Part shown: positions 1 through 64,000 of the stretch, piece after piece
Numbering within the stretch: position 1 is the first letter of the stretch
Layout: each line of letters opens with the position of its first letter
The notes under the pieces: model-generated
The model's database searches: none
What the model was told of the DNA's origin: nothing
The model's input: only the letters and a program-made list of their open reading frames with translations
Position numbers and translations under genes: made by a program
Source: a plasmid
Assembly: GCF_054482525.1 (NCBI RefSeq)
Contig: NZ_JBTHVG010000004.1
Strand: one strand, 5' to 3'
Length of the DNA: 64,000 nt

Positions 1-1077
1 GTGTATAAATACACGGCACAATCGCTCCGCCATAAGCGACAGCTTGTGGCAGGTCTGAAGAATACTCCATATAACGCAGTACACTGGTGTCAGTTAGCAC
101 CCGAAGAGCAGATCCGTTTCTGGGAAGACTATGAAGCGGGAAGGGCGACCACTTTCCTGGTTGAACCGGAAAGGAAGCGCACGAAGCGTCGTCGTGGTGA
201 GCACTCCACCAAACCCAAATGCGAAAATCCGTCCTGGTATCGTCCTGAGCGCTATAAGGCGCTGAGCGGGCAGCTCGGGCACGCCTACAACCGTCTGGTG
301 AAAAAGGACCCGGTGACCGGCGAGCAGAGCCTGCGCATGCACATGTCTCTGCATCCTTTTTACGTGCAGAAACGAACGTATGCCGGTCGCAAATATGCTT
401 TCCGTCCGGAAAAACAACGCCTCCTCGATGCCGTCTGGCCGGTTCTGGTCAGCTTCAGTGATGCGGGCACACATACCGTAGGCATGAGTGTTTCCCGTCT
501 GGCCAGAGAAATCAGCCCGAAAGACAGCAAGGGGAAGGTTATTCCGGAACTGGAAGTGACGGTCTCCCGCCTTTCCCGTTTGCTGGCCGAACAGGTACGT
601 TTTGGTGTGCTGGGTGTTTCAGAGGAAACCCTGTGGGACCGTGAAACCCGCCAGCGTCTGCCACGTTACGTCTGGATAACACCGGCAGGCTGGCAGATGC
701 TGGGCGTCGACATGGTGAAACTTCACGAACAGCAGCAGAAGCGGTTGCGTGAAAGTGAAATCCGCCAGCAACTCATCCGGGAAGGCGTACTGCGTGAGGA
801 TGAAGATATCTCCGTACATGCGGCCAGAAAACGCTGGTATCTGCAGCGCAGCCAGGATGCACTGAAACACCGTCGTGCAAAAGCGGCAGCCAGTAAGCGC
901 GCCAGACGTCTGAAGAAACTGCCTGCCGACCAGCAGATTCATGAGATGGCAGAGTATCTCAGGAAGCGTCTGCCGCCGGATGAAGCCTATTTTTGTTCCG
1001 ATGACCATCTGAAGCGACTGGCCATCAGGGAGTTGCGTCAGCTTGAACTGACGCTGGCTGCGCCACCGCCGCACTAG
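1..1077 (+). CDS. repZ: Plasmid replication initiator (RepZ/RepA1-like, I-complex); ORF open to window edge, true start may lie upstream
   Basis: 358-codon ORF beginning at position 1 (GTG); basic initiator-like protein; followed by DnaA box and hairpin-rich origin-like region; fits IncI1 backbone order. Confidence 0.7.
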   Translation: MYKYTAQSLRHKRQLVAGLKNTPYNAVHWCQLAPEEQIRFWEDYEAGRATTFLVEPERKRTKRRRGEHSTKPKCENPSWYRPERYKALSGQLGHAYNRLVKKDPVTGEQSLRMHMSLHPFYVQKRTYAGRKYAFRPEKQRLLDAVWPVLVSFSDAGTHTVGMSVSRLAREISPKDSKGKVIPELEVTVSRLSRLLAEQVRFGVLGVSEETLWDRETRQRLPRYVWITPAGWQMLGVDMVKLHEQQQKRLRESEIRQQLIREGVLREDEDISVHAARKRWYLQRSQDALKHRRAKAAASKRARRLKKLPADQQIHEMAEYLRKRLPPDEAYFCSDDHLKRLAIRELRQLELTLAAPPPH

Positions 1078-1980
1078 ACAGCACCATTCCTTCAGCACTG
1101 AATCATCGCCAGCCCCTCCGGGGCTTTCGGCGCTGATTCCGCTCAGCCCAAAATCTGCAGTAATCACCTTAAATCCCCTCAGAGGGGCATATCTGCCCAT
1201 AAAACCACGTATCAGTCATCAGAACATGGCCACGTTGTTTCAGTTATCCACATAAATCCGCAAACAAAGAACTTTAAAAAGCTGCAAACCTGAAACAGCA
1301 AACCTGCAATATAGTCCTAACCCCATTATTTAATCCCCTGCGTTGCTTCGCCGCAGGGAAAGTCTTTATCTCTGAAACCACTGTGAACAAATACAAAGAG
1401 GCCTTCGCTTGCAGCGGCCAAGGCCTCGCCGCTCAGAATCTAAAAGCACCTCCCACGCTAACGCGCGGGCCCCGAACCTCACCGTTCTGAAACCACCGCG
1501 AAAACATCAGGAATAAAAAACACCACACAAACGCAGCACCGTGCCCACCCCTCATAACTGAAAAGCGAAGCCGCCCCCGCCCGAAGGGCGGGAACAACAT
1601 CGCTTTTAATTATGAATGTTGTAACTACATTGTCATCGCTGCCAGTCTTCTGGCTGGAAGTCCTCAGTACACGCTCGTAAGCGGCCCTGACGGCCCGCTA
1701 ACGCGGAGATACGCCCCGACTGCGGGTAAACCCTTGTCGGGACCACTCCGACCGCGCACAGAATCTATTTCATGGCTGAAAGCGGGTATGGCTTAGCAGG
1801 ATGGGGATGGGTAAGGTGAAATCTATCAATCAGTACCGGCTGACGCCGGGCTTCGGCGGTTTTGTTTCTGTGCCATATGTAACAACGGAGTGCCGCCTTA
1901 CATGCGCTGACGCGCATTATTTGCCTTGTTTCGTCTGAAAGTAATCACTATGATTAAATATGATTAACAGCTAATCGGAT
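1078..1980. other. Putative vegetative origin / CIS region downstream of rep gene
   Basis: non-coding about 900 bp with DnaA box, GC-rich hairpin cccgccc-gaa-gggcggg near 1576-1592 and short direct repeats gcaaacctg; origin sits downstream of rep in IncI1/IncFII-type replicons. Confidence 0.4.
1244..1252 (+). promoter_or_regulatory. DnaA box (TTATCCACA) in putative oriV
   Basis: perfect 9-mer ttatccaca about 170 bp downstream of rep stop. Confidence 0.5.
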
Positions 1981-2265
1981 ATGCAAATGAAAAACAATAC
2001 CGCACAGGCAACAAAAGTAATTACCGCGCATGTGCCATTACCTATGGCTGATAAAGTCGACCAGATGGCCGCCAGACTGGAACGCTCCCGGGGCTGGATT
2101 ATCAAACAGGCGCTTTCTGCATGGCTTGCCCAGGAGGAGGAGCGTAATCGCCTGACGCTGGAAGCCCTGGACGATGTGACATCCGGACAGGTTATCGACC
2201 ATCAGGCTGTACAGGCCTGGGCGGACAGCCTCAGTACTGACAATCCGTTACCGGTGCCACGCTGA
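1981..2265 (+). CDS. RHH (CopG/RelB/ParD-like) antitoxin
   Basis: 94 aa; stop overlaps start of downstream RelE/ParE-like ORF (shared position 2265); small acidic C-terminus. Confidence 0.65.
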   Translation: MQMKNNTAQATKVITAHVPLPMADKVDQMAARLERSRGWIIKQALSAWLAQEEERNRLTLEALDDVTSGQVIDHQAVQAWADSLSTDNPLPVPR

Positions 2266-2540
2266 TGGAACTGAAGTGGACCAGTAAGGCGCTTTCTGAT
2301 TTGGCGCGGTTATATGATTTTCTGGTGCTGGCCAGTAAACCTGCGGCCGCCAGAACGGTGCAGTCCCTGACACAGGCTCCGGTCATTCTGTTAACTCATC
2401 CACGTATGGGGGAACAGTTATTTCAGTTTGAACCCAGGGAGGTCAGACGGATTTTTGCTGGCGAGTACGAAATCCGTTACGAACTTACTGGCCAGACTAT
2501 TTATGTATTGCGCCTGTGGCACACACGAGAAAACAGGTAG
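2265..2540 (+). CDS. RelE/ParE-family toxin
   Basis: 91 aa; translationally coupled to upstream RHH gene; C-terminal ...YVLRLWHTRE typical of RelE/ParE fold proteins. Confidence 0.7.
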   Translation: MELKWTSKALSDLARLYDFLVLASKPAAARTVQSLTQAPVILLTHPRMGEQLFQFEPREVRRIFAGEYEIRYELTGQTIYVLRLWHTRENR

Positions 2541-2645
2541 ATTGTGTGTGGGGACAACTTAACATAGCCTGCAGATATTAATTCTGGAACATTATTATCA
2601 GGCCAGATATTTTGCATTCCATTAAATAATCTTGTAGGAGATAAA

Positions 2646-2927
2646 ATGAATTACGATGAAATAACGAAAATTACCGCTGAACGTATTAGCGACTACATGA
2701 CTGAAGCAGTTAATACAGACTCTATAGCCGTTGCGGAAATGTTTCATAACGCTGCATGGGGAGTGCGAACATTGTGGTTTGAACTCGTCACAAAAATAGA
2801 TATAGATATACATAAAAAGAACAGGTATGCGAGTTATGATCTTAGAAGGAAAATCGAAATGCAGCATGAAGAGTTTCAGAAAATGACAGAGCGCGAGCAA
2901 GTGCCTTTATTGAAATCGCCAGAATAA
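2646..2927 (+). CDS. Hypothetical protein (AT-rich island)
   Basis: 93 aa ORF preceded by SD-like aggagataaaATG; AT-rich. Confidence 0.4.
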
Positions 2928-3118
2928 TAGAAACAGAACAAGTACATTGCTGTATTGTTTTTTCCTTGAATATTGAATCGCGGTGCCCATGTACTACGAT
3001 TCCTTTCGTGTCATTTATCATTGCACACTTTCCCTGACTGAGCGTAAAACACTGACTACTTTCCCCTCAAACTCCTGGACGGCGAATGCAAAATTGGTCT
3101 GTTCCAGCCTAGAATATG

Positions 3119-3388
3119 TTACTTTTTCATGACCGAACCCGAAATTTTGCGCGTCAACAAGAGACGTTGTGTAAACTCAGTCCTTTTATCTGGCAGGTTA
3201 ACCCCTATCAATCTTAGGATGAAACCACGCCATCCTCTGTTTGCCTTGTTATTAATTTCATAAAGACGATTGTTTTCCTCTCGTAGTTTTGTCCACTCTA
3301 AACAAAGTGTTATATAATCCAGTTCTGTGATGTGTTTCACTTTTCCATTGACAGTTACAGTGTTTATTCCATTTCCTGTGATCATCAT
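3119..3388 (-). CDS. Hypothetical small protein, translationally coupled to upstream membrane protein gene
   Basis: 89 aa; start overlaps stop of 3385..3918 ORF. Confidence 0.35.
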   Translation of the reverse strand: MMITGNGINTVTVNGKVKHITELDYITLCLEWTKLREENNRLYEINNKANRGWRGFILRLIGVNLPDKRTEFTQRLLLTRKISGSVMKK

Positions 3389-3918
3389 CTTATGCCTTTT
3401 TTATCTTCATTTGGGACCGTGCTTTTCTTCGGAGTATCATTATTCGTTAACTGCTGTTTATCAATAAAATTCCTGATGTTATCAAGTGCTTCCTTTGTTT
3501 TTAGAATGCGCTTGATATCCATTTCATCCCGCCCGGTCATTCTTTTTCCGGACAAAAGACGCTCAAGAAGCTCCTGTTTCGCATCAGGAGAATCTTTGGC
3601 GAGATCCATCAGGTTAAGCAAATCTTCACGATCGAGAGGAAAGAAGTATTTTACAAAATACTTGAAAAGCGAAAGAAAGTAGTATGCTGTCCATGCAATA
3701 CAGAAACCGATTCTGAGAAACTCATTGTCAACTATACAGAAATACAGGTATATAATCAGGAGAATAGGTAAAATCCATAATACTATAGCTAAAAAAATAT
3801 ATACGGGGATCAGGCGTCTGTATGCCCGTTCATGTTTATTTAGGATGAATAAAATCTTCTCCGCTTCTGAATCACACATAACATTCTCTTCCCATTTTTT
3901 CTGATACGTAATGTCCAC
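3385..3918 (-). CDS. Hypothetical membrane protein (two predicted TM helices, charged C-terminal domain)
   Basis: 177 aa; hydrophobic stretch LIPVYIFLAIVLWILPILLIIYLYFCIV followed by second hydrophobic segment. Confidence 0.45.
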   Translation of the reverse strand: MDITYQKKWEENVMCDSEAEKILFILNKHERAYRRLIPVYIFLAIVLWILPILLIIYLYFCIVDNEFLRIGFCIAWTAYYFLSLFKYFVKYFFPLDREDLLNLMDLAKDSPDAKQELLERLLSGKRMTGRDEMDIKRILKTKEALDNIRNFIDKQQLTNNDTPKKSTVPNEDKKGIR

Positions 3919-3934
3919 CTGTTATCAGGAGTGT

Positions 3935-4537
3935 TTATTGCCCAGAAATATTCTCCTGCTGTGCCTGCATCCTGAGCCACTTTTGTTCTAATGTCGCCAG
4001 TCTGCGACCGGCACTCTGTGCTTCAGAGTCTGAGACCTGCCCTTTGGGGTGACCATCCAGGCCATAACGTGGGACGCCGGCGACAGCTGTCCGCTGCAGA
4101 TATACGCGGCGGGATGTGATGCAGGACACTGCACAGAGCCATTCGTCCATGGTCAGTTCTGTCTCCGGGTGTTCTGCCAGAAATGCCGAAATATCATTGT
4201 TTATGCCAATTTTCAGGGGAATAAATCCACCACCTTCAGCACGAAGATGAGGAAACAGGGCCTTTATTTTTTCCACGCACTCGTGAGTATACTCACGGGT
4301 CCAGTGGGAGGGACGTGGAAAACGGTGTCTTTTCTTTTTCTTCTTCCTGGCTGGCGCTTCGGGGATATGTGTTTCGACGGCAGATGAATTTATTCCGGCG
4401 GGGGCTGATTCTGCCGTCTGTTCAGTAAATACAGGTGCGATAATATCTGTTTTTTCGGATAAGGACGGTGGCGAAAAAGTACGACGTTTTTTCACCACAA
4501 TGACGGGAGTTTTCCTTTCTTCCTGATATTTTCCCAT
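3935..4537 (-). CDS. finO: FinO/ProQ-family RNA chaperone-like protein
   Basis: 200 aa; Lys/Arg-rich N-terminal half and C-terminal region resembling FinO fold (..EWLCAVSCITSRRVYLQRTAVAGVPRYGLDG..). Confidence 0.6.
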   Translation of the reverse strand: MGKYQEERKTPVIVVKKRRTFSPPSLSEKTDIIAPVFTEQTAESAPAGINSSAVETHIPEAPARKKKKKRHRFPRPSHWTREYTHECVEKIKALFPHLRAEGGGFIPLKIGINNDISAFLAEHPETELTMDEWLCAVSCITSRRVYLQRTAVAGVPRYGLDGHPKGQVSDSEAQSAGRRLATLEQKWLRMQAQQENISGQ

Positions 4538-4712
4538 AAATACCTCGGCTATGTTGTTCTACTTCCTTATAATATCATAGTTCAAAATTTAATAAACTTT
4601 CTGTTATGTAATATCCCTTGATAATTTACGAAGATGACTCTGTACCCTGCTATGTGAATCAGGAACGTTTATAGCAGGATACAACGGATTGTTACTTACA
4701 CAGTAAGATTTA

Positions 4713-5765
4713 CTAAGGTTTGTTTTCTTCTTTTCTTATATTTATCTGGTAATCCTTATCAACAATGCCTGCTCTACTGTTTGCATTAATCATTGCTGGT
4801 CTGATCCATATTAGTTTGTTATTTTTCCTGCGAATATGTCCTCTGCGTAAGTGCATCCTTTTCGTCCCACCGGATTTTCCTGTTCCAGTATGATTACTTT
4901 GCACCTTAGTTTCAGACAGTTGCAATACTTTATAAGTATATGAAGGGCGCTTGTTTTTTTCAGGTGGCTGAACTTTACGACCATTTATGAATTTTCTTTC
5001 TGGTTTAGTGCTAAGTGTGACAGGACACACATTTTCGCAATTTAACACGCTACATGCCTGTATGAAAGCCTGTAGTTCATCGCGAGTATCCATAATAATT
5101 TGCGCATATAATCTTTCAATACTTCCCACCTGCTTTATCAAATCATCTTTAAATTCCATGCTTGTTATAAAAGGCTCTGCTTTGAAGTGTGCTGCATTAT
5201 ATTTGGCTACTCCATTCTCTTTTAATGTGTCGATTACAAGCCTGGATGCAGGCAATGTCCTGTCAGGTTCGTATTTAGTGAGTTTGTTGTTATATGGGAA
5301 AAACATTCCACCGACACCAAGAATCCATATTTTTAAATCATCAGACCATGAAACAGGAAGGATAAACACTCCGCCATCAATATAAGTGTTAAGGATTGAA
5401 TTACATCCCGGGATGGGTTCAAAACTCTGTCTGGCCTCCCAGCACAGGGCAATTCTTCTGGATGATGGTGATATATTAAAATCACCTATTTGGGTTTCTA
5501 CATTGTCTTTGAACCATGGTATTTCAAATGTTACAACTGGATATGGTAATCGTGCCAAATCGAAATGCGTCTGGCGGTATTCTTCTGGTTCAATAATATC
5601 GCAGCAGTTCGGTAAGATGAACTTAACACTACTGTCCAGCATATCAATGACCTGACGCATAATATATGATGTAAGAGGTGCATTTGACCTTAATCCTTTT
5701 TCCATGACAGACAGGTCTTTTATGGCTTCCTTAGTGTAATTTAGTGGAGTAATTGTATCTTTCAT
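4713..5765 (-). CDS. Hypothetical protein, AT-rich cargo; C-terminal basic motif shared with 39354..40445 product
   Basis: 350 aa; AT-rich relative to flanks; C-terminal TGKSGGTKRMHLRRGHIRRKNNKLIWIRP. Confidence 0.6.
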   Translation of the reverse strand: MKDTITPLNYTKEAIKDLSVMEKGLRSNAPLTSYIMRQVIDMLDSSVKFILPNCCDIIEPEEYRQTHFDLARLPYPVVTFEIPWFKDNVETQIGDFNISPSSRRIALCWEARQSFEPIPGCNSILNTYIDGGVFILPVSWSDDLKIWILGVGGMFFPYNNKLTKYEPDRTLPASRLVIDTLKENGVAKYNAAHFKAEPFITSMEFKDDLIKQVGSIERLYAQIIMDTRDELQAFIQACSVLNCENVCPVTLSTKPERKFINGRKVQPPEKNKRPSYTYKVLQLSETKVQSNHTGTGKSGGTKRMHLRRGHIRRKNNKLIWIRPAMINANSRAGIVDKDYQINIRKEENKP

Positions 5766-5977
5766 TACGTTTTCTCTGGATATCTGATTACTATACAGGT
5801 ACGGCTACTTACGTAGCTCTGCCACCAGAAATACTCAGCCAGTAGGTTCCTGGCTACGGCAGAAGATGTGTGGATTTAGCTCGTACACAGGAGGCTGTTA
5901 CAGGTATCCACGATACCTGAACTGACGATTATTCTTGGAAATAATCAGCCATCCGCGCCGCTTTACTCAGGCCCCCT

Positions 5978-6568
5978 TTACGGGACGCTACTTTCATTTA
6001 TCTGTACGCGAACCTCTATTCCTGCGTCATGACAGGCCTGCAGCCACTGCGCCACTTCCAGCGGATCGCCCTCCAGGCGTACCACCCTGCCTTCTTTATT
6101 CCATAACTGCAGACAGGTGCTGCCGTCGAGACGCACCACAAAATCCCCACGGCAGGCCTGATACGTTATGCCGTTCAGCTCCACCGCCAGATCAGTGGCA
6201 GAAGTGCCGTCTGCGGGCAGACCTGCTGCCGGGACCAGCGGCAGTACGACGACTTCTGCCGCACGCTGTTCTGCCCGGAGGCGGTCCTGTTCTGCCAGCA
6301 GCAGAGGCTGTGCCACGGCCCGGCCGGCGTCCGTCAGCTCCACTGCCAGCTGCAGGTTCGGAGCGCGCAGGGTACGCAGCCAGCCGGCATCCTCCAGACG
6401 ACGGCAGGAGGCGCGCAGGTTTGGCCCGTAGACCGGGGCTTCCCCGCTTCGCTCCAGCACCCGTTCTATGTCCCGCGTCAGCACGGGTCCCGGCCGTTTT
6501 TCATCAAGGGCAGCCAGCACAATCAGCACTCTCCGCTGCAGTGGCGACGGTCGGCGGCTCTGAGTCAT
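5978..6568 (-). CDS. Hypothetical protein with putative N-terminal winged-helix DNA-binding domain (GC-rich gene)
   Basis: 196 aa; start overlaps stop of 6568..6822 ORF; high GC; opposite-strand 255 aa ORF is Pro/Arg/Ala-rich and judged spurious. Confidence 0.5.
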   Translation of the reverse strand: MTQSRRPSPLQRRVLIVLAALDEKRPGPVLTRDIERVLERSGEAPVYGPNLRASCRRLEDAGWLRTLRAPNLQLAVELTDAGRAVAQPLLLAEQDRLRAEQRAAEVVVLPLVPAAGLPADGTSATDLAVELNGITYQACRGDFVVRLDGSTCLQLWNKEGRVVRLEGDPLEVAQWLQACHDAGIEVRVQINESSVP

Positions 6569-6822
6569 TAACTGTCACCCTCCGACCAGATGAGTTTTTT
6601 GAGGCGCTGATAATCGGTATCGATGCGTTCCCGGGCCTGTGCGTGATTGTTCTGTGGCGCACCATGAATGGCCAGTTCATACCACAACCACAGCAGAGCT
6701 GAGGCCCTCAGTTCATTGAGGCACCTGGCGCTCTGGCTGTCCAGCCCACATTCACGGATATTTTTTTCCGCTATTCGGGTCAACTGCTCATAGCTGAGTG
6801 AAAACACCCTTTCTTCATCCAT
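6568..6822 (-). CDS. Hypothetical small protein, first gene of a two-gene operon
   Basis: 84 aa; translationally coupled to downstream 196 aa gene; palindromic operator-like sequences just upstream. Confidence 0.45.
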   Translation of the reverse strand: MDEERVFSLSYEQLTRIAEKNIRECGLDSQSARCLNELRASALLWLWYELAIHGAPQNNHAQARERIDTDYQRLKKLIWSEGDS

Positions 6823-6865
6823 CCTGCATGCTCCATCTGATAATGTTCCGACAGCTAAAAATCAT

Positions 6866-6965
6866 ATCATGCATGATTTGTGTGCTCTTGATTTATGATA
6901 ATATCTGATATGGTTTTTTCATCAATGATGAAAATCATATCAGATATGATTTTATGTGTGTTTTT
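6866..6965. promoter_or_regulatory. Cluster of palindromes/inverted repeats (operator-like or recombination site)
   Basis: perfect palindrome atcatgcatgat; inverted repeats atatctgatat / atatcagatat; near-palindrome aaaatcatatcagatatgatttt. Confidence 0.4.
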
Positions 6966-7389
6966 TATTATCATATTATTTGCGTCTTTTCTGCCGCGCA
7001 GATCCGGTTTCCGGCGGTTACGGATCTCCCACTTCCCCCACACAACGCCACCTCCCGTCAGCACAACATGTGGTGCCTGATTCAGCTGCTGATGACACTA
7101 TATGTTGTGTCATCTCCCTGACCTGTGATGCGCCGCGCAGGGGCGGAAAACAGCGATATGATTATTTCCTCAGCGTGATACACTTCCGGAAAGTTGTGAT
7201 ATTCAGGAAAGTCGGATCTGACGGAAGCGGCTCTCCGGTAATTTAACGGCGTGGTTATATGGATGCTTGTTATCATGGTGATGATGATAACGGCATGATG
7301 TTATCAGACGGCGTGACGGTAAGGGCAGTGATGACGGATGACGTTATCGCATGACCGTCCCTGCCCGGAAAAGAAAAAAGGAGTCACCC

Positions 7390-7803
7390 ATGTTTTTTAT
7401 TGAGAATGAAGGTCAGGCTGTCGCCGGAACGGATTACTGGCAGTCTGTACAGGCGCAGGCCGGATATGTCTACCTCAGCTGGAATGCCGGCGCAGCCAGG
7501 CTGCTTGTCCCGGATGCGGCAAAACATTTACTCAGGGAGATGCGGGGGGCTGAGTACGTCATCATCAGTAAGGGAACGCTGGATGGCCGCGATGCGCTGG
7601 AACTGGTATTTGAAGACGGCAGCGATGCGCCGTTCGTGATCCACATGCTGAGTGAGCAGTGCGATCGCCTGCTCCCCGAAAACAACCAGGGCGGGGGTTT
7701 TGTTGTCACCGTCTGGACGCGTGGCGGTAACCAGCTCCGTTATCCGGGAAAGTACCGGGTTGTGGAAAAACTGCCCGACGTTTCCCCGTGGAGTGAACAC
7801 TGA
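7390..7803 (+). CDS. Hypothetical protein encoded immediately upstream of resD
   Basis: start chosen at Met14 of the track ORF, preceded by SD aaggag; stop lies 1 bp before the resD ATG. Confidence 0.5.
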   Translation: MFFIENEGQAVAGTDYWQSVQAQAGYVYLSWNAGAARLLVPDAAKHLLREMRGAEYVIISKGTLDGRDALELVFEDGSDAPFVIHMLSEQCDRLLPENNQGGGFVVTVWTRGGNQLRYPGKYRVVEKLPDVSPWSEH

Positions 7804-7804
7804 T

Positions 7805-8584
7805 ATGCAGCACCTGCCGGCACCGATCCACCATGCCCGGGATGCCGCTCAGCTTCCTGTTGCCATCGATTATCCGGCAGCGCTGGCACTCCGCCAGATG
7901 TCGATGGTTCATGATGAACTGCCAAAATACCTGCTGGCCCCTGAAGTGAGCGCCCTGCTCCATTACGTCCCGGATCTGCGCCGCAAGATGCTGCTGGCCA
8001 CACTGTGGAACACCGGTGCGCGCATTAATGAAGCACTGGCGCTGACGCGGGGGGATTTTTCGCTCACGCCTCCGTATCCGTTTGTGCAGCTGGCCACTCT
8101 GAAGCAGCGGACCGAAAAAGCCGCCAGGACGGCAGGAAGAATGCCCGCCGGTCAGCAGACTCACCGGCTGGTTCCGCTCTCCGACGCCTGGTACGTCAGC
8201 CAGCTGCAGACGATGGTGGCCACACTGAAAATCCCCATGGAACGGCGTAATAAACGAACAGGCAGGACAGAGAAAGCGCGGATCTGGGAAGTGACGGACA
8301 GAACGGTCAGGACCTGGATTGGGGAGGCGGTTGCCGCCGCTGCCGCTGATGGTGTGACGTTCTCTGTCCCGGTCACGCCACATACGTTCCGCCATTCCTA
8401 TGCGATGCATATGCTGTATGCCGGTATACCGCTGAAGGTCCTGCAGAGTCTGATGGGGCATAAGTCCATCAGCTCAACGGAGGTCTACACGAAGGTGTTT
8501 GCACTGGATGTGGCTGCACGGCACCGGGTGCAGTTTTCGATGCCTGAGTCCGATGCGGTGTCTATGCTCAAAAGAATTCCATAA
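7805..8584 (+). CDS. resD: Site-specific tyrosine recombinase ResD (plasmid multimer resolution)
   Basis: start at internal Met (MQHLPAP...) of the track ORF; near-identical over most of its length to the F-plasmid ResD sequence as I recall it; C-terminal ..HTFRHSYA..LMGH.S...YT tyrosine-recombinase motifs. Confidence 0.85.
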   Translation: MQHLPAPIHHARDAAQLPVAIDYPAALALRQMSMVHDELPKYLLAPEVSALLHYVPDLRRKMLLATLWNTGARINEALALTRGDFSLTPPYPFVQLATLKQRTEKAARTAGRMPAGQQTHRLVPLSDAWYVSQLQTMVATLKIPMERRNKRTGRTEKARIWEVTDRTVRTWIGEAVAAAAADGVTFSVPVTPHTFRHSYAMHMLYAGIPLKVLQSLMGHKSISSTEVYTKVFALDVAARHRVQFSMPESDAVSMLKRIP

Positions 8585-8595
8585 GCTCTGACTTT

Positions 8596-8745
8596 TTTAA
8601 ATCCCTTTCGGATATCTCATGGATATATTATCGGTATTTCATATTCTGTTGACATGCAGGACCGGTATAGAGTAAAAAAACATCTATTGAGTACCTCTTG
8701 GATATCCGAAAGGTGTCTTATGGGGGCTTTATGGGTATTACATGT
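8596..8745. repeat. Iterated GGATATC/GGTAT-like repeats upstream of parA (centromere/operator-like)
   Basis: ggatatctcatggatatattatcggtat ... ttggatatccgaaaggtgtc; same motif recurs at 9412-9490 and 9806-9905. Confidence 0.4.
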
Positions 8746-8763
8746 GGATTCTGGAGATACACT

Positions 8764-9408
8764 ATGCCTGTTATTGCTAATACGCATCCCAAAGGTGGTG
8801 TGGGTAAGACAACTTCATCCGTAAACATTGTTGGTGAAATGAAGTCTGATACAGTTGATCTGGATACTCATACCGGGCTTTCTATCATTCTGGGGCTGAG
8901 ACCTGAAGGAAAAGAAATTTCCGTGAAAGTACCCAAAACAGTGGATGAGTTAATCGAAATTATGACTCCCTACAAGAACAGCGATAAGACGTTACTTATT
9001 GACTGTGGGGGATTTGACTCAGATCTTACCCGTACTGCGATTGCCTTTGCAGACTGCGTTATTGTCCCTTCAAAAGACTCCCTGACTGAACGTATTGGTT
9101 TGATGCATTTTGATGGAGTACTGGACGAAATCAGCTCTATCATGGGGACCGATATAACTGCTCACCTGTATCTCTGTAAAGTTAATCCTAACAAGAAGAA
9201 ATTCCCTAAGCTTGATGCAATCCTGCCATCGTTCAAACATCTGAAGCTGATGAAGAGCCGCATTTCTGCTCGTGCAGAATTTGAGGATGTCATTGAGACT
9301 GGGATGGGAATCACTGAGTCTGTTCATGGGCGCTATTCGGCAGGAGGTAAGGAAGTTATTGCCCTGATCGAAGAAATCAATCATCTGATTGAAAATAACA
9401 AACAGTAA
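8764..9408 (+). CDS. ParA-family partition ATPase (small, type Ib-like)
   Basis: deviant Walker A KGGVGKTT at N-terminus; start at Met23 of the track ORF. Confidence 0.8.
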   Translation: MPVIANTHPKGGVGKTTSSVNIVGEMKSDTVDLDTHTGLSIILGLRPEGKEISVKVPKTVDELIEIMTPYKNSDKTLLIDCGGFDSDLTRTAIAFADCVIVPSKDSLTERIGLMHFDGVLDEISSIMGTDITAHLYLCKVNPNKKKFPKLDAILPSFKHLKLMKSRISARAEFEDVIETGMGITESVHGRYSAGGKEVIALIEEINHLIENNKQ

Positions 9409-9411
9409 GGT

Positions 9412-9490
9412 GTGTCTATTGGGTATCCATATAGTATCCTTTGGGCTTTTAATGGATATCTTTTAAGTATCTAACAAACATCCTGGGTTA
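9412..9490. repeat. GGGTATCC/GGATATC repeat cluster between parA and partner gene
   Basis: gggtatccatatagtatcc ... atggatatcttttaagtatct. Confidence 0.35.
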
Positions 9491-9494
9491 TCTC

Positions 9495-9803
9495 ATGAGC
9501 AAAGCGAAATTTAGTGCACAGGCTGAAAAACTGAAAAACCTGGTGGATTCTGCCAGATTACAAACTTCTTCTTCTGCCGTAACAGCAACAGCCCCGTCTC
9601 AGCCAAATGAAGGTGCAGAGGAAGTTTCAGGTCGTCCCGTGGCTGCCAGGACGAAGGCTAAGAATCTTAAGGCCATACCGCTGTCGTATTTTGAAGCTCA
9701 TGCGGAACTTAAAGCGACCAGTAAAACATCTCTGGATTTTAGCTCATATATTATTGAGGCTATAAGAGAGAAGCTTGAACGTGATGGTGCAATAGGTCAA
9801 TAA
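9495..9803 (+). CDS. Small partition partner protein (ParG/RHH-like centromere-binding candidate)
   Basis: 102 aa immediately downstream of parA; C-terminal ..SLDFSSYIIEAIREKLERD resembles ribbon-helix-helix. Confidence 0.55.
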   Translation: MSKAKFSAQAEKLKNLVDSARLQTSSSAVTATAPSQPNEGAEEVSGRPVAARTKAKNLKAIPLSYFEAHAELKATSKTSLDFSSYIIEAIREKLERDGAIGQ

Positions 9804-9805
9804 AC

Positions 9806-9905
9806 TATCGGATACCTTAAGGGTATCTGATGTGTGTCTTTTAAATGCGTTATGGGGATTCTTCACATACCTAAAGAGTCCCCATTAGACATCTTTCTGT
9901 TTATG
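9806..9905. repeat. GGATACC/GGGTATC repeat cluster downstream of partition pair
   Basis: cggataccttaagggtatctgatg. Confidence 0.35.
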
Positions 9906-9959
9906 GTGACATGATTCGTCACCGCTTTCCTTTCCTCTCAGTTTCACCATTTCATTCCT

Positions 9960-10200
9960 TTTCCCCTAACCTGAACCATGATGTCCACGATGTTTTTATA
10001 TTGCATTTATGTATCACATATAACCTTCATAATGTTTTTGTATCTATGATTTCCTCTGGTCTTAAAGTTGTGTGTACAATGTACATGCAATTTATCGTGT
10101 TTTTATGTTGCATTTGTCCTTTCAGAAAGACCGTTTTTTCATTATAATTGAATATACATTGCATGTATGAAGCATGTTTGTTTTTTCTATTTGTTTATGA
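9960..10200. promoter_or_regulatory. AT-rich repeat-containing region upstream of parM (parC-like centromere/promoter candidate)
   Basis: short repeats of tgcattt / atgcaat / tgtacatgcaattta / atacattgcatgtatg. Confidence 0.35.
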
Positions 10201-10216
10201 GCAACGGAGACTGGTT

Positions 10217-11197
10217 ATGAAAATCTTTATTGATGATGGTTCTACCAACATTAAACTTGCCTGGTTGGAGGATGGTGACGTGAAAACGTTAATCAGCCCT
10301 AACAGCTTTAAACCGGAATGGTCTTTTAGTTTACTGGATGATGCTGCCCCGGCTAATTACGAGATCGACGGCGAGAAGTTTTCATTTGATCCATTAAGTG
10401 CTGATGCTGTCGTAACGACTGAAACACGCTATCAGTACAGTGATGTGAATGTTGTGGCCATTCAGCATGCGCTACAGCAGACCGGCCTGAAAGCGCAGCC
10501 TGTTGATGTCATCGTCACATTGCCGATCTCTGAATACCTTGACGCCAACAATCAGAAAAATAAGCAAAACATTGAAAGAAAGAAAAAAAATGTGATGCGT
10601 GAAGTACGGGTGCAGGGGAGTGATGCATTTGTTATTCGCAGTGTTTCCGTTCTTCCTGAAAGTATTCCCGCTGGTTTCAGTGTTCTTGCGGGGCTTGAGG
10701 ATGATGAATCCCTTTTGATCGTAGATCTCGGTGGTACAACTCTTGATGTGTCGCATGTTCGTAGCAAAATGACAGGGATTACAAAAACCTGGTGTGATCC
10801 AAATATCGGCGTGTCCCTGATTACATCCGGGGTTAAGGAACAGATGGCTGTACATGCTAATACAAGAGTGAGCTCATTCCAGGCTGACAATATCATTGTG
10901 CACCGTAATGAACCTGACTACCTTTCCCGTCGCATTTATAATGCTGAACAGCGTGAGTCTATCATTAATGTTATCAATGAACGGCAGAAGTTGCTTATTA
11001 AACGAGTTAATGATGTCATCAGCCGTTTCACCGACTATACACATGTAATGTGTGTTGGTGGTGGGGCTGAAATTGTGGCCGAGGCTGTGAAGAACCTGAC
11101 TAAGGTTCCTGATGAGCGCTTTTATCTGAGCTCATCCCCGCAGTTTGATTTAGTCATGGGAATGATAAAAATGAAAGGTGGTGTGACTAATGAGTGA
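10217..11197 (+). CDS. parM: Actin-like segregation ATPase ParM/StbA
   Basis: start MKIFIDDGSTNIKLAW with SD ggaga; strong similarity along its length to R1 ParM as recalled (..DLGGTTLD.., ..GGGAE..). Confidence 0.85.
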   Translation: MKIFIDDGSTNIKLAWLEDGDVKTLISPNSFKPEWSFSLLDDAAPANYEIDGEKFSFDPLSADAVVTTETRYQYSDVNVVAIQHALQQTGLKAQPVDVIVTLPISEYLDANNQKNKQNIERKKKNVMREVRVQGSDAFVIRSVSVLPESIPAGFSVLAGLEDDESLLIVDLGGTTLDVSHVRSKMTGITKTWCDPNIGVSLITSGVKEQMAVHANTRVSSFQADNIIVHRNEPDYLSRRIYNAEQRESIINVINERQKLLIKRVNDVISRFTDYTHVMCVGGGAEIVAEAVKNLTKVPDERFYLSSSPQFDLVMGMIKMKGGVTNE

Positions 11198-11606
11198 TGA
11201 AAATAAATCCAGACGCTGCTCATTTGAACTTTTCCCGGATGAACGGACAGGAGATAAGATAGCAGATGAGCTCATTGCAAATGAAAAACTGAAGGAGCGG
11301 GGACGTTTCATGCGCGCGATGTTAGTTACTGGTGCGGCGTTTGCAGCTATAGATAAACGTCTTCCTTTGCTGATATCGGAGTTACTGACAGAAAATACGA
11401 CTCTGGATGATATTAATAAGGTGATTTCCAGCGTGATACCAGGTGCTTTTTCGGTTGAAAAGAAATTGCTTGAATTACTGGAAAAACAATCTGGTCTCCA
11501 TACGTCTGTGGATTGCAGTACTCCTCCTACAGAGCAGAGTCTGTCGAGAAATGACGGTGAAGACCAGACCAGAAGAAACGCTGAAAATATGTTCGGAGAT
11601 GACTGA
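11190..11606 (+). CDS. parR: ParR/StbB adaptor protein
   Basis: 138 aa overlapping parM stop; N-terminal region resembles R1 ParR. Confidence 0.7.
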   Translation: MSDENKSRRCSFELFPDERTGDKIADELIANEKLKERGRFMRAMLVTGAAFAAIDKRLPLLISELLTENTTLDDINKVISSVIPGAFSVEKKLLELLEKQSGLHTSVDCSTPPTEQSLSRNDGEDQTRRNAENMFGDD

Positions 11607-11607
11607 A

Positions 11608-12882
11608 CTAACCCAGCCTGGCCAGGGGAATATCTCGCCATTTAGTTGTATAACACTGACTCAACATTTCCCGTTTCATTTGCCATTCAGGGGCGGTTCC
11701 TCGCCCCGCAAACCACACTTTCCCTTTTCCCGACTGGTTCAGTTCATCGAGTGTTTTCATTAACTTTTCACTGTTTTTACGGGGCTGGATTTCATCAAAT
11801 AATCCCGGCTGCGCTATACCCGATGGTGTGAAATCAGCCAGCATGACTCCTGCCTTCATATAGCGGTACCCTTCACGCCAGACATGGTTTAAGGCTCTGC
11901 ATGCGGCGGCAATAATGTCCCGGCTGTCCTGTGTGGGCAATGGAAGCTTTTCCACAGCGGCATTGCTGTAACAGGGTTCTTTTACTGCAAAGGGGGATGT
12001 CCGTACAAATGTCGTCACCTGCCGGCAATACTGAAGCTCCCCACGTAGTTTCTCTGCGGCCCGCTCTGCATACTGAACAACAGCCTGGTGCATGGCATCT
12101 TTGTCTGTGATTCGTTCACCAAAACTGCGACTACAGACAATCTGCTGTTTTGCCGGTGGTGCTTCTTCCAGGGATATGCAGGACTCGCCGTTGAGTTCGC
12201 GTACCGTACGCTCAAGAATGACGCTGAAGTTTTTCCGGATGAATGCCGTGTTAGCCTGCGCCAGCTGCAGTGCTGTGTTAATACCCAGTGCATTCAGCTT
12301 TTCCGTCAGTCTGCGTCCTACTCCCCAGACCTCACCAACTGGCTGCAGCCCCAGTAGCTTCAAGATCCGATTACGGTTTTCTGCCGTCAGCGCGACCACA
12401 CCGGAAAACTGTGGCCATTGCTTTGTTGCCCACTGTGCACTTTTAGCCAGCGTTTTTGTAGGCGCAATGCCCACCCCCATGGTGAGTCCTGTCCAGCTCT
12501 TTACCTGTTCCCTGAGCTGATGACCAAAAACCTCCGGAGAGATGCAACGGTTCACCCCCCGCAAATCAATGAACATTTCATCAATTGAGTAGGGCTCAAC
12601 TGCGGGAGAAAGCGACTCCAGAACAGCCATAACCCGTTGGCTCATGCTGTGGTACAGCGCATAATTGCTGGAAAATACATGTATTTTCTTCTCCAGGCGC
12701 ATTTGTCTCACCTGAAACCAGGGCTGCCCCATTCTGATGCCAAGGGCTTTTGCCTCCGGGCTGCGCGCGATCACACAGCCATCGTTATTGCTGAGTACGA
12801 TGACCGGTTCGTTGCGAAGGTCCGGGCGGAAAACTTTTTCACATGAGGCGTAGAAACTGTTGATATCAGCCAGTGCAAACAT
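11608..12882 (-). CDS. impB: Error-prone Y-family polymerase subunit ImpB (UmuC-like)
   Basis: 424 aa; N-terminal MFALADINSFYASCE..VLSNNDGCV typical of UmuC/DinB family. Confidence 0.9.
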   Translation of the reverse strand: MFALADINSFYASCEKVFRPDLRNEPVIVLSNNDGCVIARSPEAKALGIRMGQPWFQVRQMRLEKKIHVFSSNYALYHSMSQRVMAVLESLSPAVEPYSIDEMFIDLRGVNRCISPEVFGHQLREQVKSWTGLTMGVGIAPTKTLAKSAQWATKQWPQFSGVVALTAENRNRILKLLGLQPVGEVWGVGRRLTEKLNALGINTALQLAQANTAFIRKNFSVILERTVRELNGESCISLEEAPPAKQQIVCSRSFGERITDKDAMHQAVVQYAERAAEKLRGELQYCRQVTTFVRTSPFAVKEPCYSNAAVEKLPLPTQDSRDIIAAACRALNHVWREGYRYMKAGVMLADFTPSGIAQPGLFDEIQPRKNSEKLMKTLDELNQSGKGKVWFAGRGTAPEWQMKREMLSQCYTTKWRDIPLARLG

Positions 12883-13319
12883 CAGCGTAACTCCCGCGTC
12901 CTGTGTATCACGTGAGTGACAACACCAAAAATACAGATGTTTTCCGGATACAGTGTGCGGAACTCCGGGCTGTCTGAAACCGGCTCCAGTGCCGGGCGTG
13001 GGCGCAACAGCAGTCGTTTGACGGTGAACTCACCGTCGATCTCAGCGATAACGATGTCCCCGTGTTGTGGTTTTTCGGCCCTGTCCACTACCAGCAGATC
13101 ACCATTCTGCACGCCAGCCTGGTTCATCGATTCACCGCTGGCGCGCAGAAAGAAGGTGGCTGCAGGTCTGCTGATGCAATAGCTGTTCAGATCCAGTTCC
13201 TGCTCAGCATAATCAGTGGCAGGCGAAGGAAAACCGGCCTGGCAACGATCGGCAAACAACGGGCGCACGTAACTGTCATCGCCTGAAGGGTCAGCCGGAC
13301 GGTGATAAACGGTACTCAT
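12882..13319 (-). CDS. impA: ImpA (UmuD-like, LexA/S24 peptidase fold)
   Basis: 145 aa; overlaps impB start; S24-type motifs. Confidence 0.85.
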   Translation of the reverse strand: MSTVYHRPADPSGDDSYVRPLFADRCQAGFPSPATDYAEQELDLNSYCISRPAATFFLRASGESMNQAGVQNGDLLVVDRAEKPQHGDIVIAEIDGEFTVKRLLLRPRPALEPVSDSPEFRTLYPENICIFGVVTHVIHRTRELR

Positions 13320-13564
13320 GCTGCAGGCAGCCAGCTGTCGTCCTGCCAGATTTCTTCCAGCAGAGACAGGATACGTTCTTTATCCTTGTCTCTGCGGGCT
13401 CCTGTGACAGATACAGACGGGGCGCTGCCCTGGTCTATACGCAGCCAGATTTCCGGGTAGTGTGGTTTCAGACGTTGTTCGATTTCATTCTGTAGCGCCT
13501 GAAGTGTGCCTGATTTGAGGTTTTTTGTGCTCTGGCGGTCGAAAAGAATTTCAATGCGGATCAT
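13316..13564 (-). CDS. impC: ImpC, small first gene of impCAB operon
   Basis: start taken at internal Met (MIRIEILF..) so that the LexA box lies upstream; overlaps impA start. Confidence 0.65.
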   Translation of the reverse strand: MIRIEILFDRQSTKNLKSGTLQALQNEIEQRLKPHYPEIWLRIDQGSAPSVSVTGARRDKDKERILSLLEEIWQDDSWLPAA

Positions 13565-13586
13565 GTTCTCATCTCCCTTTTCTATT

Positions 13587-13602
13587 GCTGTATGCATATA
13601 CA
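13587..13602 (-). promoter_or_regulatory. LexA box (SOS operator) for impCAB
   Basis: ctgtatgcatatacag = CTGT-N8-ACAG, about 25 bp upstream of impC start. Confidence 0.6.
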
Positions 13603-13957
13603 GTATTCTAATAACTGAATCCACACACAGTCAAATGTCATTATTGTGACTAAAAAACGCTCAATTCTCTGAGGGTGTGGCGGTATGCCTGCTGTGGACT
13701 GCTGTGTCCAGCTTATCCACAGCATTTTGCGCACGGTTCTGTGAATAAAATACCTGGTTACCCAGGCCGTGCCGGCACGTTAACCGGGCTGCATCCGATG
13801 CAAGTGTGTCGCTGTCGCCGGCCTCCTCACCCGGTCACGTTTCGTCGTTCCTCCTCCACGCGCTGCGGCTTCGGGGCCGCACCTGCATTCGTATGCGGTC
13901 GCCCGGTTACAGGTGCGGCACGGCCTGATGGAGGCCGCATGTGAGAGGAGAATTCCC

Positions 13958-14884
13958 ATGCCAAACTGGTGCTCAAATCGTATGCATTTTTCTGGTGAAC
14001 CGGCACAGATTGCTGAGATTAAACGACTGGCCAGCGGTGCAGTCACACCGCTTTATCGCCGCGCCACAAATGAAGGTATTCAGCTGTTTCTGGCCGGAAG
14101 TGCCGGACTTCTGCAGACCACTGAAGATGTGCGGTTTGAACCATGCCCCGGACTGACGGCTGCCGGGCGTGGCGTTGTATCGCCGGAGAATATCGCGTTC
14201 ACCCGCTGGCTGACATACCTGCAGGACGGTGTACTGCTGGATGAGCAAAACTGCCTGATGCTGCATAAACTCTGGCTGCAGAGCGGTACTGGACAGTGTC
14301 GCTGGGAAGGATTACCGGACGATGTCAGGGATACCATCACCGCACTTTTCACCGCAAAAAGAGGTGACTGGTGTGGCTTCTGGAGTAACGAGGATGTATC
14401 GGTGTGGTGGAACCGTCTGTGTGACAACGTACTGCCGGAAAAAACCATGCCGTTTGACCTGCTGACGGTTCTGCCCACCCGCCTGGATGTTGAAGTGAAT
14501 GGCTTTAACGGTGGTGTTCTGAACGGTGTTCCTTCTGCATATCACTGGTATACGGAACAGTATGGCGTGAAGTGGCCTGTGGGGTATGAGGTGAATATCA
14601 GTAGTCAGGGAGACAACTTCATTCAGGTGGATTTCGACACGCCGTGGTGTCAGCCGGAAAGCGACGTTATTGCAGAATTAAGCCGCCGTTTCAGCTGCAC
14701 GCTGGAGCACTGGTACGCCGAACAGGGCTGTGATTTCTGTGGCTGGCAGTTGTATGAGCGCGGAGAGCTCGTTGATGTGCTGTGGGGGGAACTGGAATGG
14801 TCTTCCCCGACAGATGACGATGAGCTGCCGGAAGTCACCGGACCTGCGTGGATAGTCGACAATGTGGCGCATTATGGCGGATGA
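13958..14884 (+). CDS. Hypothetical leading-region protein
   Basis: start at internal Met (MPNWCSN..) preceded by SD gagaggaga; Trp/Cys-rich. Confidence 0.5.
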   Translation: MPNWCSNRMHFSGEPAQIAEIKRLASGAVTPLYRRATNEGIQLFLAGSAGLLQTTEDVRFEPCPGLTAAGRGVVSPENIAFTRWLTYLQDGVLLDEQNCLMLHKLWLQSGTGQCRWEGLPDDVRDTITALFTAKRGDWCGFWSNEDVSVWWNRLCDNVLPEKTMPFDLLTVLPTRLDVEVNGFNGGVLNGVPSAYHWYTEQYGVKWPVGYEVNISSQGDNFIQVDFDTPWCQPESDVIAELSRRFSCTLEHWYAEQGCDFCGWQLYERGELVDVLWGELEWSSPTDDDELPEVTGPAWIVDNVAHYGG

Positions 14885-15268
14885 AGTATGACGGAGACGG
14901 GCGGGAAACCGCCCGTTTCTTTTCCGACAAAGGATGTCGCCGTGCTCCTCTTTTTACTGCGCCGGCTGACGCGGCGCGGCATAAACGCTGCCTGTGGTCA
15001 GTGTCCCGCGTCCGGCCGGGCACGGGACGGGCGCTTTTACCGCTCCCGGCTGGCATCGGTGACAGTGTACGCCAGCCCGTCGCCCTTTTCTGATGAACGC
15101 CCTTCAAGCCGCTTTCGCGGCATATTCTCGCCGTCAAAAAGACGACGGCTGCGATATTCCACGGTCGGCCTGACCCGTTACCGGACGCGGTGAACAGCCC
15201 ACAGGCAGCGGGGAACGGGCACCACAGGGGTGCCCTCCCGGTGCCCTCTGTAAGAGAAGGAGTTTCGT

Positions 15269-15952
15269 ATGTCCCGTTTTGTCCTCGGTAACTGCATCGA
15301 TGTTATGGCCCGTATTCCTGATAACGCCATTGATTTCATCCTCACCGACCCTCCATATCTCGTCGGTTTCCGTGACCGTTCCGGGCGCACCATCGCCGGC
15401 GATAAAACCGATGAGTGGCTGCAACCGGCCTGTAATGAAATGTTCCGCGTGCTGAAAAAAGACGCGTTAATGGTGAGCTTCTACGGCTGGAACCGCGTCG
15501 ATCGCTTTATGGCCGCCTGGAAAAATGCGGGATTCAGCGTTGTTGGTCACCTGGTCTTCACCAAAAACTACACATCGAAGGCCGCATATGTGGGCTATCG
15601 CCACGAATGCGCCTACATCCTGGCAAAAGGCCGTCCACGTCTGCCACAAAAACCGCTGCCGGACGTGCTGGGCTGGAAATATTCAGGCAATCATCATCAC
15701 CCGACGGAAAAGCCTGTTACCAGCCTGCAACCGCTGATTGAGAGCTTCACACACCCGAACGCAATTGTGCTGGACCCGTTTGCAGGCAGCGGCTCAACCT
15801 GCGTTGCAGCCCTCCAGTCCGGACGCCGGTATATCGGTATCGAGCTGCTTGAGCAGTATCACCGTGCCGGACAGCAACGACTGGCTGCCGTACAACGGGC
15901 CATGCAGCAGGGGGCCGCGAATGATGACTGGTTTATGCCGGAGGCTGCGTAA
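15269..15952 (+). CDS. Orphan DNA N6-adenine/N4-cytosine methyltransferase
   Basis: 227 aa; catalytic DPPY motif (LTDPPYL) near N-terminus, FAGSGST SAM-binding motif near C-terminus; no adjacent restriction gene. Confidence 0.8.
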   Translation: MSRFVLGNCIDVMARIPDNAIDFILTDPPYLVGFRDRSGRTIAGDKTDEWLQPACNEMFRVLKKDALMVSFYGWNRVDRFMAAWKNAGFSVVGHLVFTKNYTSKAAYVGYRHECAYILAKGRPRLPQKPLPDVLGWKYSGNHHHPTEKPVTSLQPLIESFTHPNAIVLDPFAGSGSTCVAALQSGRRYIGIELLEQYHRAGQQRLAAVQRAMQQGAANDDWFMPEAA

Positions 15953-16174
15953 ATGAACTATGCCGGACACGAAAAACTTCGCGCCGAAGTGGCGGAGGTG
16001 GCCAATGCCATGTGCGACCTGCGTACAACCATGAATGAGATGGAGCGGCGGTACAGCTTTAATGCTGACACCCTGCCGGAACGTCTGGTGCGTCAGACGT
16101 TGTTTCGCGCAAACCGCCTCCTGATGGAGGCATATACCGAAATTCTTGAACTGGATGCGTGCTTCAAAGATTAA
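15953..16174 (+). CDS. Hypothetical small protein
   Basis: 73 aa; start abuts methyltransferase stop. Confidence 0.45.
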   Translation: MNYAGHEKLRAEVAEVANAMCDLRTTMNEMERRYSFNADTLPERLVRQTLFRANRLLMEAYTEILELDACFKD

Positions 16175-16186
16175 GGAGGAGACGAA

Positions 16187-16621
16187 ATGTACGGAACATG
16201 CGAAACGCTCTGCCGTGAGCTGGCAGCAAAGTATCCGGGAAACACGCCGCTGATGCTGCTTATCTGGTCCCCGGAAGAGATTCAGGCACTGGCCGACGGT
16301 ATGGAAATTTCTCTGACCGATCATGAAATCAGGACTGTCCTGGCGCACCTGGAGGACATCCCGGAAGACCAGCGGATGGAGTCCGGTATTTCTTCCGCCG
16401 CTGCGATGGAGATTATCAGCAACGTGAGCGAAAACCGCCTGGTGACCGTCTCTGCTGAACTGCTGGCGTCCCTGATTCAGACCGCTGAACAGGCACTGTG
16501 GAAACGTGAATGGGCCGCCCGTGATAACGGCCTTGCCGTCCCGGAATGTGTTACCCGCCGTCAGGCAGTGATTAATCAGGCCCGCACCCTGCTGAAAAAC
16601 AACACACACGAAAACAACTGA
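16187..16621 (+). CDS. Hypothetical protein
   Basis: 144 aa; SD aggaggagacgaaATG. Confidence 0.5.
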
Positions 16622-16671
16622 TGTTATCGCCGCCTGCCCTGCGGGCGGCGATACAGGGAGAACGCTTAATC

Positions 16672-17442
16672 ATGAACAAAACGCTGAATGCACTGGTTTG
16701 TCGTCACGCCCGTAACCTGCTGCTGGCGCAGGGCTGGCCGGAAGAGACGGATGTTGACCAGCGAAATCCGAACTATCCGGGCTGGATCAGCATTTACGTG
16801 CGGCTGGATGCGCCCCGGCTGGCGACGTTACTTATCAACCGTCACGGCGGCGTACTGCCACCGCTCCTGGCCTCCGCCATTCAGAGACTGACCGGAACCG
16901 GGGCGGAACTGGTACTGTCCGGCAGTCAGTGGCAGTCGCTGCCGGTACTTCCGGCAGACGGAACGCAGGTGTCTTTCCCGTATGCCGGAGAATGGCTGAC
17001 CGAAGACGAAATCAGGGCTGTTCTTGATGCGGTGCACGATGCGGTACGAAGCATCTGTTACCAGGTGGCAGAAGATGCGCGGCGTATCCGTGCGGCGCTG
17101 ACCACCACCGGTCAGACGTTGCTGACCCGCCAGACGCGCCGCTTTCGCCTGGTCGTGAAGGAAAGCGATCACCCCTGCTGGCTCGATGAAGATGACGAAA
17201 ACCTGCCCGTGGTGCTCGATGCCATCGTGAACCGGGGAGCACGTTTTTCGTCGGTGGAAATGTACCTGGTCAGCGATTGTATTGAGCATATCCTGTCCAG
17301 TGGGCTGGCCTGCGATGTGCTGCGTATACCCGATGAACCGCCCCGCCGCTGGTTTGACCGTGGTGTTCTGCGGGAGGTGGTCCGGGAAGCCCGGACCGAA
17401 ATCCGCAGCATGGCGGATGCCCTGGCAAAAATCCGGAAATGA
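16672..17442 (+). CDS. Hypothetical protein
   Basis: start at internal Met (MNKTLNAL..) of track ORF 16621..17442. Confidence 0.5.
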
Positions 17443-17507
17443 TGACACTGGCGGGGTAAATCCCCGCCTTTTTCCTGCCGGTCCCCGGACAGAGCACAAA
17501 GGAAGTC

Positions 17508-17842
17508 GCCGCCGGCTCCGCTTTACCCGGCCATGCGGGGCATGGCCTTGTGGTTTTTCAGTTATGTGGCCTCAGCGTCGTGTGCGGGCTGTGCCGTGCC
17601 TCCATCTTAGCCGGGCTGGCGTTGATGCAAGGGTACGCTTCGCCGCTGCGGTCACCCGGTCCCTCCTTCCCGTCTGCCGTGATTTTCCGGTCGTTCACCC
17701 GCTCAGATTTCGCGGTCTCACCCTGCAACTCCCGTCAGCCGTGTGCGTCAGGCTGCGGCTTCCCTTGCGCCCCTGCATCCCCGCCTGTTCGCCCGGCTTT
17801 TATGGAGGCACGGCACCGCCCGGTGTCGCGGAATATGTGAAC
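17508..17842 (+). promoter_or_regulatory. Leading-region repeat family A copy 1 (ssi/Frpo-like single-strand promoter element)
   Basis: about 335 bp GC-rich element nearly identical to 24457-24788; immediately upstream of klcA-like gene. Confidence 0.5.
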
Positions 17843-17858
17843 AACGGAGGAAAACATC

Positions 17859-18284
17859 ATGCAATATGCGAAACCTGTCACTCTGAATGTTGAAGAGTGC
17901 GACCGTCTCTCCTTTCTGCCGTATCTGTTTGGCAACGATTTTCTGTATGCCGAGGCGTATGTGTACGCGCTGGCGCAAAAAATGATGCCGGAATATCAGG
18001 GAGGCTTCTGGCACTTCATCCGCCTGCCGGACGGTGGCGGTTACATGATGCCGGATGGCGACCGTTTCCACATGGTGAACGGTGCAAACTGGTTTGACCG
18101 TACCGTGAGTGCTGATGCCGCAGGCATCATCCTTACCTCCCTTGTGATTAACCGCCAGTTGTGGCTGTACCACGACAGCGGGGATGCAGGACTGACCCAG
18201 CTTTACCGGATGCGCGATGCGCAGTTGTGGCGTCACATCGAATTTCACCCCGAATGCAACGCGATTTACGCGGCTCTGGACTGA
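17859..18284 (+). CDS. klcA: KlcA/ArdB-family anti-restriction protein
   Basis: 141 aa; recalled resemblance to KlcA/ArdB; sits directly behind repeat A. Confidence 0.6.
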
Positions 18285-18330
18285 TTAACGGACGGGGCGG
18301 CAATGCCGCCCCTGTAAAGGAGACGAGAAC

Positions 18331-18753
18331 ATGTACTGTACTGTTAAAGAAATTATCCGCGAAGTGCTGGATACAGACGTGCCGGACAGTGAATGCGTTT
18401 TTGCCGTGGTGCTGACCCGTGGGGATGTGCGTCACATAGCCCAGGACTGGAACCTGTCAGACGATGAGCTGGAAACCGTCATGCAGCGGCTGGACAATGC
18501 CTTTGAGCATGGTGCGGATGTCAGCGTTGTTCACGACGTTGTTCGTGAACTGATGGAAGAAAAGCGCGCCAGCCGTCATGTGACAGTCCCGGCGGTGATG
18601 CTGGAAAAAGTGATGGCGCTGGCAGGCAGTGAAATGAAGCGCCTGTATGCCGTCGGGAGTGAGAACGGGGGCGACGGTGACGCATTCGTCAGGGAGGAAC
18701 GCGAAGCAATGGACGTTGTGTTACAGGCGCTGGACGGGGAGACGATGTCATGA
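18331..18753 (+). CDS. Hypothetical leading-region protein
   Basis: 140 aa; SD aaggagacgagaacATG. Confidence 0.5.
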   Translation: MYCTVKEIIREVLDTDVPDSECVFAVVLTRGDVRHIAQDWNLSDDELETVMQRLDNAFEHGADVSVVHDVVRELMEEKRASRHVTVPAVMLEKVMALAGSEMKRLYAVGSENGGDGDAFVREEREAMDVVLQALDGETMS

Positions 18754-18941
18754 ATATCAGCACAGAAACCCGCGAAATTCTGCGTAATTACAGGGCCGTG
18801 ATTAATGCGCGGCGTCGTGAAATGGGGCAGAAACCGCTCACCACCGCGCAGATTGTTGATGAAATCTGCGATTTTGTGGCGAATCAGCAGGCGGTTTTCC
18901 TGGGCGGTCACTACATCTTACAGGGCAGCAGAAACAGGTGA
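18750..18941 (+). CDS. Hypothetical small protein
   Basis: 63 aa; overlaps upstream stop. Confidence 0.35.
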   Translation: MNISTETREILRNYRAVINARRREMGQKPLTTAQIVDEICDFVANQQAVFLGGHYILQGSRNR

Positions 18942-18974
18942 TACAGGGGCAGGCGGTGGAGGCCGCCTGTCAGC

Positions 18975-19700
18975 CCGCGCGAAAACCCCTGGCAGGCTGA
19001 CGCCTGCCGGAAACGCGGGGTGCAGCGCCTGCGGCGCTGCCGGCCCGGCTTTCCGGTCAGAAGGTAGTGTATGGCTGTATGCCAGGAACAGATGTGATAT
19101 TCCGTGACACTGTCACCGTTTATGGTTGTCTTTTATTGCGCCCACTTCGGCTCCCGGCTGCCTGGCGGCATCCGGTCGTCAGGCCCGACTCCGACAGGCA
19201 GCTGCTGGCGCACCCGCCAGTCTCCGCCGAACCCGCTGGCGCGGTTTCGGGCTGCCGCTACGGTCCGATGCGTGAAAACCCGGGCTTGCAGCGACCGTTA
19301 CGGTCGCGCCGCCCCTGTCGCGCCGTGACCTGCGCTCCCTGCACACCTGACGGTGTGTGAGGAAACTGCGCCTGATGGCGCAGCAGTCCTCCCTCCTGCC
19401 GCCACCCCTGCGGCCTGTTTCCCGCTGTGGACTTTCCGGGGGGCAGACGTAACCCCCTCCCGTTCCATCTGTCCAGGGTGAGATGCACCGGCCACAAAAT
19501 TTTTAGCCATGAACCCGGCAAAAAATTTTGCGTCCGCCCCCGGACAGCTGTCCCGTGAGGCGGTAAACGGGCCCCCATCGGAAAGGTCCACTGCGGGGAG
19601 AAACCCCGAAGAAGTGGACGGCAGGAGGAGCTTTCGCTCCTCTGAAGGGGCACATGAACGTCCCGTCGCCGGTATCCGGTTTATCTCACATCTTTCAGTC
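18975..19700 (+). promoter_or_regulatory. Leading-region repeat family B copy 1 (ssi/Frpo-like) upstream of ssb
   Basis: about 700 bp element with long near-identical stretches at 25355-26030 and partial copy at 28546-28895; ends at SD caggaggtt of ssb. Confidence 0.5.
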
Positions 19701-19711
19701 AGGAGGTTCTT

Positions 19712-20239
19712 ATGAGTGCACGTGGTATCAACAAGGTCATCCTCGTCGGGCGTCTGGGCAATGATCCGGAAGTCCGTTACATCCCCAACGGGGGCGCAGT
19801 GGCAAACCTGCAGGTGGCCACATCAGAAAGCTGGCGTGACAAACAGACGGGGGAGATGCGGGAGCAGACGGAATGGCACCGCGTGGTGCTGTTCGGCAAG
19901 CTCGCGGAAGTGGCAGGTGAATATCTGCGCAAGGGTGCGCAGGTCTACATCGAAGGTCAGCTTCGCACCCGTAGCTGGGAAGATAACGGTATCACCCGTT
20001 ACGTCACTGAAATTCTTGTTAAGACCACGGGCACCGTGCAGATGCTGGGACGTGCACCACAGCAGAACGCTCAGGCGCAACCGAAGCCTCAGCAGAATGG
20101 GCAGTCACAGAGTGCTGACGCGACGAAAAAAGGTGGCGCGAAAACGAAAGGCCGTGGACGTAAGGCCGCGCAGCCAGAGCCTCAGCCGCAACCGCCGGAG
20201 GGGGAGGATTACGGGTTTTCAGACGACATCCCGTTCTGA
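19712..20239 (+). CDS. ssb: Single-stranded DNA-binding protein
   Basis: 175 aa; OB-fold N-terminus, Gln/Pro-rich linker, acidic tail ending DDIPF. Confidence 0.9.
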
Positions 20240-20296
20240 TCGGGCTGACTGTGACAACCGCCCCGCCCTGTGCGGGGCATCACCGGAGATATGAGG

Positions 20297-20530
20297 ATGA
20301 GCGAATATTTCAGAATACTTCAGGGACTGCCGGACGGCTCCTTTACCCGCGAACAGGCGGAAGCCGTTGCCGCACAGTACCGGAACGTCTTTATCGAGGA
20401 TGATCAGGGAACGCATTTTCGCCTGGTTGTCCGTCAGGATGGCACGTTGATCTGGCGCTCCTGGAATTTTGAGGACGGTGCCGGGTACTGGATGAACCAG
20501 TACATCAGGGATTTCGGGATTCTTAAGTAA
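20297..20530 (+). CDS. Hypothetical small protein
   Basis: start at internal Met (MSEYFRIL..) of track ORF 20270..20530. Confidence 0.45.
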
Positions 20531-20582
20531 GAGAGGTGCCGGACGCGCAAACGTCCGGCAGGACATAAGCAATTATAAGGGG

Positions 20583-22547
20583 ATGATTATGCCTGTAACG
20601 AAGTGTGAACCAGAAACCACCCGCAAAGCAAGCCGTAAATATGTAAAAACGCAGGAAACTGCACTGTCTGCCCTGCTGGCGCAGACGGAGGAAGTGAGCG
20701 TGTCGCTGGCCTCACTGATTAAGTCACCGCTGAATGTGCGCACGGTGCCGTATTCTGCGGAGTCCGTCAGCGAACTGGCTGAGTCCATTAGGGGCGTTGG
20801 CCTGCTGCAGAATTTGGTCGTGCATACCCTGCCTGGTGACCGTTACGGTGTCGCCGCAGGTGGTCGCCGACTGGCTGCACTCAACATGCTGGCAGAGCGT
20901 GGCATCCTTACGGCTGACTGGCCTGTACGCGTGAAAATTATTCCGCAGGAGCTGGCGACTGCCGCATCAATGACTGAAAACGGTCATCGTCGGGATATGC
21001 ACCCTGCCGAACAGATTGCCGGATTCCGTGCAATGGCGCAGGAAGGCAAAACGCCTGCACAAATCGGTGATTTGCTGGGCTATTCGCCCCGCCATGTCCA
21101 GCGAATGCTGAAACTGGCTGACCTTGCGCCTGTCATCCTCGATGCGCTGGCAGAAGACCGCATCACCACAGAGCACTGTCAGGCGCTGGCGCTGGAGAAC
21201 GACACCGCGCGTCAGGTGCAGGTGTTTGAAGCCGCCTGCCAGTCGGGATGGGGCGGTAAACCGGAAGTACAGACCATTCGTCGTCTGGTGACCGAAAGTG
21301 AAGTGGCGGTGGCGGGGAACAGTAAATTCCGCTTCGTGGGGGCTGATGCCTTCTCGCCAGACGAACTGCGCACCGATTTGTTCAGCGACGACGAGGGTGG
21401 CTATGTGGACTGCGTGGCGCTCGATGCCGCCCTGCTGGAAAAACTCCAGGCTGTCGCAGAGTTCCTTCGGGAAGCCGAAGGCTGGGAATGGTGCGCCGGA
21501 CGCATGGAGCCTGTCGGTGAGTGCCGTGAGGATGCCGGAACATACCGCTGTCTGCCGGAGCCGGAAGCGGTGCTGACGGAGGCAGAAGAAGAACACCTGA
21601 ACGAACTGATGACGCGTTACGACGCGCTGGAAAACCAGTGTGAGGAATCCGACCTGCTGGAAGCAGAAATGAAGCTGATTGACTGCATGGCGAAGGTCAG
21701 GGCGTGGACGCCGGAGATGCGTGCCGGAAGTGGCGTGGTGGTGTCCTGGCGTTATGGCAACGTATGTGTCCAGCGTGGTGTGCAGTTGCGCAGTGAAGAT
21801 GACGCGACTGACGACGCTGACCGCACGGAACAGGTGCAGGAGAAAGCGTCAGTGGAGGAAATCAGCCTGCCGTTGCTGACGAAAATGTCCTCAGAGCGCA
21901 CGCTGGCAGTCCAGGCGGCACTCATGCAGCAGCCGGACAAATCTCTGGCACTGCTGGCATGGACGCTCTGCCTGAATGTGTTTGGCAGCGGGGCGTACAG
22001 TAAACCAGCACAAATCAGCCTGGAATGTGAACATTACTCGCTGACCAGCGATGCGCCATCGGGGAAGGAAGGTGCCGCATTCATGGCGCTGATGGCAGAA
22101 AAAGCCCGTCTTGCTGCCCTGTTACCGGAGGGATGGTCACGGGACATGACGACATTCCTGTCACTCAGTCAGGAGGTGCTGTTATCCCTGCTCAGCTTCT
22201 GCACTGCGTGCAGCATCCACGGTGTTCAGACCCGTGAGTATGGTCACACGTCACGCAGTCCGCTGGACTCGCTGGAAACCGCTATCGGCTTTCACATGCG
22301 CGACTGGTGGCAGCCGACAAAAGCAAACTTCTTCGGACACCTGAAAAAGCCGCAGATTATCGCAGCCCTGAATGAGGCAGGACTGTCCGGTGCCGCACGG
22401 GACGCGGAGAAGATGAAGAAAGGCGATGCCGCTGAACATGCAGAGTTCCATATGAAAGACAACCGCTGGGTGCCTGGCTGGATGTGTTCACCACGTCCAC
22501 AGACGGATGCCACTGAACGCGCCGATAACCTGGCTGATGCCGCCTGA
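20583..22547 (+). CDS. ParB/Srx N-terminal domain (ParB-like nuclease) protein of the leading region
   Basis: 654 aa; ParB-like N-terminal domain, HTH-like segment. Confidence 0.65.
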   Translation: MIMPVTKCEPETTRKASRKYVKTQETALSALLAQTEEVSVSLASLIKSPLNVRTVPYSAESVSELAESIRGVGLLQNLVVHTLPGDRYGVAAGGRRLAALNMLAERGILTADWPVRVKIIPQELATAASMTENGHRRDMHPAEQIAGFRAMAQEGKTPAQIGDLLGYSPRHVQRMLKLADLAPVILDALAEDRITTEHCQALALENDTARQVQVFEAACQSGWGGKPEVQTIRRLVTESEVAVAGNSKFRFVGADAFSPDELRTDLFSDDEGGYVDCVALDAALLEKLQAVAEFLREAEGWEWCAGRMEPVGECREDAGTYRCLPEPEAVLTEAEEEHLNELMTRYDALENQCEESDLLEAEMKLIDCMAKVRAWTPEMRAGSGVVVSWRYGNVCVQRGVQLRSEDDATDDADRTEQVQEKASVEEISLPLLTKMSSERTLAVQAALMQQPDKSLALLAWTLCLNVFGSGAYSKPAQISLECEHYSLTSDAPSGKEGAAFMALMAEKARLAALLPEGWSRDMTTFLSLSQEVLLSLLSFCTACSIHGVQTREYGHTSRSPLDSLETAIGFHMRDWWQPTKANFFGHLKKPQIIAALNEAGLSGAARDAEKMKKGDAAEHAEFHMKDNRWVPGWMCSPRPQTDATERADNLADAA

Positions 22548-22598
22548 TGAACAACCACACCGCCCCGCCGGAGACGGGGCGGCAGAGGGAGAAATACG

Positions 22599-23036
22599 AT
22601 GATGAATACCGAACTGACACTGAATGCCCTGCAGTCCATGAATGCCCAGGAATATGAAGAAATCCGTGCTGCGGGAAGCGATATGCGCCGTAATCTCACT
22701 CACGAGGTGATGCGTGAAGTGGACGCACCAGCTAACTGGATGATGAACGGAGAGTATGGCAGCGAGTTCGGGGGCTTTTTCCCCGTCCAGGTTCGTTTCA
22801 CGCCAGCCCACGAACGTTTCCACCTGGCATTATGTTCGCCGGGAGACGTCTCTCAGCTCTGGATGCTGGTTCTGGTGAATGGTGGTGGACAGCCTTTCGC
22901 CGTCGTTCAGGTGCAACATATCTTCACGCCTGTCGCGATCAGTCACACGCTGGCGCTTGCCGCGACACTGGATGCGCAGGGATACAGTGTTAACGACATC
23001 ATCCATATCCTGATGGCAGAAGGAGGTCAGGCATGA
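22599..23036 (+). CDS. psiB: Plasmid SOS inhibition protein PsiB
   Basis: 145 aa; near-colinear similarity to F PsiB as recalled (..[13 protein letters not shown].., ..[35 protein letters not shown]..). Confidence 0.9.
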
Positions 23037-23752
23037 GCGCACGTTCACGGGCACTGATCCCCCTCAGCGCAGAACAACAGGCCGCCATGCAGGCGGTGGC
23101 TGTCACAGAACAACGTCGTCGTCAGGGACGCACACTTTCAGCATGGCCTTATGCCACCGCTTTCTTTCGCTGCCTGAATGGCAGTCGCCGGATTTCGCTG
23201 ACCGATCTCCGCTTTTTTGCCCCTGCGCTGACGAAGGAGGAATTTCATGGCAACCGTCTCCTGTGGCTGGCTGCCGTGGATAAACTGATTGAAAGTTTTG
23301 GGGAAGTCTGTGTTCTTCCCCTGCCATCCGATGCGGGGCACCGTCTGTTCCCGTCCGTGCCTTTTCGTGAAGGTGAGCGTCGTCGTCAGAAAACCACGCT
23401 GACAGAGCAGAAATACAGCCGCCAGCGGGAACGTGAGGCAGAACGACGGGAACTGGAATACCAGACATGTTTTGCTCAGGCGCAGATTGACCTTGCGTTT
23501 CATACTCCCGCCACGGTCGGAAGCTGGTTGTCCCGCTGGTCTGGTGTTGTTGAGGAGCATGATCTGGAAACGATTTTCTGGGGGTGGTGCGGGCGTTTTC
23601 CGTCACTGTCATCATTTGACCGGTTTTTCTGGCAGGAGGAACCACTCTGGCGGCTGATTTTTGAAGCCGGTGAGGCCGGTCGTGGTGCACCGATACAGGT
23701 ACGTGCACTTGAGCAGTGGATGATCCCGAACAAGCTGGAGAACGTAATATGA
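23033..23752 (+). CDS. psiA: PsiA
   Basis: 239 aa; overlaps psiB stop. Confidence 0.75.
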
Positions 23753-24345
23753 TGAAATCAGACGAAAAATACCAGGTTCCCGCGTGGATGCGACCTCTGT
23801 TGCCGTTGCTCTGCAACACCGGGGGGAACGATCCGGAAGAACTGCTGAATGATACAGAAACCACTGCCAGTGCGAATGTTGTCCGTTATGTACTGATAGT
23901 TGCTGTGCGGTCGCAGGTTGATCTGCTGCAGCTTCTGTACAGGAAAGGGCTGTTGCGCACAGAGATACCAGGTGGCTTTTCACCGGAAGAAGCGCAGGCA
24001 CTCCTGGATAATCTGGTGCGCAGCCATATCAGCAAGGCGCTGTCGGGCGAGCGAATGGCAGCCCGTGACAGAAATGCCGATCTGGCCTGGATTAGACAGC
24101 AACTGGTCGATGCCGCCTGGTTTGTCCGTGCCACACTGGAAGCGCATGGGATGAGCGTCGGAAATGAGAGTCCCCCTGCTCCGCCGGAGACAATGCCGGA
24201 CATACAGACACGGGAACTGGTGATGTTGATCAAGCGACTGGCATCATCGCTGAAAGCGGTGAAACCGGACAGTTGTGTGGTGCGTGAAGCGCAGGACTGG
24301 CTGCGCGACAGAAAACTTGTGGATATCACAGATATTCTCCGGTGA
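23749..24345 (+). CDS. Hypothetical protein
   Basis: start at internal Met overlapping psiA stop. Confidence 0.45.
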   Translation: MMKSDEKYQVPAWMRPLLPLLCNTGGNDPEELLNDTETTASANVVRYVLIVAVRSQVDLLQLLYRKGLLRTEIPGGFSPEEAQALLDNLVRSHISKALSGERMAARDRNADLAWIRQQLVDAAWFVRATLEAHGMSVGNESPPAPPETMPDIQTRELVMLIKRLASSLKAVKPDSCVVREAQDWLRDRKLVDITDILR

Positions 24346-24456
24346 ACCAGGCATGTATATTTTACGCAGGGACATGCCGGTCATGATCGTTTCGTTCCAG
24401 GGGTGGTCTGGAGATCATGCGGTGTGCTCCCTGCTCTCGCCGGAATAAGGACGTCG

Positions 24457-24788
24457 CCGCCGGCTCCGCTTTTACCCGGCCATGCGGGGCATGGCCTTGT
24501 GGGTTTTCAGTTATGTGGCCTCAGCGTCGTGTGCGGGCTGTGCCGTGCCTCCATCGTAGCCGGGCTTCTGCGGGCGGGTTGCAAGGTAAGGTGAACCGCT
24601 GCGGTCACCCGGTCCCTCCTTCCCGTCCGCCGTGATTTTCCGGTCGTTCACCCGCTCAGATTTCGCGGTCTCACCCTCCAACTCCCGCCAGCCGTGTGCG
24701 TCAGGCTGCGGCTTCCCTTGCGCCCTTGCAACCCTGCAGGCCCGGCAAAGATGGAGGCACGGCACCGCCCGGTGTCGCAGAACATGTG
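24457..24788 (+). promoter_or_regulatory. Leading-region repeat family A copy 2 (ssi/Frpo-like) upstream of ardA
   Basis: near-identical to 17508-17842. Confidence 0.5.
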
Positions 24789-24806
24789 ACTATGGAGGAT
24801 TCGGGA

Positions 24807-25307
24807 ATGTCTGTTGTTGCACCTGCTGTATACGTTGGAACCTGGCACAAATACAACTGTGGAAGCATCGCCGGACGCTGGTTTGACCTGACCACGTTTG
24901 ATGATGAGCGCGACTTTTTCGCCGCCTGCCGTGCTCTTCACCAGGATGAAGCCGATCCTGAACTGATGTTTCAGGATTATGAGGGATTCCCGGGGAATAT
25001 GGCCTCTGAATGCCATATCAACTGGGCCTGGGTTGAAGGCTTCCGCCAGGCACGGGATGAAGGCTGCGAAGAGGCTTATCGTCTCTGGGTGGAGGATACC
25101 GGTGAGACGGATTTTGACACCTTCCGCGATGCCTGGTGGGGCGAGGCTGACAGTGAGGAGGCTTTTGCGGTTGAGTTCGCCAGTGATACCGGCCTGCTGG
25201 CTGACGTGCCGGAGACGGTGGCGCTCTATTTTGACTATGAGGCGTATGCGCGGGATTTATTCCTGGACTCCTTCACCTTTATTGACGGTCATGTGTTCCG
25301 TCGGTGA
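24807..25307 (+). CDS. ardA: Anti-restriction protein ArdA (DNA mimic)
   Basis: 166 aa from internal Met (MSVVAPAVYVGTWHKYN..); very acidic; matches ArdA as recalled. Confidence 0.9.
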   Translation: MSVVAPAVYVGTWHKYNCGSIAGRWFDLTTFDDERDFFAACRALHQDEADPELMFQDYEGFPGNMASECHINWAWVEGFRQARDEGCEEAYRLWVEDTGETDFDTFRDAWWGEADSEEAFAVEFASDTGLLADVPETVALYFDYEAYARDLFLDSFTFIDGHVFRR

Positions 25308-25354
25308 TTTACTCCCCCGCTCCGGCGGGGGTATGGCCTGCCAGGCCGCCGGAA

Positions 25355-26030
25355 AACCCTGGCAGGCTTACGCCTGCCTGAAATGCAGGAGGGCCGCGCC
25401 TGCGGCGCTGCCCTTCCTGCCCGTCATGGTGTGAGGCATTTTTCTGTTATGTCGTTTCTGTTGTTCTGATTTCCGGAGGCGGGGACACCTTCGGCTCCCG
25501 GCTGCCTGGCGGCATCCGGTCGTCAGGCCCGACTCCGACAGGCAGCTGCTGGCGCACCCGCCAGTCTCCGCCGAACCCGCTGGCGCGGTTTCGGGCTGCC
25601 GCTACGGTCCGATGTCTGAAAAACCAGGCTTGCAGCGACCGTTCCGGTCGCGCCGCCCCTGTCGCGCCGGAAACGGCGCTCCCTGCACACCTGACGGTGT
25701 GTAAGGCCACTGCGCCTGATGGCGCAGTCAACCCTTCCGCCGCCACCCCTGCGGCCTGTTTCCCGCTGTGGACTTTCCGGGGGCTGGAGTAACCACATCC
25801 CGTTTCAGCAGTCCAGGGGAAGATATACCGTCCACAAAATTTTTAGCCATAAACCCGGCAAAAAATTTTGCGTCCGCCCCCGGACAGCTGCCCCGTGACG
25901 TGGTGACGGACGCCCCATCGGAAAGGTCCACTGCGGGGAGAAACCCCGAAGAAGTGGACGGCAGAAGGGGCTTTCGCCCCTCCGGGGAGCAACCGGTCGG
26001 CCCGGCGACCTGATTCAGCAGAAGGAGACG
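25355..26030 (+). promoter_or_regulatory. Leading-region repeat family B copy 2
   Basis: long identity with 18975-19700; ends just upstream of ORF 26036. Confidence 0.5.
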
Positions 26031-26035
26031 TTTTC

Positions 26036-26470
26036 ATGACTGTCAGCAGCACGATTTCCGTTTTTTGCCGCGACGGGGTGTTCCGTACCGTTTACTGCCA
26101 CCTGCACGGTGAGCCGACCTGGAACGGTCGCATCCTGCATACCCACTATGCCACCGGTCAGCAGGCCGAAGCCCTGGTTGAACACGGTGATATCCGTTGC
26201 CTCGGTCCCCGTTGCGACAAACCCGCCGGGCATACGCTTCAGAACCCGGTGGACGGTGTGACGGCTTATTACGGACGTGACAGTGGTTTCCGGATGGACA
26301 GTGAGGCGCGTGAGTACCGTTCTTTCAGGGAGGCTATTGCCACTGAAAGCACTGAAGAGGTGCGCTTCCATTATGTGTTCATCGACGGCTACTGGAAGGT
26401 GATGTACCGCACGCCGGAAGGCTGGAAGATGAAAGCGCTCGCGCTGGCACTGCGTCGCTGTCCGAAATGA
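26036..26470 (+). CDS. Hypothetical protein immediately downstream of repeat B copy 2
   Basis: 144 aa; SD ggagacgttttcATG. Confidence 0.5.
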   Translation: MTVSSTISVFCRDGVFRTVYCHLHGEPTWNGRILHTHYATGQQAEALVEHGDIRCLGPRCDKPAGHTLQNPVDGVTAYYGRDSGFRMDSEAREYRSFREAIATESTEEVRFHYVFIDGYWKVMYRTPEGWKMKALALALRRCPK

Positions 26471-26562
26471 AAAAAGGCAGGGCGATAAACCCTGCCTCTC
26501 TCCGCCGGCGCTTCCCCGCCAGGAAGTCCGGCATCTCAATCACTATCTATGGAGATTATGCC

Positions 26563-26829
26563 ATGAGACCATCAATTATCTTCGCAACCGCCGAGTATGT
26601 AAAGCGTCTGCGTGAAGAGTGCCTGCGGGAGAATAAACCCCTGCACCGCCATACCCGCTTCAGACGTCAGGAGCTGGCACAGGATGAGATTAACCCGGAC
26701 GTCCTGGCGATGAGCGGCCATATCGCCAGACGCTGCAGTGAGCAGAAGCGGGTGCGTATCCCCGCTATGAAAGTCAGCGAATGGGGCCACCTGCTCCGCG
26801 CGCTTGAAATTGAGCGGGTCTGCCACTGA
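26563..26829 (+). CDS. Hypothetical small protein
   Basis: start at internal Met (MRPSIIF..) preceded by ggag. Confidence 0.4.
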   Translation: MRPSIIFATAEYVKRLREECLRENKPLHRHTRFRRQELAQDEINPDVLAMSGHIARRCSEQKRVRIPAMKVSEWGHLLRALEIERVCH

Positions 26830-26893
26830 TTAACCCTTGCCGTCTGCCTGTGCAGGCGGCAGGATACGTTCAGACATCTCACCAGGAGGAACC

Positions 26894-27784
26894 GTGAGTA
26901 AGAAGAAAACCACCACGACGCCCACGCCGCATGATGCCGCGTTCCGGTCGTTCCTGGCGAATCCCGACGTCGCCAGAGATTTTCTGGAACTGCATCTTCC
27001 GGCGGAGTACCGGCAGTTGTGCGACCTGTCCACGCTGAAGCTGGAACCCGCCACCTTTGTTGAGCCGGACCTGCATCAGTACGCCAGCGATATCCTCTGG
27101 AGTGTGAAAACCACCGGGGGTGAAGACGGCTATGTTTATACGCTCATCGAGCACCAGAGCACCGAAAATCTGTACATGCCTTTCCGCATGTTACGTTACA
27201 GTGTGGCGGCGATGCAGAGACATCTGGAGCAGCACAAAACGTTGCCACTGGTGATTCCTGTGCTGTTCTATCATGGTGAGCGCAGCCCGTACCCGTACAG
27301 CATGAACTGGCTGGACTGTTTTGAGAATCCGGCACTTGCGGCTAAAATATACACAAAGCCGTTTCCGCTGGTTGATATCACTGTCGTTGATGACAATGAA
27401 ATCATGAACCATCGCCGGATGGCCGCACTGACGCTGCTGATGAAGCATATCCGCCATCGTGACATGATGGATCTGCTGGACAAACTCCCGCAGGTCATGG
27501 TGGAAATTTCAGACGAGCAGGTGCGTGTTCTGATTCATTACATCGTTAACGCAGGGGACTCTGTATCACCGGAATTTATGCGGGCGCTGGCTGAGCGTCT
27601 GCCGCAGCATGAGGATAAACTGATGACTATCGCAGAACGTCTTGAGCAAAAAGGTCGCCAGGAAGGAGCGCTTGAAAAAGCCCTGGCTATTGCGTGCCAG
27701 CTTCAGAAAATGGGGATGACGCCGGAGCAGATTAAGCAGGCTACCGGACTTTCCGAAGCTGAACTGAAAAAAATCATTCACTGA
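26894..27784 (+). CDS. Rpn-family (YhgA-like, PD-(D/E)XK Transposase_31) recombination-promoting nuclease
   Basis: GTG start after SD aggagg; N-terminal ..HDAAFRSFL.. and ..YTLIEHQS.. motifs typical of Rpn/YhgA proteins. Confidence 0.7.
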   Translation: MSKKKTTTTPTPHDAAFRSFLANPDVARDFLELHLPAEYRQLCDLSTLKLEPATFVEPDLHQYASDILWSVKTTGGEDGYVYTLIEHQSTENLYMPFRMLRYSVAAMQRHLEQHKTLPLVIPVLFYHGERSPYPYSMNWLDCFENPALAAKIYTKPFPLVDITVVDDNEIMNHRRMAALTLLMKHIRHRDMMDLLDKLPQVMVEISDEQVRVLIHYIVNAGDSVSPEFMRALAERLPQHEDKLMTIAERLEQKGRQEGALEKALAIACQLQKMGMTPEQIKQATGLSEAELKKIIH

Positions 27785-27796
27785 TGAGAGCATCAC

Positions 27797-27822
27797 AGCC
27801 CGGCAAAATGCCGGGCTTTTTT
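27797..27822 (+). terminator. Rho-independent terminator-like hairpin after rpn
   Basis: agcccggca-aaa-tgccgggct followed by tttttt. Confidence 0.5.
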
Positions 27823-27846
27823 GTCAGCAGGAGCAGAGAAAACAGT

Positions 27847-28041
27847 ATGACGCTTGCAGAACGTCTTATACAGAAAGGTTTCGACGAAGGTTTTAAAGAA
27901 GGTTTTAAGAAAGGTGCGCTTGAAGTGGCGCGGGAAGCAGCCTGCCGGCTGCGGGATATGGGCTGGACGCCGGAACGGATTCAGGAGGCGACCGGACTTT
28001 CCGGTGAAGAACTGAAAAAGCTGTTTCCTGATGAGCAGTAG
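27847..28041 (+). CDS. Small protein resembling the C-terminal domain of the upstream Rpn nuclease
   Basis: MTLAERLIQKG...WTPERIQEATGLSGEELKKL aligns with Rpn C-terminus MTIAERLEQKG...MTPEQIKQATGLSEAELKKI. Confidence 0.45.
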   Translation: MTLAERLIQKGFDEGFKEGFKKGALEVAREAACRLRDMGWTPERIQEATGLSGEELKKLFPDEQ

Positions 28042-28071
28042 CCTGACATTCTGCCAGGCTGTGAATCACGC

Positions 28072-28323
28072 TCACACATTCCCTGCCGTTTCCCCCAGTT
28101 CATTTTCCAGACGCCTGATGATATCTGCCTTGCGCATCCCCTGCATGTGAGGCAGCAGGTCACGGACTGAAAGTGCCTGGGTGGTCCTCCAGACGGTGAC
28201 GTCCACCTGTTCCGCATTTTCCCAGGCGTGCCATGTTCTCTGCGTCACGCCAAATTCTCTGGCCGCTTTTTCGCGTGACCATAGCATGCTTTTTCGCCAG
28301 ATTCGCAGTTCCCAGCCGGTCAT
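28072..28323 (-). CDS. HTH (Cro/XRE-like) DNA-binding protein
   Basis: 83 aa; ..REKAAREFGVTQRTWHAWE.. HTH; palindromic operators upstream. Confidence 0.55.
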   Translation of the reverse strand: MTGWELRIWRKSMLWSREKAAREFGVTQRTWHAWENAEQVDVTVWRTTQALSVRDLLPHMQGMRKADIIRRLENELGETAGNV

Positions 28324-28337
28324 AAAACACCTTTGAA

Positions 28338-28425
28338 AAAGTGAAAAAACTTCACTTTATTTTATCATCACAATTGCCAAATCAGCGCGATAAATAAGTG
28401 TAAAAAAGTGAAGAAATTTCACTTT
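28338..28425. promoter_or_regulatory. Two copies of palindrome AAAGTGAA-N-TTCACTTT upstream of HTH gene (operator candidates)
   Basis: aaagtgaaaaaacttcacttt at about 28338-28358 and aaagtgaagaaatttcacttt at about 28405-28425. Confidence 0.5.
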
Positions 28426-28545
28426 TTTTGTTTGTAAGTGTCGTGCGGTTTTCTCTGTTTTCACCTGTGCGGGAGTGGTGTGCCAGTGACCACCACATGC
28501 CATTGTTGTGCCGTCGTTTTTCTTCAGTCGCGCCGGATGCGGCGC

Positions 28546-28895
28546 TCCCTGCACACCTTACGGTGTGTAAGGCCACTGCGCCTGATGGCGCAGCTGTCTC
28601 TTGCCTGTCTGCCGCCGCACTGCGGCCTGTTCTCCGCAGACGGACTTTCCGGGGGTACATACACGACCACATCCCGTTTCAGTCGTCCAGGGGAGAGATG
28701 TACCAGCCACAAAACTTTTTGCCGCTGGCGTCAAAAACTTTTGCGTCTGCCCCCGGACAACTGCCCCGTGACGTGGTGAGCGTCCCCCGTCGGAAAGGTC
28801 CACTGCGGGGAAATACCCTAAGACCCGGACGGCAGAAGGAGCTTCGCTCCTCCGGGAAATGACCTGGCTGACCCGGCAGTCGTGACGATGAGGAG
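28546..28895 (+). promoter_or_regulatory. Leading-region repeat family B, partial copy 3
   Basis: matches the 3' two-thirds of copies at 18975-19700 and 25355-26030. Confidence 0.45.
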
Positions 28896-28900
28896 ACAAT

Positions 28901-29752
28901 GTGATGAATCAGACTTTACCCACTGCTGACCTGAATACTGCCGGCACGACAGATGTTATTCCGTCTGTGGCTATCGACCGCATCATCGCGCAGCGTAACG
29001 AAGGTATTGCACTATTCATGCAGGCGATGGAATGCCTGGCGACAGCGCGCAGGATTCTGCTCGATGCGTCAGGTGATATTTTTCTTTACGGGTTTGAAGA
29101 CTGCGTGACTGATTCCGTTCGTCGCATGGATAAGCCGGAAGAAGCGAAAAGGAATATCACCCGTCTTGCCGACCGGAAAATCTGGGACCGCCTGATGACA
29201 GATACGGGCATGTACACCTTCATGAGTTCATGCCAGCGTGATGAGTGGAACAGCCAGCTGATGAGCGACACCTGTCCTGAAATCACCCTGGACAATGTAC
29301 TGGCAACATTCCGCCATCTTAATACCAGCAAGATGCAGACGTTTGAACAGGGACTGATTGATGTCTACCGGAAATTGTCATGGGATTACAGAACCAATAA
29401 TCCCTGCCGTCTGGGCAAGAAAATCATTATTGAAAACATGCTGTACCGCTGGAGTAACGGGCGTGTGACGCTGGACTGCAGCGGACGGGAGGCACTGGAT
29501 GACCTGGTACGTCCTTTTTATCTGCTGGAGGGGCGAAACGTTCCTGACTTCCGGAGCAGCATCGGGGCGCAGTATGGTGAATTTCTCGGGAACGGCGACA
29601 ACGTCGGTAAGCTGTTAGAAGGGGAATATTTTACGGTGCGTGGCTACCAGAAAGGGACCGTACACATTGTCTTTAAGCGTCCTGACCTTGTTGAAAAACT
29701 GAATGATATTATTGCACGGCATTATCCTGGTGCATTGCCGCCACGAGTCTGA
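28901..29752 (+). CDS. Hypothetical protein, first leading-region gene next to oriT
   Basis: 283 aa; preceded by repeat B copy 3 and SD aggagacaatgtgATG; followed by terminator. Confidence 0.55.
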   Translation: MMNQTLPTADLNTAGTTDVIPSVAIDRIIAQRNEGIALFMQAMECLATARRILLDASGDIFLYGFEDCVTDSVRRMDKPEEAKRNITRLADRKIWDRLMTDTGMYTFMSSCQRDEWNSQLMSDTCPEITLDNVLATFRHLNTSKMQTFEQGLIDVYRKLSWDYRTNNPCRLGKKIIIENMLYRWSNGRVTLDCSGREALDDLVRPFYLLEGRNVPDFRSSIGAQYGEFLGNGDNVGKLLEGEYFTVRGYQKGTVHIVFKRPDLVEKLNDIIARHYPGALPPRV

Positions 29753-29761
29753 TTAAACAGA

Positions 29762-29795
29762 AAAGCCCTGGTATTTATGCCGGGGCTTTTTTTTC
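29762..29795 (+). terminator. Rho-independent terminator-like hairpin
   Basis: aaagccctgg-loop-ccggggc followed by T-run. Confidence 0.5.
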
Positions 29796-29837
29796 TGTAA
29801 TCATCATAATCTCAGAACACGATGTGACATTGTCACA

Positions 29838-30179
29838 TCAATTGTTGTTCATATCGATGCCATCTTTCCTGCCTGAATCTGTCTTTTTAGGTGCTGTTTT
29901 AGAGGAAGAACGGCGGGATGGTTTTTTCGATTCTGCTTCCCGAATAATGTCACGAAGTGCCTTCTCTCCTACTTCATACCCTGCATTTTTAAGCGTGTCA
30001 CGAACATCTGCCAGTGTATAACCCTTTGTCCTTACCAGGACAATGATGTCATCACGAATGGCATCAAGAAAATCACGCAATGTTTTCCGTTGAGCGGTGA
30101 GGTCCGGCAATTCCGATAAGGCAGCTTTTGCCAGCTGGATGTCATCATCTGAGTAAAATTTTTTAGAAGCCATTGGCAC
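29838..30179 (-). CDS. Small basic DNA-binding-like protein adjacent to oriT
   Basis: 113 aa; ..KGYTLADVRDTLKNAGYEV.. HTH-like; Lys/Ser-rich C-terminus. Confidence 0.45.
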   Translation of the reverse strand: MPMASKKFYSDDDIQLAKAALSELPDLTAQRKTLRDFLDAIRDDIIVLVRTKGYTLADVRDTLKNAGYEVGEKALRDIIREAESKKPSRRSSSKTAPKKTDSGRKDGIDMNNN

Positions 30180-30184
30180 TTTCT

Positions 30185-30370
30185 CTCCGTTTCATGTTGA
30201 AGTCTGATTTTATCATCAAAAACTGACTCCTGGCAGGGCTGCGCCCTGCTTCTGCCGTCTGCATAAGACTATGATGCACAAAAATAACAGGCTATAATGG
30301 CCTGAAAAACGGGACAGGATGTGCAATTGTAATACCGTCACACGCGACGCTATTACAATTGCCATCTGGT
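30185..30370. other. oriT: oriT region (origin of transfer) upstream of nikA
   Basis: perfect 12 bp inverted repeat gcaattgtaata / tattacaattgc at about 30323-30363 and GC-rich IR gcagggc..gccctgc; immediately upstream of nikA. Confidence 0.6.
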
Positions 30371-30406
30371 CAGGGCTTCGCCCCGACACCCCGTAAGGAG
30401 CCTGAA

Positions 30407-30739
30407 GTGAGTGATAGTGCGGTAAGAAAGAAAAGTGAGGTACGGCAAAAGACAGTTGTCAGGACACTCAGATTCTCTCCTGTTGAGGATGAAACCATCA
30501 GGAAAAAAGCTGAAGATTCCGGACTTACTGTATCTGCTTACATCCGAAATGCAGCACTGAATAAGCGAATTAACTCCCGTACAGATGATGCTTTTCTGAA
30601 GGAGTTAATGAGACTGGGAAGGATGCAGAAGCATCTGTTTGTTCAGGGAAAAAGAACCGGTGACAAGGAATACGCAGAAGTGCTTGTTGCCATAACCGAA
30701 CTTACAAATACATTGCGTAAACAGTTAATGGAAGGTTGA
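30407..30739 (+). CDS. nikA: Relaxosome accessory protein NikA (RHH, oriT-binding)
   Basis: GTG start (MSDSAVRKK..) within track ORF; matches IncI1 NikA as recalled. Confidence 0.85.
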   Translation: MSDSAVRKKSEVRQKTVVRTLRFSPVEDETIRKKAEDSGLTVSAYIRNAALNKRINSRTDDAFLKELMRLGRMQKHLFVQGKRTGDKEYAEVLVAITELTNTLRKQLMEG

Positions 30740-30749
30740 GGATTCTCCG

Positions 30750-33452
30750 GTGAATGCAGTCATTCCGAAAAAGAGAAGGGACGGCAAGTCTTCGTTCGAA
30801 GACCTGGTATCCTACGTCTCTGTCCGGGATGACATGACCGATGAGGAACTGGATTTATCTTCTTCTTCGCAGGCTGAACAACCGCACCGAAGCCGTTTCA
30901 GTCGCCTTGTTGATTATGCGACACGTCTTCGAAATGAGTCATTCGTGGCGCTGGTTGATGTCATGAAGGACGGCTGCGAATGGGTCAACTTTTATGGTGT
31001 CACCTGCTTTCATAACTGTACTTCTCTTGAAACTGCCGCTGCAGATATGGAGTACATTGCCCGGCAGGCACACTATGCAAAAGATGACACTGATCCTGTT
31101 TTTCACTACATCCTTTCCTGGCAGTCACATGAAAGCCCGCGTCCGGAACAGATTTATGACAGTGTACGTCATACGCTGAAATCACTCGGCCTTGCCGACC
31201 ATCAGTATGTCTCTGCCGTGCATACTGATACAGATAATCTGCACGTCCATGTGGCTGTTAACCGGGTACACCCTGAAACGGGTTATCTGAACCGGTTATC
31301 ATGGAGTCAGGAAAAACTCAGTCGTGCCTGCCGTGAGCTTGAACTGAAGCATGGTTTTGCTCCGGATAACGGTTGCTGGGTCCATGCGCCGGGAAATCGT
31401 ATCGTTCGCAAAACTGCCGTTGAACGTGATCGCCAGAACGCTTGGACACGCGGAAAAAAACAAACTTTTCGCGAGTATGTTGCGCAGACAGCGGTCGCTG
31501 GTTTACGCAGTGAACCTGTACATGACTGGTTATCCCTGCATCGTCGTCTTGCTGAAGATGGTTTGTACCTGTCTCAGATGGACGGAAAATTTCTGGTGAT
31601 GGATGGCTGGGATCGCAACAGGGAAGGTGTACAGCTTGACTCGTTTGGTCCCTCCTGGTGTGCAGAAAAACTCATGAAAAAAATGGGTGACTACACGCCA
31701 GTGCCAAAAGACATTTTCAGCCAGGTGGAAGCACCAGGACGCTATAATCCGGACTTCATTGCAGCTGATGTTCGCCCGGAAAAAATCGCTGAAACAGAAA
31801 GTCTGCAGCAGTATGCCTGTCGTCATCTTGGAGAACGTCTGCCGGAAATGGCACGGGAAGGACGGCTGGAAAACTGCCAGGCTATTCACCGCACACTGGC
31901 TGAAGCGGGATTATGGATGCGTGTTCAGCATGGTCACCTGGTTATCTGTGACGGTTATGATCATAACCAGACTCCCGTTCGTGCTGACAGCGTATGGTCA
32001 CTGCTGACGCTCGACAATGTGAATCAACTCGATGGTGGCTGGCAGCCTGTACCAACAGATATTTTCCGCCAGGTTACGCCAACAGAACGCTTCCGTGGTC
32101 GTCGTATGGAGAGCTGTCCTGCGACCGATAAAGAATGGCACCGTATGCGTACAGGTACGGGGCCGCAGGGGGCTATCAAACGCGAACTGTTTTCTGACAA
32201 AGAAAGTCTGTGGGGATACAGCATCAGCCATTGTAGCCCTCAGATTGAAGAAATGATCACACAGGGTGAGTTTACCTGGCAGCGTTGTCATGAGTTGTTT
32301 GCACAACAGGGACTGATGCTACAGAAACAACATCACGGGCTTGTTGTCGTTGATGCCTTTAATCATGAGCAAACGCCGGTGAAGGCCAGCAGCATTCATC
32401 CTGATCTGACTCTGGGGCGTGCAGAGCCACAGGCCGGACCTTTTGTGAGTGCCCCAGCAGATTTGTTTGACAGGGTGCAACCTGAAAGTCGCTATAACCC
32501 GGAGCTGGCTGTCAGTGACAGGTACGGGGTCAGCAGTAAACGTGACCCAATGCTGCGCCGGCAGCGACGTGAAGCCAGAGCTGAGGCCCGTGCTGACCTG
32601 CGTGCCCGCTATCTGGCATGGCGTGAACAATGGCGTAAACCAGATCTGCGTTATGGGGAACGTTGTCGGGAAATTCATCAGGCATGCCGTCTGCGGAAGT
32701 CACACATTCGTGCGCAGTACGATGATCCGGCATTACGTAAGCTGCATTATCACATTGCAGAAGTTCAGCGAATGCAGGCATTGATCAGGCTGAAAGAAGA
32801 CATCAGGGATGAGCGGCAGAAACTTATTGCTGACGGGAAGTGGTATCCACCCTCTTACCGTCAGTGGGTCGAAATTCAGGCTGCTCAGGGAGACAGGGCT
32901 GCTGTATCGCAGCTGAGAGGCTGGGATTATCGCGATCGCCGTAAAGATAAGTCACGCACAACGACAACAGACCGCTGTGTCGTGCTTTGTGAACCGGGCG
33001 GAACGCCGGTATACGGTAATACCGGTGATCTCGAGGCCCGTTTGCAGAAGAACGGGAGTGTTCGTTTCCGTGACCGTCGGACGGGAGAGTTTGTCTGTAC
33101 GGATTATGGTGACAGGGTTGTTTTCCGTAATCACCATGACCGCAATGCGCTGGCAGATAAACTGGATTTGATTGCACCGGTATTATTCGGGCGTGATCCA
33201 CGCATGGGTTTTGAACCAGAAGGAAACGACAAACAATTTAACCAGGTCTTTGCTGAAATGGTTGCCTGGCATAATGTGACAGGCCGTACCGGTCACGAAG
33301 ACTACAGGATTACGCGACCGGACGTGGATCATCACCGTGAAGGAAGTGAACGCTACTACCGCGATTATATCGCGGCGAACAGCAACGATGACGCATCACT
33401 GCCTCCGCCGGAGCAGGATAAACTCTGGGAACCGCCTTCTCCGATGAGATGA
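30750..33452 (+). CDS. nikB: Relaxase NikB
   Basis: 900 aa; follows nikA; N-terminal relaxase region with conserved His cluster (HTDTDNLHVHVAVNRV). Confidence 0.9.
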   Translation: MNAVIPKKRRDGKSSFEDLVSYVSVRDDMTDEELDLSSSSQAEQPHRSRFSRLVDYATRLRNESFVALVDVMKDGCEWVNFYGVTCFHNCTSLETAAADMEYIARQAHYAKDDTDPVFHYILSWQSHESPRPEQIYDSVRHTLKSLGLADHQYVSAVHTDTDNLHVHVAVNRVHPETGYLNRLSWSQEKLSRACRELELKHGFAPDNGCWVHAPGNRIVRKTAVERDRQNAWTRGKKQTFREYVAQTAVAGLRSEPVHDWLSLHRRLAEDGLYLSQMDGKFLVMDGWDRNREGVQLDSFGPSWCAEKLMKKMGDYTPVPKDIFSQVEAPGRYNPDFIAADVRPEKIAETESLQQYACRHLGERLPEMAREGRLENCQAIHRTLAEAGLWMRVQHGHLVICDGYDHNQTPVRADSVWSLLTLDNVNQLDGGWQPVPTDIFRQVTPTERFRGRRMESCPATDKEWHRMRTGTGPQGAIKRELFSDKESLWGYSISHCSPQIEEMITQGEFTWQRCHELFAQQGLMLQKQHHGLVVVDAFNHEQTPVKASSIHPDLTLGRAEPQAGPFVSAPADLFDRVQPESRYNPELAVSDRYGVSSKRDPMLRRQRREARAEARADLRARYLAWREQWRKPDLRYGERCREIHQACRLRKSHIRAQYDDPALRKLHYHIAEVQRMQALIRLKEDIRDERQKLIADGKWYPPSYRQWVEIQAAQGDRAAVSQLRGWDYRDRRKDKSRTTTTDRCVVLCEPGGTPVYGNTGDLEARLQKNGSVRFRDRRTGEFVCTDYGDRVVFRNHHDRNALADKLDLIAPVLFGRDPRMGFEPEGNDKQFNQVFAEMVAWHNVTGRTGHEDYRITRPDVDHHREGSERYYRDYIAANSNDDASLPPPEQDKLWEPPSPMR

Positions 33453-33574
33453 CAGATGAAGCTTTATTAGTTTCGTTATAGAATGAAAAAATCACCAATA
33501 TTAAATATGGGTGTGGTGGTAAAAATAAATATGTTAGGCAATGTTAAGTAACTCTATTGACGGAATCATGTTTT

Positions 33575-34393
33575 ATGAGCACTAATCTTGCTTTTCGTTA
33601 TGCAAGTGTTGAAACTTTTTTTAAAATGATTGAAAACCAAGAATTATGGTTTACCGATCTTCGGAATATGAATGATCCGGAAGAATACTCGGCTGGCTAT
33701 GAAATAGTCAAGAGAATAATAAATGAGGAATTTCCAGATTGCATTAGACTATTAGAAGAAGTATCACCTAATAAGATAGACGAAAATTTTAAGATATTAA
33801 TTTGTTGTTTCTGTTCTGATGGAGATCGTTCCAACATGTGGAGCGAGTATGGTGATAATGGCAAAGGCGTTGCTATTGGTTATGATAAGAATATTATAAC
33901 CCAAAATCATATTTTGGCTCGGTTTGAAGAACATTTTCAACCTATTAGTGGTAGAGTTGTCTTTCATCCTGTTATCTATTCAGAAGAACTGTTTCGAGAA
34001 TATGTAAGAAACGCATTGCATGATTATATTAATCGCTCAAGTTTAAATATTAAATATGCACGTGGCATACTTCATGCACATCTTATCAGACTATGTTCAT
34101 TATATAAGAGAGAGAGTTTTGAATGTGAAAATGAGGTCCGAGGACTTATTGAAGTAGATGAACGTACATTCCCACCATACAAACTTGAAAAACGTAGTAC
34201 TGATTACGGAATTGCGTATTATACTAAGGTGAAATTTACCTGTAACAATATTACGGCAATTAGAGAGATTGTGTTGGGGCCTTTATTTGAACAATCTGAT
34301 GAACAGCTTCGGTCAAAATTAGATGATCTAGGGTTAAAGAATATAAAAATTAGACGTTCCATATGTACCTACAATGATGTGGTTAATCTGTAA
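33575..34393 (+). CDS. DUF2971-like protein (uncharacterised; AT-rich insertion between nikB and trbC)
   Basis: N-terminal W-F-T-D-x4-N-D-P-E-E motif as I recall for DUF2971; ATG at 33575 chosen (track ORF starts at TTG). Confidence 0.55.
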   Translation: MSTNLAFRYASVETFFKMIENQELWFTDLRNMNDPEEYSAGYEIVKRIINEEFPDCIRLLEEVSPNKIDENFKILICCFCSDGDRSNMWSEYGDNGKGVAIGYDKNIITQNHILARFEEHFQPISGRVVFHPVIYSEELFREYVRNALHDYINRSSLNIKYARGILHAHLIRLCSLYKRESFECENEVRGLIEVDERTFPPYKLEKRSTDYGIAYYTKVKFTCNNITAIREIVLGPLFEQSDEQLRSKLDDLGLKNIKIRRSICTYNDVVNL

Positions 34394-34397
34394 TCTG

Positions 34398-34426
34398 AAT
34401 GCTGGTATCTAGTACCAGCATTTTTA
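34398..34426 (+). terminator. Rho-independent terminator-like hairpin after DUF2971-like gene
   Basis: palindrome gctggta..taccagc followed by ttttt. Confidence 0.5.
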
Positions 34427-34465
34427 AATAGGTTTTTTGCGGGAAGACCAAAGTATGGTCACAGT

Positions 34466-36757
34466 TCAGTACATTCCGTCCCAGTCCGGACGGTTGTTTT
34501 TTTTATGATGAAACCCGTTTACAGGACGCCCTGTCGGGTGGTTATTGTCCTGTGGAAGCGTTAACAGGTTTATACCGGCTCTTTCTGCTCTCACTGATAT
34601 CTGATTTTCCTCATTTGTTTCAGGTAGTTCTGGTCTGTTCAGTGTGATATAGCGAATTCGTCGCTCTTCCCGGGTGGTCGTTTTAAGCGTATTCACCGCT
34701 GTTTCCCATAAGGCACTTTCACGTGCGTTGATATCCGTGTCGTACTCTTCCAGCATTGCCATAGCCGCCTGACGTCCTGCAATGCGTTGCTGGAATGTAT
34801 CCACGATCGTGTGCGGCTCTGTGCGAATTTTTCGTCTTTTTCTGGAGGGTTTTGCAGTCAGGACGCCAATGATGGCACTGACATTTTCCGGTGACGGTAT
34901 TCGACGTTGAGTAGTACGGGGAACAAGACGGCGGAGACGGTCCAGGCGTGGCGCATCCACGCTGATATACCTGTTTATAACAACGGGATCGCTGCTGCAG
35001 CTTTTCTCATCGTCAGGGATGAAGAATGATGCTGATGGTACGGTTTCTCCCCGGAAAATAGAAAAGAACTCGCCAGGATGAAGTTCAATCAACTCCTGAA
35101 CATTTATCTTGCTTTCCATCAGGATGCTGATTTGTGGGCTGTCAATCCATGATTCACCAAATATGCCGTCCTGACGCTGCAGGTTGTTCATCCTCGCCCT
35201 GGCTTCTTCACCGGCGGCGCTTTTCAGCGTTCTGGCCGTACTACCCTCGCTGACAATCCTGCCGGCAAATTTTGTCCCCGTGTTCTGCATCAGTGTTGCA
35301 GTATTCGTGGCTGTTGTCTGTCCTTCTATACGTTCCTGGTCCTGTGCCATCAAAATCAGAGCAAAATCCAGTGAACGCACCTGAGTGGCTTCCACAGCAA
35401 TACGGTCCGTATAGTATGCCCCCACTTCATCAAGGAAACACAGATAAGGGAAACGCCCCTTATATTTTTTGACTTCCAGTGCATCGGAATCAGTTCCTTC
35501 GAGGCGGTAGCCCAAATCACGGGCGAGAATCATACTTTTCTGGGTGATAAACATTCGTCCAAGAGCAGACGTTGTATGCGCTGATGTATCCAGAGCGGGG
35601 ATCATTACCATCAGAATCCTGTCGCTGTGAATGCTGTCACGGATATCGATATCACCGGAATCTTCAGCAAAAATATCCCCGAATGCTTCCGTGAATGTGC
35701 TGAAAGTTTCAGAAAACTGCCCGGAGAGATAAGCATGTTGTTTTCTGGGTTCTTCCGTCCAGGCTGATGGTGTCCTGACCAGCGACAGGTCGAAACCGGG
35801 AACGTCCTGAAGGTAGTTACGTAACGGTGCGATAGCTTCTTCCGGCCACTGATCATCGAGGCCACGACAGTAAAGTTTGGCCATCCCTTCGAGAGTCATA
35901 TGTTCACGGAGCATCTGCAGCGACATTGTTTTGCCTTCGCGCACACACCAGAATTTAGTACCAAATACCAGTGCCTTATTCATGGCAATGGCCCGGGACT
36001 GCCACTCGCCCCCCTGGACGTTCTGGGGCAGCATTGACTGCATTGTCTCCGCTGTGAATGCCTCAGTGCTGTAACAGAAGGGATTCCAGGTATTTGACTG
36101 AGGACGCGTTTTTTCACCACTCAGAATGATTTCACTGCGGGATTTTCCTCCGTTCATGAAGTTAATGACTTCCACATCGTCTTCACGTCCAAAGCGTCTG
36201 GCCAGATACCAGATCGTTCTTGCCGTATCATTCTGTGCCTTGCCATCGACAAGGGTGAATCCTCTTGCCCAGCAAAGTGGGTTAATCGCCCAGGCAAAGA
36301 TGGTTTCCGTTTTACCGCCACCGGTGGTGGCGAAAAACATTATATGGCGGGTCAGATCGTCCATACTCAGCCATAACTCCCTGCCAATATCCCTGACGCG
36401 TTGATAACCAACATAGAATATGCCGCTGGCCGGTGATTCCAGAATGACCTCATACTGGAACAGGGTTGGCCAGAAGCTGAAAAGACTTCTTTTAATCATT
36501 CTGTCCTGTGACGGGTCAGCACATTCCAGCGTCATGGGCATACGAAGAGGGCAGCGCCATCGCTGCAGACTAAATACCAGCATTGTTATCAGTGTGAACA
36601 ACAGACATGCCGGTAATGCAAGTGGCCAGATAAAACTGGCCACAAGACTTGCCACCAGGCAAAAGCCATAGATATTGAGACTCTGGAGTGCATTCCAGAC
36701 AGGATTTCCCCAGGCTGTACGGTGTAAAAGCTCGGGGTTAACGCGATGTTCACTCAT
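34466..36757 (-). CDS. trbC: TrbC (DotL/IcmO-like type IV coupling protein)
   Basis: 763 aa; N-terminal TM segments; Walker A FFATTGGGKTE. Confidence 0.85.
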   Translation of the reverse strand: MSEHRVNPELLHRTAWGNPVWNALQSLNIYGFCLVASLVASFIWPLALPACLLFTLITMLVFSLQRWRCPLRMPMTLECADPSQDRMIKRSLFSFWPTLFQYEVILESPASGIFYVGYQRVRDIGRELWLSMDDLTRHIMFFATTGGGKTETIFAWAINPLCWARGFTLVDGKAQNDTARTIWYLARRFGREDDVEVINFMNGGKSRSEIILSGEKTRPQSNTWNPFCYSTEAFTAETMQSMLPQNVQGGEWQSRAIAMNKALVFGTKFWCVREGKTMSLQMLREHMTLEGMAKLYCRGLDDQWPEEAIAPLRNYLQDVPGFDLSLVRTPSAWTEEPRKQHAYLSGQFSETFSTFTEAFGDIFAEDSGDIDIRDSIHSDRILMVMIPALDTSAHTTSALGRMFITQKSMILARDLGYRLEGTDSDALEVKKYKGRFPYLCFLDEVGAYYTDRIAVEATQVRSLDFALILMAQDQERIEGQTTATNTATLMQNTGTKFAGRIVSEGSTARTLKSAAGEEARARMNNLQRQDGIFGESWIDSPQISILMESKINVQELIELHPGEFFSIFRGETVPSASFFIPDDEKSCSSDPVVINRYISVDAPRLDRLRRLVPRTTQRRIPSPENVSAIIGVLTAKPSRKRRKIRTEPHTIVDTFQQRIAGRQAAMAMLEEYDTDINARESALWETAVNTLKTTTREERRIRYITLNRPELPETNEENQISVRAERAGINLLTLPQDNNHPTGRPVNGFHHKKNNRPDWDGMY

Positions 36758-37820
36758 GGCCAGACTCGCTGTCGGTGGTTTTCAGGAATAAATTAAGCGT
36801 GCCAGTTTCCTGCAGAATTCCTGTAGGCAGATGCCAGCCGGTGTCGGACAGCACCCATGGGGTACCGGCAAATCCGAACTTACGGAAGGCGACATTGTTA
36901 ACATCAATCGCAGCTCTGGCTGCTTTCAGGCATGTTTCATCTGCAGGCGTTGTTTCTTCTGATGGCGTCATCATTCCGTTATCTGCGGAATACAGTCGGT
37001 GCCAGCCGGCAGCACGTTTCTGAGCATCTTTTTCACACAGCAGTGGTGCCACACGGTCGGTGGATTCCTCTCCACCAATAACTGAAACCGGGTAGATAAC
37101 GACATTGAAGTCGCTGGCCAGGCGTTTTAAGGCCGGCTCCAGAAGTCTGCAGTTAGGACAGGCAGGATCGAGAAATGCGAACAGGGTTCGTTCATGACCG
37201 GATGACAGGTTGATGGTAAACATGCCCCGATCGGCGTTCCGCTTCAGAACAGTAGCCAGATTATGTCGCGCAGCTGCGGCTTCCGGATTTTTGCTTGTGA
37301 TTGTTTTCTCCGGGACCTGGACGTCTTTTTTCGGGGGAACCGGGAGTTGAATGCCTTCATTTAATGGCACAGTGTGATTCAGGTGAGGGGGTAGCAGTCG
37401 TGGCTCACCTGCTGTCTGTACTGCTTCAGGCGTTGTATCATCCCAGAATACACGATCAACATAGCGGAACAGAGAGAAGCCAATCGTTGCCATTACGAAC
37501 AGCACAACGCTGGCGATTATGCCACGGAACAAAGGTGTTCTGCTGAAGCGGCGTTCCATCAGATATTCAAGGCGCAGGCAGGAATCAATAGCTGTAAGTA
37601 TCTGGTCAGCGTTATGCTCCTGTTTATCAATCAGGACGGTTTCTCTGTTACGGGTGCCCATGGCGTCAAAGGCTATATGAATCAGTTGATTATTTCGTGT
37701 TACCAGCCCTGACAGGGCATCCCGTGGAAGGACAGCAATAATTTCTGTCCTGCCATCCGGCCAGATTGCCTGCACGGAAATATGTTTTGCAATGCGTGTT
37801 GCAAAGTACTCGATTGTCAT
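36750..37820 (-). CDS. trbB: TrbB (thioredoxin-fold disulfide isomerase-like)
   Basis: 356 aa; CxxC motif LDPACPNCR. Confidence 0.8.
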   Translation of the reverse strand: MTIEYFATRIAKHISVQAIWPDGRTEIIAVLPRDALSGLVTRNNQLIHIAFDAMGTRNRETVLIDKQEHNADQILTAIDSCLRLEYLMERRFSRTPLFRGIIASVVLFVMATIGFSLFRYVDRVFWDDTTPEAVQTAGEPRLLPPHLNHTVPLNEGIQLPVPPKKDVQVPEKTITSKNPEAAAARHNLATVLKRNADRGMFTINLSSGHERTLFAFLDPACPNCRLLEPALKRLASDFNVVIYPVSVIGGEESTDRVAPLLCEKDAQKRAAGWHRLYSADNGMMTPSEETTPADETCLKAARAAIDVNNVAFRKFGFAGTPWVLSDTGWHLPTGILQETGTLNLFLKTTDSESGHE

Positions 37821-37838
37821 TTTCAGTTCTCCGGATAA

Positions 37839-39047
37839 TCAGAATTCGTTGTCTGTAGCAGGTGTGCGGGGCAGGATGTCGTCGGTGAGGGACCAGTTGG
37901 TCAGGATGCGGCGTTTCCGGTCGCGATCTGGTTGTGGTTCATCCCAGATAAGACCGAGACTGAGCATATCCCGCCGTAAGCCTTCCACCGCTTCATCAAC
38001 ACAGGGTTCAGGGCAGGGAAGACCAAAACGCATGGCTTCGGCCTCTGCACGTGCAACGGCCACCACGCCAGCGCCTTCAATAAATCCTTTCGTGGTATTG
38101 GCGCGGTGTAATGCATAAAACAGCGTTCTGTCCACGCCTTTCAGCCAAATCCAGTTGGGTGGCGTAAGCCGCAGGTCATGTGCATACAGCCAGACCAGCC
38201 CACTGCGGACGTAGCGATGTTGTTTCAGCCATTGCTGTGCTCCGTTGCTTTTAATCACTCTCTGGAAAGCTGATTTGGCCAGTGAATAAACAGGGGTACA
38301 GAATTTCCCGCTGTCCCGTTTGCTTTTAATTCTGCATGAGAGGTTCAGTGTATCCATGAGCTTTAATGCTGCCTTCCGATCATCCAGGAAATACTGAAGG
38401 CCAAATATGGCAAAGAGCGCTTTTTCATGTGGTGCCATGTCTTTCCAGGACGTTAAAGGTTTACCCAACTGGGCCATGAAACATCGTCTTGCAGCTGCAA
38501 CATCGAGCTGCATATTGGTGATGAGAGTATGCTGTTCGACAAATGCTTCCGGGGTGAGAGCAACCCGCCGTTCAGGTCGTTTACCACCATGAAAGAGTTT
38601 TTTCGGATCACCATCTGCCAGTACAGGGGCGATAGCAGGGGATAACGAAGCAAAGATGTGTGGCAGTCGGGTAATATCTACTGGTCTGCGGGTGAAACGG
38701 CTTTGTCCCGGATGTTGATACCATTCCCACAAACACCAGAGTGTCACAGGTAAGAGGTACATCCACAGAATACCTATGGTCTGTTCCATGACGTTAACCC
38801 ACTGGCTATAGCTTATGTTGGCGGCGTTGTTACCGGTCATGGCAAGCAGGTTGTATCGTGGTGCTGCATAGTTATGAAATGGTCCCCAGTCGACCAGTCC
38901 CCATAAGGTATGAAGAATCAGGCAGCTGGTGTAAACCACTTCCGGCAAGAATAACCATATGACGAATAGCAGCAGGATAAGAAGGACACCAACAGCGCCC
39001 CATATCTGCATAGGATCTTCTGCGACAGGCTGTCGATTGTAAGACAT
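37839..39047 (-). CDS. trbA: TrbA (DotM/IcmP-like inner membrane protein)
   Basis: 402 aa; N-terminal hydrophobic segments; position in trbCBA operon. Confidence 0.8.
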   Translation of the reverse strand: MSYNRQPVAEDPMQIWGAVGVLLILLLFVIWLFLPEVVYTSCLILHTLWGLVDWGPFHNYAAPRYNLLAMTGNNAANISYSQWVNVMEQTIGILWMYLLPVTLWCLWEWYQHPGQSRFTRRPVDITRLPHIFASLSPAIAPVLADGDPKKLFHGGKRPERRVALTPEAFVEQHTLITNMQLDVAAARRCFMAQLGKPLTSWKDMAPHEKALFAIFGLQYFLDDRKAALKLMDTLNLSCRIKSKRDSGKFCTPVYSLAKSAFQRVIKSNGAQQWLKQHRYVRSGLVWLYAHDLRLTPPNWIWLKGVDRTLFYALHRANTTKGFIEGAGVVAVARAEAEAMRFGLPCPEPCVDEAVEGLRRDMLSLGLIWDEPQPDRDRKRRILTNWSLTDDILPRTPATDNEF

Positions 39048-39140
39048 GACAAAGTCTCCATTTCTGGAATTTAAATCAAACGGAAAGGTTAAAAATTTAT
39101 TTGCAGGCGATAAGAGCTAACCAGAGGAATTAGCCGTGTG

Positions 39141-39310
39141 ATAAAAGGATTGTTGCAGATACGAAAGTCGTTAGAATAGCCGCGGACGCTTGAGGCTGTA
39201 TGCCGAAAGCGTTTTGTGGATGGTATACAGCAGAAAGCCCCCTGGAGATTTTTTATCAATCAACCAGGGGCTCTACTGTAATGCCTAGACAACATTATAG
39301 TAGCCTGATA
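39141..39310 (+). repeat. Truncated upstream copy of the pnd (hok/sok-type) leader, direct repeat of 40562-40731
   Basis: about 170 bp roughly 93 percent identical to the leader in front of pndA; contains the mok-frame start atgccgaaagcg but diverges just before the pndA SD. Confidence 0.6.
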
Positions 39311-39353
39311 ATTTAGATATGTGTACATCCTACCGGAAAAGATACTTTTCAGG

Positions 39354-40445
39354 TCATTTATCAATGGGTGTTATTACCACCGGTAGTTTGTTTACGTCTT
39401 CTAAATTAACTGGTACCGGAGGTAACCATATTAATCTAGGTTTACGCTCATGGGCTAGTTCTGGTTTCTTACTTCCTGTCCAGTATGTATGCCAGTGTCC
39501 CCGGCGTATATGAGGACGTTTGCTACCTATTGTTGTCCGCTCTTTCCCTGTGGGTTCTGCTTGGCGATATTGCCGTATGGCTTGCCCCATTCGAATACCA
39601 ACGTCCCACTCCCGAATGTTTTGTGCTGGTAGTTCATGGTGAGTGTGAACATGCTTTTTGTGCTTTTCTGACCGTTTAAATTGATTTTTTTCTTTTATAT
39701 CATTGATCTGTGAACAGATATAAAGCACCATTGATATCTGTGCGTTAAGAAGATTAAACTCCCTGTCTCTGAAATCTTTGAGCTTTTCGTTAACTGTTAC
39801 GACGACTTCACCATCGATACACTCCATCTTTCTGGAGTCAAGAAGTCCTTCACGAGAGTCCTTTATTCTGATGATATTATTGACGACGTCAACATCCTTT
39901 TCTTTTAGCCCTGTAGTTCCTTGACTTTGTTTCAGATCATCAATAATGAAAAGCCGGATAATATTTCCATTATTGTCCAAAAATGGATAAAAGAAAAATC
40001 CATGTATCGGATAGGACGTAGGAAGTATAGTATGCAGATTTTCGGCTGAAACATAGATACTCCATGAAGGGAGTTCCTTGAGGATCTGTGCAGGAATGTT
40101 ATCAACATAGGTGTTAGCCACATCACTGATGATGTCCTCGCTTAGGCGATAAATTTTCTTTGTATAGCGCCAGTATATAAAACACAAAATACTGTGTGGT
40201 GACGATAATTCGTTTCCATGAAATAAAGATTCTAGTTTAGAAGCCAGTTCTTCATTTTTTTGTTGGCTCTGGAGACGACTCATTAGTATGCGTTCTTCAT
40301 CTTTTCTGTCGATAAATAATAATGGATTGTCGCTGCGTTTTTTATTTCGGCATGCAAAGATTTGCTCTTCAAGCCCAGGGATTGTGTTGATGACTTTTTT
40401 TATCTTTTTCAGGAAAATAGGTTGTTTTAACTGCGACATTTCCAT
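39354..40445 (-). CDS. Hypothetical protein, AT-rich cargo; C-terminal motif shared with 4713..5765 product
   Basis: 363 aa; SD aggagatggaaATG; C-terminal TGKERTTIGSKRPHIRRGHWHTYW...RLIWLPPVPVN. Confidence 0.6.
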   Translation of the reverse strand: MEMSQLKQPIFLKKIKKVINTIPGLEEQIFACRNKKRSDNPLLFIDRKDEERILMSRLQSQQKNEELASKLESLFHGNELSSPHSILCFIYWRYTKKIYRLSEDIISDVANTYVDNIPAQILKELPSWSIYVSAENLHTILPTSYPIHGFFFYPFLDNNGNIIRLFIIDDLKQSQGTTGLKEKDVDVVNNIIRIKDSREGLLDSRKMECIDGEVVVTVNEKLKDFRDREFNLLNAQISMVLYICSQINDIKEKNQFKRSEKHKKHVHTHHELPAQNIREWDVGIRMGQAIRQYRQAEPTGKERTTIGSKRPHIRRGHWHTYWTGSKKPELAHERKPRLIWLPPVPVNLEDVNKLPVVITPIDK

Positions 40446-40561
40446 CTCCTAAGGGGATTCTTTTATTAACTAAAATCAGCATAACATGCGTTGTTGTGAA
40501 GTAGAGAACCATGTATTGGGTTGGTTGTTAACTTCAAAAACAACGCTGAATCATTCAAATA

Positions 40562-40731
40562 ATAAAAGGATTGTTACAGATACGAAAGTCGTTAGAATAG
40601 CTGCGGGCGCTTGAGGCTGTATGCCGAAAGCGTTTTGTGGACGGTATACAGCAGAAAGCCCCTGGAGATTTTTTTATCAATCAACCAAGGGCTCTACTGT
40701 AATGCCTCAACAACATTATAGTAGCCCGATA
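40562..40731 (+). repeat. pnd leader copy 2 (functional copy upstream of pndA)
   Basis: direct repeat of 39141-39310. Confidence 0.6.
40570..40640 (-). ncRNA. pndB: Putative PndB (Sok-like) antisense RNA region
   Basis: inferred only from hok/sok organisation (antisense to leader around the mok start); no promoter mapped. Confidence 0.25.
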
Positions 40732-40905
40732 ACCGCCGGAAGGCAATGGAGGGGCTATGATGCCACAGCGAACGTTTTTAATGATGTTAATCGTCGTCTG
40801 TGTGACGATTCTGTGTTTTGTCTGGATGGTGAGGGATTCGCTTTGCGGACTCCGGCTCCAGCAGGGAAACACAGTGCTTGTGGCAACGTTAGCCTACGAA
40901 GTTAA
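40621..40905 (+). CDS. pndC: PndC (Mok-like overlapping leader frame)
   Basis: 94 aa frame overlapping pndA in +1 register, as in mok/hok. Confidence 0.45.
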   Translation: MPKAFCGRYTAESPWRFFYQSTKGSTVMPQQHYSSPITAGRQWRGYDATANVFNDVNRRLCDDSVFCLDGEGFALRTPAPAGKHSACGNVSLRS

Positions 40906-40912
40906 ACGTTAA
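40757..40912 (+). CDS. pndA: PndA, Hok-family type I toxin
   Basis: manual translation MMPQRTFLMMLIVVCVTILCFVWMVRDSLCGLRLQQGNTVLVATLAYEVKR; SD ggagg; not in ORF track because under 60 aa. Confidence 0.85.
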   Translation: MMPQRTFLMMLIVVCVTILCFVWMVRDSLCGLRLQQGNTVLVATLAYEVKR

Positions 40913-40921
40913 CGGGCAACA

Positions 40922-40952
40922 CGGCGGCAGGTTTTCTGCCGCCGCTTTGTTG
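40922..40952 (+). terminator. Rho-independent terminator after pndA
   Basis: ggcggcag-gttttc-tgccgccg followed by ctttgttg. Confidence 0.5.
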
Positions 40953-40983
40953 CGAAGGCTGACCTCATTGCGCCCTTTCTTCT

Positions 40984-41235
40984 TCAATGAAGCGTATCTG
41001 GTATTGTTTCATTTTCCCTGAAGCCGATTAGCTCCAGCCGAATGCCTTTGCCATCGGGGGCCACGTTCTGCATTTCGCAGATACCACGTCGGGTCATGAG
41101 TGTGAAGGCTGTCATTGCCAGCATGGCTAACGCGTTTTCCTCGCTTCCGCTGCGTTTCTCGAGAGCATCGGCAATTTCTTCTATGCTCCCCACCTGAAAG
41201 CAAGAGTCGAATTCTTTACTCCACTTTTCTGACAT
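40984..41235 (-). CDS. Hypothetical small protein
   Basis: 83 aa. Confidence 0.4.
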   Translation of the reverse strand: MSEKWSKEFDSCFQVGSIEEIADALEKRSGSEENALAMLAMTAFTLMTRRGICEMQNVAPDGKGIRLELIGFRENETIPDTLH

Positions 41236-41388
41236 CGGATTTTCTCTCTGTATTTATGGGTAGTTATCGAACTGAATGTGCCAGTTTTTTCAGGAGACGG
41301 CAAAGTTGAGATGATTGGTTCTGATTCAAAGCATGAGTTTCCCCGGTGTGACGGGCATGTCGGGCGGATTTTGAGAAACAACAGATGT

Positions 41389-41419
41389 AAAAAAACCGAC
41401 TGGTGAGGTCGGTTTTTTT
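41389..41419. terminator. Bidirectional terminator-like hairpin
   Basis: aaaaaaaccgac-tggtgag-gtcggttttttt. Confidence 0.5.
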
Positions 41420-41723
41420 ACTGTTCCGTTACAGAGTGGGTGGCTCTGGTCGGAAAAGAACTGTCTATAACTGACTTGTAGATAGTACGTCTGGAATTAT
41501 ATTTCTGCAAGTACTGGATAAGTGTATACTCGGCATGTCAGCTCTGAGGCATGTTCTGTCCGACATATTGTTCAGCGGGAAGAACAGGTTGCAAGTCCTG
41601 GCCAAAACATCAGGTGGTGCTGGTTTTGGTGCTCTGGTCGGAGAAGAACTGTCTATAACTGACACTATAGAAACCGTTGTGACAGGCAGTGTAAGAGCGA
41701 ACAACGGGGTTCTTTCTCCAGTG

Positions 41724-41831
41724 ATGGAGAAGCGGATGATTAATCTGTTAATCATCGTTCTCAGGGCAGTAGTTGCCGTTGCAAACGCGCTGATTGCTGT
41801 TCTGGAACTGATCCGGGAACTTATCGACTGA
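41724..41831 (+). CDS. Small hydrophobic peptide, TisB-like type I toxin candidate
   Basis: MEKRMINLLIIVLRAVVAVANALIAVLELIRELID; GGAG 7 nt upstream of the second ATG (41736); long repeat-containing 5' region. Confidence 0.3.
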   Translation: MEKRMINLLIIVLRAVVAVANALIAVLELIRELID

Positions 41832-41895
41832 TAAGCCTGGAAACGTAACTAAGGGCAGGGAGTTACCGCTTCCTGCCCTTTAACAAAAAGAGATC

Positions 41896-42072
41896 TCACG
41901 TTAAAAATTTGTACCCTTCTTTAACTTCCAGTGCCTGCTCCTTTGACTCAAACATCAGTCTTGTTTTCCCGGGAACACCCCATGAAATGTATTCAACATC
42001 TATCCACCATTTTCCATATTCTTCATATGGCTCGGATATTACTTTTTTGACAAAGGCGTCTACCAGATTCAT
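41896..42072 (-). CDS. Hypothetical small protein
   Basis: 58 aa from internal Met MNLVDAFVKK.. with SD aggaaaaaacaATG. Confidence 0.35.
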   Translation of the reverse strand: MNLVDAFVKKVISEPYEEYGKWWIDVEYISWGVPGKTRLMFESKEQALEVKEGYKFLT

Positions 42073-42463
42073 TGTTTTTTCCTTTTTGTGTTGAAAATAA
42101 TTAATGCCAGAGCACAGCGAAAATAATGAATGCGCTGGCTGTGATAATTGCGATTTTCTCCCATATGATATTTTTCTCATGGGGGTTTCTACGGAGATTA
42201 TTTCTTCGCATTGAGATACCGGTATTCATGTTTTATCTTGGATTTTTGTTTTGTTGTCTGTCTGGCAGGCTGTTCTGCGCCCGTTTGTGACAAGGTTAGC
42301 TTATGGGGTTAAATGGTCACGGACATCATGCGGACGGTTCCCTGTCACATGCCATCTGGTTTTTTCATTCAAATTGAGAGATATTGCTAAGTTGAGTCGC
42401 TTGCGATAGTGGACTCCTGTTTGCAAGTGAGTGCCATTGTTTATTTCATGAAGAGGATTGATT

Positions 42464-42673
42464 ATGAGCATGCCTCCTGCGATAGCTAATACTTTCTTGT
42501 TTGAAATGATGAAGAGTAAATCAAAAGACGTTACACTTGCTGCGATCTATGCATTAGGTGAAGGCCGGTGTCAGGCGGAGAACATTACTCGTGAATTACA
42601 TAGATTGAGTCAAAGTGATGATATGGAAATAAAAATTGCTGCGATTAAAGCACTTGGTCGAATTTATCGGTAA
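42464..42673 (+). CDS. Hypothetical small protein
   Basis: 69 aa from ATG 42464 (track ORF starts at TTG); SD agagga. Confidence 0.3.
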   Translation: MSMPPAIANTFLFEMMKSKSKDVTLAAIYALGEGRCQAENITRELHRLSQSDDMEIKIAAIKALGRIYR

Positions 42674-42744
42674 CGGCATAAGTTATCTGTTGTAATGAAC
42701 AAAAGCCGGCTCATTTGAACCGGCTGTTATGGAGGGAGCTTATC

Positions 42745-43407
42745 TTAAAATACTTCGGCTACAGGTATGCCTGCAATCTGCTCCCACTCCTTACGCTTTT
42801 CCTGAATCAGGCGAGGAAAGTCGACAGGGTAATCATATCCTCGACTTGCCATCGCGTGCATGGTGTTTGATGCGGTTTCTGGATGAGTACACCATGATGG
42901 AATAGGAACCATTGGCAGGTTGATGTATTTCGTATGAATTTCCAGTGTTTTGTCGTCTGTTACAGTACGAGTGAAATTATGAATGTCAAAACCGATAACA
43001 TCCATAATGTTGCCTGGATAAATACGGACATACAACATTGTGCCATTTTTAAGGTCAATACCGAAATAAGCTCCCTGAGTTAAAGATAATCCTTCATACC
43101 CCTTCTCTGGAGAGTAGAAGCCTGACTCTTTTATTGTTTGTACAACTTTTCTTATTTTTTCTCTCCTTGTTTTTGCACGTGAGTACATCCATATGCCTGG
43201 CGCAAGTAATAAGAACCAACTACCAAAAGTGACAACATAATCTTCGACCTTATTTCCGAAATAACGATCAGAACATAGCATTTCGGTAAAGCCTAATGCG
43301 CAGAACAGAAAAAAAGGTATTCCAAGAAAGAAATAAGCTTTTCTTAATACATAATAAAATAGCCACCAGGTTGGAAATCTGTCTGTTGTTTCTTTTTTAG
43401 CTTTCAT
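42745..43407 (-). CDS. excA: Entry exclusion protein ExcA (membrane)
   Basis: 220 aa; N-terminal TM segments; position between pnd and traY. Confidence 0.7.
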
Positions 43408-43477
43408 ATAATGCCTCCCCTCGTACTATCTATTATTTTAATGCCGATGGGGAGGTTGTGCAATATTTATATTGATA

Positions 43478-45715
43478 TTATCCTTTTATTCCGTCCTTGT
43501 CGTCACTTCCTTTTGTATTATCTTTAAGACGATCTGTTTTCATTCCAGGAGTATGTCGGATATTGCGACTTCCTCCAATAAATATTTCTTTAACAGAATT
43601 TGCCATGCTGCCAAGCGTGTTGGCTCCATCACGTCCCCCTAGGAAGTTAATAACATGATCAGGTAGGTAGGCCTGAAGGGCAAATATGGCAGCTACAGTG
43701 GTTGTACAAATTCTGGCGTATATCAGCAAGAAACCAGCAAGACTGAAAATACCGGTCAGCGAATTGAACTGTACGTTAACCAGGGCAGCGCCAAATAATG
43801 CATTCAGTATTGTGCCTACGGCGATGATGGCTACAGAAGCAAAGAAAAAACCAAAGACCATGATGGGCGGCCTTATCATACTATCAATTAAGTATATATA
43901 ACCGTAGGCTGCCCGACTTCCTCTGTCTTCTGATGTCCCGAGATGTGTTGCAGCCCACAGCGGCCCGGCGGTACATCCTATTAATACGCTGACTATCCAG
44001 TTCCCGATGCCTGTCATCCAGAAAATAAACGGAATGAATGGCAGGTAAATTGATAAGGAAAATCCAGCACAGAACATCAGGAACAAAAGAAAATAAACAG
44101 GTGGTGCAAGTGCTTCAAACAGCGCGGTAAGCATCGAAGCGGCACCTGTTAGTGAGTTAAAGAATTTTACAAGAATTGAATCTTTGCCACCGGCAACGAC
44201 AACTCTGGCCGTTGTATATATAGTCCAGATTCCTTCTGCACTTACCATTGTTATATCTCCGATATTTTTCATTTTTATCAGAGGATTAATTTGAGCACTG
44301 GTTGTGCCTGTGCCACTTGTTTCCGTTGCAATCCTGTTAGTGAGACTAACAAGGGGGCCCATAATTTCAGACAAGGCAGATTTCGGATCTTGTGCATTTG
44401 CCATGCGTTGTTCACTGGATGATACTACTGTGCCCAGCGGTGGCGTATAGGAGGAATTCTGCAGTTGCGTCCTATAGGCACTCATGACCGCACTGAATAA
44501 GTCAGTATCACCAACTTCTCCCAGTGATGACATTGAAGTTACAGCTGGAGCTCTGTCAGCCAGCTCTGCCAGACGCTGGTTAGCAGTGGCAAAGGTCTGA
44601 TACCATGCGCCAAGCGTTACCCACCCGTAGGTTGTGAGATAAGATTTAAGAGCCTCTTTTCTGGATTGCTCTCCGTTATCAGTGGGTAGCGATTTTTGCA
44701 CAGCACGTTCGTATTCGTCGGCTGCTTTCTGAATTCGTGTCTCGATATCCGGCAGTGTTCCGTTGCCAGAATTTCTTTTTTCCAGAAATGTTGTCACAAA
44801 CTCACTGGCAGCGTTGTCCATGTCGCTAATCATATTATCCATGGCTGCACGTTGTGCTGAGATAACACCGCTGTATTCGTTTTTACTGAAGGGATTAAAG
44901 AATTTTCCAATCGTCGACTGATCTGTTGTTCCGTTCCCTTCTACTGACAGGCTGGCAGTACCACAGATACCGCTGCCATTGGATATTGTGACAGTGTAAT
45001 TACCACTGGCGGTTTTAGCTGATTCTGTCATCAGTGAAGTCGAGGATTTGGCCGTCTGATTAAAATCATTTAGCCCTGCGTTAACCGCATACTTACACAG
45101 TTCCATTTCAAAAATGCCACGCGCTGCTGTTCGTGTGGATGCCTGAACTGGCTGTACAGTCATTGAATAACCATTTGCGATATTATCAGCGGCAACTTGC
45201 ACCATCACATTGGCGGACCCAACCCCCATTATCGATGCGCCCCATAACATAATGAGCTGAGCGAGACTCCAGCCATTTCCGGTAGGAACGATCATCAGAA
45301 AACCTGCGACGAAACTCAGTATGCCGACAATATCGCGCCCGACGCTGAATACCTGTCCCTGATGCCCCGAACGCACAACATGGCGGATACTAATGAAGAT
45401 ACACCAGACGATAGCAAGTACGGCAATGATATTGTTGAACACCCAGAACATGCTTCCGATCAGGGTGGGGTCGCTGGTTGACAGTGGATTGGTGACCACA
45501 TCACCGAATATCGTGACCAGCGCCTGGCGGGACAGATCGTCAGGATTGGTGGCGGCAGACACAATATCCTGATAGGTCACTGAAGCCATTGCCGGCAGTG
45601 AGGATATAGCAAGGCCTGCACAGAGTGCGCGAAGTAAAATTTTCACAGTAACTCCGGAATAGAATTGCGTATGGGCAAAGGCCACACAGGATTTAATTAA
45701 GGGGGATGGCGACAT
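43478..45715 (-). CDS. traY: TraY, polytopic inner membrane protein (DotA-like)
   Basis: 745 aa with many hydrophobic segments. Confidence 0.85.
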   Translation of the reverse strand: MSPSPLIKSCVAFAHTQFYSGVTVKILLRALCAGLAISSLPAMASVTYQDIVSAATNPDDLSRQALVTIFGDVVTNPLSTSDPTLIGSMFWVFNNIIAVLAIVWCIFISIRHVVRSGHQGQVFSVGRDIVGILSFVAGFLMIVPTGNGWSLAQLIMLWGASIMGVGSANVMVQVAADNIANGYSMTVQPVQASTRTAARGIFEMELCKYAVNAGLNDFNQTAKSSTSLMTESAKTASGNYTVTISNGSGICGTASLSVEGNGTTDQSTIGKFFNPFSKNEYSGVISAQRAAMDNMISDMDNAASEFVTTFLEKRNSGNGTLPDIETRIQKAADEYERAVQKSLPTDNGEQSRKEALKSYLTTYGWVTLGAWYQTFATANQRLAELADRAPAVTSMSSLGEVGDTDLFSAVMSAYRTQLQNSSYTPPLGTVVSSSEQRMANAQDPKSALSEIMGPLVSLTNRIATETSGTGTTSAQINPLIKMKNIGDITMVSAEGIWTIYTTARVVVAGGKDSILVKFFNSLTGAASMLTALFEALAPPVYFLLFLMFCAGFSLSIYLPFIPFIFWMTGIGNWIVSVLIGCTAGPLWAATHLGTSEDRGSRAAYGYIYLIDSMIRPPIMVFGFFFASVAIIAVGTILNALFGAALVNVQFNSLTGIFSLAGFLLIYARICTTTVAAIFALQAYLPDHVINFLGGRDGANTLGSMANSVKEIFIGGSRNIRHTPGMKTDRLKDNTKGSDDKDGIKG

Positions 45716-45742
45716 GCCACTGGTACTGGCATCTGGACGTGA

Positions 45743-46327
45743 TCAGTATTGTTTACTGGTTACGGCAATTAATGTGGCATTGCGCCAGCCATTGCGGTCG
45801 TTCAGAAAATCACGGAAAGTCCCCTGCTCGGGTTCGCTGACTTTTCGTTCATGCAACTGCCAGAGGCGGTATGTAACAATCAGTGCTCTGGAAGCACAAA
45901 GAGCGACGCCTGACAGTATCAACACAAGAGTGCTGATGGCGCGTACCAGAGTCGTAAGAGGTAATGAAGAGGCGGCAAAGAGCATACCACTGAGAAACAA
46001 AGCGATGGCCAGCAGACTCCAGCAACAGAATCGCCATACTGTTCTGCGCCGGCGGAAACGACGATCCAGATCGTCTACTGACATATGGCTGGCCTGCAGA
46101 GCTTCTTCCCACGTGAGGTGGAGTTGCGCCTTTTTATTATTTACCTGACGAAATCTGTCCAGCCTGCGTTTTTGTTGTTCCAGCATATGCTGTACAGAAT
46201 TCGTTATCAGGCGAGTCTCCATCAGCGGAACAAAAATGTTAATAATCCTCCGGGTGGCTATGCGGGTTATGGATGGTGATTTTTTGACGTTTTTCGTCTG
46301 GTCTGAATTTTCCGGTAACTTATTCAT
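45743..46327 (-). CDS. traX: TraX
   Basis: 194 aa; membrane segment; gene order. Confidence 0.7.
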   Translation of the reverse strand: MNKLPENSDQTKNVKKSPSITRIATRRIINIFVPLMETRLITNSVQHMLEQQKRRLDRFRQVNNKKAQLHLTWEEALQASHMSVDDLDRRFRRRRTVWRFCCWSLLAIALFLSGMLFAASSLPLTTLVRAISTLVLILSGVALCASRALIVTYRLWQLHERKVSEPEQGTFRDFLNDRNGWRNATLIAVTSKQY

Positions 46328-46355
46328 TTTTTCAGTCCTGTTCTGACGTCAGCTT

Positions 46356-47558
46356 TCAACGTGCGTTTGCCTGATTGATTGTTTTCTCAAGGCTACCGAG
46401 TTGTTTTTCATAATACTGGCGGGCAGTCAGAGCCAGTTGCTGGCCAGAGATAACATTACCCTGGCGGATCTGTTCTTTCAGATCGTTCAGCTGCCAGTTC
46501 ATTTGCGCAGTGATTCTTACCAGTTCACGGAGCAGGTTATCCCCCTGCATTTCCTGTAAATCCACCAGGTATGCTGTGTTGGCGTAGCGCCGGCCAGCCT
46601 CAAAAGCTTCAAACTCACGGGTACTCATATATCCCCGTGCTTTTGCTTCTGGTGAAGCCACCTGGTCGAAGTAAGCGGCCGCTGAGTCTGACTGCAGTGT
46701 TTCAGCCAGTGCTTTACGTGTGCTTTCATTAGGCGTGCTGTCAGCAATCAACGTCAGTTGGGGATTCGACGCAGAATCAATGATGCCGTTGTATTCGTTC
46801 TGGAGTCCGACGTAGGTTCGCCCACTCTGGGTATTCACTTCTCCTTTACCCAGAGCACGACCGGCAGAGGGGCGGGAAGTGTTTTTCATGTAAGCCGTCG
46901 CTGCATCTATTTGCTTCTGATCCCATGTCAGTGCCGCAGGTGTGTCCGCTGTACCTGCGCCGTGGTAAATCGAGCGTACCTGACTGTCTCCACCTGGTAT
47001 TTCGCCCACAGAAGGACAAACGGCGGTTCCTCCAAAACGTGCATATTCTGCTTCTGTACAGTAACTGGCGTGTATGGCCGCGCCATCATAAGCTTCCCGC
47101 ACGGGAGAGTTTGCTGCGCTGGCCAGACGGTCGCGGATGCTACGGTTGCTCACACCGCCACCTTTACTGAGTTTTGAGGCTGCGGATGCTGAGGCACTTT
47201 TGCTTTCTGTTGCAATCCCTGATGCGGATTCACTGCAGATGGAGTCTGGCACGGTGAAGCTTTTCCGTGCCTCCTCGAGGCGCTGAGTTTCATTACTGAA
47301 AATCATCTGCTGACGTGTCGCCTGTCCGTTCTGGGCAATGACACTTGCCAGCTTTTCAGAGTTCTGATTGATAGCGGTACCCGTGGCTGTCTGGGTACTC
47401 AGTATGTCACTCAGCACACCTTTGATGGCCTCCATTCTGGGGACGACCTGCTGTTCAACGGGACGGCTGGCGACGACGGTGACTGAATAAGCATGAGCCT
47501 GGTATGCCGTTCCATTCAGGATAGCTATAAGGGCTGCGAGTAATGTTTTTCTTTGCAT
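46356..47558 (-). CDS. traW: TraW (secreted/lipoprotein component)
   Basis: 400 aa; N-terminal signal peptide. Confidence 0.75.
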   Translation of the reverse strand: MQRKTLLAALIAILNGTAYQAHAYSVTVVASRPVEQQVVPRMEAIKGVLSDILSTQTATGTAINQNSEKLASVIAQNGQATRQQMIFSNETQRLEEARKSFTVPDSICSESASGIATESKSASASAASKLSKGGGVSNRSIRDRLASAANSPVREAYDGAAIHASYCTEAEYARFGGTAVCPSVGEIPGGDSQVRSIYHGAGTADTPAALTWDQKQIDAATAYMKNTSRPSAGRALGKGEVNTQSGRTYVGLQNEYNGIIDSASNPQLTLIADSTPNESTRKALAETLQSDSAAAYFDQVASPEAKARGYMSTREFEAFEAGRRYANTAYLVDLQEMQGDNLLRELVRITAQMNWQLNDLKEQIRQGNVISGQQLALTARQYYEKQLGSLEKTINQANAR

Positions 47559-48139
47559 TTTATTGTCTCCTGCTCGGGGTGGAGCACAAGGTCAGGAAGG
47601 CTGTCGTATTTTCTGTCTTCAGGTAGTGGGGCCAGTGGGAAACACTGATATCGCCTGGTGATATAACCTTTCCTGTTCCGGTTATCGATGATGCTGAAAG
47701 AACGACGTCTGACGCGCCGTAAGGTGGAAGGGTCAGTATCCATTACAGGCCAGTCACCGGCACTCAGTGCCGGCGTTCCGGGAACGGATGGCCATAACCA
47801 GGTATCATCGGACATCAGCGAAGCCAGCGGTGAAGGGAGTATCCACTGGATGACATGCTGAACGTCGAATGGTGCTTCATCCGGGACAGAAACCTGCCAT
47901 ATTGCCGTTGTTATCAGCTCATCTGTGCTGGACGGCAACAACAGCCGCATGCCTGTAACCTTTCCCTGTGTTCTGGCATCCGAGGCGTATATCACTCTGG
48001 GATTGGGGGCCGGATGTAACCTGAAGACACGTGACGGCAGAGTGAATGAGAAACTGTCACCTTTTACCTCAAGTTTTTTAAGAAATACCTGCCCTCTGGC
48101 AGGTCTCCGGCAGCGTGGGGTGATATGAATTGTACACAT
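47525..48139 (-). CDS. traV: TraV
   Basis: 204 aa; gene order. Confidence 0.7.
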   Translation of the reverse strand: MCTIHITPRCRRPARGQVFLKKLEVKGDSFSFTLPSRVFRLHPAPNPRVIYASDARTQGKVTGMRLLLPSSTDELITTAIWQVSVPDEAPFDVQHVIQWILPSPLASLMSDDTWLWPSVPGTPALSAGDWPVMDTDPSTLRRVRRRSFSIIDNRNRKGYITRRYQCFPLAPLPEDRKYDSLPDLVLHPEQETIKCKEKHYSQPL

Positions 48140-51100
48140 CAGAGATTGTATCCCTGTTTTCGGATGAGCTCCGAGGCCAGTTCTTCAATAACATTGTCAC
48201 TGTTATGTTGGCCCGCCCGGTGCTCAATTAATGACGTTGCAGAACCTCTGGGGAAGTTTTCGGCCAGAATCTTACGTGCCCGAACTGAACCTAACTTATT
48301 TGTCAGTGTTTTACGCAGGGCACTGTCTTTTGGCGATGAGTTCAGCGCCCATAGCTCCAGTGGACCGACGGTAAATTTGAGTATTCTCGCAAGCGTGCCA
48401 CTTTTTACCCTGAATACTCCCAGAACAGGAACACCACTACCATCTGGTGCCGGGCCTTCCGGCATTTTCAGGAAGCGTTTCAGCATAAATTCAGGCACGT
48501 TGAAGTTATCCCTCAGTACGGGGATATCTTCGGGTTTGTAGCGCAGTAACCAGAGAGTATTTGCTGACTTAAGAACGCTTTCCGGGTAGTCCCTCAGATA
48601 CTGCGTACTCAGAACCGTGCGGATAGCAAACTTGCGTTGCTCACGCTCCTGGGTATCCAGATTTTCCCAGATGAAGTCAATGCCCCGGGCGTTATGCAGT
48701 TCATCATAAACTTTTGTCTTAACCTCCTGATCAAGTTGGTTAATACGTTTAAGAGCGATTTCATGGTATTCCCGTGGAAGCTGCTTTAACACTTCATCCC
48801 TGTATTGTGGCAGGGTGAAGTCACCACCGGCGATCTGACCTGCAAGCAGGTACATGATGCCGGTTTTAAGCCTGCCTGCAGGCGTTTTGTCACCGGCAAC
48901 ATTATTCAGATCGACAGCGATGACCCGGGTTTCCGGGTTGATCATAAACCGGGTATACCCGGATATCATGGGGTAGTCGTTATGTCCCTGCTCGAGAGCG
49001 CGGCGGATGTAGTCCAGCAGAAGTTCGTTTGAACCATCACGCTGAACAGTACCGAAAACATCCCTGAGACTGGTATGGCCCAGCATCGAGGACACTTCGG
49101 GAAGCTGGGGCATTGCCTGATAATGTGCCCGCTGAGCCGCCATGATATACCCGGCATTGTGGAGCATATCCCGGACTTCGAACCAGGTTGATCTGGCCCA
49201 CCAGGCTGCATCATGTTTTTCATACAGTCCCGAGTCCTGCAGTGCTGAATCCACCAGTTCTTCCGTTGAGGCGCGATAAAGTCGCGGATTATTTTCACCG
49301 TACTCTTTAAAAGCCAGCTCGATAAGCTGGTTGATAATTTGTCGGGTGTCTCCGGGGTTACAGGGTTGACCGGTACCGGTATCGACACAGAGAGCACACA
49401 GCACAGATGACATGAAATTCTTTTCCGGCGTAATAGGCTTTTTAGCGCCGTACATCACGTCAAAAAGGTTACGGGTGTATTCCGGATCATTGCTCAGAAT
49501 AATACCGACAGCTTCGTCTTTTCTTTCCGGAGGAAGACTGTCGCGAATAAGCTGAACCAGTCCCTGAGCACTGTATCCCTTATCGATATAGGCAATGAAG
49601 GGCAGGTTTTTCTGAGCAGATGATATCTGTATTTCCGACAACGTATTAATCAGAACTGATTTACCCAGTCCCGGATCGCCTGGTGCCAGTTCTGTATGTT
49701 TATTTTGTTGGGATGACGCCAGACCAACCTCAAATGCGGAACCGTCTTCTGTATGTAACATCAGATTCCCTTTGCCTCGCCAGACAGAGCCTGCCCTGTT
49801 AAGCGGGAAAAGCGAGATGGCATGTGACAACGGGGGATACAGGGGAACCGGGCCGGAGCCTCCGGATGCCGCGAGAATGGTATTCACCCAGGCGCGTCGG
49901 GGATCGCCAAATGTTGTCGTGGTGCCACATACGCCCCAGCCTTCAATGGCCGATTTCAGAATGGCCTGGTTTCGTGTGCATATTTCACGTGTTTTTCCCC
50001 ACGTGGAGGCCATGATGGTCATTATGCAGACAGGTTCTTTTTCATCCGTTGCAGCCAGGGTCATAACGGATTCATACATTGGACGAACGGCAGAAATGAA
50101 GCTGCTGTAAGTCAGAAGCGTTTTCTTCAGATTAAGAGCCTTCATCCCGCCGGGCATCAGATCCATTCTGATGCGCCAGGGGACTGCGCGGGGGACGGCA
50201 CGGACCAGTTCGTTAAACGTCTGCAGATTTTGCGGAGGTAAAGTAATCGATACCATTCCGTGCCAGAGTCCGCCCGCCTGAACCAGGTTGCCCTGTGTGG
50301 TCACCTGAGTGTTGAATAACTGCAAATGCAATGAAGGAGCATGTAGTACGGATTCATCGTCAGTCCAGCGATATCCCGCTGGCTGGGCATCTTCAGGCAG
50401 GTGGGGTTGCCAGTTACGCGGTGTGCTGTGCCGTTCTGTCTGACGACGTATTTCACGCCCGACCTCGTGTATATCCAGTAGCCGGAGAATCAGGCCATCA
50501 GATGAATGTCTCAGTGCCTGTTCCACATTATCAAGAAAAGCTTCGTGGCGGATTTTCAGTGCAGATAAGGCCCACTGCCAGGGGGACTGGGCAAAGCGTG
50601 CTTTCGGTACCCGTTCAGCCAGTCTTCTGACAAGCTCATCATGGGCGGTGCGATCGCTGTTGCTGATAAGGTCGGGTCCACTCCAGATCGCCAGCCAGCA
50701 ACGCTCCCGGACCAGCCATGGGGACAGTGTTGTGACTTTCTCATCGACCACATCCTGTAACTGGATACCTGTATTAGCCAGTGAGCGCTTTTGTGGGGCG
50801 ACCATGTCTTCGATTTCTTCTTTCCCCATGTCAGGATCACGCTCAAAAACGAAGCTGATTTTATGACCGCTGTTTTTATATGCCGTATTCAGGCTGTCAC
50901 TCATGCTGGTGATCAGCGATTCCAGTGAACCTGGGCCAGTCTGGTCGGATGCTTCATCCATTTCCCTGAAAGCACCGCTGACTTCAAAGACAGAGAGATA
51001 TTCTCCACGCTTTGTGGCTGCAATATAGGGCGAATTCAGCCATGGGCGGCGTTCACGATCCTGTCTGTCCAGACCAATTACAGTACGTAAATCGCAATAT

Positions 51101-51276
51101 TCAACAAAACTGCTTGCGACAGAGAAACGGGATAGCGTGTTCAGACAGTCTTCGATAGTGAAGATTAAACGGTTTATGTTCATAGGTGAGGGAACTCCGG
51201 ACTTACAGGAGGGAGGTTTGTGCAGTTTGATTTTTTTAATGCCACCCCGCGCTGGAGTGGCATGAAGAAAAATCAA
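48139..51276 (-). CDS. traU: TraU, DotO/IcmB-like (VirB4-type) ATPase
   Basis: 1045 aa; Walker A GDPGLGKS. Confidence 0.85.
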   Translation of the reverse strand: MIFLHATPARGGIKKIKLHKPPSCKSGVPSPMNINRLIFTIEDCLNTLSRFSVASSFVEYCDLRTVIGLDRQDRERRPWLNSPYIAATKRGEYLSVFEVSGAFREMDEASDQTGPGSLESLITSMSDSLNTAYKNSGHKISFVFERDPDMGKEEIEDMVAPQKRSLANTGIQLQDVVDEKVTTLSPWLVRERCWLAIWSGPDLISNSDRTAHDELVRRLAERVPKARFAQSPWQWALSALKIRHEAFLDNVEQALRHSSDGLILRLLDIHEVGREIRRQTERHSTPRNWQPHLPEDAQPAGYRWTDDESVLHAPSLHLQLFNTQVTTQGNLVQAGGLWHGMVSITLPPQNLQTFNELVRAVPRAVPWRIRMDLMPGGMKALNLKKTLLTYSSFISAVRPMYESVMTLAATDEKEPVCIMTIMASTWGKTREICTRNQAILKSAIEGWGVCGTTTTFGDPRRAWVNTILAASGGSGPVPLYPPLSHAISLFPLNRAGSVWRGKGNLMLHTEDGSAFEVGLASSQQNKHTELAPGDPGLGKSVLINTLSEIQISSAQKNLPFIAYIDKGYSAQGLVQLIRDSLPPERKDEAVGIILSNDPEYTRNLFDVMYGAKKPITPEKNFMSSVLCALCVDTGTGQPCNPGDTRQIINQLIELAFKEYGENNPRLYRASTEELVDSALQDSGLYEKHDAAWWARSTWFEVRDMLHNAGYIMAAQRAHYQAMPQLPEVSSMLGHTSLRDVFGTVQRDGSNELLLDYIRRALEQGHNDYPMISGYTRFMINPETRVIAVDLNNVAGDKTPAGRLKTGIMYLLAGQIAGGDFTLPQYRDEVLKQLPREYHEIALKRINQLDQEVKTKVYDELHNARGIDFIWENLDTQEREQRKFAIRTVLSTQYLRDYPESVLKSANTLWLLRYKPEDIPVLRDNFNVPEFMLKRFLKMPEGPAPDGSGVPVLGVFRVKSGTLARILKFTVGPLELWALNSSPKDSALRKTLTNKLGSVRARKILAENFPRGSATSLIEHRAGQHNSDNVIEELASELIRKQGYNL

Positions 51277-52073
51277 TCAACGTATTCTTTTTTGATGAAT
51301 GAATCTGGTGTCAGAATCAGGGCAATCCCGTTCATTTTTTCACGCAGGGGCGAACGACCGGAAGGTGGATAGCGACGAAAAACGTCAGCGAAATCGGCCG
51401 GGCGGAAACTGCGGAATTTATCCTCAACCGCCAGTCTGTTTTGCATCAGTGCAGAGAGCGCTTCCCGTCCCCGCCGGACCCGGAACTTATCATTACTGAA
51501 AACTTCCTGTAATGAACGGCGGTTAAGGGCCACGACTGTGGATGGATGAAGGTCGGGTAGCCACACCATAACGCCCTGTGCTGCGGCATAACCATTCAGT
51601 GAATGCCAGGCGTGGCAGAAAGCACATAAGCTGTAAGGCGGGCCGTCTTCATGAAACAGTTCCTGCTCTTTCTCTGACAACGGCTCTGTACTGGTGATTT
51701 CAGCTTTCTGTACATGGCGGAGTGAAAGACGTCTGGCAGACAGACGGGCCTGCTCAAGCGCCCGTTCAGCGGCTTTTACTGCCGTGTTGTACTTTTCCTT
51801 TTCGCCGGTTGCGACTGGTTCACCACGCCTGATTAACTTAACCAGATGTTCTGTGGCCTTATTAAGACGAACTCGTGTGTCACTGATTGTGTCGGTAAGC
51901 TGTCTGAGTGGCCATGAGTCATCCAGTCTGAAACGGTGCCTGACGTTTTGCCGGCAGCAGATACATCGACCGGGCGTTGTTAATTCCGGTTCCGGTAACA
52001 GTGGCTCCTGTGTATGAACCACATCAATTTCTGGAAAGGGATACAACCACAAGTTTTTAATGCTGTGTTGCAT
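51273..52073 (-). CDS. traT: TraT
   Basis: 266 aa; overlaps traU start. Confidence 0.7.
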   Translation of the reverse strand: MQHSIKNLWLYPFPEIDVVHTQEPLLPEPELTTPGRCICCRQNVRHRFRLDDSWPLRQLTDTISDTRVRLNKATEHLVKLIRRGEPVATGEKEKYNTAVKAAERALEQARLSARRLSLRHVQKAEITSTEPLSEKEQELFHEDGPPYSLCAFCHAWHSLNGYAAAQGVMVWLPDLHPSTVVALNRRSLQEVFSNDKFRVRRGREALSALMQNRLAVEDKFRSFRPADFADVFRRYPPSGRSPLREKMNGIALILTPDSFIKKEYVD

Positions 52074-52245
52074 GAGCAGGCTCCGTACTGGTGTAACGTT
52101 TCACGGCTTCCAGAATGATGTTTGCGATTTCATCGGAACAGCATTCTGCAAAAATGAATTCCTGATCGTCCCGACTGTCGTGGGCAATCACATTGCCGTT
52201 TTCTGTTCGTCGTAACGTTATGTGCTCCGGGCTCCAGGCAGACAT
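52057..52245 (-). CDS. traS: TraS
   Basis: 62 aa; gene order. Confidence 0.5.
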   Translation of the reverse strand: MSAWSPEHITLRRTENGNVIAHDSRDDQEFIFAECCSDEIANIILEAVKRYTSTEPAHATQH

Positions 52246-52308
52246 ATGTGCCTCCTTGTATTGCCGAACAGGAAGGGCACCGGATAAATGCCAGTGCCCT
52301 GGACAAGA

Positions 52309-52713
52309 TTAGCCAATGGAAATTGAGGAAATCCCCAACTGTTTCTGGCTGCGACTCATCATTTCAGGTCCGGCGACAAGTACCGCCCCAATGACGATAG
52401 ATACAATGCAACTAGCCAGTCCCATCCCCCCTTGTTTCCCAACTTTTTTCAGGCCAATCAGGCCCCCGAGAAACAGAATTACGCCGATGAACTGCGCAAT
52501 AGTCAGTGATGATGACTGTGCTGTTTTGGCACCTTGTTCGACATTGCGAACCATATCGGCAAGATCTCCATCGGCAAGAACGGCTTTGGGCAGCAACATC
52601 ATGGGAATGAGCAGCAGGAACTTAGTCAGTTTGCTCCGGCATGACATTACAAACAGTTGTGCGTGGATAAATGCGGCGTACAGACGGGCCGCTACGACAC
52701 GAATACGTGACAT
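52309..52713 (-). CDS. traR: TraR (membrane)
   Basis: 134 aa; hydrophobic. Confidence 0.7.
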   Translation of the reverse strand: MSRIRVVAARLYAAFIHAQLFVMSCRSKLTKFLLLIPMMLLPKAVLADGDLADMVRNVEQGAKTAQSSSLTIAQFIGVILFLGGLIGLKKVGKQGGMGLASCIVSIVIGAVLVAGPEMMSRSQKQLGISSISIG

Positions 52714-52763
52714 AGTTTCTCCTTAAATGGATATATCAGTGGTTTATATGAAGGTGAAAAAAA

Positions 52764-53291
52764 TCAGAAGACGATTCCAATGCTTGCCAGCAGGGCATTG
52801 AGGACACGATCGATAAAGACCAGCAGGACGCCGGCAATAAATTTGACGTTTCCCTTACTGACGGATTCACTGGCACTCAGTGCGGTATGTCCATCGAGTC
52901 CGGCCTTGCGCCAGATGGATATCCCGTTCATTACAAATCCAACACCGGCCAGCTTGGCCAGCGACAGAACTGCATTTGCTGCGCCAGCAGCAGCGCCAAA
53001 CGTCTGAGGTTGTACATATGCAATCGGGCCAAATGAGTCAGCCCTGAATCCCATTTGTACGCCTCCGGCGTTAATCATTGCCGGGAGTGATACGAGCATG
53101 CAGCTGGTTAACATCCCCGCAATAAATTTTCCGGGAGACATTTTTACCGGACCGGCTGAACGGGCGCGGGCAAACAGGGTAATCATGCTGATCACCCCGA
53201 TGAATTCTCCCCAGGTAAACAGGAAATCCATTCCGGCACTGAAAATACTGCTGGCAAAGTTCTCAATGGCGGTCAGGGCATCCATGTTCAT
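52764..53291 (-). CDS. traQ: TraQ (membrane)
   Basis: 175 aa; hydrophobic. Confidence 0.7.
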   Translation of the reverse strand: MNMDALTAIENFASSIFSAGMDFLFTWGEFIGVISMITLFARARSAGPVKMSPGKFIAGMLTSCMLVSLPAMINAGGVQMGFRADSFGPIAYVQPQTFGAAAGAANAVLSLAKLAGVGFVMNGISIWRKAGLDGHTALSASESVSKGNVKFIAGVLLVFIDRVLNALLASIGIVF

Positions 53292-53995
53292 CAGCGTAAC
53301 GTCCCTGCACTGGTGATGATGGTCCGGGTAGTCGGATCAATCCGCTGGATCACCACATTGCCCAGCGTCTGACCTTCTCTGACAGCCCAGGTACTACCCT
53401 GCCAGCGAATCCAGGCCATACCAGTTTCCATCGACATGATTTTCATTCCGTTAAGTACAGACGACGTTTTTTTCTTTGCTGGATGCGGTGTGGAAGAGGA
53501 TTCAGTGACGCTTTTCTGTGTCATTATTCCGTTCAGGCGGCTCCGGATATCATCCAGCTGACGGCGTGTTTCCTGTGCGTATTCTTCATCCTTTTTTATA
53601 GCTTCGCCCAGCTTGTTAATGCTGTCGTGAAGCATATTCAGTGTTGCCTGAATTTTTTCATCGCGGTTATCCAGCTCTGTTTTTACATCCCGGGCAAGCT
53701 GGCTCATATCTTCTCCTGTCCGGACAGTCATAGTCTCAGTGGACTGAACGGAAGGTGATGATTCTTGTGTGGTTTGCCAGGTCTGTACGCCAGCATCCGC
53801 ATCATTAAACGGAGGCATGCCTGTTTCCGATGGCGCTCTCAGGAACAGATACCATATGGCTGCGAGCAACACGATTGCACATAGCCCCCATGTTGCTACA
53901 GATATCCCCCAGACGGAACGTTTCCAGAAGGGGGCGGGTTTCTCTTCGGGTTCACCGAAGCTGCCGGTTTCATCTATTTCTGTTTCAGGTTTCAT
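53291..53995 (-). CDS. traP: TraP
   Basis: 234 aa; TM segment then coiled-coil-like region. Confidence 0.7.
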   Translation of the reverse strand: MKPETEIDETGSFGEPEEKPAPFWKRSVWGISVATWGLCAIVLLAAIWYLFLRAPSETGMPPFNDADAGVQTWQTTQESSPSVQSTETMTVRTGEDMSQLARDVKTELDNRDEKIQATLNMLHDSINKLGEAIKKDEEYAQETRRQLDDIRSRLNGIMTQKSVTESSSTPHPAKKKTSSVLNGMKIMSMETGMAWIRWQGSTWAVREGQTLGNVVIQRIDPTTRTIITSAGTLR

Positions 53996-55284
53996 TATGG
54001 TGTCTCCGGTTGTTCATCATACCGACGTTGCATCACAGCTTTTCTTTGCTCCATGGCTGTCTGCATTCGTGCCTGCGAGCGTTGTTCCGCCTGTGATGTA
54101 CGATTAACTGAAGGGGAAATGCCACTGGAAAGGGAAGATGACCTGGCGTCGTTTGTCATTACCGGGTCAACAAACAGAATTGATACGACTTCATGCTGAT
54201 ACACTTCTACCTGTTTATAGGGCTCACTTTCTGCCTGGCGGGTTAATATCTGACTTCCTCTTTCCGCCATACCACCGGCAATAACGCCCGCAACAGCTTC
54301 ACCACTGGGCATTCCCACGCGTCCGGTAACCGTGCCATAGTTACCCTGAATAACCTGCGTGTTGGCATCTTTATAAAGTGTGCCAATACTGCCCACACCT
54401 CCTAACACTGACGGCAGAATGATATGTTTAAACCAGCGTGTATTCACATTGCTGGCCACGGATGACATCAGGTTGTCTTCCCGTTGAGCATATGCATTGA
54501 CCTTAAGGTCCATGCCGTTCCAGCTCATCCGGTCGAAATGGATCTCCACGCCGTTACCCACCAGTTTGACTCCCGGACTGAACAGCGTTGCCCCTGCCCA
54601 GGGGCCAGCGGGAATGGTTGCGATAACCTTGGATGACGGGTTATCAGAATCCACTGCAGTATCAATATATGCCGGTATACGGGTCAGAGCAGGTATCAGT
54701 TGTATCCCTTTTTCTGCTACAGGCGTGGACAGGCTGGCATTCTGTAATGCGAATTGCTGCGTACCATTCTGCCCTGTTGTTTCTGCCGGAGATTTATTCC
54801 ACATAGTCGTTGCTATGGTTGGTGTACTACCGGCAGGATGCTGATCTTTTATTCTTACAATCAGCTTTTGCAGCCGCTCCATACGTTTTTCACTGGCTGC
54901 TCGATCCTCCTGTGGTGTGCCGGAAGCCTGGCGATGAGCATAGTTTTCCGGTTTTGCTGCAGGCTGTTGTTGCTTTTCCGGAGTGTCCGGAATATCAAGC
55001 CCCTGTGGAAGACTGGCAATGAACGTCTGATTATTGCGGGCTGCAGCTGCGGCCCCTCGTTCATTATCCGCTCTTAACAGTTCACGATAGTGAGGCGTTT
55101 CGGTAACGCTGCGCGTTCCGCCGCTTGCTGCACTGTTAATGTTCACGGCTGACTGCATATCGCTGTTACTCCCTGATAGTTTGGAAAACGCGATATAGCC
55201 GCCGCCAAATAAGATGATGCTGCCCAGTCCAAGCAGGGCAGCCAGTTTCTTTCCGGATTTACCGGCATCCTGTTCAGCACTCAT
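53995..55284 (-). CDS. traO: TraO (DotG/IcmE-like channel component)
   Basis: 429 aa; N-terminal TM; Gln/Pro-rich linker. Confidence 0.8.
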   Translation of the reverse strand: MSAEQDAGKSGKKLAALLGLGSIILFGGGYIAFSKLSGSNSDMQSAVNINSAASGGTRSVTETPHYRELLRADNERGAAAAARNNQTFIASLPQGLDIPDTPEKQQQPAAKPENYAHRQASGTPQEDRAASEKRMERLQKLIVRIKDQHPAGSTPTIATTMWNKSPAETTGQNGTQQFALQNASLSTPVAEKGIQLIPALTRIPAYIDTAVDSDNPSSKVIATIPAGPWAGATLFSPGVKLVGNGVEIHFDRMSWNGMDLKVNAYAQREDNLMSSVASNVNTRWFKHIILPSVLGGVGSIGTLYKDANTQVIQGNYGTVTGRVGMPSGEAVAGVIAGGMAERGSQILTRQAESEPYKQVEVYQHEVVSILFVDPVMTNDARSSSLSSGISPSVNRTSQAEQRSQARMQTAMEQRKAVMQRRYDEQPETP

Positions 55285-55286
55285 GA

Positions 55287-56270
55287 TTACTCCAGTTCTG
55301 GTGTCACGTGAACGGACTGGCCATTCACAGAGAAAGTCAGTAGTGGGGTGACGGGAAGTTTCCAGAGATGAGTTCCGTCGGCAGAGGACAAGGTCTGTTC
55401 AAATTCATCGCGCAACATCGCCCGGGAACGAACCAGAAGGTCATCGCCGTGTTGCCAGATCGTTGTATCCGGGACATTACCTGTGAATTTCAGCCTCTTA
55501 ACTGAAGGGTCCCGGGGAGGAATACCATCCAGAAATGCCTGTAATGTTGCATCATGCAGGGCGATCTTATCCGTCGGGATGGAGACAACTGGGCTGGTTG
55601 GTCCCTGCCGTGGTATTCGCAGATCCAGACGACTGTCCATTTCCTGACTGGATGACGGCGTATCTGTTTCGCCACTGGTTACGTTCAGGATGACCGGTAC
55701 CGACAGACCTTTCAGGTAGACAGAAATATTTCCGGATGCCCATGGCCGCAATGGTGTGATTGTCACCATGTTCTCGTTGTACTGCACATCAAAGAGTTTT
55801 GGTGCCGCGTTATAAGGAGGATCGGATTGTGGCCATGGTGAACCGTTGATATCGGTAAATGTCACCACGCTCAGGTTGTTCATGGCTGTGCGAACAAGAG
55901 GAAGGCTGGCACCGGGGGACAGATTAACTGTCAGAGAGCTGATACGGGGTACAACACTGGTGATGGGCGCATTGATGGCCCGCTCGTTATCCGCCATGAG
56001 ACTGCGTAGTGAGCGAATCTCATCGGCGGAGAGCTCAGAATCAAGCCTTGCCGCATCCTGTACCAGCGGGCTGGCCTGCCCGGGGGCAGGCAGCTCACCT
56101 TTTACCAGTGTTGCCGGAACACCTCCGGTGTTTTGGGAGGTGTTCTGAACGTGATCGCTGGCAGAATTTGTCGTTTGTGGTGTGCGTGCGTTCTGCCATC
56201 CTGCGTTATCTGCAGACGTGGCGGCGCTGCACACCAGGAGCAGTGTGCTCAGTAAATAACGTGATTGCAT
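55287..56270 (-). CDS. traN: TraN (DotH/IcmK-like, secreted)
   Basis: 327 aa; signal peptide. Confidence 0.8.
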   Translation of the reverse strand: MQSRYLLSTLLLVCSAATSADNAGWQNARTPQTTNSASDHVQNTSQNTGGVPATLVKGELPAPGQASPLVQDAARLDSELSADEIRSLRSLMADNERAINAPITSVVPRISSLTVNLSPGASLPLVRTAMNNLSVVTFTDINGSPWPQSDPPYNAAPKLFDVQYNENMVTITPLRPWASGNISVYLKGLSVPVILNVTSGETDTPSSSQEMDSRLDLRIPRQGPTSPVVSIPTDKIALHDATLQAFLDGIPPRDPSVKRLKFTGNVPDTTIWQHGDDLLVRSRAMLRDEFEQTLSSADGTHLWKLPVTPLLTFSVNGQSVHVTPELE

Positions 56271-56280
56271 ATTACTTATC

Positions 56281-56973
56281 TCAGGAGTTCGGTCCGGCGT
56301 TACGGGAGATCATCTGCCGGATTTCCATACCGGATGGTTTCAGTCTGGGGTCAACACGCTGGATGGTGATTTCGAAAACAAAAGACTGTTCTGGCTTGCT
56401 GGTTGTCTGGCCGACCAGACGCATACGGACAGGATACTGGAATGTCCAGAACCATACGCCGTCGGACATTTGTCCCTGTCGTACCAGAACGCCAGCACCT
56501 GTCGTGGCGGTCAGATTCATCTTCTCTTTCTTGATCGTCTCCAGAATGTTAGATGCCTGTAATGCATTCACATATCCGACAAAACCTTCGTCAGAAAAAC
56601 GCGGAGACAGGGAGGAGATCTGTGAACGATAGTGCACAAAATCCAGGTTGAATGCGGTCGCCAGTGCCTGGCTGCCAAAGGCCATTGCATCATTCTGACT
56701 CCATGCTGGCTGACTTGTTGGTGCCAGCCTGACCAGACGACCATTGTCTGTAGCGAAATATTCGCGCTCCACATTCGTTGAGTGCCAGTACTGAATGGCG
56801 TTACCAGTAATACTGATAAGAAGACATGTGCCCGTACATAAAAGCGCTTTTATCAGCGCAGGGACATTATTTGCCCGCTGTTCTGACTGCTTCATAGCCC
56901 TGATTGTGCTCTTCAGTATTTCCGGGTCAGGTGCCGGATGTGATGGCGAGGATGGCTCGGTATTTTCGGTCAT
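56281..56973 (-). CDS. traM: TraM (DotI/IcmL-like)
   Basis: 230 aa; single TM. Confidence 0.75.
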   Translation of the reverse strand: MTENTEPSSPSHPAPDPEILKSTIRAMKQSEQRANNVPALIKALLCTGTCLLISITGNAIQYWHSTNVEREYFATDNGRLVRLAPTSQPAWSQNDAMAFGSQALATAFNLDFVHYRSQISSLSPRFSDEGFVGYVNALQASNILETIKKEKMNLTATTGAGVLVRQGQMSDGVWFWTFQYPVRMRLVGQTTSKPEQSFVFEITIQRVDPRLKPSGMEIRQMISRNAGPNS

Positions 56974-57317
56974 AGGTTGTAGTCCTTCCAGGGATCAATA
57001 TTCCCCGGCAGCTTTTCATTCACCTTGTCCACGACCGCGTCGCAGACCTGGTTTTCCAGCTGCGACAGAATGTCGTCAAGGCTGGGGAACTGGGGGAGGT
57101 TTATGCTGATTTTTTTGATTCGTGACAGACAGGACTGCAGGGATGAGGAAACATCGTTTTCACGTTGTGACCATGCATCCGCAGCTGCACGTGCTCGCTC
57201 ATATCCTGTATTACTACCGGCCTGTGCCGCGCTACCCGCACGACAGGTTGCAGCACTTGCCGTGGATGAAATCAGGATAAGGCCGAGCACGGCAACCAGA
57301 GACTTATGCATGTTCAT
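56970..57317 (-). CDS. traL: TraL
   Basis: 115 aa; signal peptide. Confidence 0.7.
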   Translation of the reverse strand: MNMHKSLVAVLGLILISSTASAATCRAGSAAQAGSNTGYERARAAADAWSQRENDVSSSLQSCLSRIKKISINLPQFPSLDDILSQLENQVCDAVVDKVNEKLPGNIDPWKDYNL

Positions 57318-57334
57318 ATGGCTTCCTTACCGGC

Positions 57335-60300
57335 TCATCGGCCGGGGCTGTGGGAGAGATCCTGATGCAGAGTTTTTTCCTGCCTGTCCTCCGGCTTTTG
57401 GCTGTTGGACCACTGCTGCCATGACTGCTCGAAGCCCAGGTTCCGGTACAACGCATCAGGTTGTTTTTCCGGCGTGTAGACAGCAGCAAAAAGCGGTTCT
57501 TCCCGGGTTTTCAGATGAAACTGCATAAGCTCCGGTGCAGGGCGATTCGTGCTGTCAGCATCGTGGTTTACCGCTTCACCATAACCTGCAAAGCGTAAAC
57601 CTTTGTCGGTCAGCGCATTGATAACCAGCTGACTGTTGTCGGCTGATGGGGTGGCCAGTGCCGGATACAATGTGCCGTTCAGCCGGACCACACCCTGCAG
57701 ATGTTCATCGGCACTCTGGACAAGTAGCAGGTTGAGTTCACGCGTATCCTTATCCACTGATCCCAGAACAGGTGTCAGCTTGTCAGGGGCTGCGCTGGTT
57801 ATTTCTGTTACCTGATTTGCGTTCTGTGGCGCGGAGACCGGATGTCGGTCTTCACCGATAAACAGATGTGAGCCGACGTTTTCTGGCATACGTAACGCTT
57901 TCATCTCTTCGGGCCACCCCTGGCTGATTTGCGCAGCCACTTTCATAAAGGTTTCGACCGGAATCGCCTGAATACGCTGACCTTTATCCGGATTATCATG
58001 TGATACCGAGATCCCGTTGGTAACTGACTCCATGGACCACTTATTCCGGAAACGTGCTTTTTGCTCTCCCGGGAGGATGAATTGTTCGCGGTTCTGAAGT
58101 GTCAGTGTCACCACGTCACCTTTCTGATGGTTTTTGACCAGACTTTCCAGTTGTTCCCCCCAGTAGAGTTTGCTGCCACTGCGGTTTTTAAGCTCAACAA
58201 AGAAACTCTCTCCTTTGCCGGGTGCATATTCAGCACGACCAAAATTGTGCAGTACGGCAGTCACGCTCTCTCCCGGGCGAAGTTTTCCTGGTGGTTCTTC
58301 ACCTTGTGCCGCATCTGCCGTTTTGCCAGGTTCAGCCGGTGATGATGCAGGGACGGTGCTGACGGTTGATGCTTCAGGGGCTACTGGGGACGCCGGGGAT
58401 TGTGTGGCTTCTTTTTCCTGAACAGGGTCTGGGACTGCTGGTTGTTCAGGGGTATTCCGGTTAAGTTCCGGTGTTGGCTTATGGGTGACAACAGTATCCT
58501 TACCGACAGCCATTTCCTTGCGTAATTTTTCGAGCGCCGCTCGCTGATCCGGGAATTTCATGCGCACTTTGATGTTGTGCTCGATGATCAACTGCATCGC
58601 TTTTTGCTTAAAGGCATCACTGCCCGTCAGCTCAATGACACCACCATAAAAATCAGTGGCCACAGCAAGTGCAGCCAGAACACTGCGATCGTCATTGCTG
58701 GCACCGTTGACCATTTCCAGCCGGTTTACCCGGTCAATGAAGGCAGGTTTGCCATCCAGTTTGTACAGGACGGTTCTGTCTGCTCGTTCTTCACCTTCCA
58801 GCGATTTAATGATTTCGTCCAGATTGAGCGATATCGGTGCATCAGGGCGTTCCGGGGCGTAGACAATACTGTCAGGTGCCGGTGTGGTCGTCGTGGTTTC
58901 CGGTGAGGGTGTGGGATCACTGTTCTCATGCGCCTGGGAATCCGTTTTTTTACGCGTAAAAAAGCCACGCGCTTTGTCGAGAAACGATGAAGTATTATCA
59001 GAAGATGATGTGCTCTGAACAGGTTGCTGTGGAGTGGGGTCATCCCGGACAGCCGGTTCTACTGTATCTGTTGTGGCCTGAAGTTCTGACTCATCAGCCT
59101 GAACGTGGCCTGTGTCCGGTTGCGACGGCATATCACTGTTTTCCTGCAGATGCTCAGGATTTTCATTGTTCATCAGCTCCTGATATGTGCTGTAGTTTTC
59201 GTATTCTTCGGGGCCATCTGACTCAGGAAGGAACGGCTCTGGCTGAAGGGGAATGTCTTCAGTTACATGGTTGACCGCCTCTTCCCGGGGAGTATCCGGG
59301 GATATTCCGGTGCTTTGTTTGTCATCAGGCTCCGTCATCACGGTCATTTCCTCTTTGACTGCATCAGGGGAAGGTGATGGCTCGGCTGATTCATTCATGG
59401 TTTCAGATGAGGGACTGTCTTCAGGGGATGCGGTGGTGGCAGCAGGGGCCGGTATTTCAGGTGAAGTGCCGGATTCCTGTTGTGACTCGTTTTTTTCCGG
59501 TTGTGACAGTTCAGCTTCAAATTCACGCCAGTCTTTATCTGTGGCCACCGAGACAACTTTTTCCGGAGGTTCCGCCGGATGAGCGGGTTCATCAGGGGCA
59601 GACGCCGTTGTACTTTCCGGGGACGCCAGTGATTCTGCAGGGGAGTCCTGAACTACAGAGCTTTCCGTTTGCGCCTGAACGTTATCAGCGTGCCGCTCAT
59701 CTTTGCCGTTATTTTCAGTGGCGTGACTGGTAAATGACTGTGTTTCATCAGCAATGTTACTGCTGGAAGCAGCTGGTTGTTCCTGCTGCGTGGCGGACGG
59801 CAGAGAAGGTCCCTGGTCATGGCTGTGCCCTGTATCGGGTGATGTTTCAGGATATTCTGTCGGAGTCATGGTTTTTTCCTCAGTGTGGACCGGTGTAAAA
59901 ACGAGGTTGCCTATCACCAGTGCCTCGCGCATTTCCGGGGTGTTACTGTTGGGGGTGGAAACCCCGATGTGTTCTAACTGGGCGTTGATGACATGCTGAA
60001 AAGCGGCCCGTCCCCGGCTTGCGTCCAGGTCATTGAAATCGGTCAGCCCCTGCGCTTTTTCGGCATCGGTGAACGCAGGAAAGATGACCGATCCTCCTGT
60101 CAGTTCTGCGGCTTTTGTTGCACTGACGATACCTTTGTTAACCCGGATTGCATGATCGTTGTCGGCACAGAAGATAAAGGGGCTTTGCGTCCACTTTTGC
60201 CGGGCATTTTCGGCAACGGCAATCATGTTGCCTCCATCCACCGTCATCAGTACCGGAAGGCCCGTGGCTTCGTGCAGGGAGGCCGCAGTGGCATAGCCCT

Positions 60301-61138
60301 CGGCAAACAGTACCGGCTGACCGTTGCGCGGTGTGCCCAGCGCAAACCAGTTACCGGTTTTCTCCGAATCTATCAGGATGCGGGCATCTTTCCCCCCGGT
60401 GACCGGAATACGCTGGTAAGAGCGTATCGCGCCGTTACGGTTACTGAAGGGAATAACCAGTTCATTTTTGTTGTTTACCCGCACCCCCGGTGCAGCCTGA
60501 ATGCCTTTCCGGGTCAGGTATTCATGTGCTGTGGCCTGCGGCCATTTGTTGATATAGCGGCGGGCATACGCGGCCTGTCGGTTGTACTGTGCTTTCAGTT
60601 CCCGCTCCGCGTCCTCCCTGCGTTGCATTGAATGCGCTTTCAGGTGGAGTCTTGCGCGGGGATCTGTCTGTTCTCCGCCGGAGAAGGTCCAGGTGATCGG
60701 CGAATTATCCGCGCTGCGATAATCCCTGTACCAGCCGGCAGGTCTGCCGTCCAGGAATCCGCGATATGCGCCACTTTTTTGTCCTTTTTTGTCATCGGCG
60801 GTCGGGACACGGTGGATTTTCCCGTCCATGACCGGCAGTTCTTTCAGAACCAGTCCGGCATTCTCCAGAACCTGGGCAAACTCGGTGACCGGATCACTGC
60901 CGTTCATGGAGACGTCCTGTGGCCGGGGCAGCCAGCGGTCCAGCCTGGACAGGTCCGCCCCCGGGCGGGCGAACCAGAGTTTGTGCTCCTTGTCCCAGAT
61001 GACGGGCGTGTGCCCGTTCATCGGGGGATGTGCTTTTTTGAGATCTTCTATTTCATCTGCAGGCACGGCAAGCCAGGTGCGGTAGCGGGATACAGACGGC
61101 ATGAGTGCTTCTCCTGAAAAAAGACGGAAAAAAACCAC
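57335..61138 (-). CDS. sogL: Sog DNA primase (large form SogL; conjugatively transferred primase)
   Basis: 1267 aa; N-terminal primase-like domain, about 350 aa acidic Pro/Ser/Thr/Glu-rich low-complexity linker, C-terminal domain. Confidence 0.85.
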   Translation of the reverse strand: MVFFRLFSGEALMPSVSRYRTWLAVPADEIEDLKKAHPPMNGHTPVIWDKEHKLWFARPGADLSRLDRWLPRPQDVSMNGSDPVTEFAQVLENAGLVLKELPVMDGKIHRVPTADDKKGQKSGAYRGFLDGRPAGWYRDYRSADNSPITWTFSGGEQTDPRARLHLKAHSMQRREDAERELKAQYNRQAAYARRYINKWPQATAHEYLTRKGIQAAPGVRVNNKNELVIPFSNRNGAIRSYQRIPVTGGKDARILIDSEKTGNWFALGTPRNGQPVLFAEGYATAASLHEATGLPVLMTVDGGNMIAVAENARQKWTQSPFIFCADNDHAIRVNKGIVSATKAAELTGGSVIFPAFTDAEKAQGLTDFNDLDASRGRAAFQHVINAQLEHIGVSTPNSNTPEMREALVIGNLVFTPVHTEEKTMTPTEYPETSPDTGHSHDQGPSLPSATQQEQPAASSSNIADETQSFTSHATENNGKDERHADNVQAQTESSVVQDSPAESLASPESTTASAPDEPAHPAEPPEKVVSVATDKDWREFEAELSQPEKNESQQESGTSPEIPAPAATTASPEDSPSSETMNESAEPSPSPDAVKEEMTVMTEPDDKQSTGISPDTPREEAVNHVTEDIPLQPEPFLPESDGPEEYENYSTYQELMNNENPEHLQENSDMPSQPDTGHVQADESELQATTDTVEPAVRDDPTPQQPVQSTSSSDNTSSFLDKARGFFTRKKTDSQAHENSDPTPSPETTTTTPAPDSIVYAPERPDAPISLNLDEIIKSLEGEERADRTVLYKLDGKPAFIDRVNRLEMVNGASNDDRSVLAALAVATDFYGGVIELTGSDAFKQKAMQLIIEHNIKVRMKFPDQRAALEKLRKEMAVGKDTVVTHKPTPELNRNTPEQPAVPDPVQEKEATQSPASPVAPEASTVSTVPASSPAEPGKTADAAQGEEPPGKLRPGESVTAVLHNFGRAEYAPGKGESFFVELKNRSGSKLYWGEQLESLVKNHQKGDVVTLTLQNREQFILPGEQKARFRNKWSMESVTNGISVSHDNPDKGQRIQAIPVETFMKVAAQISQGWPEEMKALRMPENVGSHLFIGEDRHPVSAPQNANQVTEITSAAPDKLTPVLGSVDKDTRELNLLLVQSADEHLQGVVRLNGTLYPALATPSADNSQLVINALTDKGLRFAGYGEAVNHDADSTNRPAPELMQFHLKTREEPLFAAVYTPEKQPDALYRNLGFEQSWQQWSNSQKPEDRQEKTLHQDLSHSPGR

Positions 61139-61191
61139 CGCCGGAAGCCGGGGGTGGCTGGGGGGATAGAAAATCGGGGGAGAAATGTTTG

Positions 61192-61743
61192 TCAGGGTCT
61201 CCAGTCTGTACCCTTATTCCAGCGATCCTGCCAGTGTTCAAGATATTGTGCGGCTACATCCGGCATATTCTTGAGCACAACGACATTCTCTGAATTCTTG
61301 CGTGCAGCAGCACGAGAGAAGTTATAGGAGCCAGTTTCAACCGTGTTTCCGTCAACAATGATGACTTTGTCGTGATGGATGGGGAAGGCATCTACAGTCC
61401 GGAGAGGAATGTCCAGCAGGTTGATATATTTCATCGCTTCCTGACTTGCCCGGTTCGTATTCCCCTTGTCATCAACAACAATACGGACGTCCACTCCGCG
61501 TTTTTTCGCTTTTGCCAGCGCATGCATTACATCCGGGTCGGTGAAGGAATATGCCATCATCCTGATGGAGCTTTCCGCACTGTTGATTGTGTCAAGCACC
61601 AGAGCGGATGCGCTTCCTTCAGGAGAAAAGCCGACCTTCACGGATGGCGTGTCGATCATTGCAAACGATGGTGTCGTGAACAGTAACGGGCATGCCAGTA
61701 GCGATACCCGGAGCAGAGTAACGATAGTTTTTTTACCTGACAT
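61192..61743 (-). CDS. nuc: Nuc, phospholipase D-family (HKD) endonuclease
   Basis: start at internal Met MSGKKTIV.. with signal peptide; HKD motif HHDKVIIVDGNTVETGSYNFS. Confidence 0.8.
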   Translation of the reverse strand: MSGKKTIVTLLRVSLLACPLLFTTPSFAMIDTPSVKVGFSPEGSASALVLDTINSAESSIRMMAYSFTDPDVMHALAKAKKRGVDVRIVVDDKGNTNRASQEAMKYINLLDIPLRTVDAFPIHHDKVIIVDGNTVETGSYNFSRAAARKNSENVVVLKNMPDVAAQYLEHWQDRWNKGTDWRP

Positions 61744-61757
61744 AAAGACTCCAGAAT

Positions 61758-62048
61758 TTAATCGAGGCCAGTCCAGTCTCGTGGTGATTCCGTATGGTGG
61801 CGATACCACCATGGACGACCGGAGGCGATGGCCCCTCTCAGAATGCTGAAAATGCGAGTACAGATCGTCCTGACAGTCCAGCCTGAACGGTCGAGAATGA
61901 CGAAAAATAAAATGATGCCGGTGCAAATCCAGAAGGTTGTTTTGGAGGGAAAGGGGCATATAAACAGATAAATCATGGTGAACGGCAGAGGTACGCCCTG
62001 GATGTTGACTGGCGGTGTTGCATATCGCCAGAAACCTTCTCTTTTCAT
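61758..62048 (-). CDS. traK: TraK (small membrane protein)
   Basis: 96 aa; hydrophobic. Confidence 0.65.
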   Translation of the reverse strand: MKREGFWRYATPPVNIQGVPLPFTMIYLFICPFPSKTTFWICTGIILFFVILDRSGWTVRTICTRIFSILRGAIASGRPWWYRHHTESPRDWTGLD

Positions 62049-63193
62049 GACCGTAACTCCCCTGGCGGGATAAAAAGAATCGCTTCTCTTCGGTCAACTT
62101 CATTCCGGATATACATTTCCAGAATCTGGTCCCGGATACGGCGCTTCTCCTGCCGGATTATGGCATCAATGTGATGCCCCCACTCTGCATGCGGCATTCC
62201 GGAAAGATTGTCGCGAAGCTCATCGTTAATGACGATATATTCCCGGACGGCTTTACGACCACCGTCATTTGTTCTGACCAGAACCTGAACCAGAATGAAC
62301 TGCAACAGTGACAGGACAGCCCAGGCCATCGAATCCCTGATGACAGGGGGAAACAGCCCAAGAAGACGTGCCAGCGTTTCACCAGGAGATTTCGTATGCA
62401 TGGTGCTCAGGCAGTAATGCCCGGTGTTGCCTGCCTGTACCGCTGCGTCGGCGGTTTCGTTATCCCTGATCTCACCAACACCGATAATTTCGGGATTACG
62501 TCGTACAGCAGAACGCAGTCCGGCAGCAAAACTGACCACATCACGCCCGATTTCTGCCTGATGCGGTGGGAGCAGATCGTTTTCATTTCCCAGGATATAT
62601 TCCACCGGGTCTTCATATGTCACGATTTTGGCGTCGGGGAAATTGTCCATAATGTAACGGTACAGTGCTGAACACAGCGTTGATTTTCCTGACCCGGTTT
62701 CACCACATACAAATCCCAGACCGCTTTTGCAGACCATTGCTTCAAGCAGGTCTGGTTCAATGTTCATGGAGAGAATGTCCGGTATTTCTGTCGGGATGAC
62801 ACGCATGGTTATTGAGACTGCTTTCTCCTCTGCACCAGATGTGCCCTGAATGAGGTGAGAGCGTAACCGGATGCGTTCTCCGCGTTTAAGACCATAGCGA
62901 CCGGATGCATCCCCGTTAATCTGTATCGTCCTGTCAACCGGATTGCCTGCCAGAACGCGGGGAACGACTTCCCGACCGAACAGTTCATCAATCAGGGAGG
63001 ACATGAGTGTGGTTGGTAACGTTGCACTGGAACAACGCACCCGTCGGCCAAAGCGACTGACAGATACAGGTGACCCACCGGTCAGATCCACATCACTGAC
63101 TTTATGTGCGGCACACCAGACAAAGAAATGCCGTAATTCATCTGCAGTGAAACGCTGAAACGGAAAAAGACCAAACTCATCAGGAATATTCAT
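62045..63193 (-). CDS. traJ: TraJ, DotB/PilT/VirB11-type secretion ATPase
   Basis: 382 aa; Walker A GETGSGKST. Confidence 0.9.
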   Translation of the reverse strand: MNIPDEFGLFPFQRFTADELRHFFVWCAAHKVSDVDLTGGSPVSVSRFGRRVRCSSATLPTTLMSSLIDELFGREVVPRVLAGNPVDRTIQINGDASGRYGLKRGERIRLRSHLIQGTSGAEEKAVSITMRVIPTEIPDILSMNIEPDLLEAMVCKSGLGFVCGETGSGKSTLCSALYRYIMDNFPDAKIVTYEDPVEYILGNENDLLPPHQAEIGRDVVSFAAGLRSAVRRNPEIIGVGEIRDNETADAAVQAGNTGHYCLSTMHTKSPGETLARLLGLFPPVIRDSMAWAVLSLLQFILVQVLVRTNDGGRKAVREYIVINDELRDNLSGMPHAEWGHHIDAIIRQEKRRIRDQILEMYIRNEVDRREAILFIPPGELRS

Positions 63194-63984
63194 CGGGAGC
63201 CTCCTTCAGTGCCTATAAGCGGACGCCAGTGAGATTTCTGAAGATTGAATTCCGCATGATTTTTAAGGCGACGAACACGATCTCCAGTGACCAGTTTTTT
63301 CCCGTCACCTGTAACGGTTTGCATTTGATCAGAAACATCCGGACGGGTGATCATGCCCTGACGCCAGAGAAGTGAGTACAGCATCATGCCCCGGTAATCA
63401 CGGGTGAGGGTTTTCTGGTTGGCTTCAAGCGTCAGGTCGGCGTTTTGTCTTCCTTCCTGCCATCCCTGCCGTAATGCGGTTTCCCACACTTTTCGTTGCA
63501 CGCTGTCTTCTGGAACGACGCTGCCTTCTGTACCCGGAGTGGCTGTTGTTGAAAGCCCCCGGAGAAGCCAGTCACGCCAGCCCGGTGGATTGCTGACAAA
63601 GCGTTCAGGGCGAATGATGGTCCAGACCCGGGAAGAGGTCCGGATTTGATCTGGCGTGATATGAGCTACGTCCTGTGCTTCATCAATAACCGGTGGTAGC
63701 CAGCCTTCCGGGCTAATCAGTGGCCGGAAATCGTATAAGGCATTAAGTGTGCTTTCCCGGGCGTTGAGTGCCTGAATCAGCTCCCATGAACGCTGAGCCT
63801 TGCCACCACGAAATCCAAGCGTTTTACCTGCGTCGGTCAGCATTTTCCAGCGTGTTTCTGACAGACTATCCGGCTTTTCACTTCGTGGTTTAAGCCATGC
63901 ATTAATGTCAGGTGGTGGCGTATTGACACCACCTGGCGAGATGGTAGGGGAAGAAGAACAACCAGTAAGCAGTATTACTGGCAA
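63190..63984 (-). CDS. traI: TraI lipoprotein (DotC-like)
   Basis: 264 aa; lipobox LLTGC. Confidence 0.8.
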   Translation of the reverse strand: MPVILLTGCSSSPTISPGGVNTPPPDINAWLKPRSEKPDSLSETRWKMLTDAGKTLGFRGGKAQRSWELIQALNARESTLNALYDFRPLISPEGWLPPVIDEAQDVAHITPDQIRTSSRVWTIIRPERFVSNPPGWRDWLLRGLSTTATPGTEGSVVPEDSVQRKVWETALRQGWQEGRQNADLTLEANQKTLTRDYRGMMLYSLLWRQGMITRPDVSDQMQTVTGDGKKLVTGDRVRRLKNHAEFNLQKSHWRPLIGTEGGSR

Positions 63985-64000
63985 AATGAGAGAGGTGAGT

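Follow-up and report, generated by a model that had tools for sequence, protein, structure and literature searches.

Gene content and plasmid context

The window (the whole stretch of 64,000 nucleotides that was analysed) belongs to a conjugative E. coli resistance plasmid of the IncI-gamma/K1 type. Its segment 8596-11606 contains four genes on the plus strand, all at the positions given in the original prediction: parA (yefA in R64; 8764-9408), a partner gene (yegA in R64; 9495-9803), parM (10217-11197), and parR (11190-11606). The prediction of two unlike partition systems side by side was borne out, as a Walker-type ParA module is followed in tandem by an actin-type ParM/ParR module. The feature is real, and both cassettes are of ordinary, known kinds.

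The gene order is that of the R64 backbone, resD–yefA–yegA–'parA'(ParM)–'parB'(ParR)–impBAC, and both cassettes sit in the maintenance region of IncI (R64-type) plasmids, which runs from the resD recombinase gene to impCAB. The resD gene, encoding the tyrosine recombinase ResD, occupies 7805-8584, and the first iteron array begins 22 bp past its stop codon. YefA (RefSeq WP_001144036.1) and YegA are identical to the proteins encoded by R64 and at least 99% conserved across ~970 PLSDB plasmids, and the R64-type cassette was present in about 1,100 PLSDB plasmids resembling the window.

The ParA ATPase and its small partner

The parA gene encodes a 214-aa Walker ATPase of type Ib with Pfam matches to AAA_31, MipZ (5.7e-6), and CbiA. 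A match to VirC1 was weak (E = 0.096, far below its cut-off), and that to the NCBIfam family ParA_partition (1.6e-14) was below the cut-off. The protein carries a deviant Walker A motif (KGGVGKTT, residues 10-17) and a DCGGFDS motif. Its length lies in the range of type Ib ParAs (~200-230 aa), and it shares with them the signature lysine of Walker A and the lack of an N-terminal HTH domain. Eight residues (K10, G11, G12, G14, K15, D80, G83, and P102) were invariant in all nine ParAs compared, and Walker A (KGGxGK), D80/G83, and P102 were invariant in the ParA subfamily together with the ParAs of pESBL and pB171.

The yegA gene begins 86 bp 3' of parA and encodes a 102-aa candidate centromere-binding protein. 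A small gene directly 3' of parA, whose product has no ParB/Spo0J (ParBc) domain, is the arrangement of type Ib systems. YegA had no significant match in Pfam, NCBIfam, or PDB and, as noted at the outset, no similarity to classical ParB; phmmer and hmmsearch searches of PDB with the single sequence and with alignments A1 and A4 returned nothing meaningful. In both alignments, the conserved parts are an N-terminal helix (residues 6-19) with an A-x-L motif after it and a C-terminal domain of ~45 aa (K56, P62, T78, and YI-EA-REKL), and the stretch between them is a variable low-complexity linker. AlphaFold placed helices at residues 6-19, 65-74, and 79-97, and a fused-dimer model was of low confidence (pLDDT 45). 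The original reading held for the two systems, the non-ParB partner, and the repeats as centromere candidates, while its 'RHH-like' label is plausible only: of a ribbon-helix-helix (RHH) fold, the AlphaFold monomer shows no more than an unassigned segment and then two C-terminal helices.

The YegA family comprises ~60 clusters (50% identity) of proteins of 70-118 aa, in which the domain is C-terminal. In all eight other loci examined, the partner gene lies directly 3' of another gene. Six of these upstream genes (L005-L009 and L012) are ParAs by annotation or Pfam typing, and the other two (L013 and L014) are untyped ORFs truncated by a contig end. The YefA/YegA cassette family is widespread and represents a known kind of system. 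The literature on yefA/yegA, R64, and IncI1 partition yielded no experimental characterisation of YefA/YegA; a 2026 IncI1 preprint mentions 'parM/parB' only as lost in large deletions.

Iteron arrays of the first cassette

The three GGATATC/GGGTATC-like clusters noted around the ParA/partner genes were confirmed, and they proved more regular than described: the repeats are iterons phased at 11 bp with a core of ~TGGrTATC, forming arrays 5' of parA, between the two genes, and 3' of yegA. In the 64 kb, the motif GGRTAYC had 37 strand hits where shuffled sequence had 21 on average, and eight hits fell in the three intergenic stretches (361 bp) against ~0.16 expected (Poisson P ~1e-11), an enrichment ~50-fold above background. 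Self-identity at an 11-bp shift was 0.44 compared with 0.27 in shuffles (z = 6.9), with autocorrelation echoes at 22 and 33 bp, and the same test gave no 11-bp periodicity in the parA coding sequence. Short-repeat arrays beside the operon are a further type Ib trait, here as three arrays in 11-bp phase. As the iteron cores are near-palindromic, the EM/PWM site caller was noisy, and we relied on the register listing and autocorrelation instead.

The array upstream of parA consists of two parts. Sub-array A (8606-8642, plus strand) has three units at 11-bp spacing (TCGGATATC, ATGGATATA, and ATCGGTATT) with an exact GGATATC at 8610; PWM sites were called at 8608, 8619, and 8630. Degenerate units are common among the iterons of all arrays, and there is some circularity in the PWM-based site counts. 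Sub-array B (8696-8761, plus strand) has six units in 11-bp register according to the register listing and PWM. It lies between a putative promoter and the parA start codon and is likely an operator region. The putative promoter, read from the sequence at 8649-8678 (plus strand), consists of TTGACA (8649-8654), an 18-nt spacer with an iteron-like GGTATA, and TAAAAA (8673-8678). The layout TTGAC(A/T)-18 nt-TA(A/T)A(A/T)A recurs 5' of parA in two homologous loci (L005 and L006). The -10 element is weak, and the stricter rule of the promoter scan did not call the site, which is therefore treated here as putative.

The intercistronic array (9406-9493, plus strand) has eight units in exact 11-bp register, as indicated by the register listing, autocorrelation, and PWM, with exact motif matches at 9421/9422 and 9454. 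In the register listing, the downstream array (9806-9898) has five direct units (9806-9860) followed by three inverted units (9866-9898), with exact motif matches at 9810 and 9821; its units 1-2 can fold as a terminator-like hairpin (9806-9832), which is followed by a T-run. A perfect 13-nt inverted repeat pairs 8604-8616 with 8701-8713, and a 31-nt inverted repeat (81%) pairs 8708-8738 with 9867-9897.

The ParM/ParR module

The second cassette (9990-11606) is an actin-type ParM/ParR system of the standard kind, and its candidate parC is AT-rich. As in type II systems, it encodes an actin-fold ParM ATPase, and the gene for the ParR adaptor lies directly 3' of parM. ParM ('parA' in R64), an actin-like segregation ATPase of 326 aa, matched Pfam StbA_N (5e-82), the ParM C-terminal domain (2.5e-72), and the R1 ParM structures 1MWK and 4A62 (E ~1e-103). 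ParR ('parB' in R64; StbB family), a 138-aa actin-type adaptor whose gene overlaps parM by 8 nt, matched Pfam Plasmid_stab_B (PF10784, 7.7e-28) and the pB171 ParR structure 2JD3 (1.6e-6 over residues 1-85).

The AT-rich repeat region assigned to ParM/ParR in the original prediction was recovered as a candidate parC/promoter region on the plus strand (9990-10216), in which 10000-10199 has a GC content of 28%. The 13-bp motif AYRTTGCATKTRT has perfect plus-strand copies at 9998, 10105, and 10156, the only three in the window, but the pattern was derived from its own copies, so the count is descriptive. An inverted copy with two mismatches lies at 10081 on the minus strand, and a promoter-like site (TTCAGA-16 nt-TATAAT, 10121-10148, 10/12 match) stands amid the copies. 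For phylogenetic footprinting of this upstream region, relatives were either at least 98% identical or matched only inside the parM coding sequence. By analogy with the parC sites of R1 and pB171, ParR may bind the repeats of the candidate parC.

Homologous loci and co-variation of repeats and partner

Five divergent ParA/partner loci from Klebsiella, Yersinia, and Aeromonas (L005-L009) were compared with the window, to which their ParAs are 32-83% and their partners 38-72% identical. Arrays occurred 5' of, between, and 3' of the two genes in four of the five, and the Aeromonas locus (L009) had them 5' and between the genes only; the gap between parA and the partner gene holds arrays in all five, as in the window. 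An 11-bp periodicity was found in every locus, weakest in Aeromonas (z = 2.4) and at z = 5.4-6.9 in the other four. In the more distant members L013 and L014, the partner gene follows the untyped upstream gene without a gap, which confines the intercistronic array to one subclade.

The repeat core differs among the loci: GGrTrTC in Klebsiella IncFII, GTATaTx in Yersinia, GGAwwTC in a Klebsiella MOBC plasmid, GTACATA in K. quasipneumoniae, and GTACAyC in Aeromonas. These differences track the divergence of the partner protein. In L005, partner residues 56-65 (KNLKAIPLSY) are identical to those of the window, and the core is nearly the same too. A layout that is kept while its core co-varies with the partner gives indirect support to binding of the partner to the repeats as putative centromere or operator sites. 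The repeats, proposed at the outset as candidate centromere sites, are good candidates, given an array layout kept in five divergent loci with a different core in each.

None of the five loci has ParMR, and most have no resD; L007 has a tyrosine recombinase gene ~0.8 kb upstream, and L006, L008, and L009 have no adjoining recombinase. One locus is on a non-mobilizable plasmid, and one is near repA. As the context varies in this way, ParA, partner, and arrays travel as a unit, and the annotation of the ~5-7 kb retrieved around each locus includes no other partition system. Loci with co-varying partner and iterons provide a ready-made set for studying the evolution of centromere specificity and partition incompatibility.

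Comparison with known partition systems

The par locus of the IncI1 plasmid pESBL is a type Ib cassette whose role in partition was demonstrated with Tn-seq, stabilisation of a mini-F, GFP foci, and EMSA (Daniel et al. 2020, PMC7602700). Its ParB has 100 aa and no detectable motif and binds repeat arrays 5' and 3' of the operon, and deletion of par led to visible plasmid loss only when pnd and oriT were also removed (PMC7602700). A stability phenotype of the ParA cassette in the window may therefore be masked as well. Both par loci occupy the same backbone slot, that of pESBL adjoining impB, but the pESBL ParA is only 24% identical to YefA. The pESBL parS is a contiguous tandem repeat of 8 bp (GATAACAA), whereas the iterons of the window are 11 bp apart with a GGATATC core, and no array of the GATAACAA octamer was found in the window. 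The pESBL parA and parB genes overlap, which leaves no place for an intercistronic array, and the operon is not followed by ParMR. YegA had no significant similarity to pESBL ParB (BLASTP E = 0.77; hhalign probability 3.4%), and with an unrelated ParB, a distant ParA, and no octamer arrays, the assignment of the first cassette to the pESBL type was rejected.

The double par locus of pB171, reportedly described by Ebersbach and Gerdes in 2001, combines ParMRC (par1) with ParABC (par2) and is a textbook case of type I and type II par loci side by side. In the pB171-type locus compared here (L010), the two types are adjacent and lie in the same neighbourhood as in the window (resD ... impA/impC). 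The pB171 ParR (2JD3) is homologous to that of the window, and the ParM of L010 is 37% identical. The pB171 operons are divergent and share a central parC1, whereas those of the window are in tandem. In the type Ib part of pB171, centromere arrays flank parAB on either side and none lies between the two genes, and the repeats are short and different (e.g., ACTTCA/CACATC). The first cassette is not a pB171 par2: ParA identity was 19% (E = 3e-4, generic), and ParB gave no alignment (hhalign probability 0.6%). The hhalign alignments of YegA with pESBL ParB and pB171 ParB were co-linear with a strand-helix-GK-helix pattern but not significant and hence do not count as evidence.

TP228 ParF/ParG/parH resembles the first cassette in pairing a small Walker ATPase with a small partner, the RHH protein ParG (PDB 1P94), in which a flexible N-terminal tail precedes a C-terminal domain for dimerisation and DNA binding. 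YegA and ParG had no profile similarity (hhalign probability 0.1-0.2%, with the ParG sequence checked against 1P94). The TP228 parH site lies upstream only. In the type Ib delta/omega system of pSM19035, a small RHH protein binds arrays 5' of the genes for the ATPase and the binding protein, and these arrays, contiguous 7-bp heptads in a Gram-positive system, are operators and centromeres at once; the first cassette is similar in array placement. The second cassette resembles R1 ParMRC in its ParM, in the overlap of parR with parM, and in its AT-rich candidate parC with a promoter-like site 5' of parM. Its candidate parC has 3+1 irregularly spaced 13-bp motifs, whereas R1 parC has two blocks of five 11-bp iterons. 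The 11-bp spacing in R1 parC resembles that of the first cassette. For ParR, the sequence link is to pB171 ParR.

Proposed mechanism and alternative explanations

We consider 8596-11606 to comprise two independent plasmid-segregation cassettes, one type Ib ParABS-like and one ParMRC, and give this reading, including the mechanism below, a probability of about 0.8. On its sequence features, the first cassette (8606-9898) is a type Ib ParABS-like partition system. YegA, probably as dimers, would bind each ~7-9-bp core (TGGrTATC), with successive iterons one helical turn (11 bp) apart, and would cover all three arrays, those on either side of the operon and the one within it. Binding around the putative promoter (TTGACA-18 nt-TAAAAA) may autorepress the operon, and the centromere would be the nucleoprotein complex as a whole. 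Through its conserved N-terminal helix, YegA would contact and stimulate the YefA ATPase, and nucleoid-bound ParA would then position the plasmid copies. In the second cassette, ParR would bind the AT-rich repeats 5' of parM and then cap ParM filaments, and the capped actin-like filaments would push plasmids apart. The identities of the genes, the intact ATPase motifs, the statistics and phasing of the arrays, and their co-variation with the partner are observations; we infer DNA binding by YegA, its fold, autoregulation, and a contribution of each cassette to stability.

Given the adjacent ParMR, the ParA cassette could be redundant. A stronger form of this idea, which we regard as unlikely, takes the ParA/YegA cassette for a relic, redundant or in decay, with repeats that act only as autorepression operators and with segregation carried by ParMR, backed by toxin-antitoxin and conjugation. 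ParMRC alone suffices for the segregation of R1, and the arrays partly overlap the putative promoter. The pESBL Δpar phenotype was hidden by post-segregational killing and re-transfer (PMC7602700). However, yefA and yegA are both intact, with all ATPase motifs invariant and at least 99% protein conservation in ~970 plasmids; the downstream arrays have no obvious operator role, and the cassette is the sole annotated partition system in the ~5-7 kb around the five divergent loci. That the repeats are chance matches can be dismissed on statistical grounds: the motif is short and degenerate and the local intergenic DNA has 39-44% GC, yet eight hits against ~0.16 expected (P ~1e-11), the 11-bp autocorrelation (z = 6.9) with its harmonics at 22 and 33 bp, and the same phasing in five independent loci speak against it.

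Two other roles for the locus are very improbable. The repeats might be binding or crossover sites of ResD and thus a multimer-resolution site instead of a centromere, considering that the first array starts only 22 bp past resD and that accessory repeats are common in resolution sites. The same arrays nonetheless flank ParA and partner in L006, L008, and L009, where no recombinase adjoins, their core varies with the partner protein and not with a recombinase, and resolution sites are not built as three arrays around a two-gene operon. The weak Pfam matches to VirC1 and MipZ and the conjugative nature of the host plasmid would also fit an accessory pair like VirC1/VirC2 that acts in the processing of DNA for conjugation, or a MipZ-like system that positions something besides the plasmid, but these matches reflect generic similarity within the ParA/MinD superfamily, the cassette of the window sits between resD and impCAB in the maintenance block and not among transfer genes, and homologous cassettes were seen on a non-mobilizable plasmid and beside replication genes. 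PADLOC returned 0 matches, which leaves a defence-system role without support as well.

Within the preferred reading of two segregation cassettes, a more far-reaching version is tentative and, in our judgement, rather doubtful. Here, YefA/YegA would be the founding example of a type Ib family (~60 clusters at 50% identity) whose centromere consists of three helical-turn-phased arrays, including one within the operon. The third array abuts the candidate parC of ParMR in IncI1/R64 plasmids, and therefore the Walker-type and actin-type machines could be cross-regulated or could act on one composite partition complex. If true, this would explain why ~1,000 sequenced plasmids keep both systems.

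Implications for IncI plasmids and their annotation

IncI1, IncI-gamma, and related plasmids play a major part in carrying ESBL/AmpC resistance genes. The par system examined experimentally on an IncI plasmid to date, that of pESBL, differs from the one in R64 and the window, so what is said of 'the IncI par locus' does not carry over from one of these plasmids to another. The cassettes of the window leave known partition principles unchanged. YegA is named 'molecular chaperone GroEL' or 'hypothetical protein' in many records, and R64-style annotation labels ParM/ParR as 'type I parA/parB' and the Walker ATPase as 'type II'; both the naming of YegA and the swapped type I/II labels need correcting. 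The original prediction had overlooked the 11-bp phasing, the inverted downstream units, the standard R64 backbone (yefA/yegA), and the double-par precedent of pB171.

Genes of the two partition modules

All four genes of the original prediction, which set a small ParA and a 102-aa partner beside ParM and ParR, were borne out by profile and structure searches. The parA gene (yefA; 8764-9408) encodes a 214-aa small Walker-type ParA with matches to AAA_31, MipZ, and CbiA and an NCBIfam ParA_partition match below the cut-off, and it is followed by the partner gene (yegA; 9495-9803; 102 aa). ParM (326 aa; 10217-11197) scored 5e-82 against Pfam StbA_N and 1e-103 against R1 ParM structures, and ParR/StbB (138 aa; 11190-11606) matched PF10784 at 8e-28 and pB171 ParR (2JD3) at 1.6e-6; the sequence-based typing of this module as ParMR is unambiguous. 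YegA had no significant match in Pfam, NCBIfam, or PDB, and thus it is not a classical ParB, as had been predicted. R64-style annotation swaps the types, with the Walker ATPase yefA as 'type II' and ParM/ParR as 'type I parA/parB'. In many NCBI records, the YegA family (9495-9803 and homologues P0001-P0062) is listed as 'molecular chaperone GroEL' or 'chaperonin'; the family has no GroEL similarity and no Pfam domain.

An exhaustive profile search placed the YegA family in approximately 60 clusters at 50% identity, all of 70-118 aa and all carrying the conserved domain C-terminally. In its alignment, a short helix conserved at the N-terminus leads into an A-x-L motif; a variable and low-complexity linker comes next, and then the C-terminal pattern K-x-K-x-h-x-x-h-P-x-x-(Y/F)-F-x-x-H-x-x-L-K-x-x-G-K-T-S-L-x-F-S-x-Y-I-x-E-A-x-R-E-K-L. 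AlphaFold helices at residues 6-19, 65-74, and 79-97 agree with the strand-helix-helix pattern of ribbon-helix-helix (RHH) proteins, the class to which the original prediction likened the partner. We infer the RHH label from this layout, as it was demonstrated neither by a fused-dimer model, which failed, nor by hhalign against ParG (sequence verified against 1P94; probability of 0.1-0.2%), nor by Pfam, where weak DUF3950 was the sole recurrent signal. In a non-significant hhalign alignment of unrelated proteins, the G-x-x-A-x-L of the YegA family (VGSARLQ, residues 13-23) aligned with GGTAGLD (residues 18-24) of ParB from the IncI plasmid pESBL (L003:495-797, - strand), a likeness that could reflect a common ParA-contact motif or chance.

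Phased iterons around parA

The predicted GGATATC-like clusters around the ParA module were confirmed. GGRTAYC gave 37 strand matches in 64 kb vs. 21 ± 5 in shuffles. The intergenic stretches around the module, 361 bp in total, contain eight of these, compared with approximately 0.16 expected (P ~1e-11). The three clusters are laid out in 11-bp steps as phased iterons with a consensus near nnaTGGrTATC: upstream (8606-8642, three units; 8696-8761, six units), intercistronic (9406-9493, eight units), and downstream (9806-9860, five direct units; 9866-9898, three inverted units). Intergenic self-identity at a shift of 11 was 0.44 vs. 0.27 ± 0.025 when shuffled (z = 6.9), with harmonics at 22 and 33 bp, and the parA coding sequence gave no signal of this periodicity. 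A 31-nt inverted repeat (81%) pairs the array just 5' of parA with the far-end inverted units, and thus the module is framed by mirror-image arrays.

The two sub-arrays upstream of parA have a perfect TTGACA (8649-8654) between them, and an 18-nt spacer with an iteron-like GGTATA separates this element from TAAAAA; the layout TTGAC(A/T)-18 nt-TA(A/T)A(A/T)A is also present in two diverged loci. It is only a putative parA promoter, because the promoter scanning tool made no call. The two leading iterons of the downstream array (GGATACC ttaa GGGTATC; 9806-9832) are complementary to each other and precede a T-run; they thus score as a hairpin resembling an intrinsic terminator where the parA-yegA operon ends.

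Homologous loci and co-variation

A tblastn search with the 102-aa YegA retrieved 1,336 plasmids, approximately 1,100 of them at ≥95% identity, plus a tail of divergent homologues, from which five loci were compared with the window. ParA and partner identities to the window were 83% and 72% in a Klebsiella IncFII plasmid (L005; core GGrTrTC), 63% and 47% in a Yersinia plasmid (GTATaTx), 45% and 45% in a Klebsiella MOBC plasmid (GGAwwTC), 32% and 42% in a K. quasipneumoniae plasmid (GTACATA), and 38% and 38% in an Aeromonas plasmid (GTACAyC). The partner gene lay 53-95 bp 3' of the ParA gene in all five. Because ParMR was absent from every locus, most had no adjoining recombinase, and one plasmid was non-mobilizable, the cassette is an autonomous unit. 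Arrays stood upstream of, between, and downstream of both genes in four loci, and upstream and between only in Aeromonas; 11-bp phasing was found in 5/5 (z = 5.4-6.9 in four, 2.4 in Aeromonas).

Partner residues 56-65 (KNLKAIPLSY) of L005 are those of the window, and its repeat core is nearly the same; loci with substitutions in this segment have different cores. A conserved layout with a core co-varying with the partner is the pattern that a DNA-binding protein and its target sites should show, and it is mainly for this reason, on an informal comparison of six loci, that we read the arrays as centromere and operator. In two more distant family members (L013 and L014), the partner gene abuts or overlaps an untyped upstream gene, the product of which is truncated at the end of the contig; the intercistronic array is thus a trait of one subclade.

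Proposed partition mechanism and alternatives

The principle is a textbook one: a type Ib ParA works with iterons and a small protein that binds the centromere, and, as in pB171, ParMRC is its neighbour. We consider the ParA module (8606-9898) to be a functional type Ib partition system, with a probability of approximately 0.8. YegA would bind to the iterons as dimers, at one per helical turn, coating the three arrays and repressing the promoter embedded in the upstream ones, and the N-terminal helix of YegA would engage YefA-ATP on the nucleoid, thereby positioning the plasmid. In the second module, ParM filaments would be capped by parC-bound ParR. The two modules may be redundant, cooperative, or cross-regulated.

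That the repeats are chance matches was rejected, as both their enrichment and their periodicity exclude it. Their reading as resolution sites of ResD, the adjoining tyrosine recombinase (7805-8584), is contradicted by loci that exist without a recombinase and by the co-variation of repeat core and partner. The occurrence of the cassette on a non-mobilizable plasmid and beside rep genes likewise contradicts a transfer role of the VirC1/VirC2 kind. An operator-only or relic role for the module is unlikely.

The searchable literature contained no record of R64-type yefA/yegA as a type Ib partition system. As far as it shows, the assignment of the pair to type Ib, its distinctness from pESBL par, and the candidate centromere of three 11-bp-phased arrays, one of them intercistronic, are apparently new or unrecorded.

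Candidate parC of the ParMR module

The 357-bp region upstream of ParM falls to 28% GC. AYRTTGCATKTRT, a pattern taken from these same copies, has just three perfect matches in 64 kb (9998, 10105, and 10156), and an inverted copy at 10081 deviates from it by two mismatches. The copies lie on both sides of a promoter-like site (TTCAGA-16 nt-TATAAT; 10121-10148; 10/12 match). The third array of the ParA module ends approximately 100 bp from the first of these motifs. No diverged ParMR relatives with alignable upstream DNA were found. Analogy with R1 and pB171 makes the region a reasonable candidate parC.

Comparison with pESBL and pB171

The IncI plasmid pESBL was the obvious candidate for a known counterpart. 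Tn-seq led to its par locus, for which mini-F stabilisation, GFP-ParB foci, and EMSA with octamer repeats provided validation (PMC7602700). The pESBL parA-parB likewise adjoins impB; however, identity of the two was rejected. pESBL ParA is only 24% identical to the window ParA, its ParB has no significant similarity to YegA, its parS consists of 8-bp GATAACAA units in contiguous tandem, parA and parB overlap, and no ParMR follows. A pB171-type locus (L010) occupies the same neighbourhood, with ccdAB, resD, divergently transcribed par2 and par1, and then impA and impC. Its ParA and ParM are 19% and 37% identical to those of the window, its ParB is unrelated to YegA, and its ParR belongs to the 2JD3 family.

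Plasmid setting and backbone slot

The E. coli plasmid NZ_CP093549.1 (IncI-gamma/K1, MOBP, MPF_I) is 100% identical to window region 8400-11800 at the same coordinates. A Japanese record with R64 names gives the order yedA, resD, yefA, yegA, 'parA', 'parB', impB, impA, and impC. ParA (WP_001144036.1) and the partner (WP_000030199.1) are encoded unchanged by R64, the archetypal IncI1 plasmid; the region is thus long-sequenced backbone and no rarity of the window.

Across plasmids, no fewer than three unrelated type Ib cassettes (R64-type, pESBL-type, and pB171-type) occupy the resD-impCAB slot, and in PLSDB the pESBL-type (1,493 records) and R64-type (1,336) partners are about equally frequent. 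The slot looks like a hot spot for partition-cassette exchange, with which the GC content of the two par modules is consistent, being low (0.40-0.45) vs. resD (0.60) and impB (0.53). The slot adjoins impCAB and lies between resD and impCAB only where resD is present (window 7805-13564, L003, L010, and L005); some plasmids carry ParMR there and others do not, in either orientation.

In the NZ_CP093549.1 annotation, an RHH antitoxin and RelE/ParE toxin pair near repA (1981-2540) is a further maintenance module of this plasmid in addition to the two par cassettes. AT-rich intergenic DNA 5' of yedA-resD (6857-6953) carries palindromic repeats of approximately 22 nt (AAAATCATATCA..TGATTT; 6858-6879 and 6931-6952), and a 90% inverted repeat pairs 6898-6917 with 6931-6950; this region could be an operator or a ResD resolution site.

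Follow-up and report, generated by a model that had tools for sequence, protein, structure and literature searches.

The window, i.e., the whole stretch of 64,000 nucleotides that was analyzed, belongs to an IncI-gamma/K-type conjugative plasmid. The imp operon, comprising impC (DinI-like), impA (umuD-like), and impB (Y-family polymerase), was found on the - strand, and the coding region of impC ends at nucleotide 13564. The leading-region genes were found on the + strand from nucleotide 13958 onward, starting with a gene encoding a DUF1281 protein (Table 1) and followed by the genes of an M.EcoGIX-like methylase (15269), klcA (17859), ssb (19712), psiB (22599), and ardA (24807), with nikA and nikB after them at about 30.4 kb. 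In the IncI-type plasmids, the transferred strand (T-strand) is the template of the leading genes and these are read in the direction of oriT (PMC11541004, PMC9849209). The T-strand therefore corresponds to the - strand of the window, and the higher coordinates enter the recipient first; the DUF1281 gene is the outermost and last-entering gene of the leading region. The initial annotation had described the interval between impC and this gene as non-coding, which agrees with the related RefSeq plasmids, where no gene is annotated in it. The ATG of the DUF1281 gene is at 13958 and not at 13959. An open reading frame of 89 amino acids (13675–13944) running across the spacer was considered spurious because it is unannotated in all the related records and overlaps a structured and extremely conserved hairpin. 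The Rfam search of nucleotides 9000–40000 gave sok (39184–39341) as the sole match and none in the spacer.

The spacer was found to consist of three parts, namely the LexA-controlled imp promoter (13588–13634), a DnaA-box module (13690–13748), and an imperfect hairpin of 165 nucleotides (13763–13927). The imp promoter contained TTGACT and TAGAAT hexamers 18 nucleotides apart on the - strand (13634–13605), together with a perfect LexA box, CTGTATGCATATACAG, at 13588–13603. The spacer had also been called GC-rich, which is true of nucleotides 13750–13957 (65% GC) but not of the left part, 13565–13682 (38%), where the LexA box lies, nor of the segment 13683–13749 (49%), which contains the DnaA box.

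Table 1. Features of the region between impC and the DUF1281 gene, with coordinates in the window.
Feature	Coordinates	Strand	Basis or remark
TGCTGTGGA, upstream arm in the most stable of the small hairpins	13690..13698	+	perfect 9-nt complement of 13716–13724
Perfect R1/R4-type DnaA box, TTATCCACA (box 1)	13713..13721	+ (coding, non-transferred strand)	
Inverted DnaA box, TTATTCACA (box 2)	13740..13748	-	fits TTWTNCACA; relaxed-consensus scan; 18-bp spacer to box 1
Long imperfect T-strand hairpin, predicted class 2-type (ssp2/'Frpo3'-like) ssDNA promoter, short-loop variant	13763..13927	-	
Predicted -10, TAACGT	13777..13782	-	opposite the internal loop 13908–13914 of the template arm
Predicted -35, TTGCAT	13798..13803	-	non-template arm; by homology with the 5' RACE-mapped pESBL promoters (PMC12672017)
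Predicted start of the DUF1281 mRNA on the folded T-strand template	13919..13921	+	from geometry, 6–8 nt past the -10, projected on the template arm
Shine-Dalgarno sequence of the DUF1281 gene, GAGAGGAG	13943..13950	+	
DUF1281 (plus DUF1281_C) gene	13958..14884	+	ORF; Pfam PF06924 (5.6e-50) and PF18406 (1.9e-15); annotated in pAMSC6 and pESBL

The perfect DnaA box reported in the initial annotation was present on the + strand; however, it is not isolated, as had been stated. An inverted consensus box was found 18 bp away, the palindrome formed by the two boxes spanning nucleotides 13713–13748, and a third arm upstream is complementary to the 3' two-thirds of box 1 plus the following GCA. Box 1 was invariant in the IncI, F, pESBL, and metagenomic copies, the flanks of which differ. 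At the position of box 2, the IncF plasmids and most other lineages contained TTGTCCACA or CTGTCCACA (TGTGGACAR on the + strand), and the F plasmid contained TGTGGACA. The upstream arm was lineage-specific and was found in the IncI/IncF family only, with TGTGGATTG in F and TGTGGG in pESBL. The homology of the IncF plasmids, including F, with the window begins exactly at nucleotide 13683 (F 52569–52857, between sopB and the methylase gene), so that box 1 lies within the first 40 nucleotides of a module common to both leading regions. The F copy of the pair is at F coordinate 52610, where the leading region of F ends on its oriT-distal side.

Two perfect DnaA boxes were found in the 64-kb window where 0.53 were expected, a count reached in 8 of 100 shuffled sequences; therefore the number of boxes alone proves nothing. 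The second perfect box, at nucleotide 1244, lies 167 nucleotides downstream of the replication initiator gene, which is where IncI/IncB replicons have their origin. A replication origin in the spacer itself was rejected, as it contained two consensus boxes only, flanks of 49–65% GC, and no notable families of direct repeats, and the origin box of the replicon is the one at 1244.

The comparison with other plasmids was more informative. Loci encoding homologues of the DUF1281 protein were collected from one genome per species, and 17 of the 18 loci were scanned over 4–9 kb each. Perfect DnaA boxes were found in nine of the 17 loci, where about 0.07 per locus would be expected as estimated from the 9-mer frequency; eight of the nine were on the + (gene) strand, and all eight were followed by an inverted imperfect partner 17–28 nucleotides downstream. 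The partner was TGTGGACAR in most loci, TGTGAATAA in the IncI copy, TGTAGACAA in locus L014, and TGTGGAGGA in locus L013. The same perfect box in the same orientation was found in loci L005, L010, L012, L013, L014, and L018. The convergent pair, consisting of a perfect box, a spacer of 17–18 or 28 nucleotides, and TGTGGACAR, recurred in six or more lineages of plasmids, namely IncI, IncF, Klebsiella IncFII(K), Citrobacter, Pantoea/Erwinia, and Pluralibacter/Serratia. It was intergenic in the leading region, with the perfect box always on the coding strand; the two boxes were fixed, and the spacers and flanks were found to drift.

In a Klebsiella IncFII plasmid, whose DUF1281 protein is 48% identical to that of the window and which has kept the order of an imp-like operon, DUF1281, and methylase, a perfect TTATCCACA was found 354 nucleotides upstream of the gene, followed by TGTGGACAG 17 nucleotides later, in flanks that cannot be aligned with the window. 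In the Klebsiella family, which has 1929 plasmid records, neither box varied, nor did a few bases beside them, and changes were seen in the spacer and the outer flanks. In the Pantoea plasmids, box 2 stays TGTGGACA and box 1 toggles between TTATCCACA and TTGTCCACA; the A-to-G change giving the latter restores a perfect stem with TGTGGACAA and weakens the box. The family with the 28-bp spacer contained a conserved box-like element, (A/C)TATGCAC, in the middle. The pair usually lies just upstream, in the sense of the gene, of an ssDNA-promoter hairpin, and the gap to the base of this hairpin ranged from 14 to about 80 nucleotides. The neighboring hairpin was of class 2 in IncI/IncF and Pantoea/Erwinia and of class 3 (M.EcoGIX type) in Klebsiella and Citrobacter; since the pair adjoins hairpins of two classes, it is not the passenger of one homologous block. 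In the Pantoea and Pluralibacter plasmids the pair was internal to the leading region and not at its edge, and some leading regions and many class 2 and class 3 promoters were found without it.

A pattern scan of metagenomes for the pair gave 120 hits, of which only seven were in recognizable leading regions. All seven were co-oriented with the leading genes. Four had a DUF1281, methylase, or klcA gene about 245–430 nucleotides downstream, two were located inside a DUF1281 gene or shortly after its end, and the seventh was beside an SSB-like gene. The spacer lengths peaked at the same values as above (17–18 and 28) and also at 14. Many of the hits resemble chromosomal origin-type DnaA-box clusters, judged by eye from the sequence only. 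The scan is informative for spacer statistics and orientation and is no unbiased census.

The GC-rich part of the spacer was found to be a separate element, a putative class 2-type ssDNA-promoter hairpin, which the initial annotation had missed. Its arms, 13763–13789 and 13901–13927, are 27 nucleotides long and 81% complementary. The T-strand fold of the 336-nucleotide segment including the hairpin (13625–13960) had an energy of -73 kcal/mol (z -4.6), which just misses the threshold of -75 kcal/mol per 300 nucleotides of Wen et al. (PMC12672017). Weak BLAST similarity was found to the element upstream of klcA, both that of the window and that of F. Alignment of the T-strands has shown conserved blocks along the whole hairpin, shared with the elements upstream of klcA and ardA of the window and with Frpo'4, Frpo*1, and Frpo*3, which Samuel et al. 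list as candidates in their Supplementary Table 2. The consensus structure contained 49 pairs, 20 of them with compensatory changes. The hairpin was 98–100% identical between IncI and IncF, compared with 86–97% for the neighboring coding DNA.

At the -35 columns, TTGCAT, TTGCGA, or TTGTCT is conserved in five of the six rows of the alignment, and the sixth, that of the ardA-upstream element, is gapped there. The counterparts of the predicted -10 were TAAGAT in klcA and TACGAT in ardA, and the pair list has a mismatch bubble at this position, with 13779–13780 and 13910–13912 unpaired. The spacer between -35 and -10 is 15 nucleotides, which is short for sigma-70. The promoter scan gave no duplex sigma-70 promoter on the + strand of the region. 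The same element in the same gene order was found in pESBL, and in the F plasmid the DUF1281 gene is frameshifted (a pseudogene).

The promoters of klcA and ardA of pESBL, whose starts were mapped by 5' RACE, have been named class 2 (Wen et al., 2025; PMC12672017), and their homologue in F is ssp2 or Frpo3. The published text on pESBL gives six induced operons, the DUF1281 gene not being among them (PMC12672017), and F is described with only four ssDNA-promoter operons (preprint 10.64898/2026.01.09.698686). We predict that the hairpin is a class 2 ssDNA promoter, an assignment well founded by homology and structure, although its absence from the six operons of pESBL and the four of F counts against it. 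It is a seventh candidate single-strand promoter beside the six described for this plasmid type, and the DUF1281 gene is presumed to be its target. A copy of the class 1 promoters was also considered for this segment and rejected, since nucleotides 13625–13960 have no similarity to Frpo1, Frpo2, ssiD, or the Frpo regions of F. The position of ssiE in F is a different one, close to oriT. Class 1 copies were found elsewhere in the window, at 19271–19551 and 25618–25890.

The initial annotation had proposed a prediction of the single-stranded secondary structure around the DnaA box, the outcome of which depended on the arm. The T-strand fold of 13685–13755, in which box 1 pairs with the upstream arm, had an energy of -14.2 kcal/mol (z -3.48), whereas the conserved downstream pairing of the window, between box 1 and box 2, had only -4.0 kcal/mol (z -0.3). 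Among the lineages, the hairpins with loops of 17–18 nucleotides were weak, with -4 to -6 kcal/mol and z of about -0.3 to -1.4, about the level of shuffled sequence; thus DnaA would be needed to hold them against SSB. The spacers of 28 nucleotides hold inner stems, with -11 to -14 kcal/mol. On either side, the arms remain complementary for 1–2 nucleotides past the DnaA consensus, and some covariation is seen, such as CCACAG/CTGTGG against CCACAA/TTGTGG, and GG..CC, CG..CG, and C..G. In the core of 9 bp, all one-sided changes retain a G.T or Watson-Crick pair on the T-strand. However, as proof of a T-strand hairpin, strand asymmetry and covariation point in the right direction and are too weak, because the energy advantage of the T-strand (G.T vs. 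A.C asymmetry) is small and the covariation is modest, 16–32 of 500 shuffles reaching the observed values. An intrinsic terminator at the box hairpin was rejected, as the scan did not call one and only four T nucleotides follow it; the sole terminator-like call in the region was on the - strand at 13767–13752.

The initial annotation had suggested for the DnaA box a possible role in single-strand initiation or in regulation. This suggestion is strengthened by the conservation of the box, by its place in predicted T-strand stems, by its position beside a hairpin homologous to validated ssDNA promoters, and by the recurrence of the convergent-pair architecture across lineages, although the box is neither isolated nor within the GC-rich part as had been supposed. 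A DnaA box in a hairpin stem defines the A-site or ABC-primosome signal, and such a hairpin on SSB-coated single-stranded DNA suffices for a primosome to be assembled by DnaA, DnaB, DnaC, and DnaG (PMC6127211, PMC3737561). By analogy, the explanation we favor, with a probability of roughly 0.4, is that the DnaA-box hairpin on the T-strand serves as an A-site-like loading site for DnaB and primase. According to this explanation, the region between imp and DUF1281 would carry two adjacent cis elements, both acting on the single-stranded T-strand in the recipient. In the first, the long stem would rebuild the TTGCAT/TAACGT promoter, and the host RNA polymerase would transcribe DUF1281 from about 13920; as the stem rebuilds the -35 and -10, this transcription would be possible before a complementary strand exists. 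In the second, located just 3' of the promoter hairpin on the T-strand, box 1 and its partner at 13740–13748, or alternatively at 13690–13698, would form the small hairpin, with the DnaA box double-stranded in the stem and bound by the host DnaA. The bound DnaA would load DnaB-DnaC and primase as at the A-site. DnaB would then move on the T-strand in the 5'->3' direction, laying primers on the backbone that enters later, and extension of the first of these would run back into the leading region toward oriT. We infer the loading step by DnaA from conservation, anatomy, position, and analogy, and the box may be where the recipient begins to copy the incoming strand.

The order of strand conversion in single cells, studied in F, fits this explanation. 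Outside the leading region of F, conversion is repeatedly primed in the order of entry, whereas inside it conversion begins with the oriT-distal loci and the polymerase is held up at ssp2; the priming is credited to the host machinery and no priming factor is named (preprint 10.64898/2026.01.09.698686). The F pair is located on this oriT-distal side, at the border of the leading region. Against the A-site-like role stand the weak hairpins with loops of 17–18 nucleotides, the modest covariation, the small energy advantage of the T-strand, the duplex-like spacers, the absence of the pair from some leading regions and class 2 or class 3 promoters, and its internal position in the Pantoea and Pluralibacter plasmids. 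The IncI plasmids also bring a primase of their own, which counts against such a role.

It is possible, though we would not bet on it, that the pair acts on the duplex, either in the donor or once the strand has been converted, where DnaA on convergent boxes would be an orientation-dependent transcription block or insulator, or a local regulator. Read-through would be kept from entering the leading genes, or the backbone would be shielded from leftward transcription that starts at the duplex form of the hairpin promoter. The two spacer classes, 17–18 and 28 bp, are one helical turn apart and the metagenome spacers peak alike, which fits the geometry of DnaA on duplex DNA. Box 1 stays exactly TTATCCACA in most lineages despite the mismatch this leaves in the hairpin, the small hairpins are thermodynamically weak, the middle element is conserved in the 28-bp family, and terminator-like hairpins of the - strand adjoin the pair. 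The complexes of DnaA with its boxes are also said, after Schaefer and Messer in 1989, to block RNA polymerase. However, a duplex site does not account for the complementarity and covariation beyond the DnaA consensus, nor for the Pantoea change to TTGTCCACA, which weakens the box yet perfects the stem, and an insulator needs neither a strict link to ssDNA promoters nor a fixed orientation on the T-strand.

The neighboring hairpin is homologous to ssp2, which makes it attractive to regard the module as a barrier, although we consider this unlikely. The DnaA-bound module, as hairpin or nascent duplex, would together with the ssp2-like hairpin delay the entry of polymerase from the distal side and prolong the single-stranded state and the early gene expression. 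The ssp2 promoter is a mapped roadblock to complementary-strand synthesis in F, where all the leading loci, including those distal to ssp2, convert later than their distance from oriT predicts (preprint 10.64898/2026.01.09.698686), and synthesis from the distal side meets the F hairpin with its box pair before any other structure. On the other hand, DnaA is not known to stall Pol III at such a site, many class 2 and class 3 promoters are without the pair, and the delay would be explained equally by a lack of priming sites.

We regard it as improbable that the inverted repeat is the site of another protein of the plasmid or the host, e.g., a ParB-like protein of the leading region, with the match to DnaA being incidental. 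The more widely conserved arm is TGTGGACA(A/G), and some lineages contained the symmetrical TTGTCCACA...TGTGGACAA, which departs from the E. coli consensus at position 3; yet in six lineages the sequence of box 1 is precisely that of the DnaA box with the highest affinity, box 2 of IncI, TTATTCACA, agrees with the DnaA consensus as well, and TTGTCCACA-type sequences co-occur with perfect boxes in the origin-like metagenome hits. The least probable explanation, a functionless chance 9-mer in a widely shared and recently spread block, would agree with the insignificant count in the window and with IncI and IncF copies so alike (at least 95% identical) that their conservation says little alone, but is untenable in view of the comparative evidence (9 of 17 loci, 8 of 9 boxes on the same strand, all eight with an inverted partner), of unalignable flanks around the pair beside DUF1281 proteins 35–49% identical to that of the window, and of footprints with variable spacers beside two classes of promoter.

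In the literature searched, no description was found of a DnaA-box pair in leading regions or of DnaA in strand synthesis in the recipient. From the sequence, the hairpin at 13763–13927 is a new class 2 ssDNA promoter candidate, whereas DnaA-box hairpins as initiation signals are already known. Returning to the A-site-like loading site, we put forward, as a tentative and rather doubtful generalization, that many enterobacterial leading regions may carry a DnaA-dependent loading site for helicase and primase, formed by a T-strand hairpin with a DnaA box in the stem, next to a single-strand promoter and in most cases at the oriT-distal end of the leading region. If this is true, the repeated priming by which the remaining strand is converted in the order of entry would be launched from the loading site, and the first polymerase sent back into the leading region would set the duration of the early single-stranded expression. 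With its fixed strand polarity, the pair is a well-defined cis site that can be mutated, and DnaA a specific host factor, both candidates for the priming outside the leading region of F-like and I-like plasmids. Either as primosome loader or as barrier, it would help to set the single-stranded window in which the anti-defence genes are expressed, and would thus be relevant to the establishment of plasmids and the spread of resistance; the pair is present in thousands of sequenced resistance plasmids of the IncF, IncI, and Klebsiella IncFII(K) types.

Among the known systems, the class 2 promoters (klcA and ardA of pESBL, ssp2 of F; Wen et al., 2025, PMC12672017; Fraikin et al., preprint 2026; preprint 10.1101/2025.04.03.647016) share with the long hairpin the conserved blocks GCCGTG, CCGGGCG, GAAGCCGCAGC, GACCGGGTGA, CTTGCAT, AGCCCGGYTAA, and GGCACGGC, as well as a long imperfect T-strand hairpin with compensatory changes, the -35 and -10 on the non-template arm, and a position upstream of a leading gene templated by the T-strand. 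The element described here differs in an apical part about 80 nucleotides shorter, as in the Frpo*1 and Frpo*3 candidates, in its -10 (TAACGT instead of TAAGAT or TACGAT), and in standing outside the six induced operons of pESBL and the four of F, whose downstream gene is the frameshifted one. The class 1 single-stranded promoters, Frpo/ssiD and ssi1–3 (Masai and Arai, 1997; Bates et al., 1999), are the same kind of device, i.e., a T-strand hairpin rebuilding a promoter for early transcription and possibly supplying a primer, but Frpo1, Frpo2, and ssiD have no sequence similarity to 13625–13960.

The A-site was described by Masai, Nomura and Arai (1990) and Masai and Arai (1995) (via PMC6127211 and PMC3737561), and its arrangement suffices for synthesis of the complementary strand with DnaA, DnaB, DnaC, and DnaG. 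The pair shares with it an R1-type DnaA box, TTATCCACA, which in the module would lie in the stem of a hairpin on otherwise single-stranded DNA. It differs in that the hairpins are short and often weak, that the boxes form a convergent pair with fixed T-strand polarity, and that the element adjoins a single-strand promoter of the RNA-polymerase type. The original A-site is attributed to R6K; our scan of R6K (NZ_LT827129) gave a single perfect box, which is located within a coding region and has no hairpin. The DnaA-box clusters of oriC, plasmid origins, and DARS/datA are similar in having perfect and TTGTCCACA-type boxes in opposite orientations at spacings of 17 and 28 bp. In contrast to these clusters, the module contained only two, possibly three, boxes and has GC-rich hairpin flanks; an AT-rich unwinding element, iterons, and an initiator gene are all absent from its vicinity, and its position is tied to the leading region and not to the replicon.

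In a comparison of the distal leading region (13683-17500) with the F plasmid, L007 and pESBL, conservation was highest in the non-coding hairpin segments, with an identity of 98–100%, and the identity of several coding stretches went down to 70–90%. This pattern suggests that cis elements under strong constraint are surrounded by mosaic recombination. In F (L002 7856-8778), the DUF1281 homologue was split near residue 162 between two reading frames and is therefore a pseudogene; the promoter hairpin and the DnaA-box pair upstream of it were intact and nearly identical to the IncI copy.

The spacer between box 1 and the inverted box 2 of the pair contained TTTTGCGCA (13725-13733), in the orientation of box 1 and with one mismatch to the relaxed DnaA consensus. 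The 28-nt spacer of the Pantoea family contained a conserved middle element, (A/C)TATGCAC, and both sequences may represent a weak third box. Apart from box 1, the window contained a single perfect DnaA box, at 1244-1252; it follows the replication initiator gene at a distance of 167 nt, corresponds to pESBL 37723 and presumably lies within the vegetative origin.

Beside the box pair, a terminator-like hairpin was present on the - strand at 13752-13767 (GCCTGGGTAACCAGGT, followed by ATTTTATT), which overlapped the base of the main stem of the DUF1281 element, the predicted ssDNA promoter hairpin, and extended into box 2. It lies directly downstream of the position where the -35/-10 of the duplex-form hairpin would fire leftwards, and leftward transcription may be halted there once the DNA is double-stranded. 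The Klebsiella IncFII(K) loci (L144-L147, ~690-720; L005, ~2590-2620) contained a hairpin directly to the left of the box pair. An A run, which reads as a T run on the - strand, precedes this hairpin, and compensatory changes were seen between its variants (GAACAGACG/CGTCTGTTC versus CACAGGCG/CGCCTGT). This hairpin looks like a - strand terminator at the boundary of the leading region. At 13588-13634, the - strand carries a strong promoter (TTGACT-18-TAGAAT), the start region of which is overlapped by a perfect LexA box, CTGTATGCATATACAG. This promoter, which drives the imp operon under SOS control, is divergent from the leading genes. Close to the transfer genes, a match to the sok antitoxin RNA (Rfam; 39184-39341, 84.6 bits, E 1e-17) indicates a hok/sok-type locus.

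Class 1-like and class 2 ssDNA promoter segments elsewhere in the window
Segment	Position	Location	Use
Class 2 hairpin	17560-17861	upstream of klcA	reference in class 2 alignment A2
Class 2 hairpin	24500-24810	upstream of ardA	reference in class 2 alignment A2
Frpo/class 1-like	19271-19551	upstream of ssb	
Frpo/class 1-like	25618-25890	upstream of 144-aa ORF (26036)	
Frpo/class 1-like	28649-28759	upstream of 283-aa ORF (28901)	

In the interval that separates the DUF1281 gene from the M.EcoGIX-like methylase gene, the T-strand (the transferred strand) was found to form a very stable hairpin (14885-15268; -109.9 kcal/mol, z -7.3), devoid of a DnaA-box pair, the core of which was 98–100% identical to F. 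This hairpin is a match to the 'class 3' ssDNA promoter of pESBL. The three Frpo/class 1-like segments showed 76–93% identity to the Frpo regions of F, counted over the matched stretches only. The apical part of the klcA and ardA class 2 hairpins was ~80 nt longer than that of the DUF1281 element.

Follow-up and report, generated by a model that had tools for sequence, protein, structure and literature searches.

An orphan beta-class DNA methyltransferase gene in the leading region of an IncI-type plasmid is very probably an M.EcoGIX orthologue that protects incoming plasmid DNA

The 64,000-nucleotide stretch of plasmid DNA analyzed here (contig NZ_JBTHVG010000004.1 of NCBI RefSeq assembly GCF_054482525.1; the whole stretch is called the window) carries at positions 15269-15952 a beta-class N6-adenine/N4-cytosine DNA methyltransferase gene without a restriction partner, which is very probably a functional orthologue of M.EcoGIX that protects the incoming plasmid during conjugation. 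The gene, its family, fold, selection, position, and upstream structure come from the present analysis, while activity and protection come from experiments on the pESBL orthologue. The gene, specificity, regulation, and role of the M.EcoGIX family have already been published, and the window carries a further copy of it. Our own contribution is comparative evidence for the single-strand structure upstream of the gene, which is conserved, with compensatory changes, in Pectobacterium, Serratia, and Klebsiella plasmids and favors the transferred strand.

Gene and protein

The first-pass annotation had placed a DPPY-motif methyltransferase at 15269-15952, and the open reading frame proves to be exact. 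Its landmarks are as follows.

15269-15952, plus strand: orphan beta-class DNA methyltransferase gene, 227 amino acids, ATG start, TAA stop
15257-15262, plus strand: Shine-Dalgarno sequence AAGGAG, 6 nt ahead of the methyltransferase ATG
15347-15358, plus strand: catalytic motif IV, DPPY (residues 27-30), read off the sequence and invariant in the family alignments
15779-15799, plus strand: S-adenosylmethionine-binding motif I, FAGSGST (residues 171-177), invariant in the family alignments

The protein matches Pfam N6_N4_Mtase (PF01555) over profile positions 1-219 of 221 (E = 1.5e-39, 136.7 bits, cut-off 26.7) as well as the NCBIfam model PRK13699, "DNA methyltransferase," over positions 1-226 of 226 (498 bits, cut-off 244). 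Motif IV comes before motif I, which is the permutation of the beta class, and HPTEKP occupies residues 144-149. Scores against the NCBIfam equivalog models of CcrM (84.1 bits, cut-off 830) and YhdJ (PRK11524, 79.2 bits, cut-off 292) are far under their cut-offs. GenBank record MH430881.1 names an identical copy of the gene "yhdJ, DNA adenine methyltransferase YhdJ," a label that we consider an over-annotation given the YhdJ equivalog score of 79 bits against a cut-off of 292.

An AlphaFold model computed with 32 family members as input (pLDDT 77.8, pTM 0.79) matches the solved beta-class enzymes CcrM, M.BceJIV, M1.HpyAVI, M.RsrI, and M.MboIIA (E = 1e-15 to 1e-11, TM 0.67-0.75), with CcrM being the nearest solved structure in both the sequence and the structure comparison (6pbd, E = 3.7e-15). 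Furthermore, third codon positions hold 48 of 63, 39 of 59, and 63 of 88 nucleotide differences in comparisons with the pESBL and F orthologues, an excess indicating that the protein is under purifying selection. The gene is real and probably functional.

We also observe a C-terminal tail, AAN..W..PEAA (residues 216-227; 15914-15949, plus strand), that does not vary among 32 family members with identities down to 73% and for which disorder is predicted (pLDDT < 50); M.BceJIII and relatives at 40-55% identity do not have it. The tail could be a clade-specific short docking motif. A role as a general docking peptide for DNA polymerase I was considered and rejected, since the polymerase I-associated M.BceJIII and the relatives at 40-55% identity do without it.

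Position in the leading region

The window comes from a conjugative plasmid of the IncI type and aligns collinearly, at 98-99% identity, with NZ_CP093549.1, a record typed as IncI-gamma/K1, MOBP, and MPF_I that covers the whole window except 33443-34456. The two differ by two IS3 copies absent from the window and by a 1-kb segment specific to the window. The genes of the neighborhood, confirmed by Pfam scans of the window's own open reading frames, are listed here together with the nick-region motif.

12882-13319, minus strand: UmuD-like protein (ImpA in pESBL)
13316-13624, minus strand: DinI-like protein (ImpC in pESBL)
13913-14884, plus strand: DUF1281 protein
15953-16174, plus strand: YubE-like protein of 73 amino acids
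16187-16621, plus strand: DUF1380 protein
16621-17442, plus strand: protein of 273 amino acids
17859-18284, plus strand: KlcA/ArdB-type antirestriction protein
19712-20239, plus strand: SSB
20583-22547, plus strand: ParB-like protein
22599-23036, plus strand: PsiB
23033-23752, plus strand: PsiA
24696-25307, plus strand: ArdA
28901-29752, plus strand: DUF4942 protein
30320-30315, minus strand: oriT nick-region motif ATCCTG, with the nick after the G (ATCCTG/T); sole match in 29801-30800; context TTGCACATCCTG/TCCCGT, the slash marking the nick
30359-30739, plus strand: NikA
30750-33452, plus strand: NikB

The ATCCTG motif sits between a mobC-like gene and nikA, just upstream of nikA/nikB, and we take it to be the nick region by analogy with RP4/R64-type MOBP origins. 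Since the motif lies on the minus strand, it is the minus strand that is transferred, and the lower coordinates form the leading region; this direction is in line with the literature on ColIb-P9 and pESBL (PMC12672017, PMC7736820). The methyltransferase gene lies 14.4-15.0 kb behind the nick on the plus strand, co-oriented with ssb, psiB, and ardA, and the transferred minus strand is the template for the plus-strand leading-region genes, the methyltransferase gene included. The placement in the leading region made in the first-pass annotation is thereby borne out. Orphan methyltransferases rank among the most enriched leading-region gene families in a survey that cites the M.EcoGIX case (PMC11541004).

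With respect to a restriction partner, Pfam and PADLOC scans of the neighbors and of the unannotated open reading frames tested returned no endonuclease, and no restriction endonuclease is annotated in NZ_CP093549.1 (which covers the window except 33443-34456). A Type II restriction-modification system would have its cognate endonuclease adjacent; the neighbors here are DUF1281, YubE-like, DUF1380, and KlcA genes. The earlier statements that the gene has no restriction partner nearby and that it sits among anti-restriction genes (KlcA/ArdB-type at 17859-18284, ArdA at 24696-25307) both stand.

The methyltransferase TAA abuts the ATG of the 73-amino-acid gene (15950-15955), followed by a 12-nt gap and then an overlap, and the three packed genes at 15953-17442 are probably co-transcribed with the methyltransferase gene. 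The order of the methyltransferase gene and these three downstream genes is the same in pESBL, F, and the Pectobacterium, Serratia, and Klebsiella plasmids.

Two further regions of the window are worth recording. The closest annotated plasmid lacks the 1-kb segment located at 33443-34456 between nikB and trbC; within this segment, an open reading frame at 33557-34393 (plus strand) encodes a DUF2971 protein of 278 amino acids that matches the PADLOC candidate defense family PDC-S31 (E = 1e-11). On the transferred strand, the first gene to follow oriT is the DUF4942 gene at 28901-29752 (plus strand), which is preceded by a class 1 element; a leading-region survey (Nature 2024) mentions a structure-identified "putative DNA methyltransferase" family.

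Identity with M.EcoGIX

Aligned without gaps, the window protein and the product of NC_018659.1 54782-55465 share 214 of 227 residues (94% identity); the latter is M.EcoGIX of pESBL-EA11 from Escherichia coli O104:H4 (PMC4288162). Orthologues have been named YfbB in R64 and YfeA in F, and the gene order from impC to nikB is the same in the window and in pESBL.

Deletion of M.EcoGIX leaves pESBL stability and transfer into a permissive host unaffected, cuts transfer up to about 1,000-fold into recipients bearing EcoGIII or EcoRI, and lowers it about 9-fold into a Klebsiella isolate, and the defect is gone when the donor pre-methylates the plasmid (PMC4288162). When artificially expressed, M.EcoGIX and M.BceJIII deposit m6A at SAY (S = C/G, Y = C/T), at about 40% of sites and almost solely on one strand, the activity of the family being promiscuous and partial; in vitro, single-stranded substrates are modified and duplex is not, and a DPPY-to-APPA change kills the activity of M.EcoGIX (PMC7736820). 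Inversion of oriT abolishes the protection (PMC7736820). Both enzymes co-purify with DNA polymerase I (PMC7736820); the published link between M.EcoGIX and the polymerase rests on co-purification and artificial fusions.

SMRT sequencing of native strains with M.EcoGIX or M.BceJIII found plasmid and host DNA unmodified, the donor likewise (PMC7736820). Since the enzyme stays silent once the plasmid is established, the methylome of plasmid-carrying cells is known to lack modification, and an unmodified methylome there would not refute the function. Within 15 min, transconjugants show strong induction of the M.EcoGIX gene as one of six leading-region operons, and the hairpin upstream of it, with a start site mapped by 5' RACE, has been named a "class 3" single-strand promoter that is also conserved in F (PMC12672017).

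The proposal that the methyltransferase protects incoming plasmid DNA by methylation is supported by our results and has been demonstrated experimentally for the 94%-identical, syntenic M.EcoGIX (PMC4288162, PMC7736820, PMC12672017). The accompanying remark on an unknown target specificity no longer holds for the family, as SAY m6A on single-stranded DNA has been published (PMC7736820). We infer that the 94%-identical window copy behaves as M.EcoGIX; a changed specificity at this distance is unlikely, since M.BceJIII has the same activity at 62% identity.

A structured element on the transferred strand

The 384 nt between the DUF1281 gene and the methyltransferase ATG, folded as single-stranded DNA of the minus strand, reach -109.9 kcal/mol, compared with -79.2 ± 4.5 kcal/mol for shuffled sequences (z = -6.8). 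The parts of the structure are as follows.

14945-15262, minus strand: branched structure of about 320 nt on the transferred strand, counterpart of the published class 3 element of M.EcoGIX and putative single-strand promoter, from fold and covariation
15209-15174 paired with 15026-14987, minus strand: basal stem
15173-15104, minus strand: arm A
15102-15029, minus strand: arm B
15235-15217, minus strand: small hairpin
15262-15257 paired with 14950-14945, minus strand: closing helix, a pairing with no covariation support

The window and pESBL copies of the element share 97% identity. The comparison was extended to distant loci from Pectobacterium, Erwinia, Serratia, and Klebsiella, whose proteins are 78-82% identical to the window protein. 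These loci show the order methyltransferase, YubE-like, DUF1380, antirestriction gene, with the exception of Erwinia, where DUF1380 stands ahead of YubE-like; a diverged copy of the element is present in three of the four (Pectobacterium, Serratia, and Klebsiella).

The consensus fold of six sequences comprises 93 pairs in a three-way junction, with 96.6% of cells paired. Changes on both sides occur in 21 of the 93 pairs, against 10.6 ± 2.0 in column shuffles (none of 500 reaching 21) and no more than 4 after sliding the partners by 1-3 columns. In each of the six sequences, the fold of the transferred strand is more stable than that of its complement, with consensus energies of -68.7 and -58.4 kcal/mol, respectively (DNA parameters), and the paired positions of the consensus contain 26 G-T cells versus a single A-C cell. 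This strand asymmetry fits selection on single-stranded DNA and not on an mRNA leader. In addition, the element exceeds the gene in nucleotide conservation, with 4,858 of the 5,000 best records at 95-99% identity for the element and 2,861 of the 5,000 best at 90-95% for the coding sequence.

A consensus scanner found no sigma-70-type duplex promoter on either strand of 14700-16300, and neither a strict both-strand scan of 14860-15275 nor a conserved-box search across the six aligned sequences gave convincing -35/-10 boxes. The best conserved box candidate, TA(C/A)ACT, lies in the apical loop of arm B, where its geometry is awkward and no usable -35 accompanies it. No Rfam family was matched in 12000-32000.

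An annotated open reading frame of 101 amino acids at 14888-15193 (plus strand), a "hypothetical protein" in public records, lies wholly within the structured element and would encode an Arg-rich product of low complexity. We rejected it as a candidate gene, as a 1-nt indel breaks the frame in pESBL and the pESBL open reading frame is a different chimera; it is probably not a gene, and the conserved structure accounts for the stretch.

Several further features of these upstream regions were observed. The sequence GAGGAG on the transferred strand (14945-14950; CTCCTC in the mRNA sense) is invariant in seven of seven loci, Erwinia included, and is complementary to the Shine-Dalgarno region at 15257-15262 about 310 nt away, the intervening structure bringing the two together. 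From this complementarity, CTCCTC in a transcript reading through from upstream could mask the ribosome-binding site. The Erwinia amylovora plasmid homologue, whose protein is 81% identical, is preceded by a different sequence, unalignable with the class 3 element save for an invariant GAGGAGCA...GCGACAT block, and this sequence may be a replaced or a further class of control element. Elsewhere in the leading region, a pair of repeats at 17499-17851 and 24447-24799 (about 89-94% alike) lies upstream of klcA and ardA, and a triple at 19145-19642, 25489-25982, and 28527-28856 lies upstream of ssb, an open reading frame at 26036, and the DUF4942 gene. These correspond to the published class 2 (pair) and class 1, ssi/Frpo (triple) single-strand promoters.

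Proposed mechanism and alternatives

During conjugation, the minus strand, starting from the nick near 30315, would enter the recipient with its 5' end leading, and the template of the methyltransferase gene with its upstream element would follow about 15 kb after the nick. On the single strand, the element is expected to form a branched, duplex-like fold, and host RNA polymerase could use this fold as a promoter, such that the methyltransferase would be made solely while the plasmid is still single-stranded. The enzyme would then methylate adenines of the single strand with a loose SAY preference, leaving the resulting duplex partly protected, and synthesis of the complementary strand would remove the structure and switch expression off.

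A different main role, namely interference with single-stranded or polymerase I-dependent replicators (ColE1/p15A-type plasmids, filamentous phage) or modulation of early plasmid replication via polymerase I, appears unlikely to us. It draws on the observations that M.EcoGIX and M.BceJIII, when active, reduce the copy number of ColE1/p15A plasmids, suppress M13 production, and co-purify with polymerase I (PMC7736820), and also on protection at CTGCAG and GAATTC that, in our own reading, SAY leaves unexplained. These effects, however, came with constitutive artificial expression, whereas the native gene is silent after establishment (PMC7736820) and is expressed in the short single-stranded phase (PMC12672017). 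The deletion, moreover, gives a direct, restriction-dependent transfer defect that donor pre-methylation cures (PMC4288162), and the gene shares its block with klcA and ardA.

A conventional duplex methyltransferase, be it a Type II remnant or a Dam/CcrM/YhdJ-like regulator that methylates the established plasmid or chromosome, is largely refuted and has very little left to recommend it. The CcrM and YhdJ equivalog scores far under cut-off, the lack of an endonuclease gene among those found in the window and of a duplex promoter upstream, and the very short presumed recognition segment (about 40 residues) all argue against it, as do the SMRT data, in which plasmid and host are unmodified in orthologue-carrying strains (PMC7736820); this is set against a best PADLOC model labeled "Type II methyltransferase," the one GenBank record that says yhdJ, and CcrM as the nearest solved structure. 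That the open reading frame is decaying or inactive and carried passively is scarcely credible: nothing specific favors it apart from the many truncated or fused copies in databases, and the gene is full length with intact motifs and a strong third-position bias, is retained in thousands of plasmid records and in most complete E. coli genomes (counts below), and has kept a conserved upstream element. Protection of the incoming plasmid by an M.EcoGIX-type enzyme is the reading that we favor.

Target specificity

Between the motif VIII region and HPTEKP lies a segment of about 40 residues with conserved prolines, presumably the recognition region; its consensus in the family alignments is GRPxLPxxPLPDVxxWKY(S/T)GN. 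The shortness of this segment fits weak sequence discrimination.

In the EcoRI site GAATTC, the protective adenine is the second A. By our own reading, the protective adenine of the EcoGIII site CTGCAG stands in CAG and that of GAATTC in AAT, neither of which is SAY, so that the published specificity incompletely explains the published protection. The two papers describing the protection and the specificity do not comment on this mismatch (PMC4288162, PMC7736820). We tentatively raise the rather improbable idea that on conjugating DNA the effective target range is broader than, or different from, SAY, because both sites fall outside SAY and because the differences of the window allele from M.EcoGIX lie mainly in the short loop expected to contact the target. 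If true, alleles would differ in the restriction systems that they neutralize, or protection would come partly from something other than site methylation.

Prevalence and significance

At least 5,000 PLSDB records contain a copy at 90% identity or above, and a homologue is found in 3,375 of 5,426 complete E. coli genomes, with 4,624 of 4,679 places being on plasmids. The wider subfamily forms 235 clusters at 50% identity (E ≤ 1e-30). The gene is part of the establishment functions of IncI/IncF conjugative resistance plasmids, is present in most sequenced E. coli, and, as already published, helps to account for the limited power of restriction systems to stop plasmids from spreading.

On 63-72 contigs we observe proteins of 280 amino acids that combine a methyltransferase domain (PF01555) with a PsiB domain (PF06290), the methyltransferase-like part being residues 1-182. 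These fusions probably arise from a recurrent deletion that joins the two leading-region genes.

Comparison with known systems

M.EcoGIX of pESBL has the same length as the window protein, and the amino acid identity is 94% to it and to the F copy alike. The two loci also agree in the genes on either side and in how they are placed and oriented with respect to nikA/nikB and oriT. M.EcoGIX differs by 13 substitutions, six of which (122, 124, 125, 127, 128, and 142) are in the presumed recognition loop at residues 122-142, which reads GRPRLPQK...NH in the window and GSPARPRN...NR in pESBL. The host plasmids differ in type, pESBL being IncI1 and the window being closest to a record typed IncI-gamma/K1.

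M.BceJIII, from plasmid pBCJ2315 of Burkholderia cenocepacia J2315, is 62% identical to the window protein over 199 residues, shares the short loop ahead of HPTEKP, and has the same published activity as M.EcoGIX, single-strand m6A at SAY (PMC7736820). Its gene, like that of the window, lies near a ParB-like gene and a relaxase on a conjugative plasmid, yet the plasmid is of a different type (MOBF/MPF_F, Betaproteobacteria) and the protein is without the AAN..W..PEAA tail.

DpnA, the second methylase of the pneumococcal DpnII system, acts on single-stranded DNA, is induced on entry of a foreign single strand, and protects it before it becomes duplex. The window gene follows the same working principle and both enzymes are beta-class; M1.HpyAVI (5hek/5hfj), labeled DpnA in the PDB sequence file, matches the window protein (E = 1e-11, TM about 0.7). 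DpnA, however, is GATC-specific and works within a complete restriction-modification cassette in natural transformation, and the window gene is not of the DpnA family.

CcrM of Caulobacter, M.RsrI, and M.BceJIV share the fold, the motifs, and the motif order with the window protein, but they are only 21-25% identical to it, have a longer recognition region, and act at defined duplex sites, and CcrM has an extra C-terminal domain that the window protein lacks. The Frpo/ssi class 1 promoters of F and ColIb-P9, finally, follow the same logic as the upstream element, in that a structure that only the transferred strand forms switches on transient expression in the recipient. The class 1 and class 2 repeats show no sequence similarity to the element upstream of the methyltransferase gene (window repeats; PMC12672017), and the consensus of this element is a three-way junction, unlike the single long hairpin of Frpo/ssi.

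Follow-up and report, generated by a model that had tools for sequence, protein, structure and literature searches.

Some DNA signals are active only when one specific strand is single and folded, among them integron attC sites, phage N4 early promoters and the priming signals of the phage G4/phiX type. Their hairpins are recognised by an integrase, a phage virion RNA polymerase, or primase/PriA, and not by the host sigma-70 RNA polymerase. They are much shorter than the repeats described below and have no sequence relationship to them.

The closest described systems belong to conjugative plasmids. Host RNA polymerase is reported to transcribe single-stranded but not duplex DNA at F Frpo, ColIb-P9 ssi3 and their pESBL orthologs (PMC12672017, PMC9849209). 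In pESBL, the start sites of six ssDNA promoters have been mapped by 5' RACE; class 1 comprises ssi1-3/Frpo, and class 2 the hairpins upstream of klcA and ardA, which have no homology to Frpo/ssi, carry the start site inside the stem and are induced in transconjugants, as seen by 5' RACE and RNA-seq (PMC12672017). A class 3 promoter lies upstream of M.EcoGIX and is called ssp3 in F. Early expression in F needs Frpo1 and Frpo2 (PMC9849209), and F ssp2, which lies upstream of yfgB, acts both as a promoter and as a UvrD-resolved roadblock to complementary-strand synthesis (bioRxiv 10.64898/2026.01.09.698686).

The 64,000-nt stretch of plasmid DNA analysed here (the window) contains two repeat families, A and B, which a sequence-only reading had compared with Frpo/ssi promoters. 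Both belong to kinds of hairpin promoter that have already been described, and that reading is right in its outline without being novel.

Leading region and transferred strand

The window represents the leading region of a conjugative plasmid of the IncI-gamma/K1 (IncI1-like) type. It is 98.7% identical across 16 kb to the IncI-gamma/K1 plasmid pSI173-1, and the gene order in the matching region is klcA, ssb, psiB, psiA, ardA, nikA, nikB. The nick motif was recognised by the MOBP nic consensus, YATCCTG/Y. It is on the minus strand, which is therefore the transferred strand; NikB would nick this strand at oriT, at about 30315. The nicked minus strand is led into the recipient by its 5' end, so that the DNA of lower coordinates enters first, and it also serves as template for all leading genes on the plus strand. 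The view of a conjugative leading region with repeats placed just upstream of plus-strand genes holds.

All copies of the repeats point the same way with respect to oriT and the gene that follows. B1, B2 and B3 lie 1.5-11 kb from nic, on the first-entering side and upstream of plus-strand genes. The G+C content of the repeats is 62-65%, against 51% for the window. The KlcA/ArdB-type protein encoded downstream of A1, WP_001198928.1, is identical in pSI173-1 and pESBL, and the 144-aa gene downstream of B2 has no NCBIfam match.

A blastn comparison of the window with itself recovers five copies in two families, far beyond chance, and neither blastn nor nhmmer profiles find a further copy of A or B elsewhere in the 64 kb. 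The copies had been described as nearly identical with a few mismatches. This was an overstatement; 9-21% of positions differ, and there are indels in addition. A1 and A2 are 88.9% identical over 360 columns (blastn, E 1.5e-130). The full copies of B1 (18965-19645) and B2 (25336-25984) share two blocks, 18965-19041 with 25336-25412 (85% identity) and 19145-19642 with 25489-25982 (91%, E 0, both by blastn), with about 100 nt of unrelated sequence between them. B3 (28527-28856 in the blastn match) is 79-81% identical to B1 or B2, and begins at about 28525 rather than at 28546 as first given. The copies had also been said to end at ribosome-binding sites. This is true of family A, whose similarity extends across the Shine-Dalgarno sequence of the gene behind it, A1 ending 8 nt short of the klcA-type ATG (17859) and A2 8 nt short of the ardA ATG (24807), but the similarity in family B ends 45-70 nt before the start codons.

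Table 1. Coordinates of hairpin elements, putative promoter boxes, genes and the nick motif in the window
Feature	Position	Strand	Remarks
Element X	13763-13927	minus	165-nt hairpin upstream of DUF1281 gene; shorter relative of family A
Class 3 counterpart (candidate)	14986-15210	minus	hairpin just upstream of methylase gene; z -6.8 for 14885-15268
A1, putative class 2 single-strand promoter	17499-17851	minus	upstream of klcA/ardB-type antirestriction gene; homology and fold
A1 small far-end hairpin	17529-17547		conserved, G+C-rich; then plus-strand T-run, terminator-like
A1 main hairpin	17585-17822	minus	inverted repeat; non-template arm 17585-17633, gene-proximal template arm 17770-17822
A1 putative -10-like hexamer	17604-17609	minus	TAAGAT; non-template arm, central AAG in 3-nt internal loop
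A1 putative -35-like hexamer	17625-17630	minus	TTGCAT; 15 nt upstream of TAAGAT
Antirestriction gene, KlcA/ArdB type	17859-18284	+	downstream of A1; RefSeq annotation of near-identical plasmids
B1 extension	18965-19314	minus	short G+C-rich hairpin array; blocks 18965-19041 and 19145-19314, unrelated insert between; z -3.59
B1 core, putative class 1 promoter	19315-19645	minus	upstream of ssb; ColIb-P9 'Frpo3' (AJ238399:11381-11711), 98.5% over 331 nt
B1 putative TAC/TGT-type hexamer	~19446-19451	minus	about 18 nt downstream of -35-like hexamer; conserved internal loop
B1 putative -35-like hexamer	19470-19475	minus	TGGACA; paired stem; from conservation and pairing
Plasmid ssb	19712-20239	+	downstream of B1; first gene of ssb-parB-like-psiB-psiA operon; NCBIfam PRK13732, E 4e-116; annotation
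A2, putative class 2 single-strand promoter	24447-24799	minus	upstream of ardA; variant mid-stem allele; homology and fold
A2 putative -10-like hexamer	24553-24558	minus	TACGAT
A2 putative TTGCAA hexamer	24579-24584	minus	20 nt upstream of TACGAT
ardA antirestriction gene	24807-25307	+	downstream of A2; annotation of near-identical plasmids
B2 extension	25336-25658	minus	homologous to B1 extension; z -6.15
B2 core, putative class 1 promoter	25659-25984	minus	upstream of 144-aa gene; ColIb-P9 'Frpo2' (AJ238399:4353-4678), 99.7% over 326 nt
B2 putative -35-like hexamer	25810-25815	minus	TGGACT; paired stem
144-aa gene	26036-26470	+	first downstream of B2; open reading frame, annotation
B3 core, putative class 1 promoter	28525-28854	minus	upstream of DUF4942 gene; ColIb-P9 'Frpo1' (AJ238399:1459-1787), 98.5% over 330 nt
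B3 putative -35-like hexamer	28684-28689	minus	TGGACG; paired stem
DUF4942 gene	28904-29752	+	downstream of B3; open reading frame, annotation
oriT nick-region motif	30315-30320	minus	ATCCTG/T, read in the sequence; 8 nt after 17-bp-type inverted repeat

Family B and family A elements

The comparison with Frpo/ssi holds for the family B cores and fails for family A. The cores match the ColIb-P9 Frpo1-3 reference sequences (PMC11541004, supplementary file 4; Table 1) and occupy the positions of ColIb-P9 ssi1-3, one preceding ssb, one preceding the gene that follows ardA, and one closest to oriT. They can be aligned with F Frpo1 and Frpo2 at 75-81% identity with many compensatory pairs. The B cores, F Frpo and the ColIb-P9 elements share one fold, an imperfect hairpin of ~240 nt with an A/T-rich apex and, on the T-strand, four small 3' hairpins; there is no substantive difference from the published class 1 elements. 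A class 1 profile built from five sequences matches only B1-B3 within the window.

Only the 330-nt core of the up to ~700 bp originally assigned to the Frpo/ssi architecture conforms to it. About half of B1 and of B2 is made up of an additional conserved segment of 250-350 nt, lacking in B3, that falls outside the published class 1 elements of 326-331 nt and differs from the extension common to F Frpo1 and Frpo2. In both copies G+C-rich hairpins open this segment right behind the stop codon of the preceding gene, and the B1 extension is present at 95-99% identity in at least 5000 plasmid records.

By its sequence, family A falls among the class 2 (ssp2) promoters, which have been described separately, and not among Frpo/ssi. 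A1 is 97.2% identical to the klcA-upstream hairpin of pESBL and 96.0% to the sequence upstream of the antirestriction gene in F, and A2 is 92.8% identical to the ardA-upstream hairpin of pESBL. The class 2 elements of pESBL (Wen et al., NAR 2025) and F ssp2 have the same downstream genes and the same fold as A1/A2, but F carries one copy where this plasmid carries two. Membership of family A in class 1 was ruled out by blastn and profile searches: A and B do not match each other (blastn, word 9, E <= 1e-3), nor does the five-sequence class 1 profile match A or the class 2 profile match B (nhmmer, E <= 10). A metagenomic relative is listed in PMC11541004 as the candidate "Frpo' 4". Judged by eye, this class 2 homolog has a hairpin of other sequence in place of the small far-end hairpin, whose counterpart in A2 is at ~24478-24496.

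In ssDNA folding predictions, both families fold better as the minus strand. For A1 the minus-strand fold has -84.3 kcal/mol (z -3.85) and for A2 a z of -4.93, and in family A the minus strand is 2-5 kcal/mol more stable than the plus strand. The difference is 10-14 kcal/mol in the B cores (12.8 in the B1 core), and full-length B1 folds as minus-strand DNA with a z of -6.7. The lower stem of family A is near-perfect, with ~29 paired positions. Pairing survives two-sided changes at 27 of 120 class 1 pairs (16 of 34 in a wider class 1 set) and, with the 82%-identical metagenomic homolog included, at 7 of 80 class 2 pairs. Homology, transferred strand, strand-specific folding and covariation are shown for the window itself.

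Putative promoter boxes can be placed on these folds. In class 1, a paired TGGACN is conserved about 18 nt upstream of a T(A/G)(C/T)nnn that sits in a conserved internal loop and is a weak match to a -10 hexamer. In class 2, the pattern TTGnnn-N15-TAnnnT recurs among homologs on the non-template arm; the 15-nt spacing is short and the hexamer matches are weak. A2 is a variant in which both mid-stem arms are replaced and the TTG motif precedes the -10-like hexamer by 20 nt instead of 15, a spacing with which the allele may behave differently. The ardA copy of pESBL, as well as that of the 98.5%-identical pC21-F2, has the A1-type stem; the variant is found at 95% identity or more in at least 1388 of the best 5000 plasmid records. 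Swapping the stem patches of A1 and A2 in silico changed the stability predicted by only 2-6 kcal/mol, with no compensation seen.

The suggestion of ongoing gene conversion between copies receives some support in family A, from mosaic stem alleles among close relatives, and none as a recent process in family B. Compared with the ardA copy in relatives of 98.5% identity, A2 has both mid-stem arms replaced, and the only informative sites in the family A core group the copies by plasmid. The pESBL copies upstream of ssb and of the 144-aa gene align closely with B1 and B2 and all their variable sites sort by locus; in family B, 131 sites group this plasmid and pESBL by locus and 0 by plasmid.

Two further hairpins lie at lower coordinates than the five copies. 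That at 14986-15210, a strong one outside the sequence-only reading, is likely the counterpart of the class 3 promoter, sharing the region, strand logic and long-hairpin type of A and B, but present in single copy and unrelated in sequence to either. Element X has a lower stem and a TTGCAT-N15-TAACGT motif similar to those of family A.

Alternative roles of the repeats

The repeats might mainly be single-strand initiation (priming) signals, the expression of downstream genes being incidental, although we consider this improbable. F Frpo was first isolated as the priming signal ssiD, and in vitro its transcripts serve as primers for DNA synthesis (Masai and Arai 1997, as cited in later work), and early conversion downstream of ssp1/Frpo is rifampicin-sensitive in vivo (bioRxiv 10.64898/2026.01.09.698686). 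Each copy is, however, directly upstream of a correctly oriented plus-strand operon. IncI plasmids, moreover, encode their own primase. Six pESBL operons have mapped start sites (PMC12672017), and the effect on DNA synthesis reported for class 2 is stalling, not priming. For class 1, priming seems to be an additional function rather than an alternative.

It is more doubtful still that the elements function at the level of duplex DNA or RNA, as ordinary promoters, as terminators/insulators between operons, or as structured 5' UTRs controlling translation. For the plus strand, promoter prediction gives no duplex promoter of the sigma-70 type in front of any of the five genes, and this RNA-sense strand folds worse than the minus strand. 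A transcript starting inside the stem would contain one arm only, so that the long hairpin cannot form in RNA. Expression of the leading genes also drops once the DNA is double-stranded (PMC12672017, PMC9849209). Such a role would fit the terminator-like hairpin and plus-strand T-run with which family A opens (17529-17547), the hairpins that follow the upstream stop codons in the B1/B2 extensions, and the part of each hairpin that would lie in a transcribed 5' UTR; a terminator/insulator add-on formed by the small flanking hairpins is possible.

Selfish or structural palindromes (MITE, REP or ERIC-like) or duplication scars without a promoter role can also be long, imperfect, G+C-rich, intergenic and multicopy and exchange sequence between copies, but this origin is scarcely credible for repeats that lie on plasmids at 6708 of their 6787 places in complete E. 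coli genomes (family A; 79 are chromosomal), are absent from the other 50 kb of the window, keep one fixed orientation to oriT and the next gene, retain stem pairing by compensatory changes in distant homologs, consistently fold better as the minus strand, and have orthologs with experimental start sites (PMC12672017).

Probable expression from the entering strand

The repeats are very probably two kinds of single-strand (T-strand) hairpin promoter that drive the plus-strand leading genes. Promoter activity is carried over here from the orthologs in pESBL, ColIb-P9 and F, and the start sites, induction in recipients and ssDNA dependence would follow those in the literature on 97-99%-identical orthologs. 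On the entering single strand, each repeat would fold, as minus strand, into a long imperfect hairpin whose stem mimics a duplex promoter, with the -35-like hexamer paired and the -10-like hexamer in a partly unpaired bubble. The host sigma-70 RNA polymerase would bind the stem and transcribe the gene-proximal arm into the downstream operon, until synthesis of the complementary strand abolishes the hairpin and, with it, the activity of the promoter. The B1, B2 and B3 cores would drive ssb-psiB-psiA, the operon of the 144-aa gene and the DUF4942 gene, respectively, and class 1 transcripts probably prime complementary-strand synthesis as well. A1 would drive klcA/ardB and A2 ardA.

By analogy with F ssp2, A1 and A2 probably also stall complementary-strand synthesis until unwound by UvrD, which would lengthen the window of single-stranded expression; the roadblock has been demonstrated for the single F ssp2 only, to which A1 is 96% identical. 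Two class 2 copies may mean two roadblocks. We infer this role, like the exact promoter boxes, for the plasmid studied here.

It is a tentative and rather unlikely proposal that the region holds undescribed working parts, element X being a seventh single-strand promoter (a short class 2) and the B1/B2 hairpin arrays accessory modules. Operon insulation is one role that the arrays might have, another being to hold up complementary-strand synthesis on its way to the class 1 promoters. If element X is a promoter, zygotic induction would reach beyond the six operons mapped in pESBL. With the hairpin promoters, the plasmid's genes for anti-restriction, SSB and SOS inhibition would be expressed in a new host before the entering DNA becomes double-stranded.

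Two repeat families and two promoter classes

The leading region of this IncI-gamma/K1 plasmid carries five copies of two repeat families. The sequence-only reading had described them from inspection, and self-comparison of 15-31 kb together with searches of the full 64 kb shows that they are real. Family A consists of A1, upstream of the klcA/ardB-type gene, and A2, upstream of ardA; family B consists of B1, B2 and B3, upstream of ssb, a 144-aa gene and the DUF4942 gene, respectively. No further copy of either family was found in the 64 kb (blastn with 9-nt words, profile search), nor was any similarity between A and B detected (blastn with 9-nt words, reciprocal profile searches). The G+C content of the repeats is 62-65%, compared with 51% for the window. 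A1 and A2 align with E 1.5e-130 and 88.9% identity over 360 columns; what distinguishes them is concentrated in two patches. B1 and B2 align in two blocks, 18965-19041 with 25336-25412 (85% identity) and 19145-19642 with 25489-25982 (91% identity), separated by ~100 nt of unrelated sequence, and the third copy (28527-28856) aligns with the last 330 nt only, at 79-81% identity. The copies are thus less alike than the "near-identity" first ascribed to them, and B3 starts at ~28525 rather than 28546. The claim that the repeats end at the ribosome-binding site holds for family A, which runs through the site, but not for family B, in which similarity ends 45-70 nt before the start codons.

The initial interpretation as Frpo/ssi-type single-strand promoters is correct in kind, but it lumped two distinct classes, both already known: knowledge of class 1 (Frpo/ssi) dates from 1997-1999, that of class 2 from 2025-2026. 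Supplementary file 4 of PMC11541004 lists three Frpo/ssi repeats of ColIb-P9 (AJ238399), and each family B core matches one of them. The B cores are 75-81% identical to the F plasmid elements Frpo2, which precedes ssb, and Frpo1, which precedes ygeA; thus, judged by sequence identity, the cores are known class 1 single-strand promoters.

In pESBL transconjugants, six operons are described as strongly induced, the start site of each being mapped by 5' RACE (PMC12672017; NAR, December 2025). The account given there distinguishes: i) class 1, ssi1-3 and Frpo; ii) class 2, the hairpins preceding klcA and ardA, which resemble each other and are described as without Frpo homology; and iii) class 3, a promoter 5' of M.EcoGIX. 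A1 shares 97% identity with the sequence preceding klcA in pESBL and 96% with the one preceding the F antirestriction gene; for A2 and the sequence preceding ardA in pESBL the value is 93%. Given this likeness and the published classes, family A belongs to class 2 rather than to Frpo/ssi. The F copy was named ssp2 in a 2026 preprint, in which it stalls complementary-strand synthesis at the stem end until UvrD resolves it, prolonging expression from single-strand promoters (10.64898/2026.01.09.698686). The metagenomic candidate "Frpo' 4" of PMC11541004 is 82.5% identical to A1.

Of 5426 complete E. coli genomes, 3687 (68%) carry family A. The plasmid collection search returned at least 5000 records, all at 90% identity or above, distant homologs not being among them; divergent sequences for comparison were drawn from the PMC11541004 supplement. 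In the 40 family A rows listed, the element is unannotated in RefSeq or overlaid by a "hypothetical protein", with one row called an antirestriction protein; one PLSDB record names it a "DUF1472" protein. No Rfam family covers the family A or B elements.

Coordinates of the repeats, hairpins and neighboring loci
Feature	Coordinates	Strand	Description
A1	17499-17851		family A
A2	24447-24799		family A
B1 core	19315-19645	minus	ColIb-P9 Frpo3, 98.5% identity
B2 core	25659-25984	minus	ColIb-P9 Frpo2, 99.7% identity
B3 core	28525-28854	minus	ColIb-P9 Frpo1, 98.5% identity
B1/B2 extension	18965-19314, 25336-25658		conserved hairpin array
Element X	13763-13927	minus	165-nt hairpin upstream of DUF1281 gene (13982-14884)
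Methylase-upstream hairpin	14986-15210	minus	single-copy; methylase gene at 15269-15952
Inverted repeat and nick motif	30360-30312	minus	
85-aa ORF and Rpn C-terminal similarity	27530-27781 and 27784-28038	plus	ORF directly after rpn gene
Helix-turn-helix regulator gene	28072-28323	minus	
Paired palindromes	28337-28360, 28404-28427		just before B3
sok antitoxin RNA	39184-39341	plus	Rfam, 132.8 bits
sok antitoxin RNA	40605-40762	plus	Rfam, 84.6 bits
AgrB antisense RNA	41387-41474	minus	Rfam, 53.7 bits

Transferred strand, folding and proposed promoter mechanism

Over 16 kb, the region shares 98.7% identity with pSI173-1, an IncI-gamma/K1 plasmid, and more than 5000 plasmid records match this stretch. 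The annotated order is DUF1281, methylase, antirestriction (KlcA/ArdB type), ssb, parB-like, psiB, psiA, ardA, rpn, DUF4942, nikA and nikB; NCBIfam gave no match for the ArdA, KlcA, 144-aa, 120-aa and DUF4942 proteins. An inverted repeat on the minus strand is followed by GCACATCCTG|TCCC, which we take to be a MOBP-type nick motif and which identifies that strand as the transferred one. The lower-coordinate DNA enters first, and the leading genes, all carried by the plus strand, are templated by the minus strand.

Folded as DNA, the minus strands gave z-scores of -3.85 (A1), -4.93 (A2) and -6.67 (B1 with its extension). They exceed the plus strands in stability by 10-14 kcal/mol (cores of B1, B2 and B3) and 2-5 kcal/mol (family A), an advantage expected if the functional strand tolerates G·T pairs. 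With the non-template strand taken as the gene-distal arm read from apex to base, the class 1 stem has a paired TGGACN hexamer and, ~18 nt downstream of it, a T(A/G)(C/T)nnn hexamer in a conserved internal loop, with an A/T-rich apex above both. The distal arm of A1 reads TTGCAT, 15 nt, TAAGAT, the middle of which falls in a 3-nt internal loop, and then an almost perfect stem of 29 positions; that of A2 reads TTGCAA, 20 nt, TACGAT. The TTGnnn-N15-TAnnnT layout is found again in a metagenomic class 2 element and in shorter relatives. We infer that these hexamers are the promoter boxes of class 1 and class 2. Pairs kept through changes on both sides number 27 of 120 in class 1 (B1-B3 with F Frpo1 and Frpo2), 16 of 34 after Serratia, Salmonella and metagenomic relatives are added, and 7 of 80 in class 2, metagenomic relative included. 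Homology, strand polarity, folding and covariation of the elements are direct observations of this analysis.

In the proposed mechanism, each repeat would fold on the entering minus strand, and host RNA polymerase would bind the pseudo-duplex stem with its pre-opened -10 region, reading first the arm next to the gene and from there on into the operon. Synthesis of the complementary strand, moving in the same direction as transcription, would flatten the hairpin and shut the promoter off. Start sites, induction and single-strand dependence are taken from papers on the orthologs. The repeats were also weighed as priming signals only; the priming and roadblock roles are literature-reported additions to promoter activity, not alternatives to it. 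Class 1 transcripts probably double as primers, and class 2 hairpins probably also delay conversion, a roadblock role inferred for this plasmid. Action of the elements at the duplex or RNA level was weighed as well; no duplex sigma-70 promoter was predicted on the plus strand upstream of the five genes. Selfish palindromic repeats (MITE/REP-like) are excluded by four lines of evidence: 6708 of the 6787 family A places in complete E. coli genomes are on plasmids, element orientation is fixed, the stems covary and one strand is systematically the better folder.

Possible exchange between copies, the family B extension and further hairpins

Ongoing gene conversion, suggested earlier for the repeats as a whole, has support in class 2, in which a mid-stem segment has been replaced, but none as a recent process in class 1. 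The ardA copies of pESBL and pC21-F2 (the latter 98.5% identical to the window overall) have an A1-type mid-stem, whereas in the ardA copy of the window both arms of the segment are replaced together. One metagenome contig combines an A2-type stem with klcA-type flanks. Among the 5000 best plasmid records, the A2-type allele is present in at least 1388 (at 95% identity or above) and the other stem allele in at least 3602. When the class 2 core of this plasmid is compared with that of pESBL, counting parsimony-informative sites only, three sites group by plasmid and none by locus. These patterns lend support to class 2 gene conversion. In silico swaps of the divergent A1/A2 stem patches, in one or both arms, shift the predicted energies by 2-6 kcal/mol without consistent direction and so do not bear on compensation. 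For class 1, the comparison with pESBL has 131 sites that follow the locus and not one that follows the plasmid, and the sequences give no sign of recent exchange. Paralogs within a lineage are 90% identical (B1/B2, F Frpo1/Frpo2) and orthologs between lineages 75-81%, while the neighboring ssb genes are 93% identical between lineages; the likeness of class 1 paralogs fits older concerted evolution or independent duplication.

B1 and B2 share an extra 250-350 nt on the gene-distal side that B3 lacks and that lies outside the published 326-331-nt elements. This extension is an array of short G+C-rich hairpins (z -3.6 and -6.2), is kept in pESBL and is matched by at least 5000 plasmid records with 95-99% identity. 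F Frpo1 and Frpo2 carry a different shared extension of their own. Some records annotate the B1/B2 extension as a hypothetical ORF, for example "yffB". ORFs annotated across it are not conserved, and a coding role was rejected: the pESBL ORF is not intact in the window, which has a 1-nt indel relative to pESBL and only shorter, different ORFs.

Element X, upstream of the DUF1281 gene, lies in a 417-nt intergenic region with a z-score of -6.2. X is similar to family A in the lower stem and in a promoter-like motif, TTGCAT-N15-TAACGT (nhmmer E 0.031), and it is found in 4821 plasmid records, F included. Aligned with Frpo* 1 and Frpo* 3, low-certainty candidates of PMC11541004, X keeps 17 of 48 pairs through double changes. 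X is a candidate for a further single-strand promoter, a seventh beside the six whose start sites were mapped in pESBL; its folding energy is ~-50 kcal/mol, and it may therefore have been missed by the hairpin search in that study, for which a threshold of -75 kcal/mol is given (PMC12672017). The motif that A and X have in common, CTTGCATC-N5-CAGCCCGGYTAA, was found by exact-pattern scanning in 10 stretches of a 100,044-species genome collection, with no new diversity; those checked are near-identical pieces of enterobacterial plasmids, in Escherichia or gut MAGs. Leading-region fragments in three gut MAGs (L007, L009, L013) are probably mis-binned plasmid contigs. One 149-nt stretch of X recurs, at 88-92% identity, in an Alicyclobacillus plasmid (L008), Raphidiopsis (L012) and Aeromicrobium (L015), presumably as mini-F (BAC or fosmid) vector carry-over.

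The hairpin upstream of the methylase gene (region 14885-15268, z -6.8) is probably a class 3 (M.EcoGIX/ssp3) promoter. It overlaps a "hypothetical protein" ORF (14881-15192), which, if the assignment is right, is probably spurious.

Neighboring loci and significance

Over 60 residues, the 85-aa ORF shares 55% identity with the Rpn C terminus (E 1e-17); it is a stand-alone copy of the C-terminal domain of Rpn and accounts for the direct repeats D6 and D10. Two copies of the palindrome AAAAAGTGAA(A/G)AAA(C/T)TTCACTTT lie in an A/T-rich stretch by the helix-turn-helix regulator gene; they look like operator sites. The two sok RNAs and the AgrB RNA are type I toxin-antitoxin loci and, from the pESBL gene order, should lie beyond trbA.

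For the window itself, the value of these assignments is in annotation and teaching. Three points go beyond confirmation: i) the conserved B1/B2 extension; ii) the shift of two common class 2 stem alleles between the klcA and ardA positions; and iii) the short class-2-like hairpin upstream of the DUF1281 gene. Hairpin promoters of this kind allow resistance plasmids of the IncI and IncF groups to switch on their anti-restriction, SSB and SOS-inhibition genes minutes after entry, and they are therefore relevant to blocking plasmid spread.
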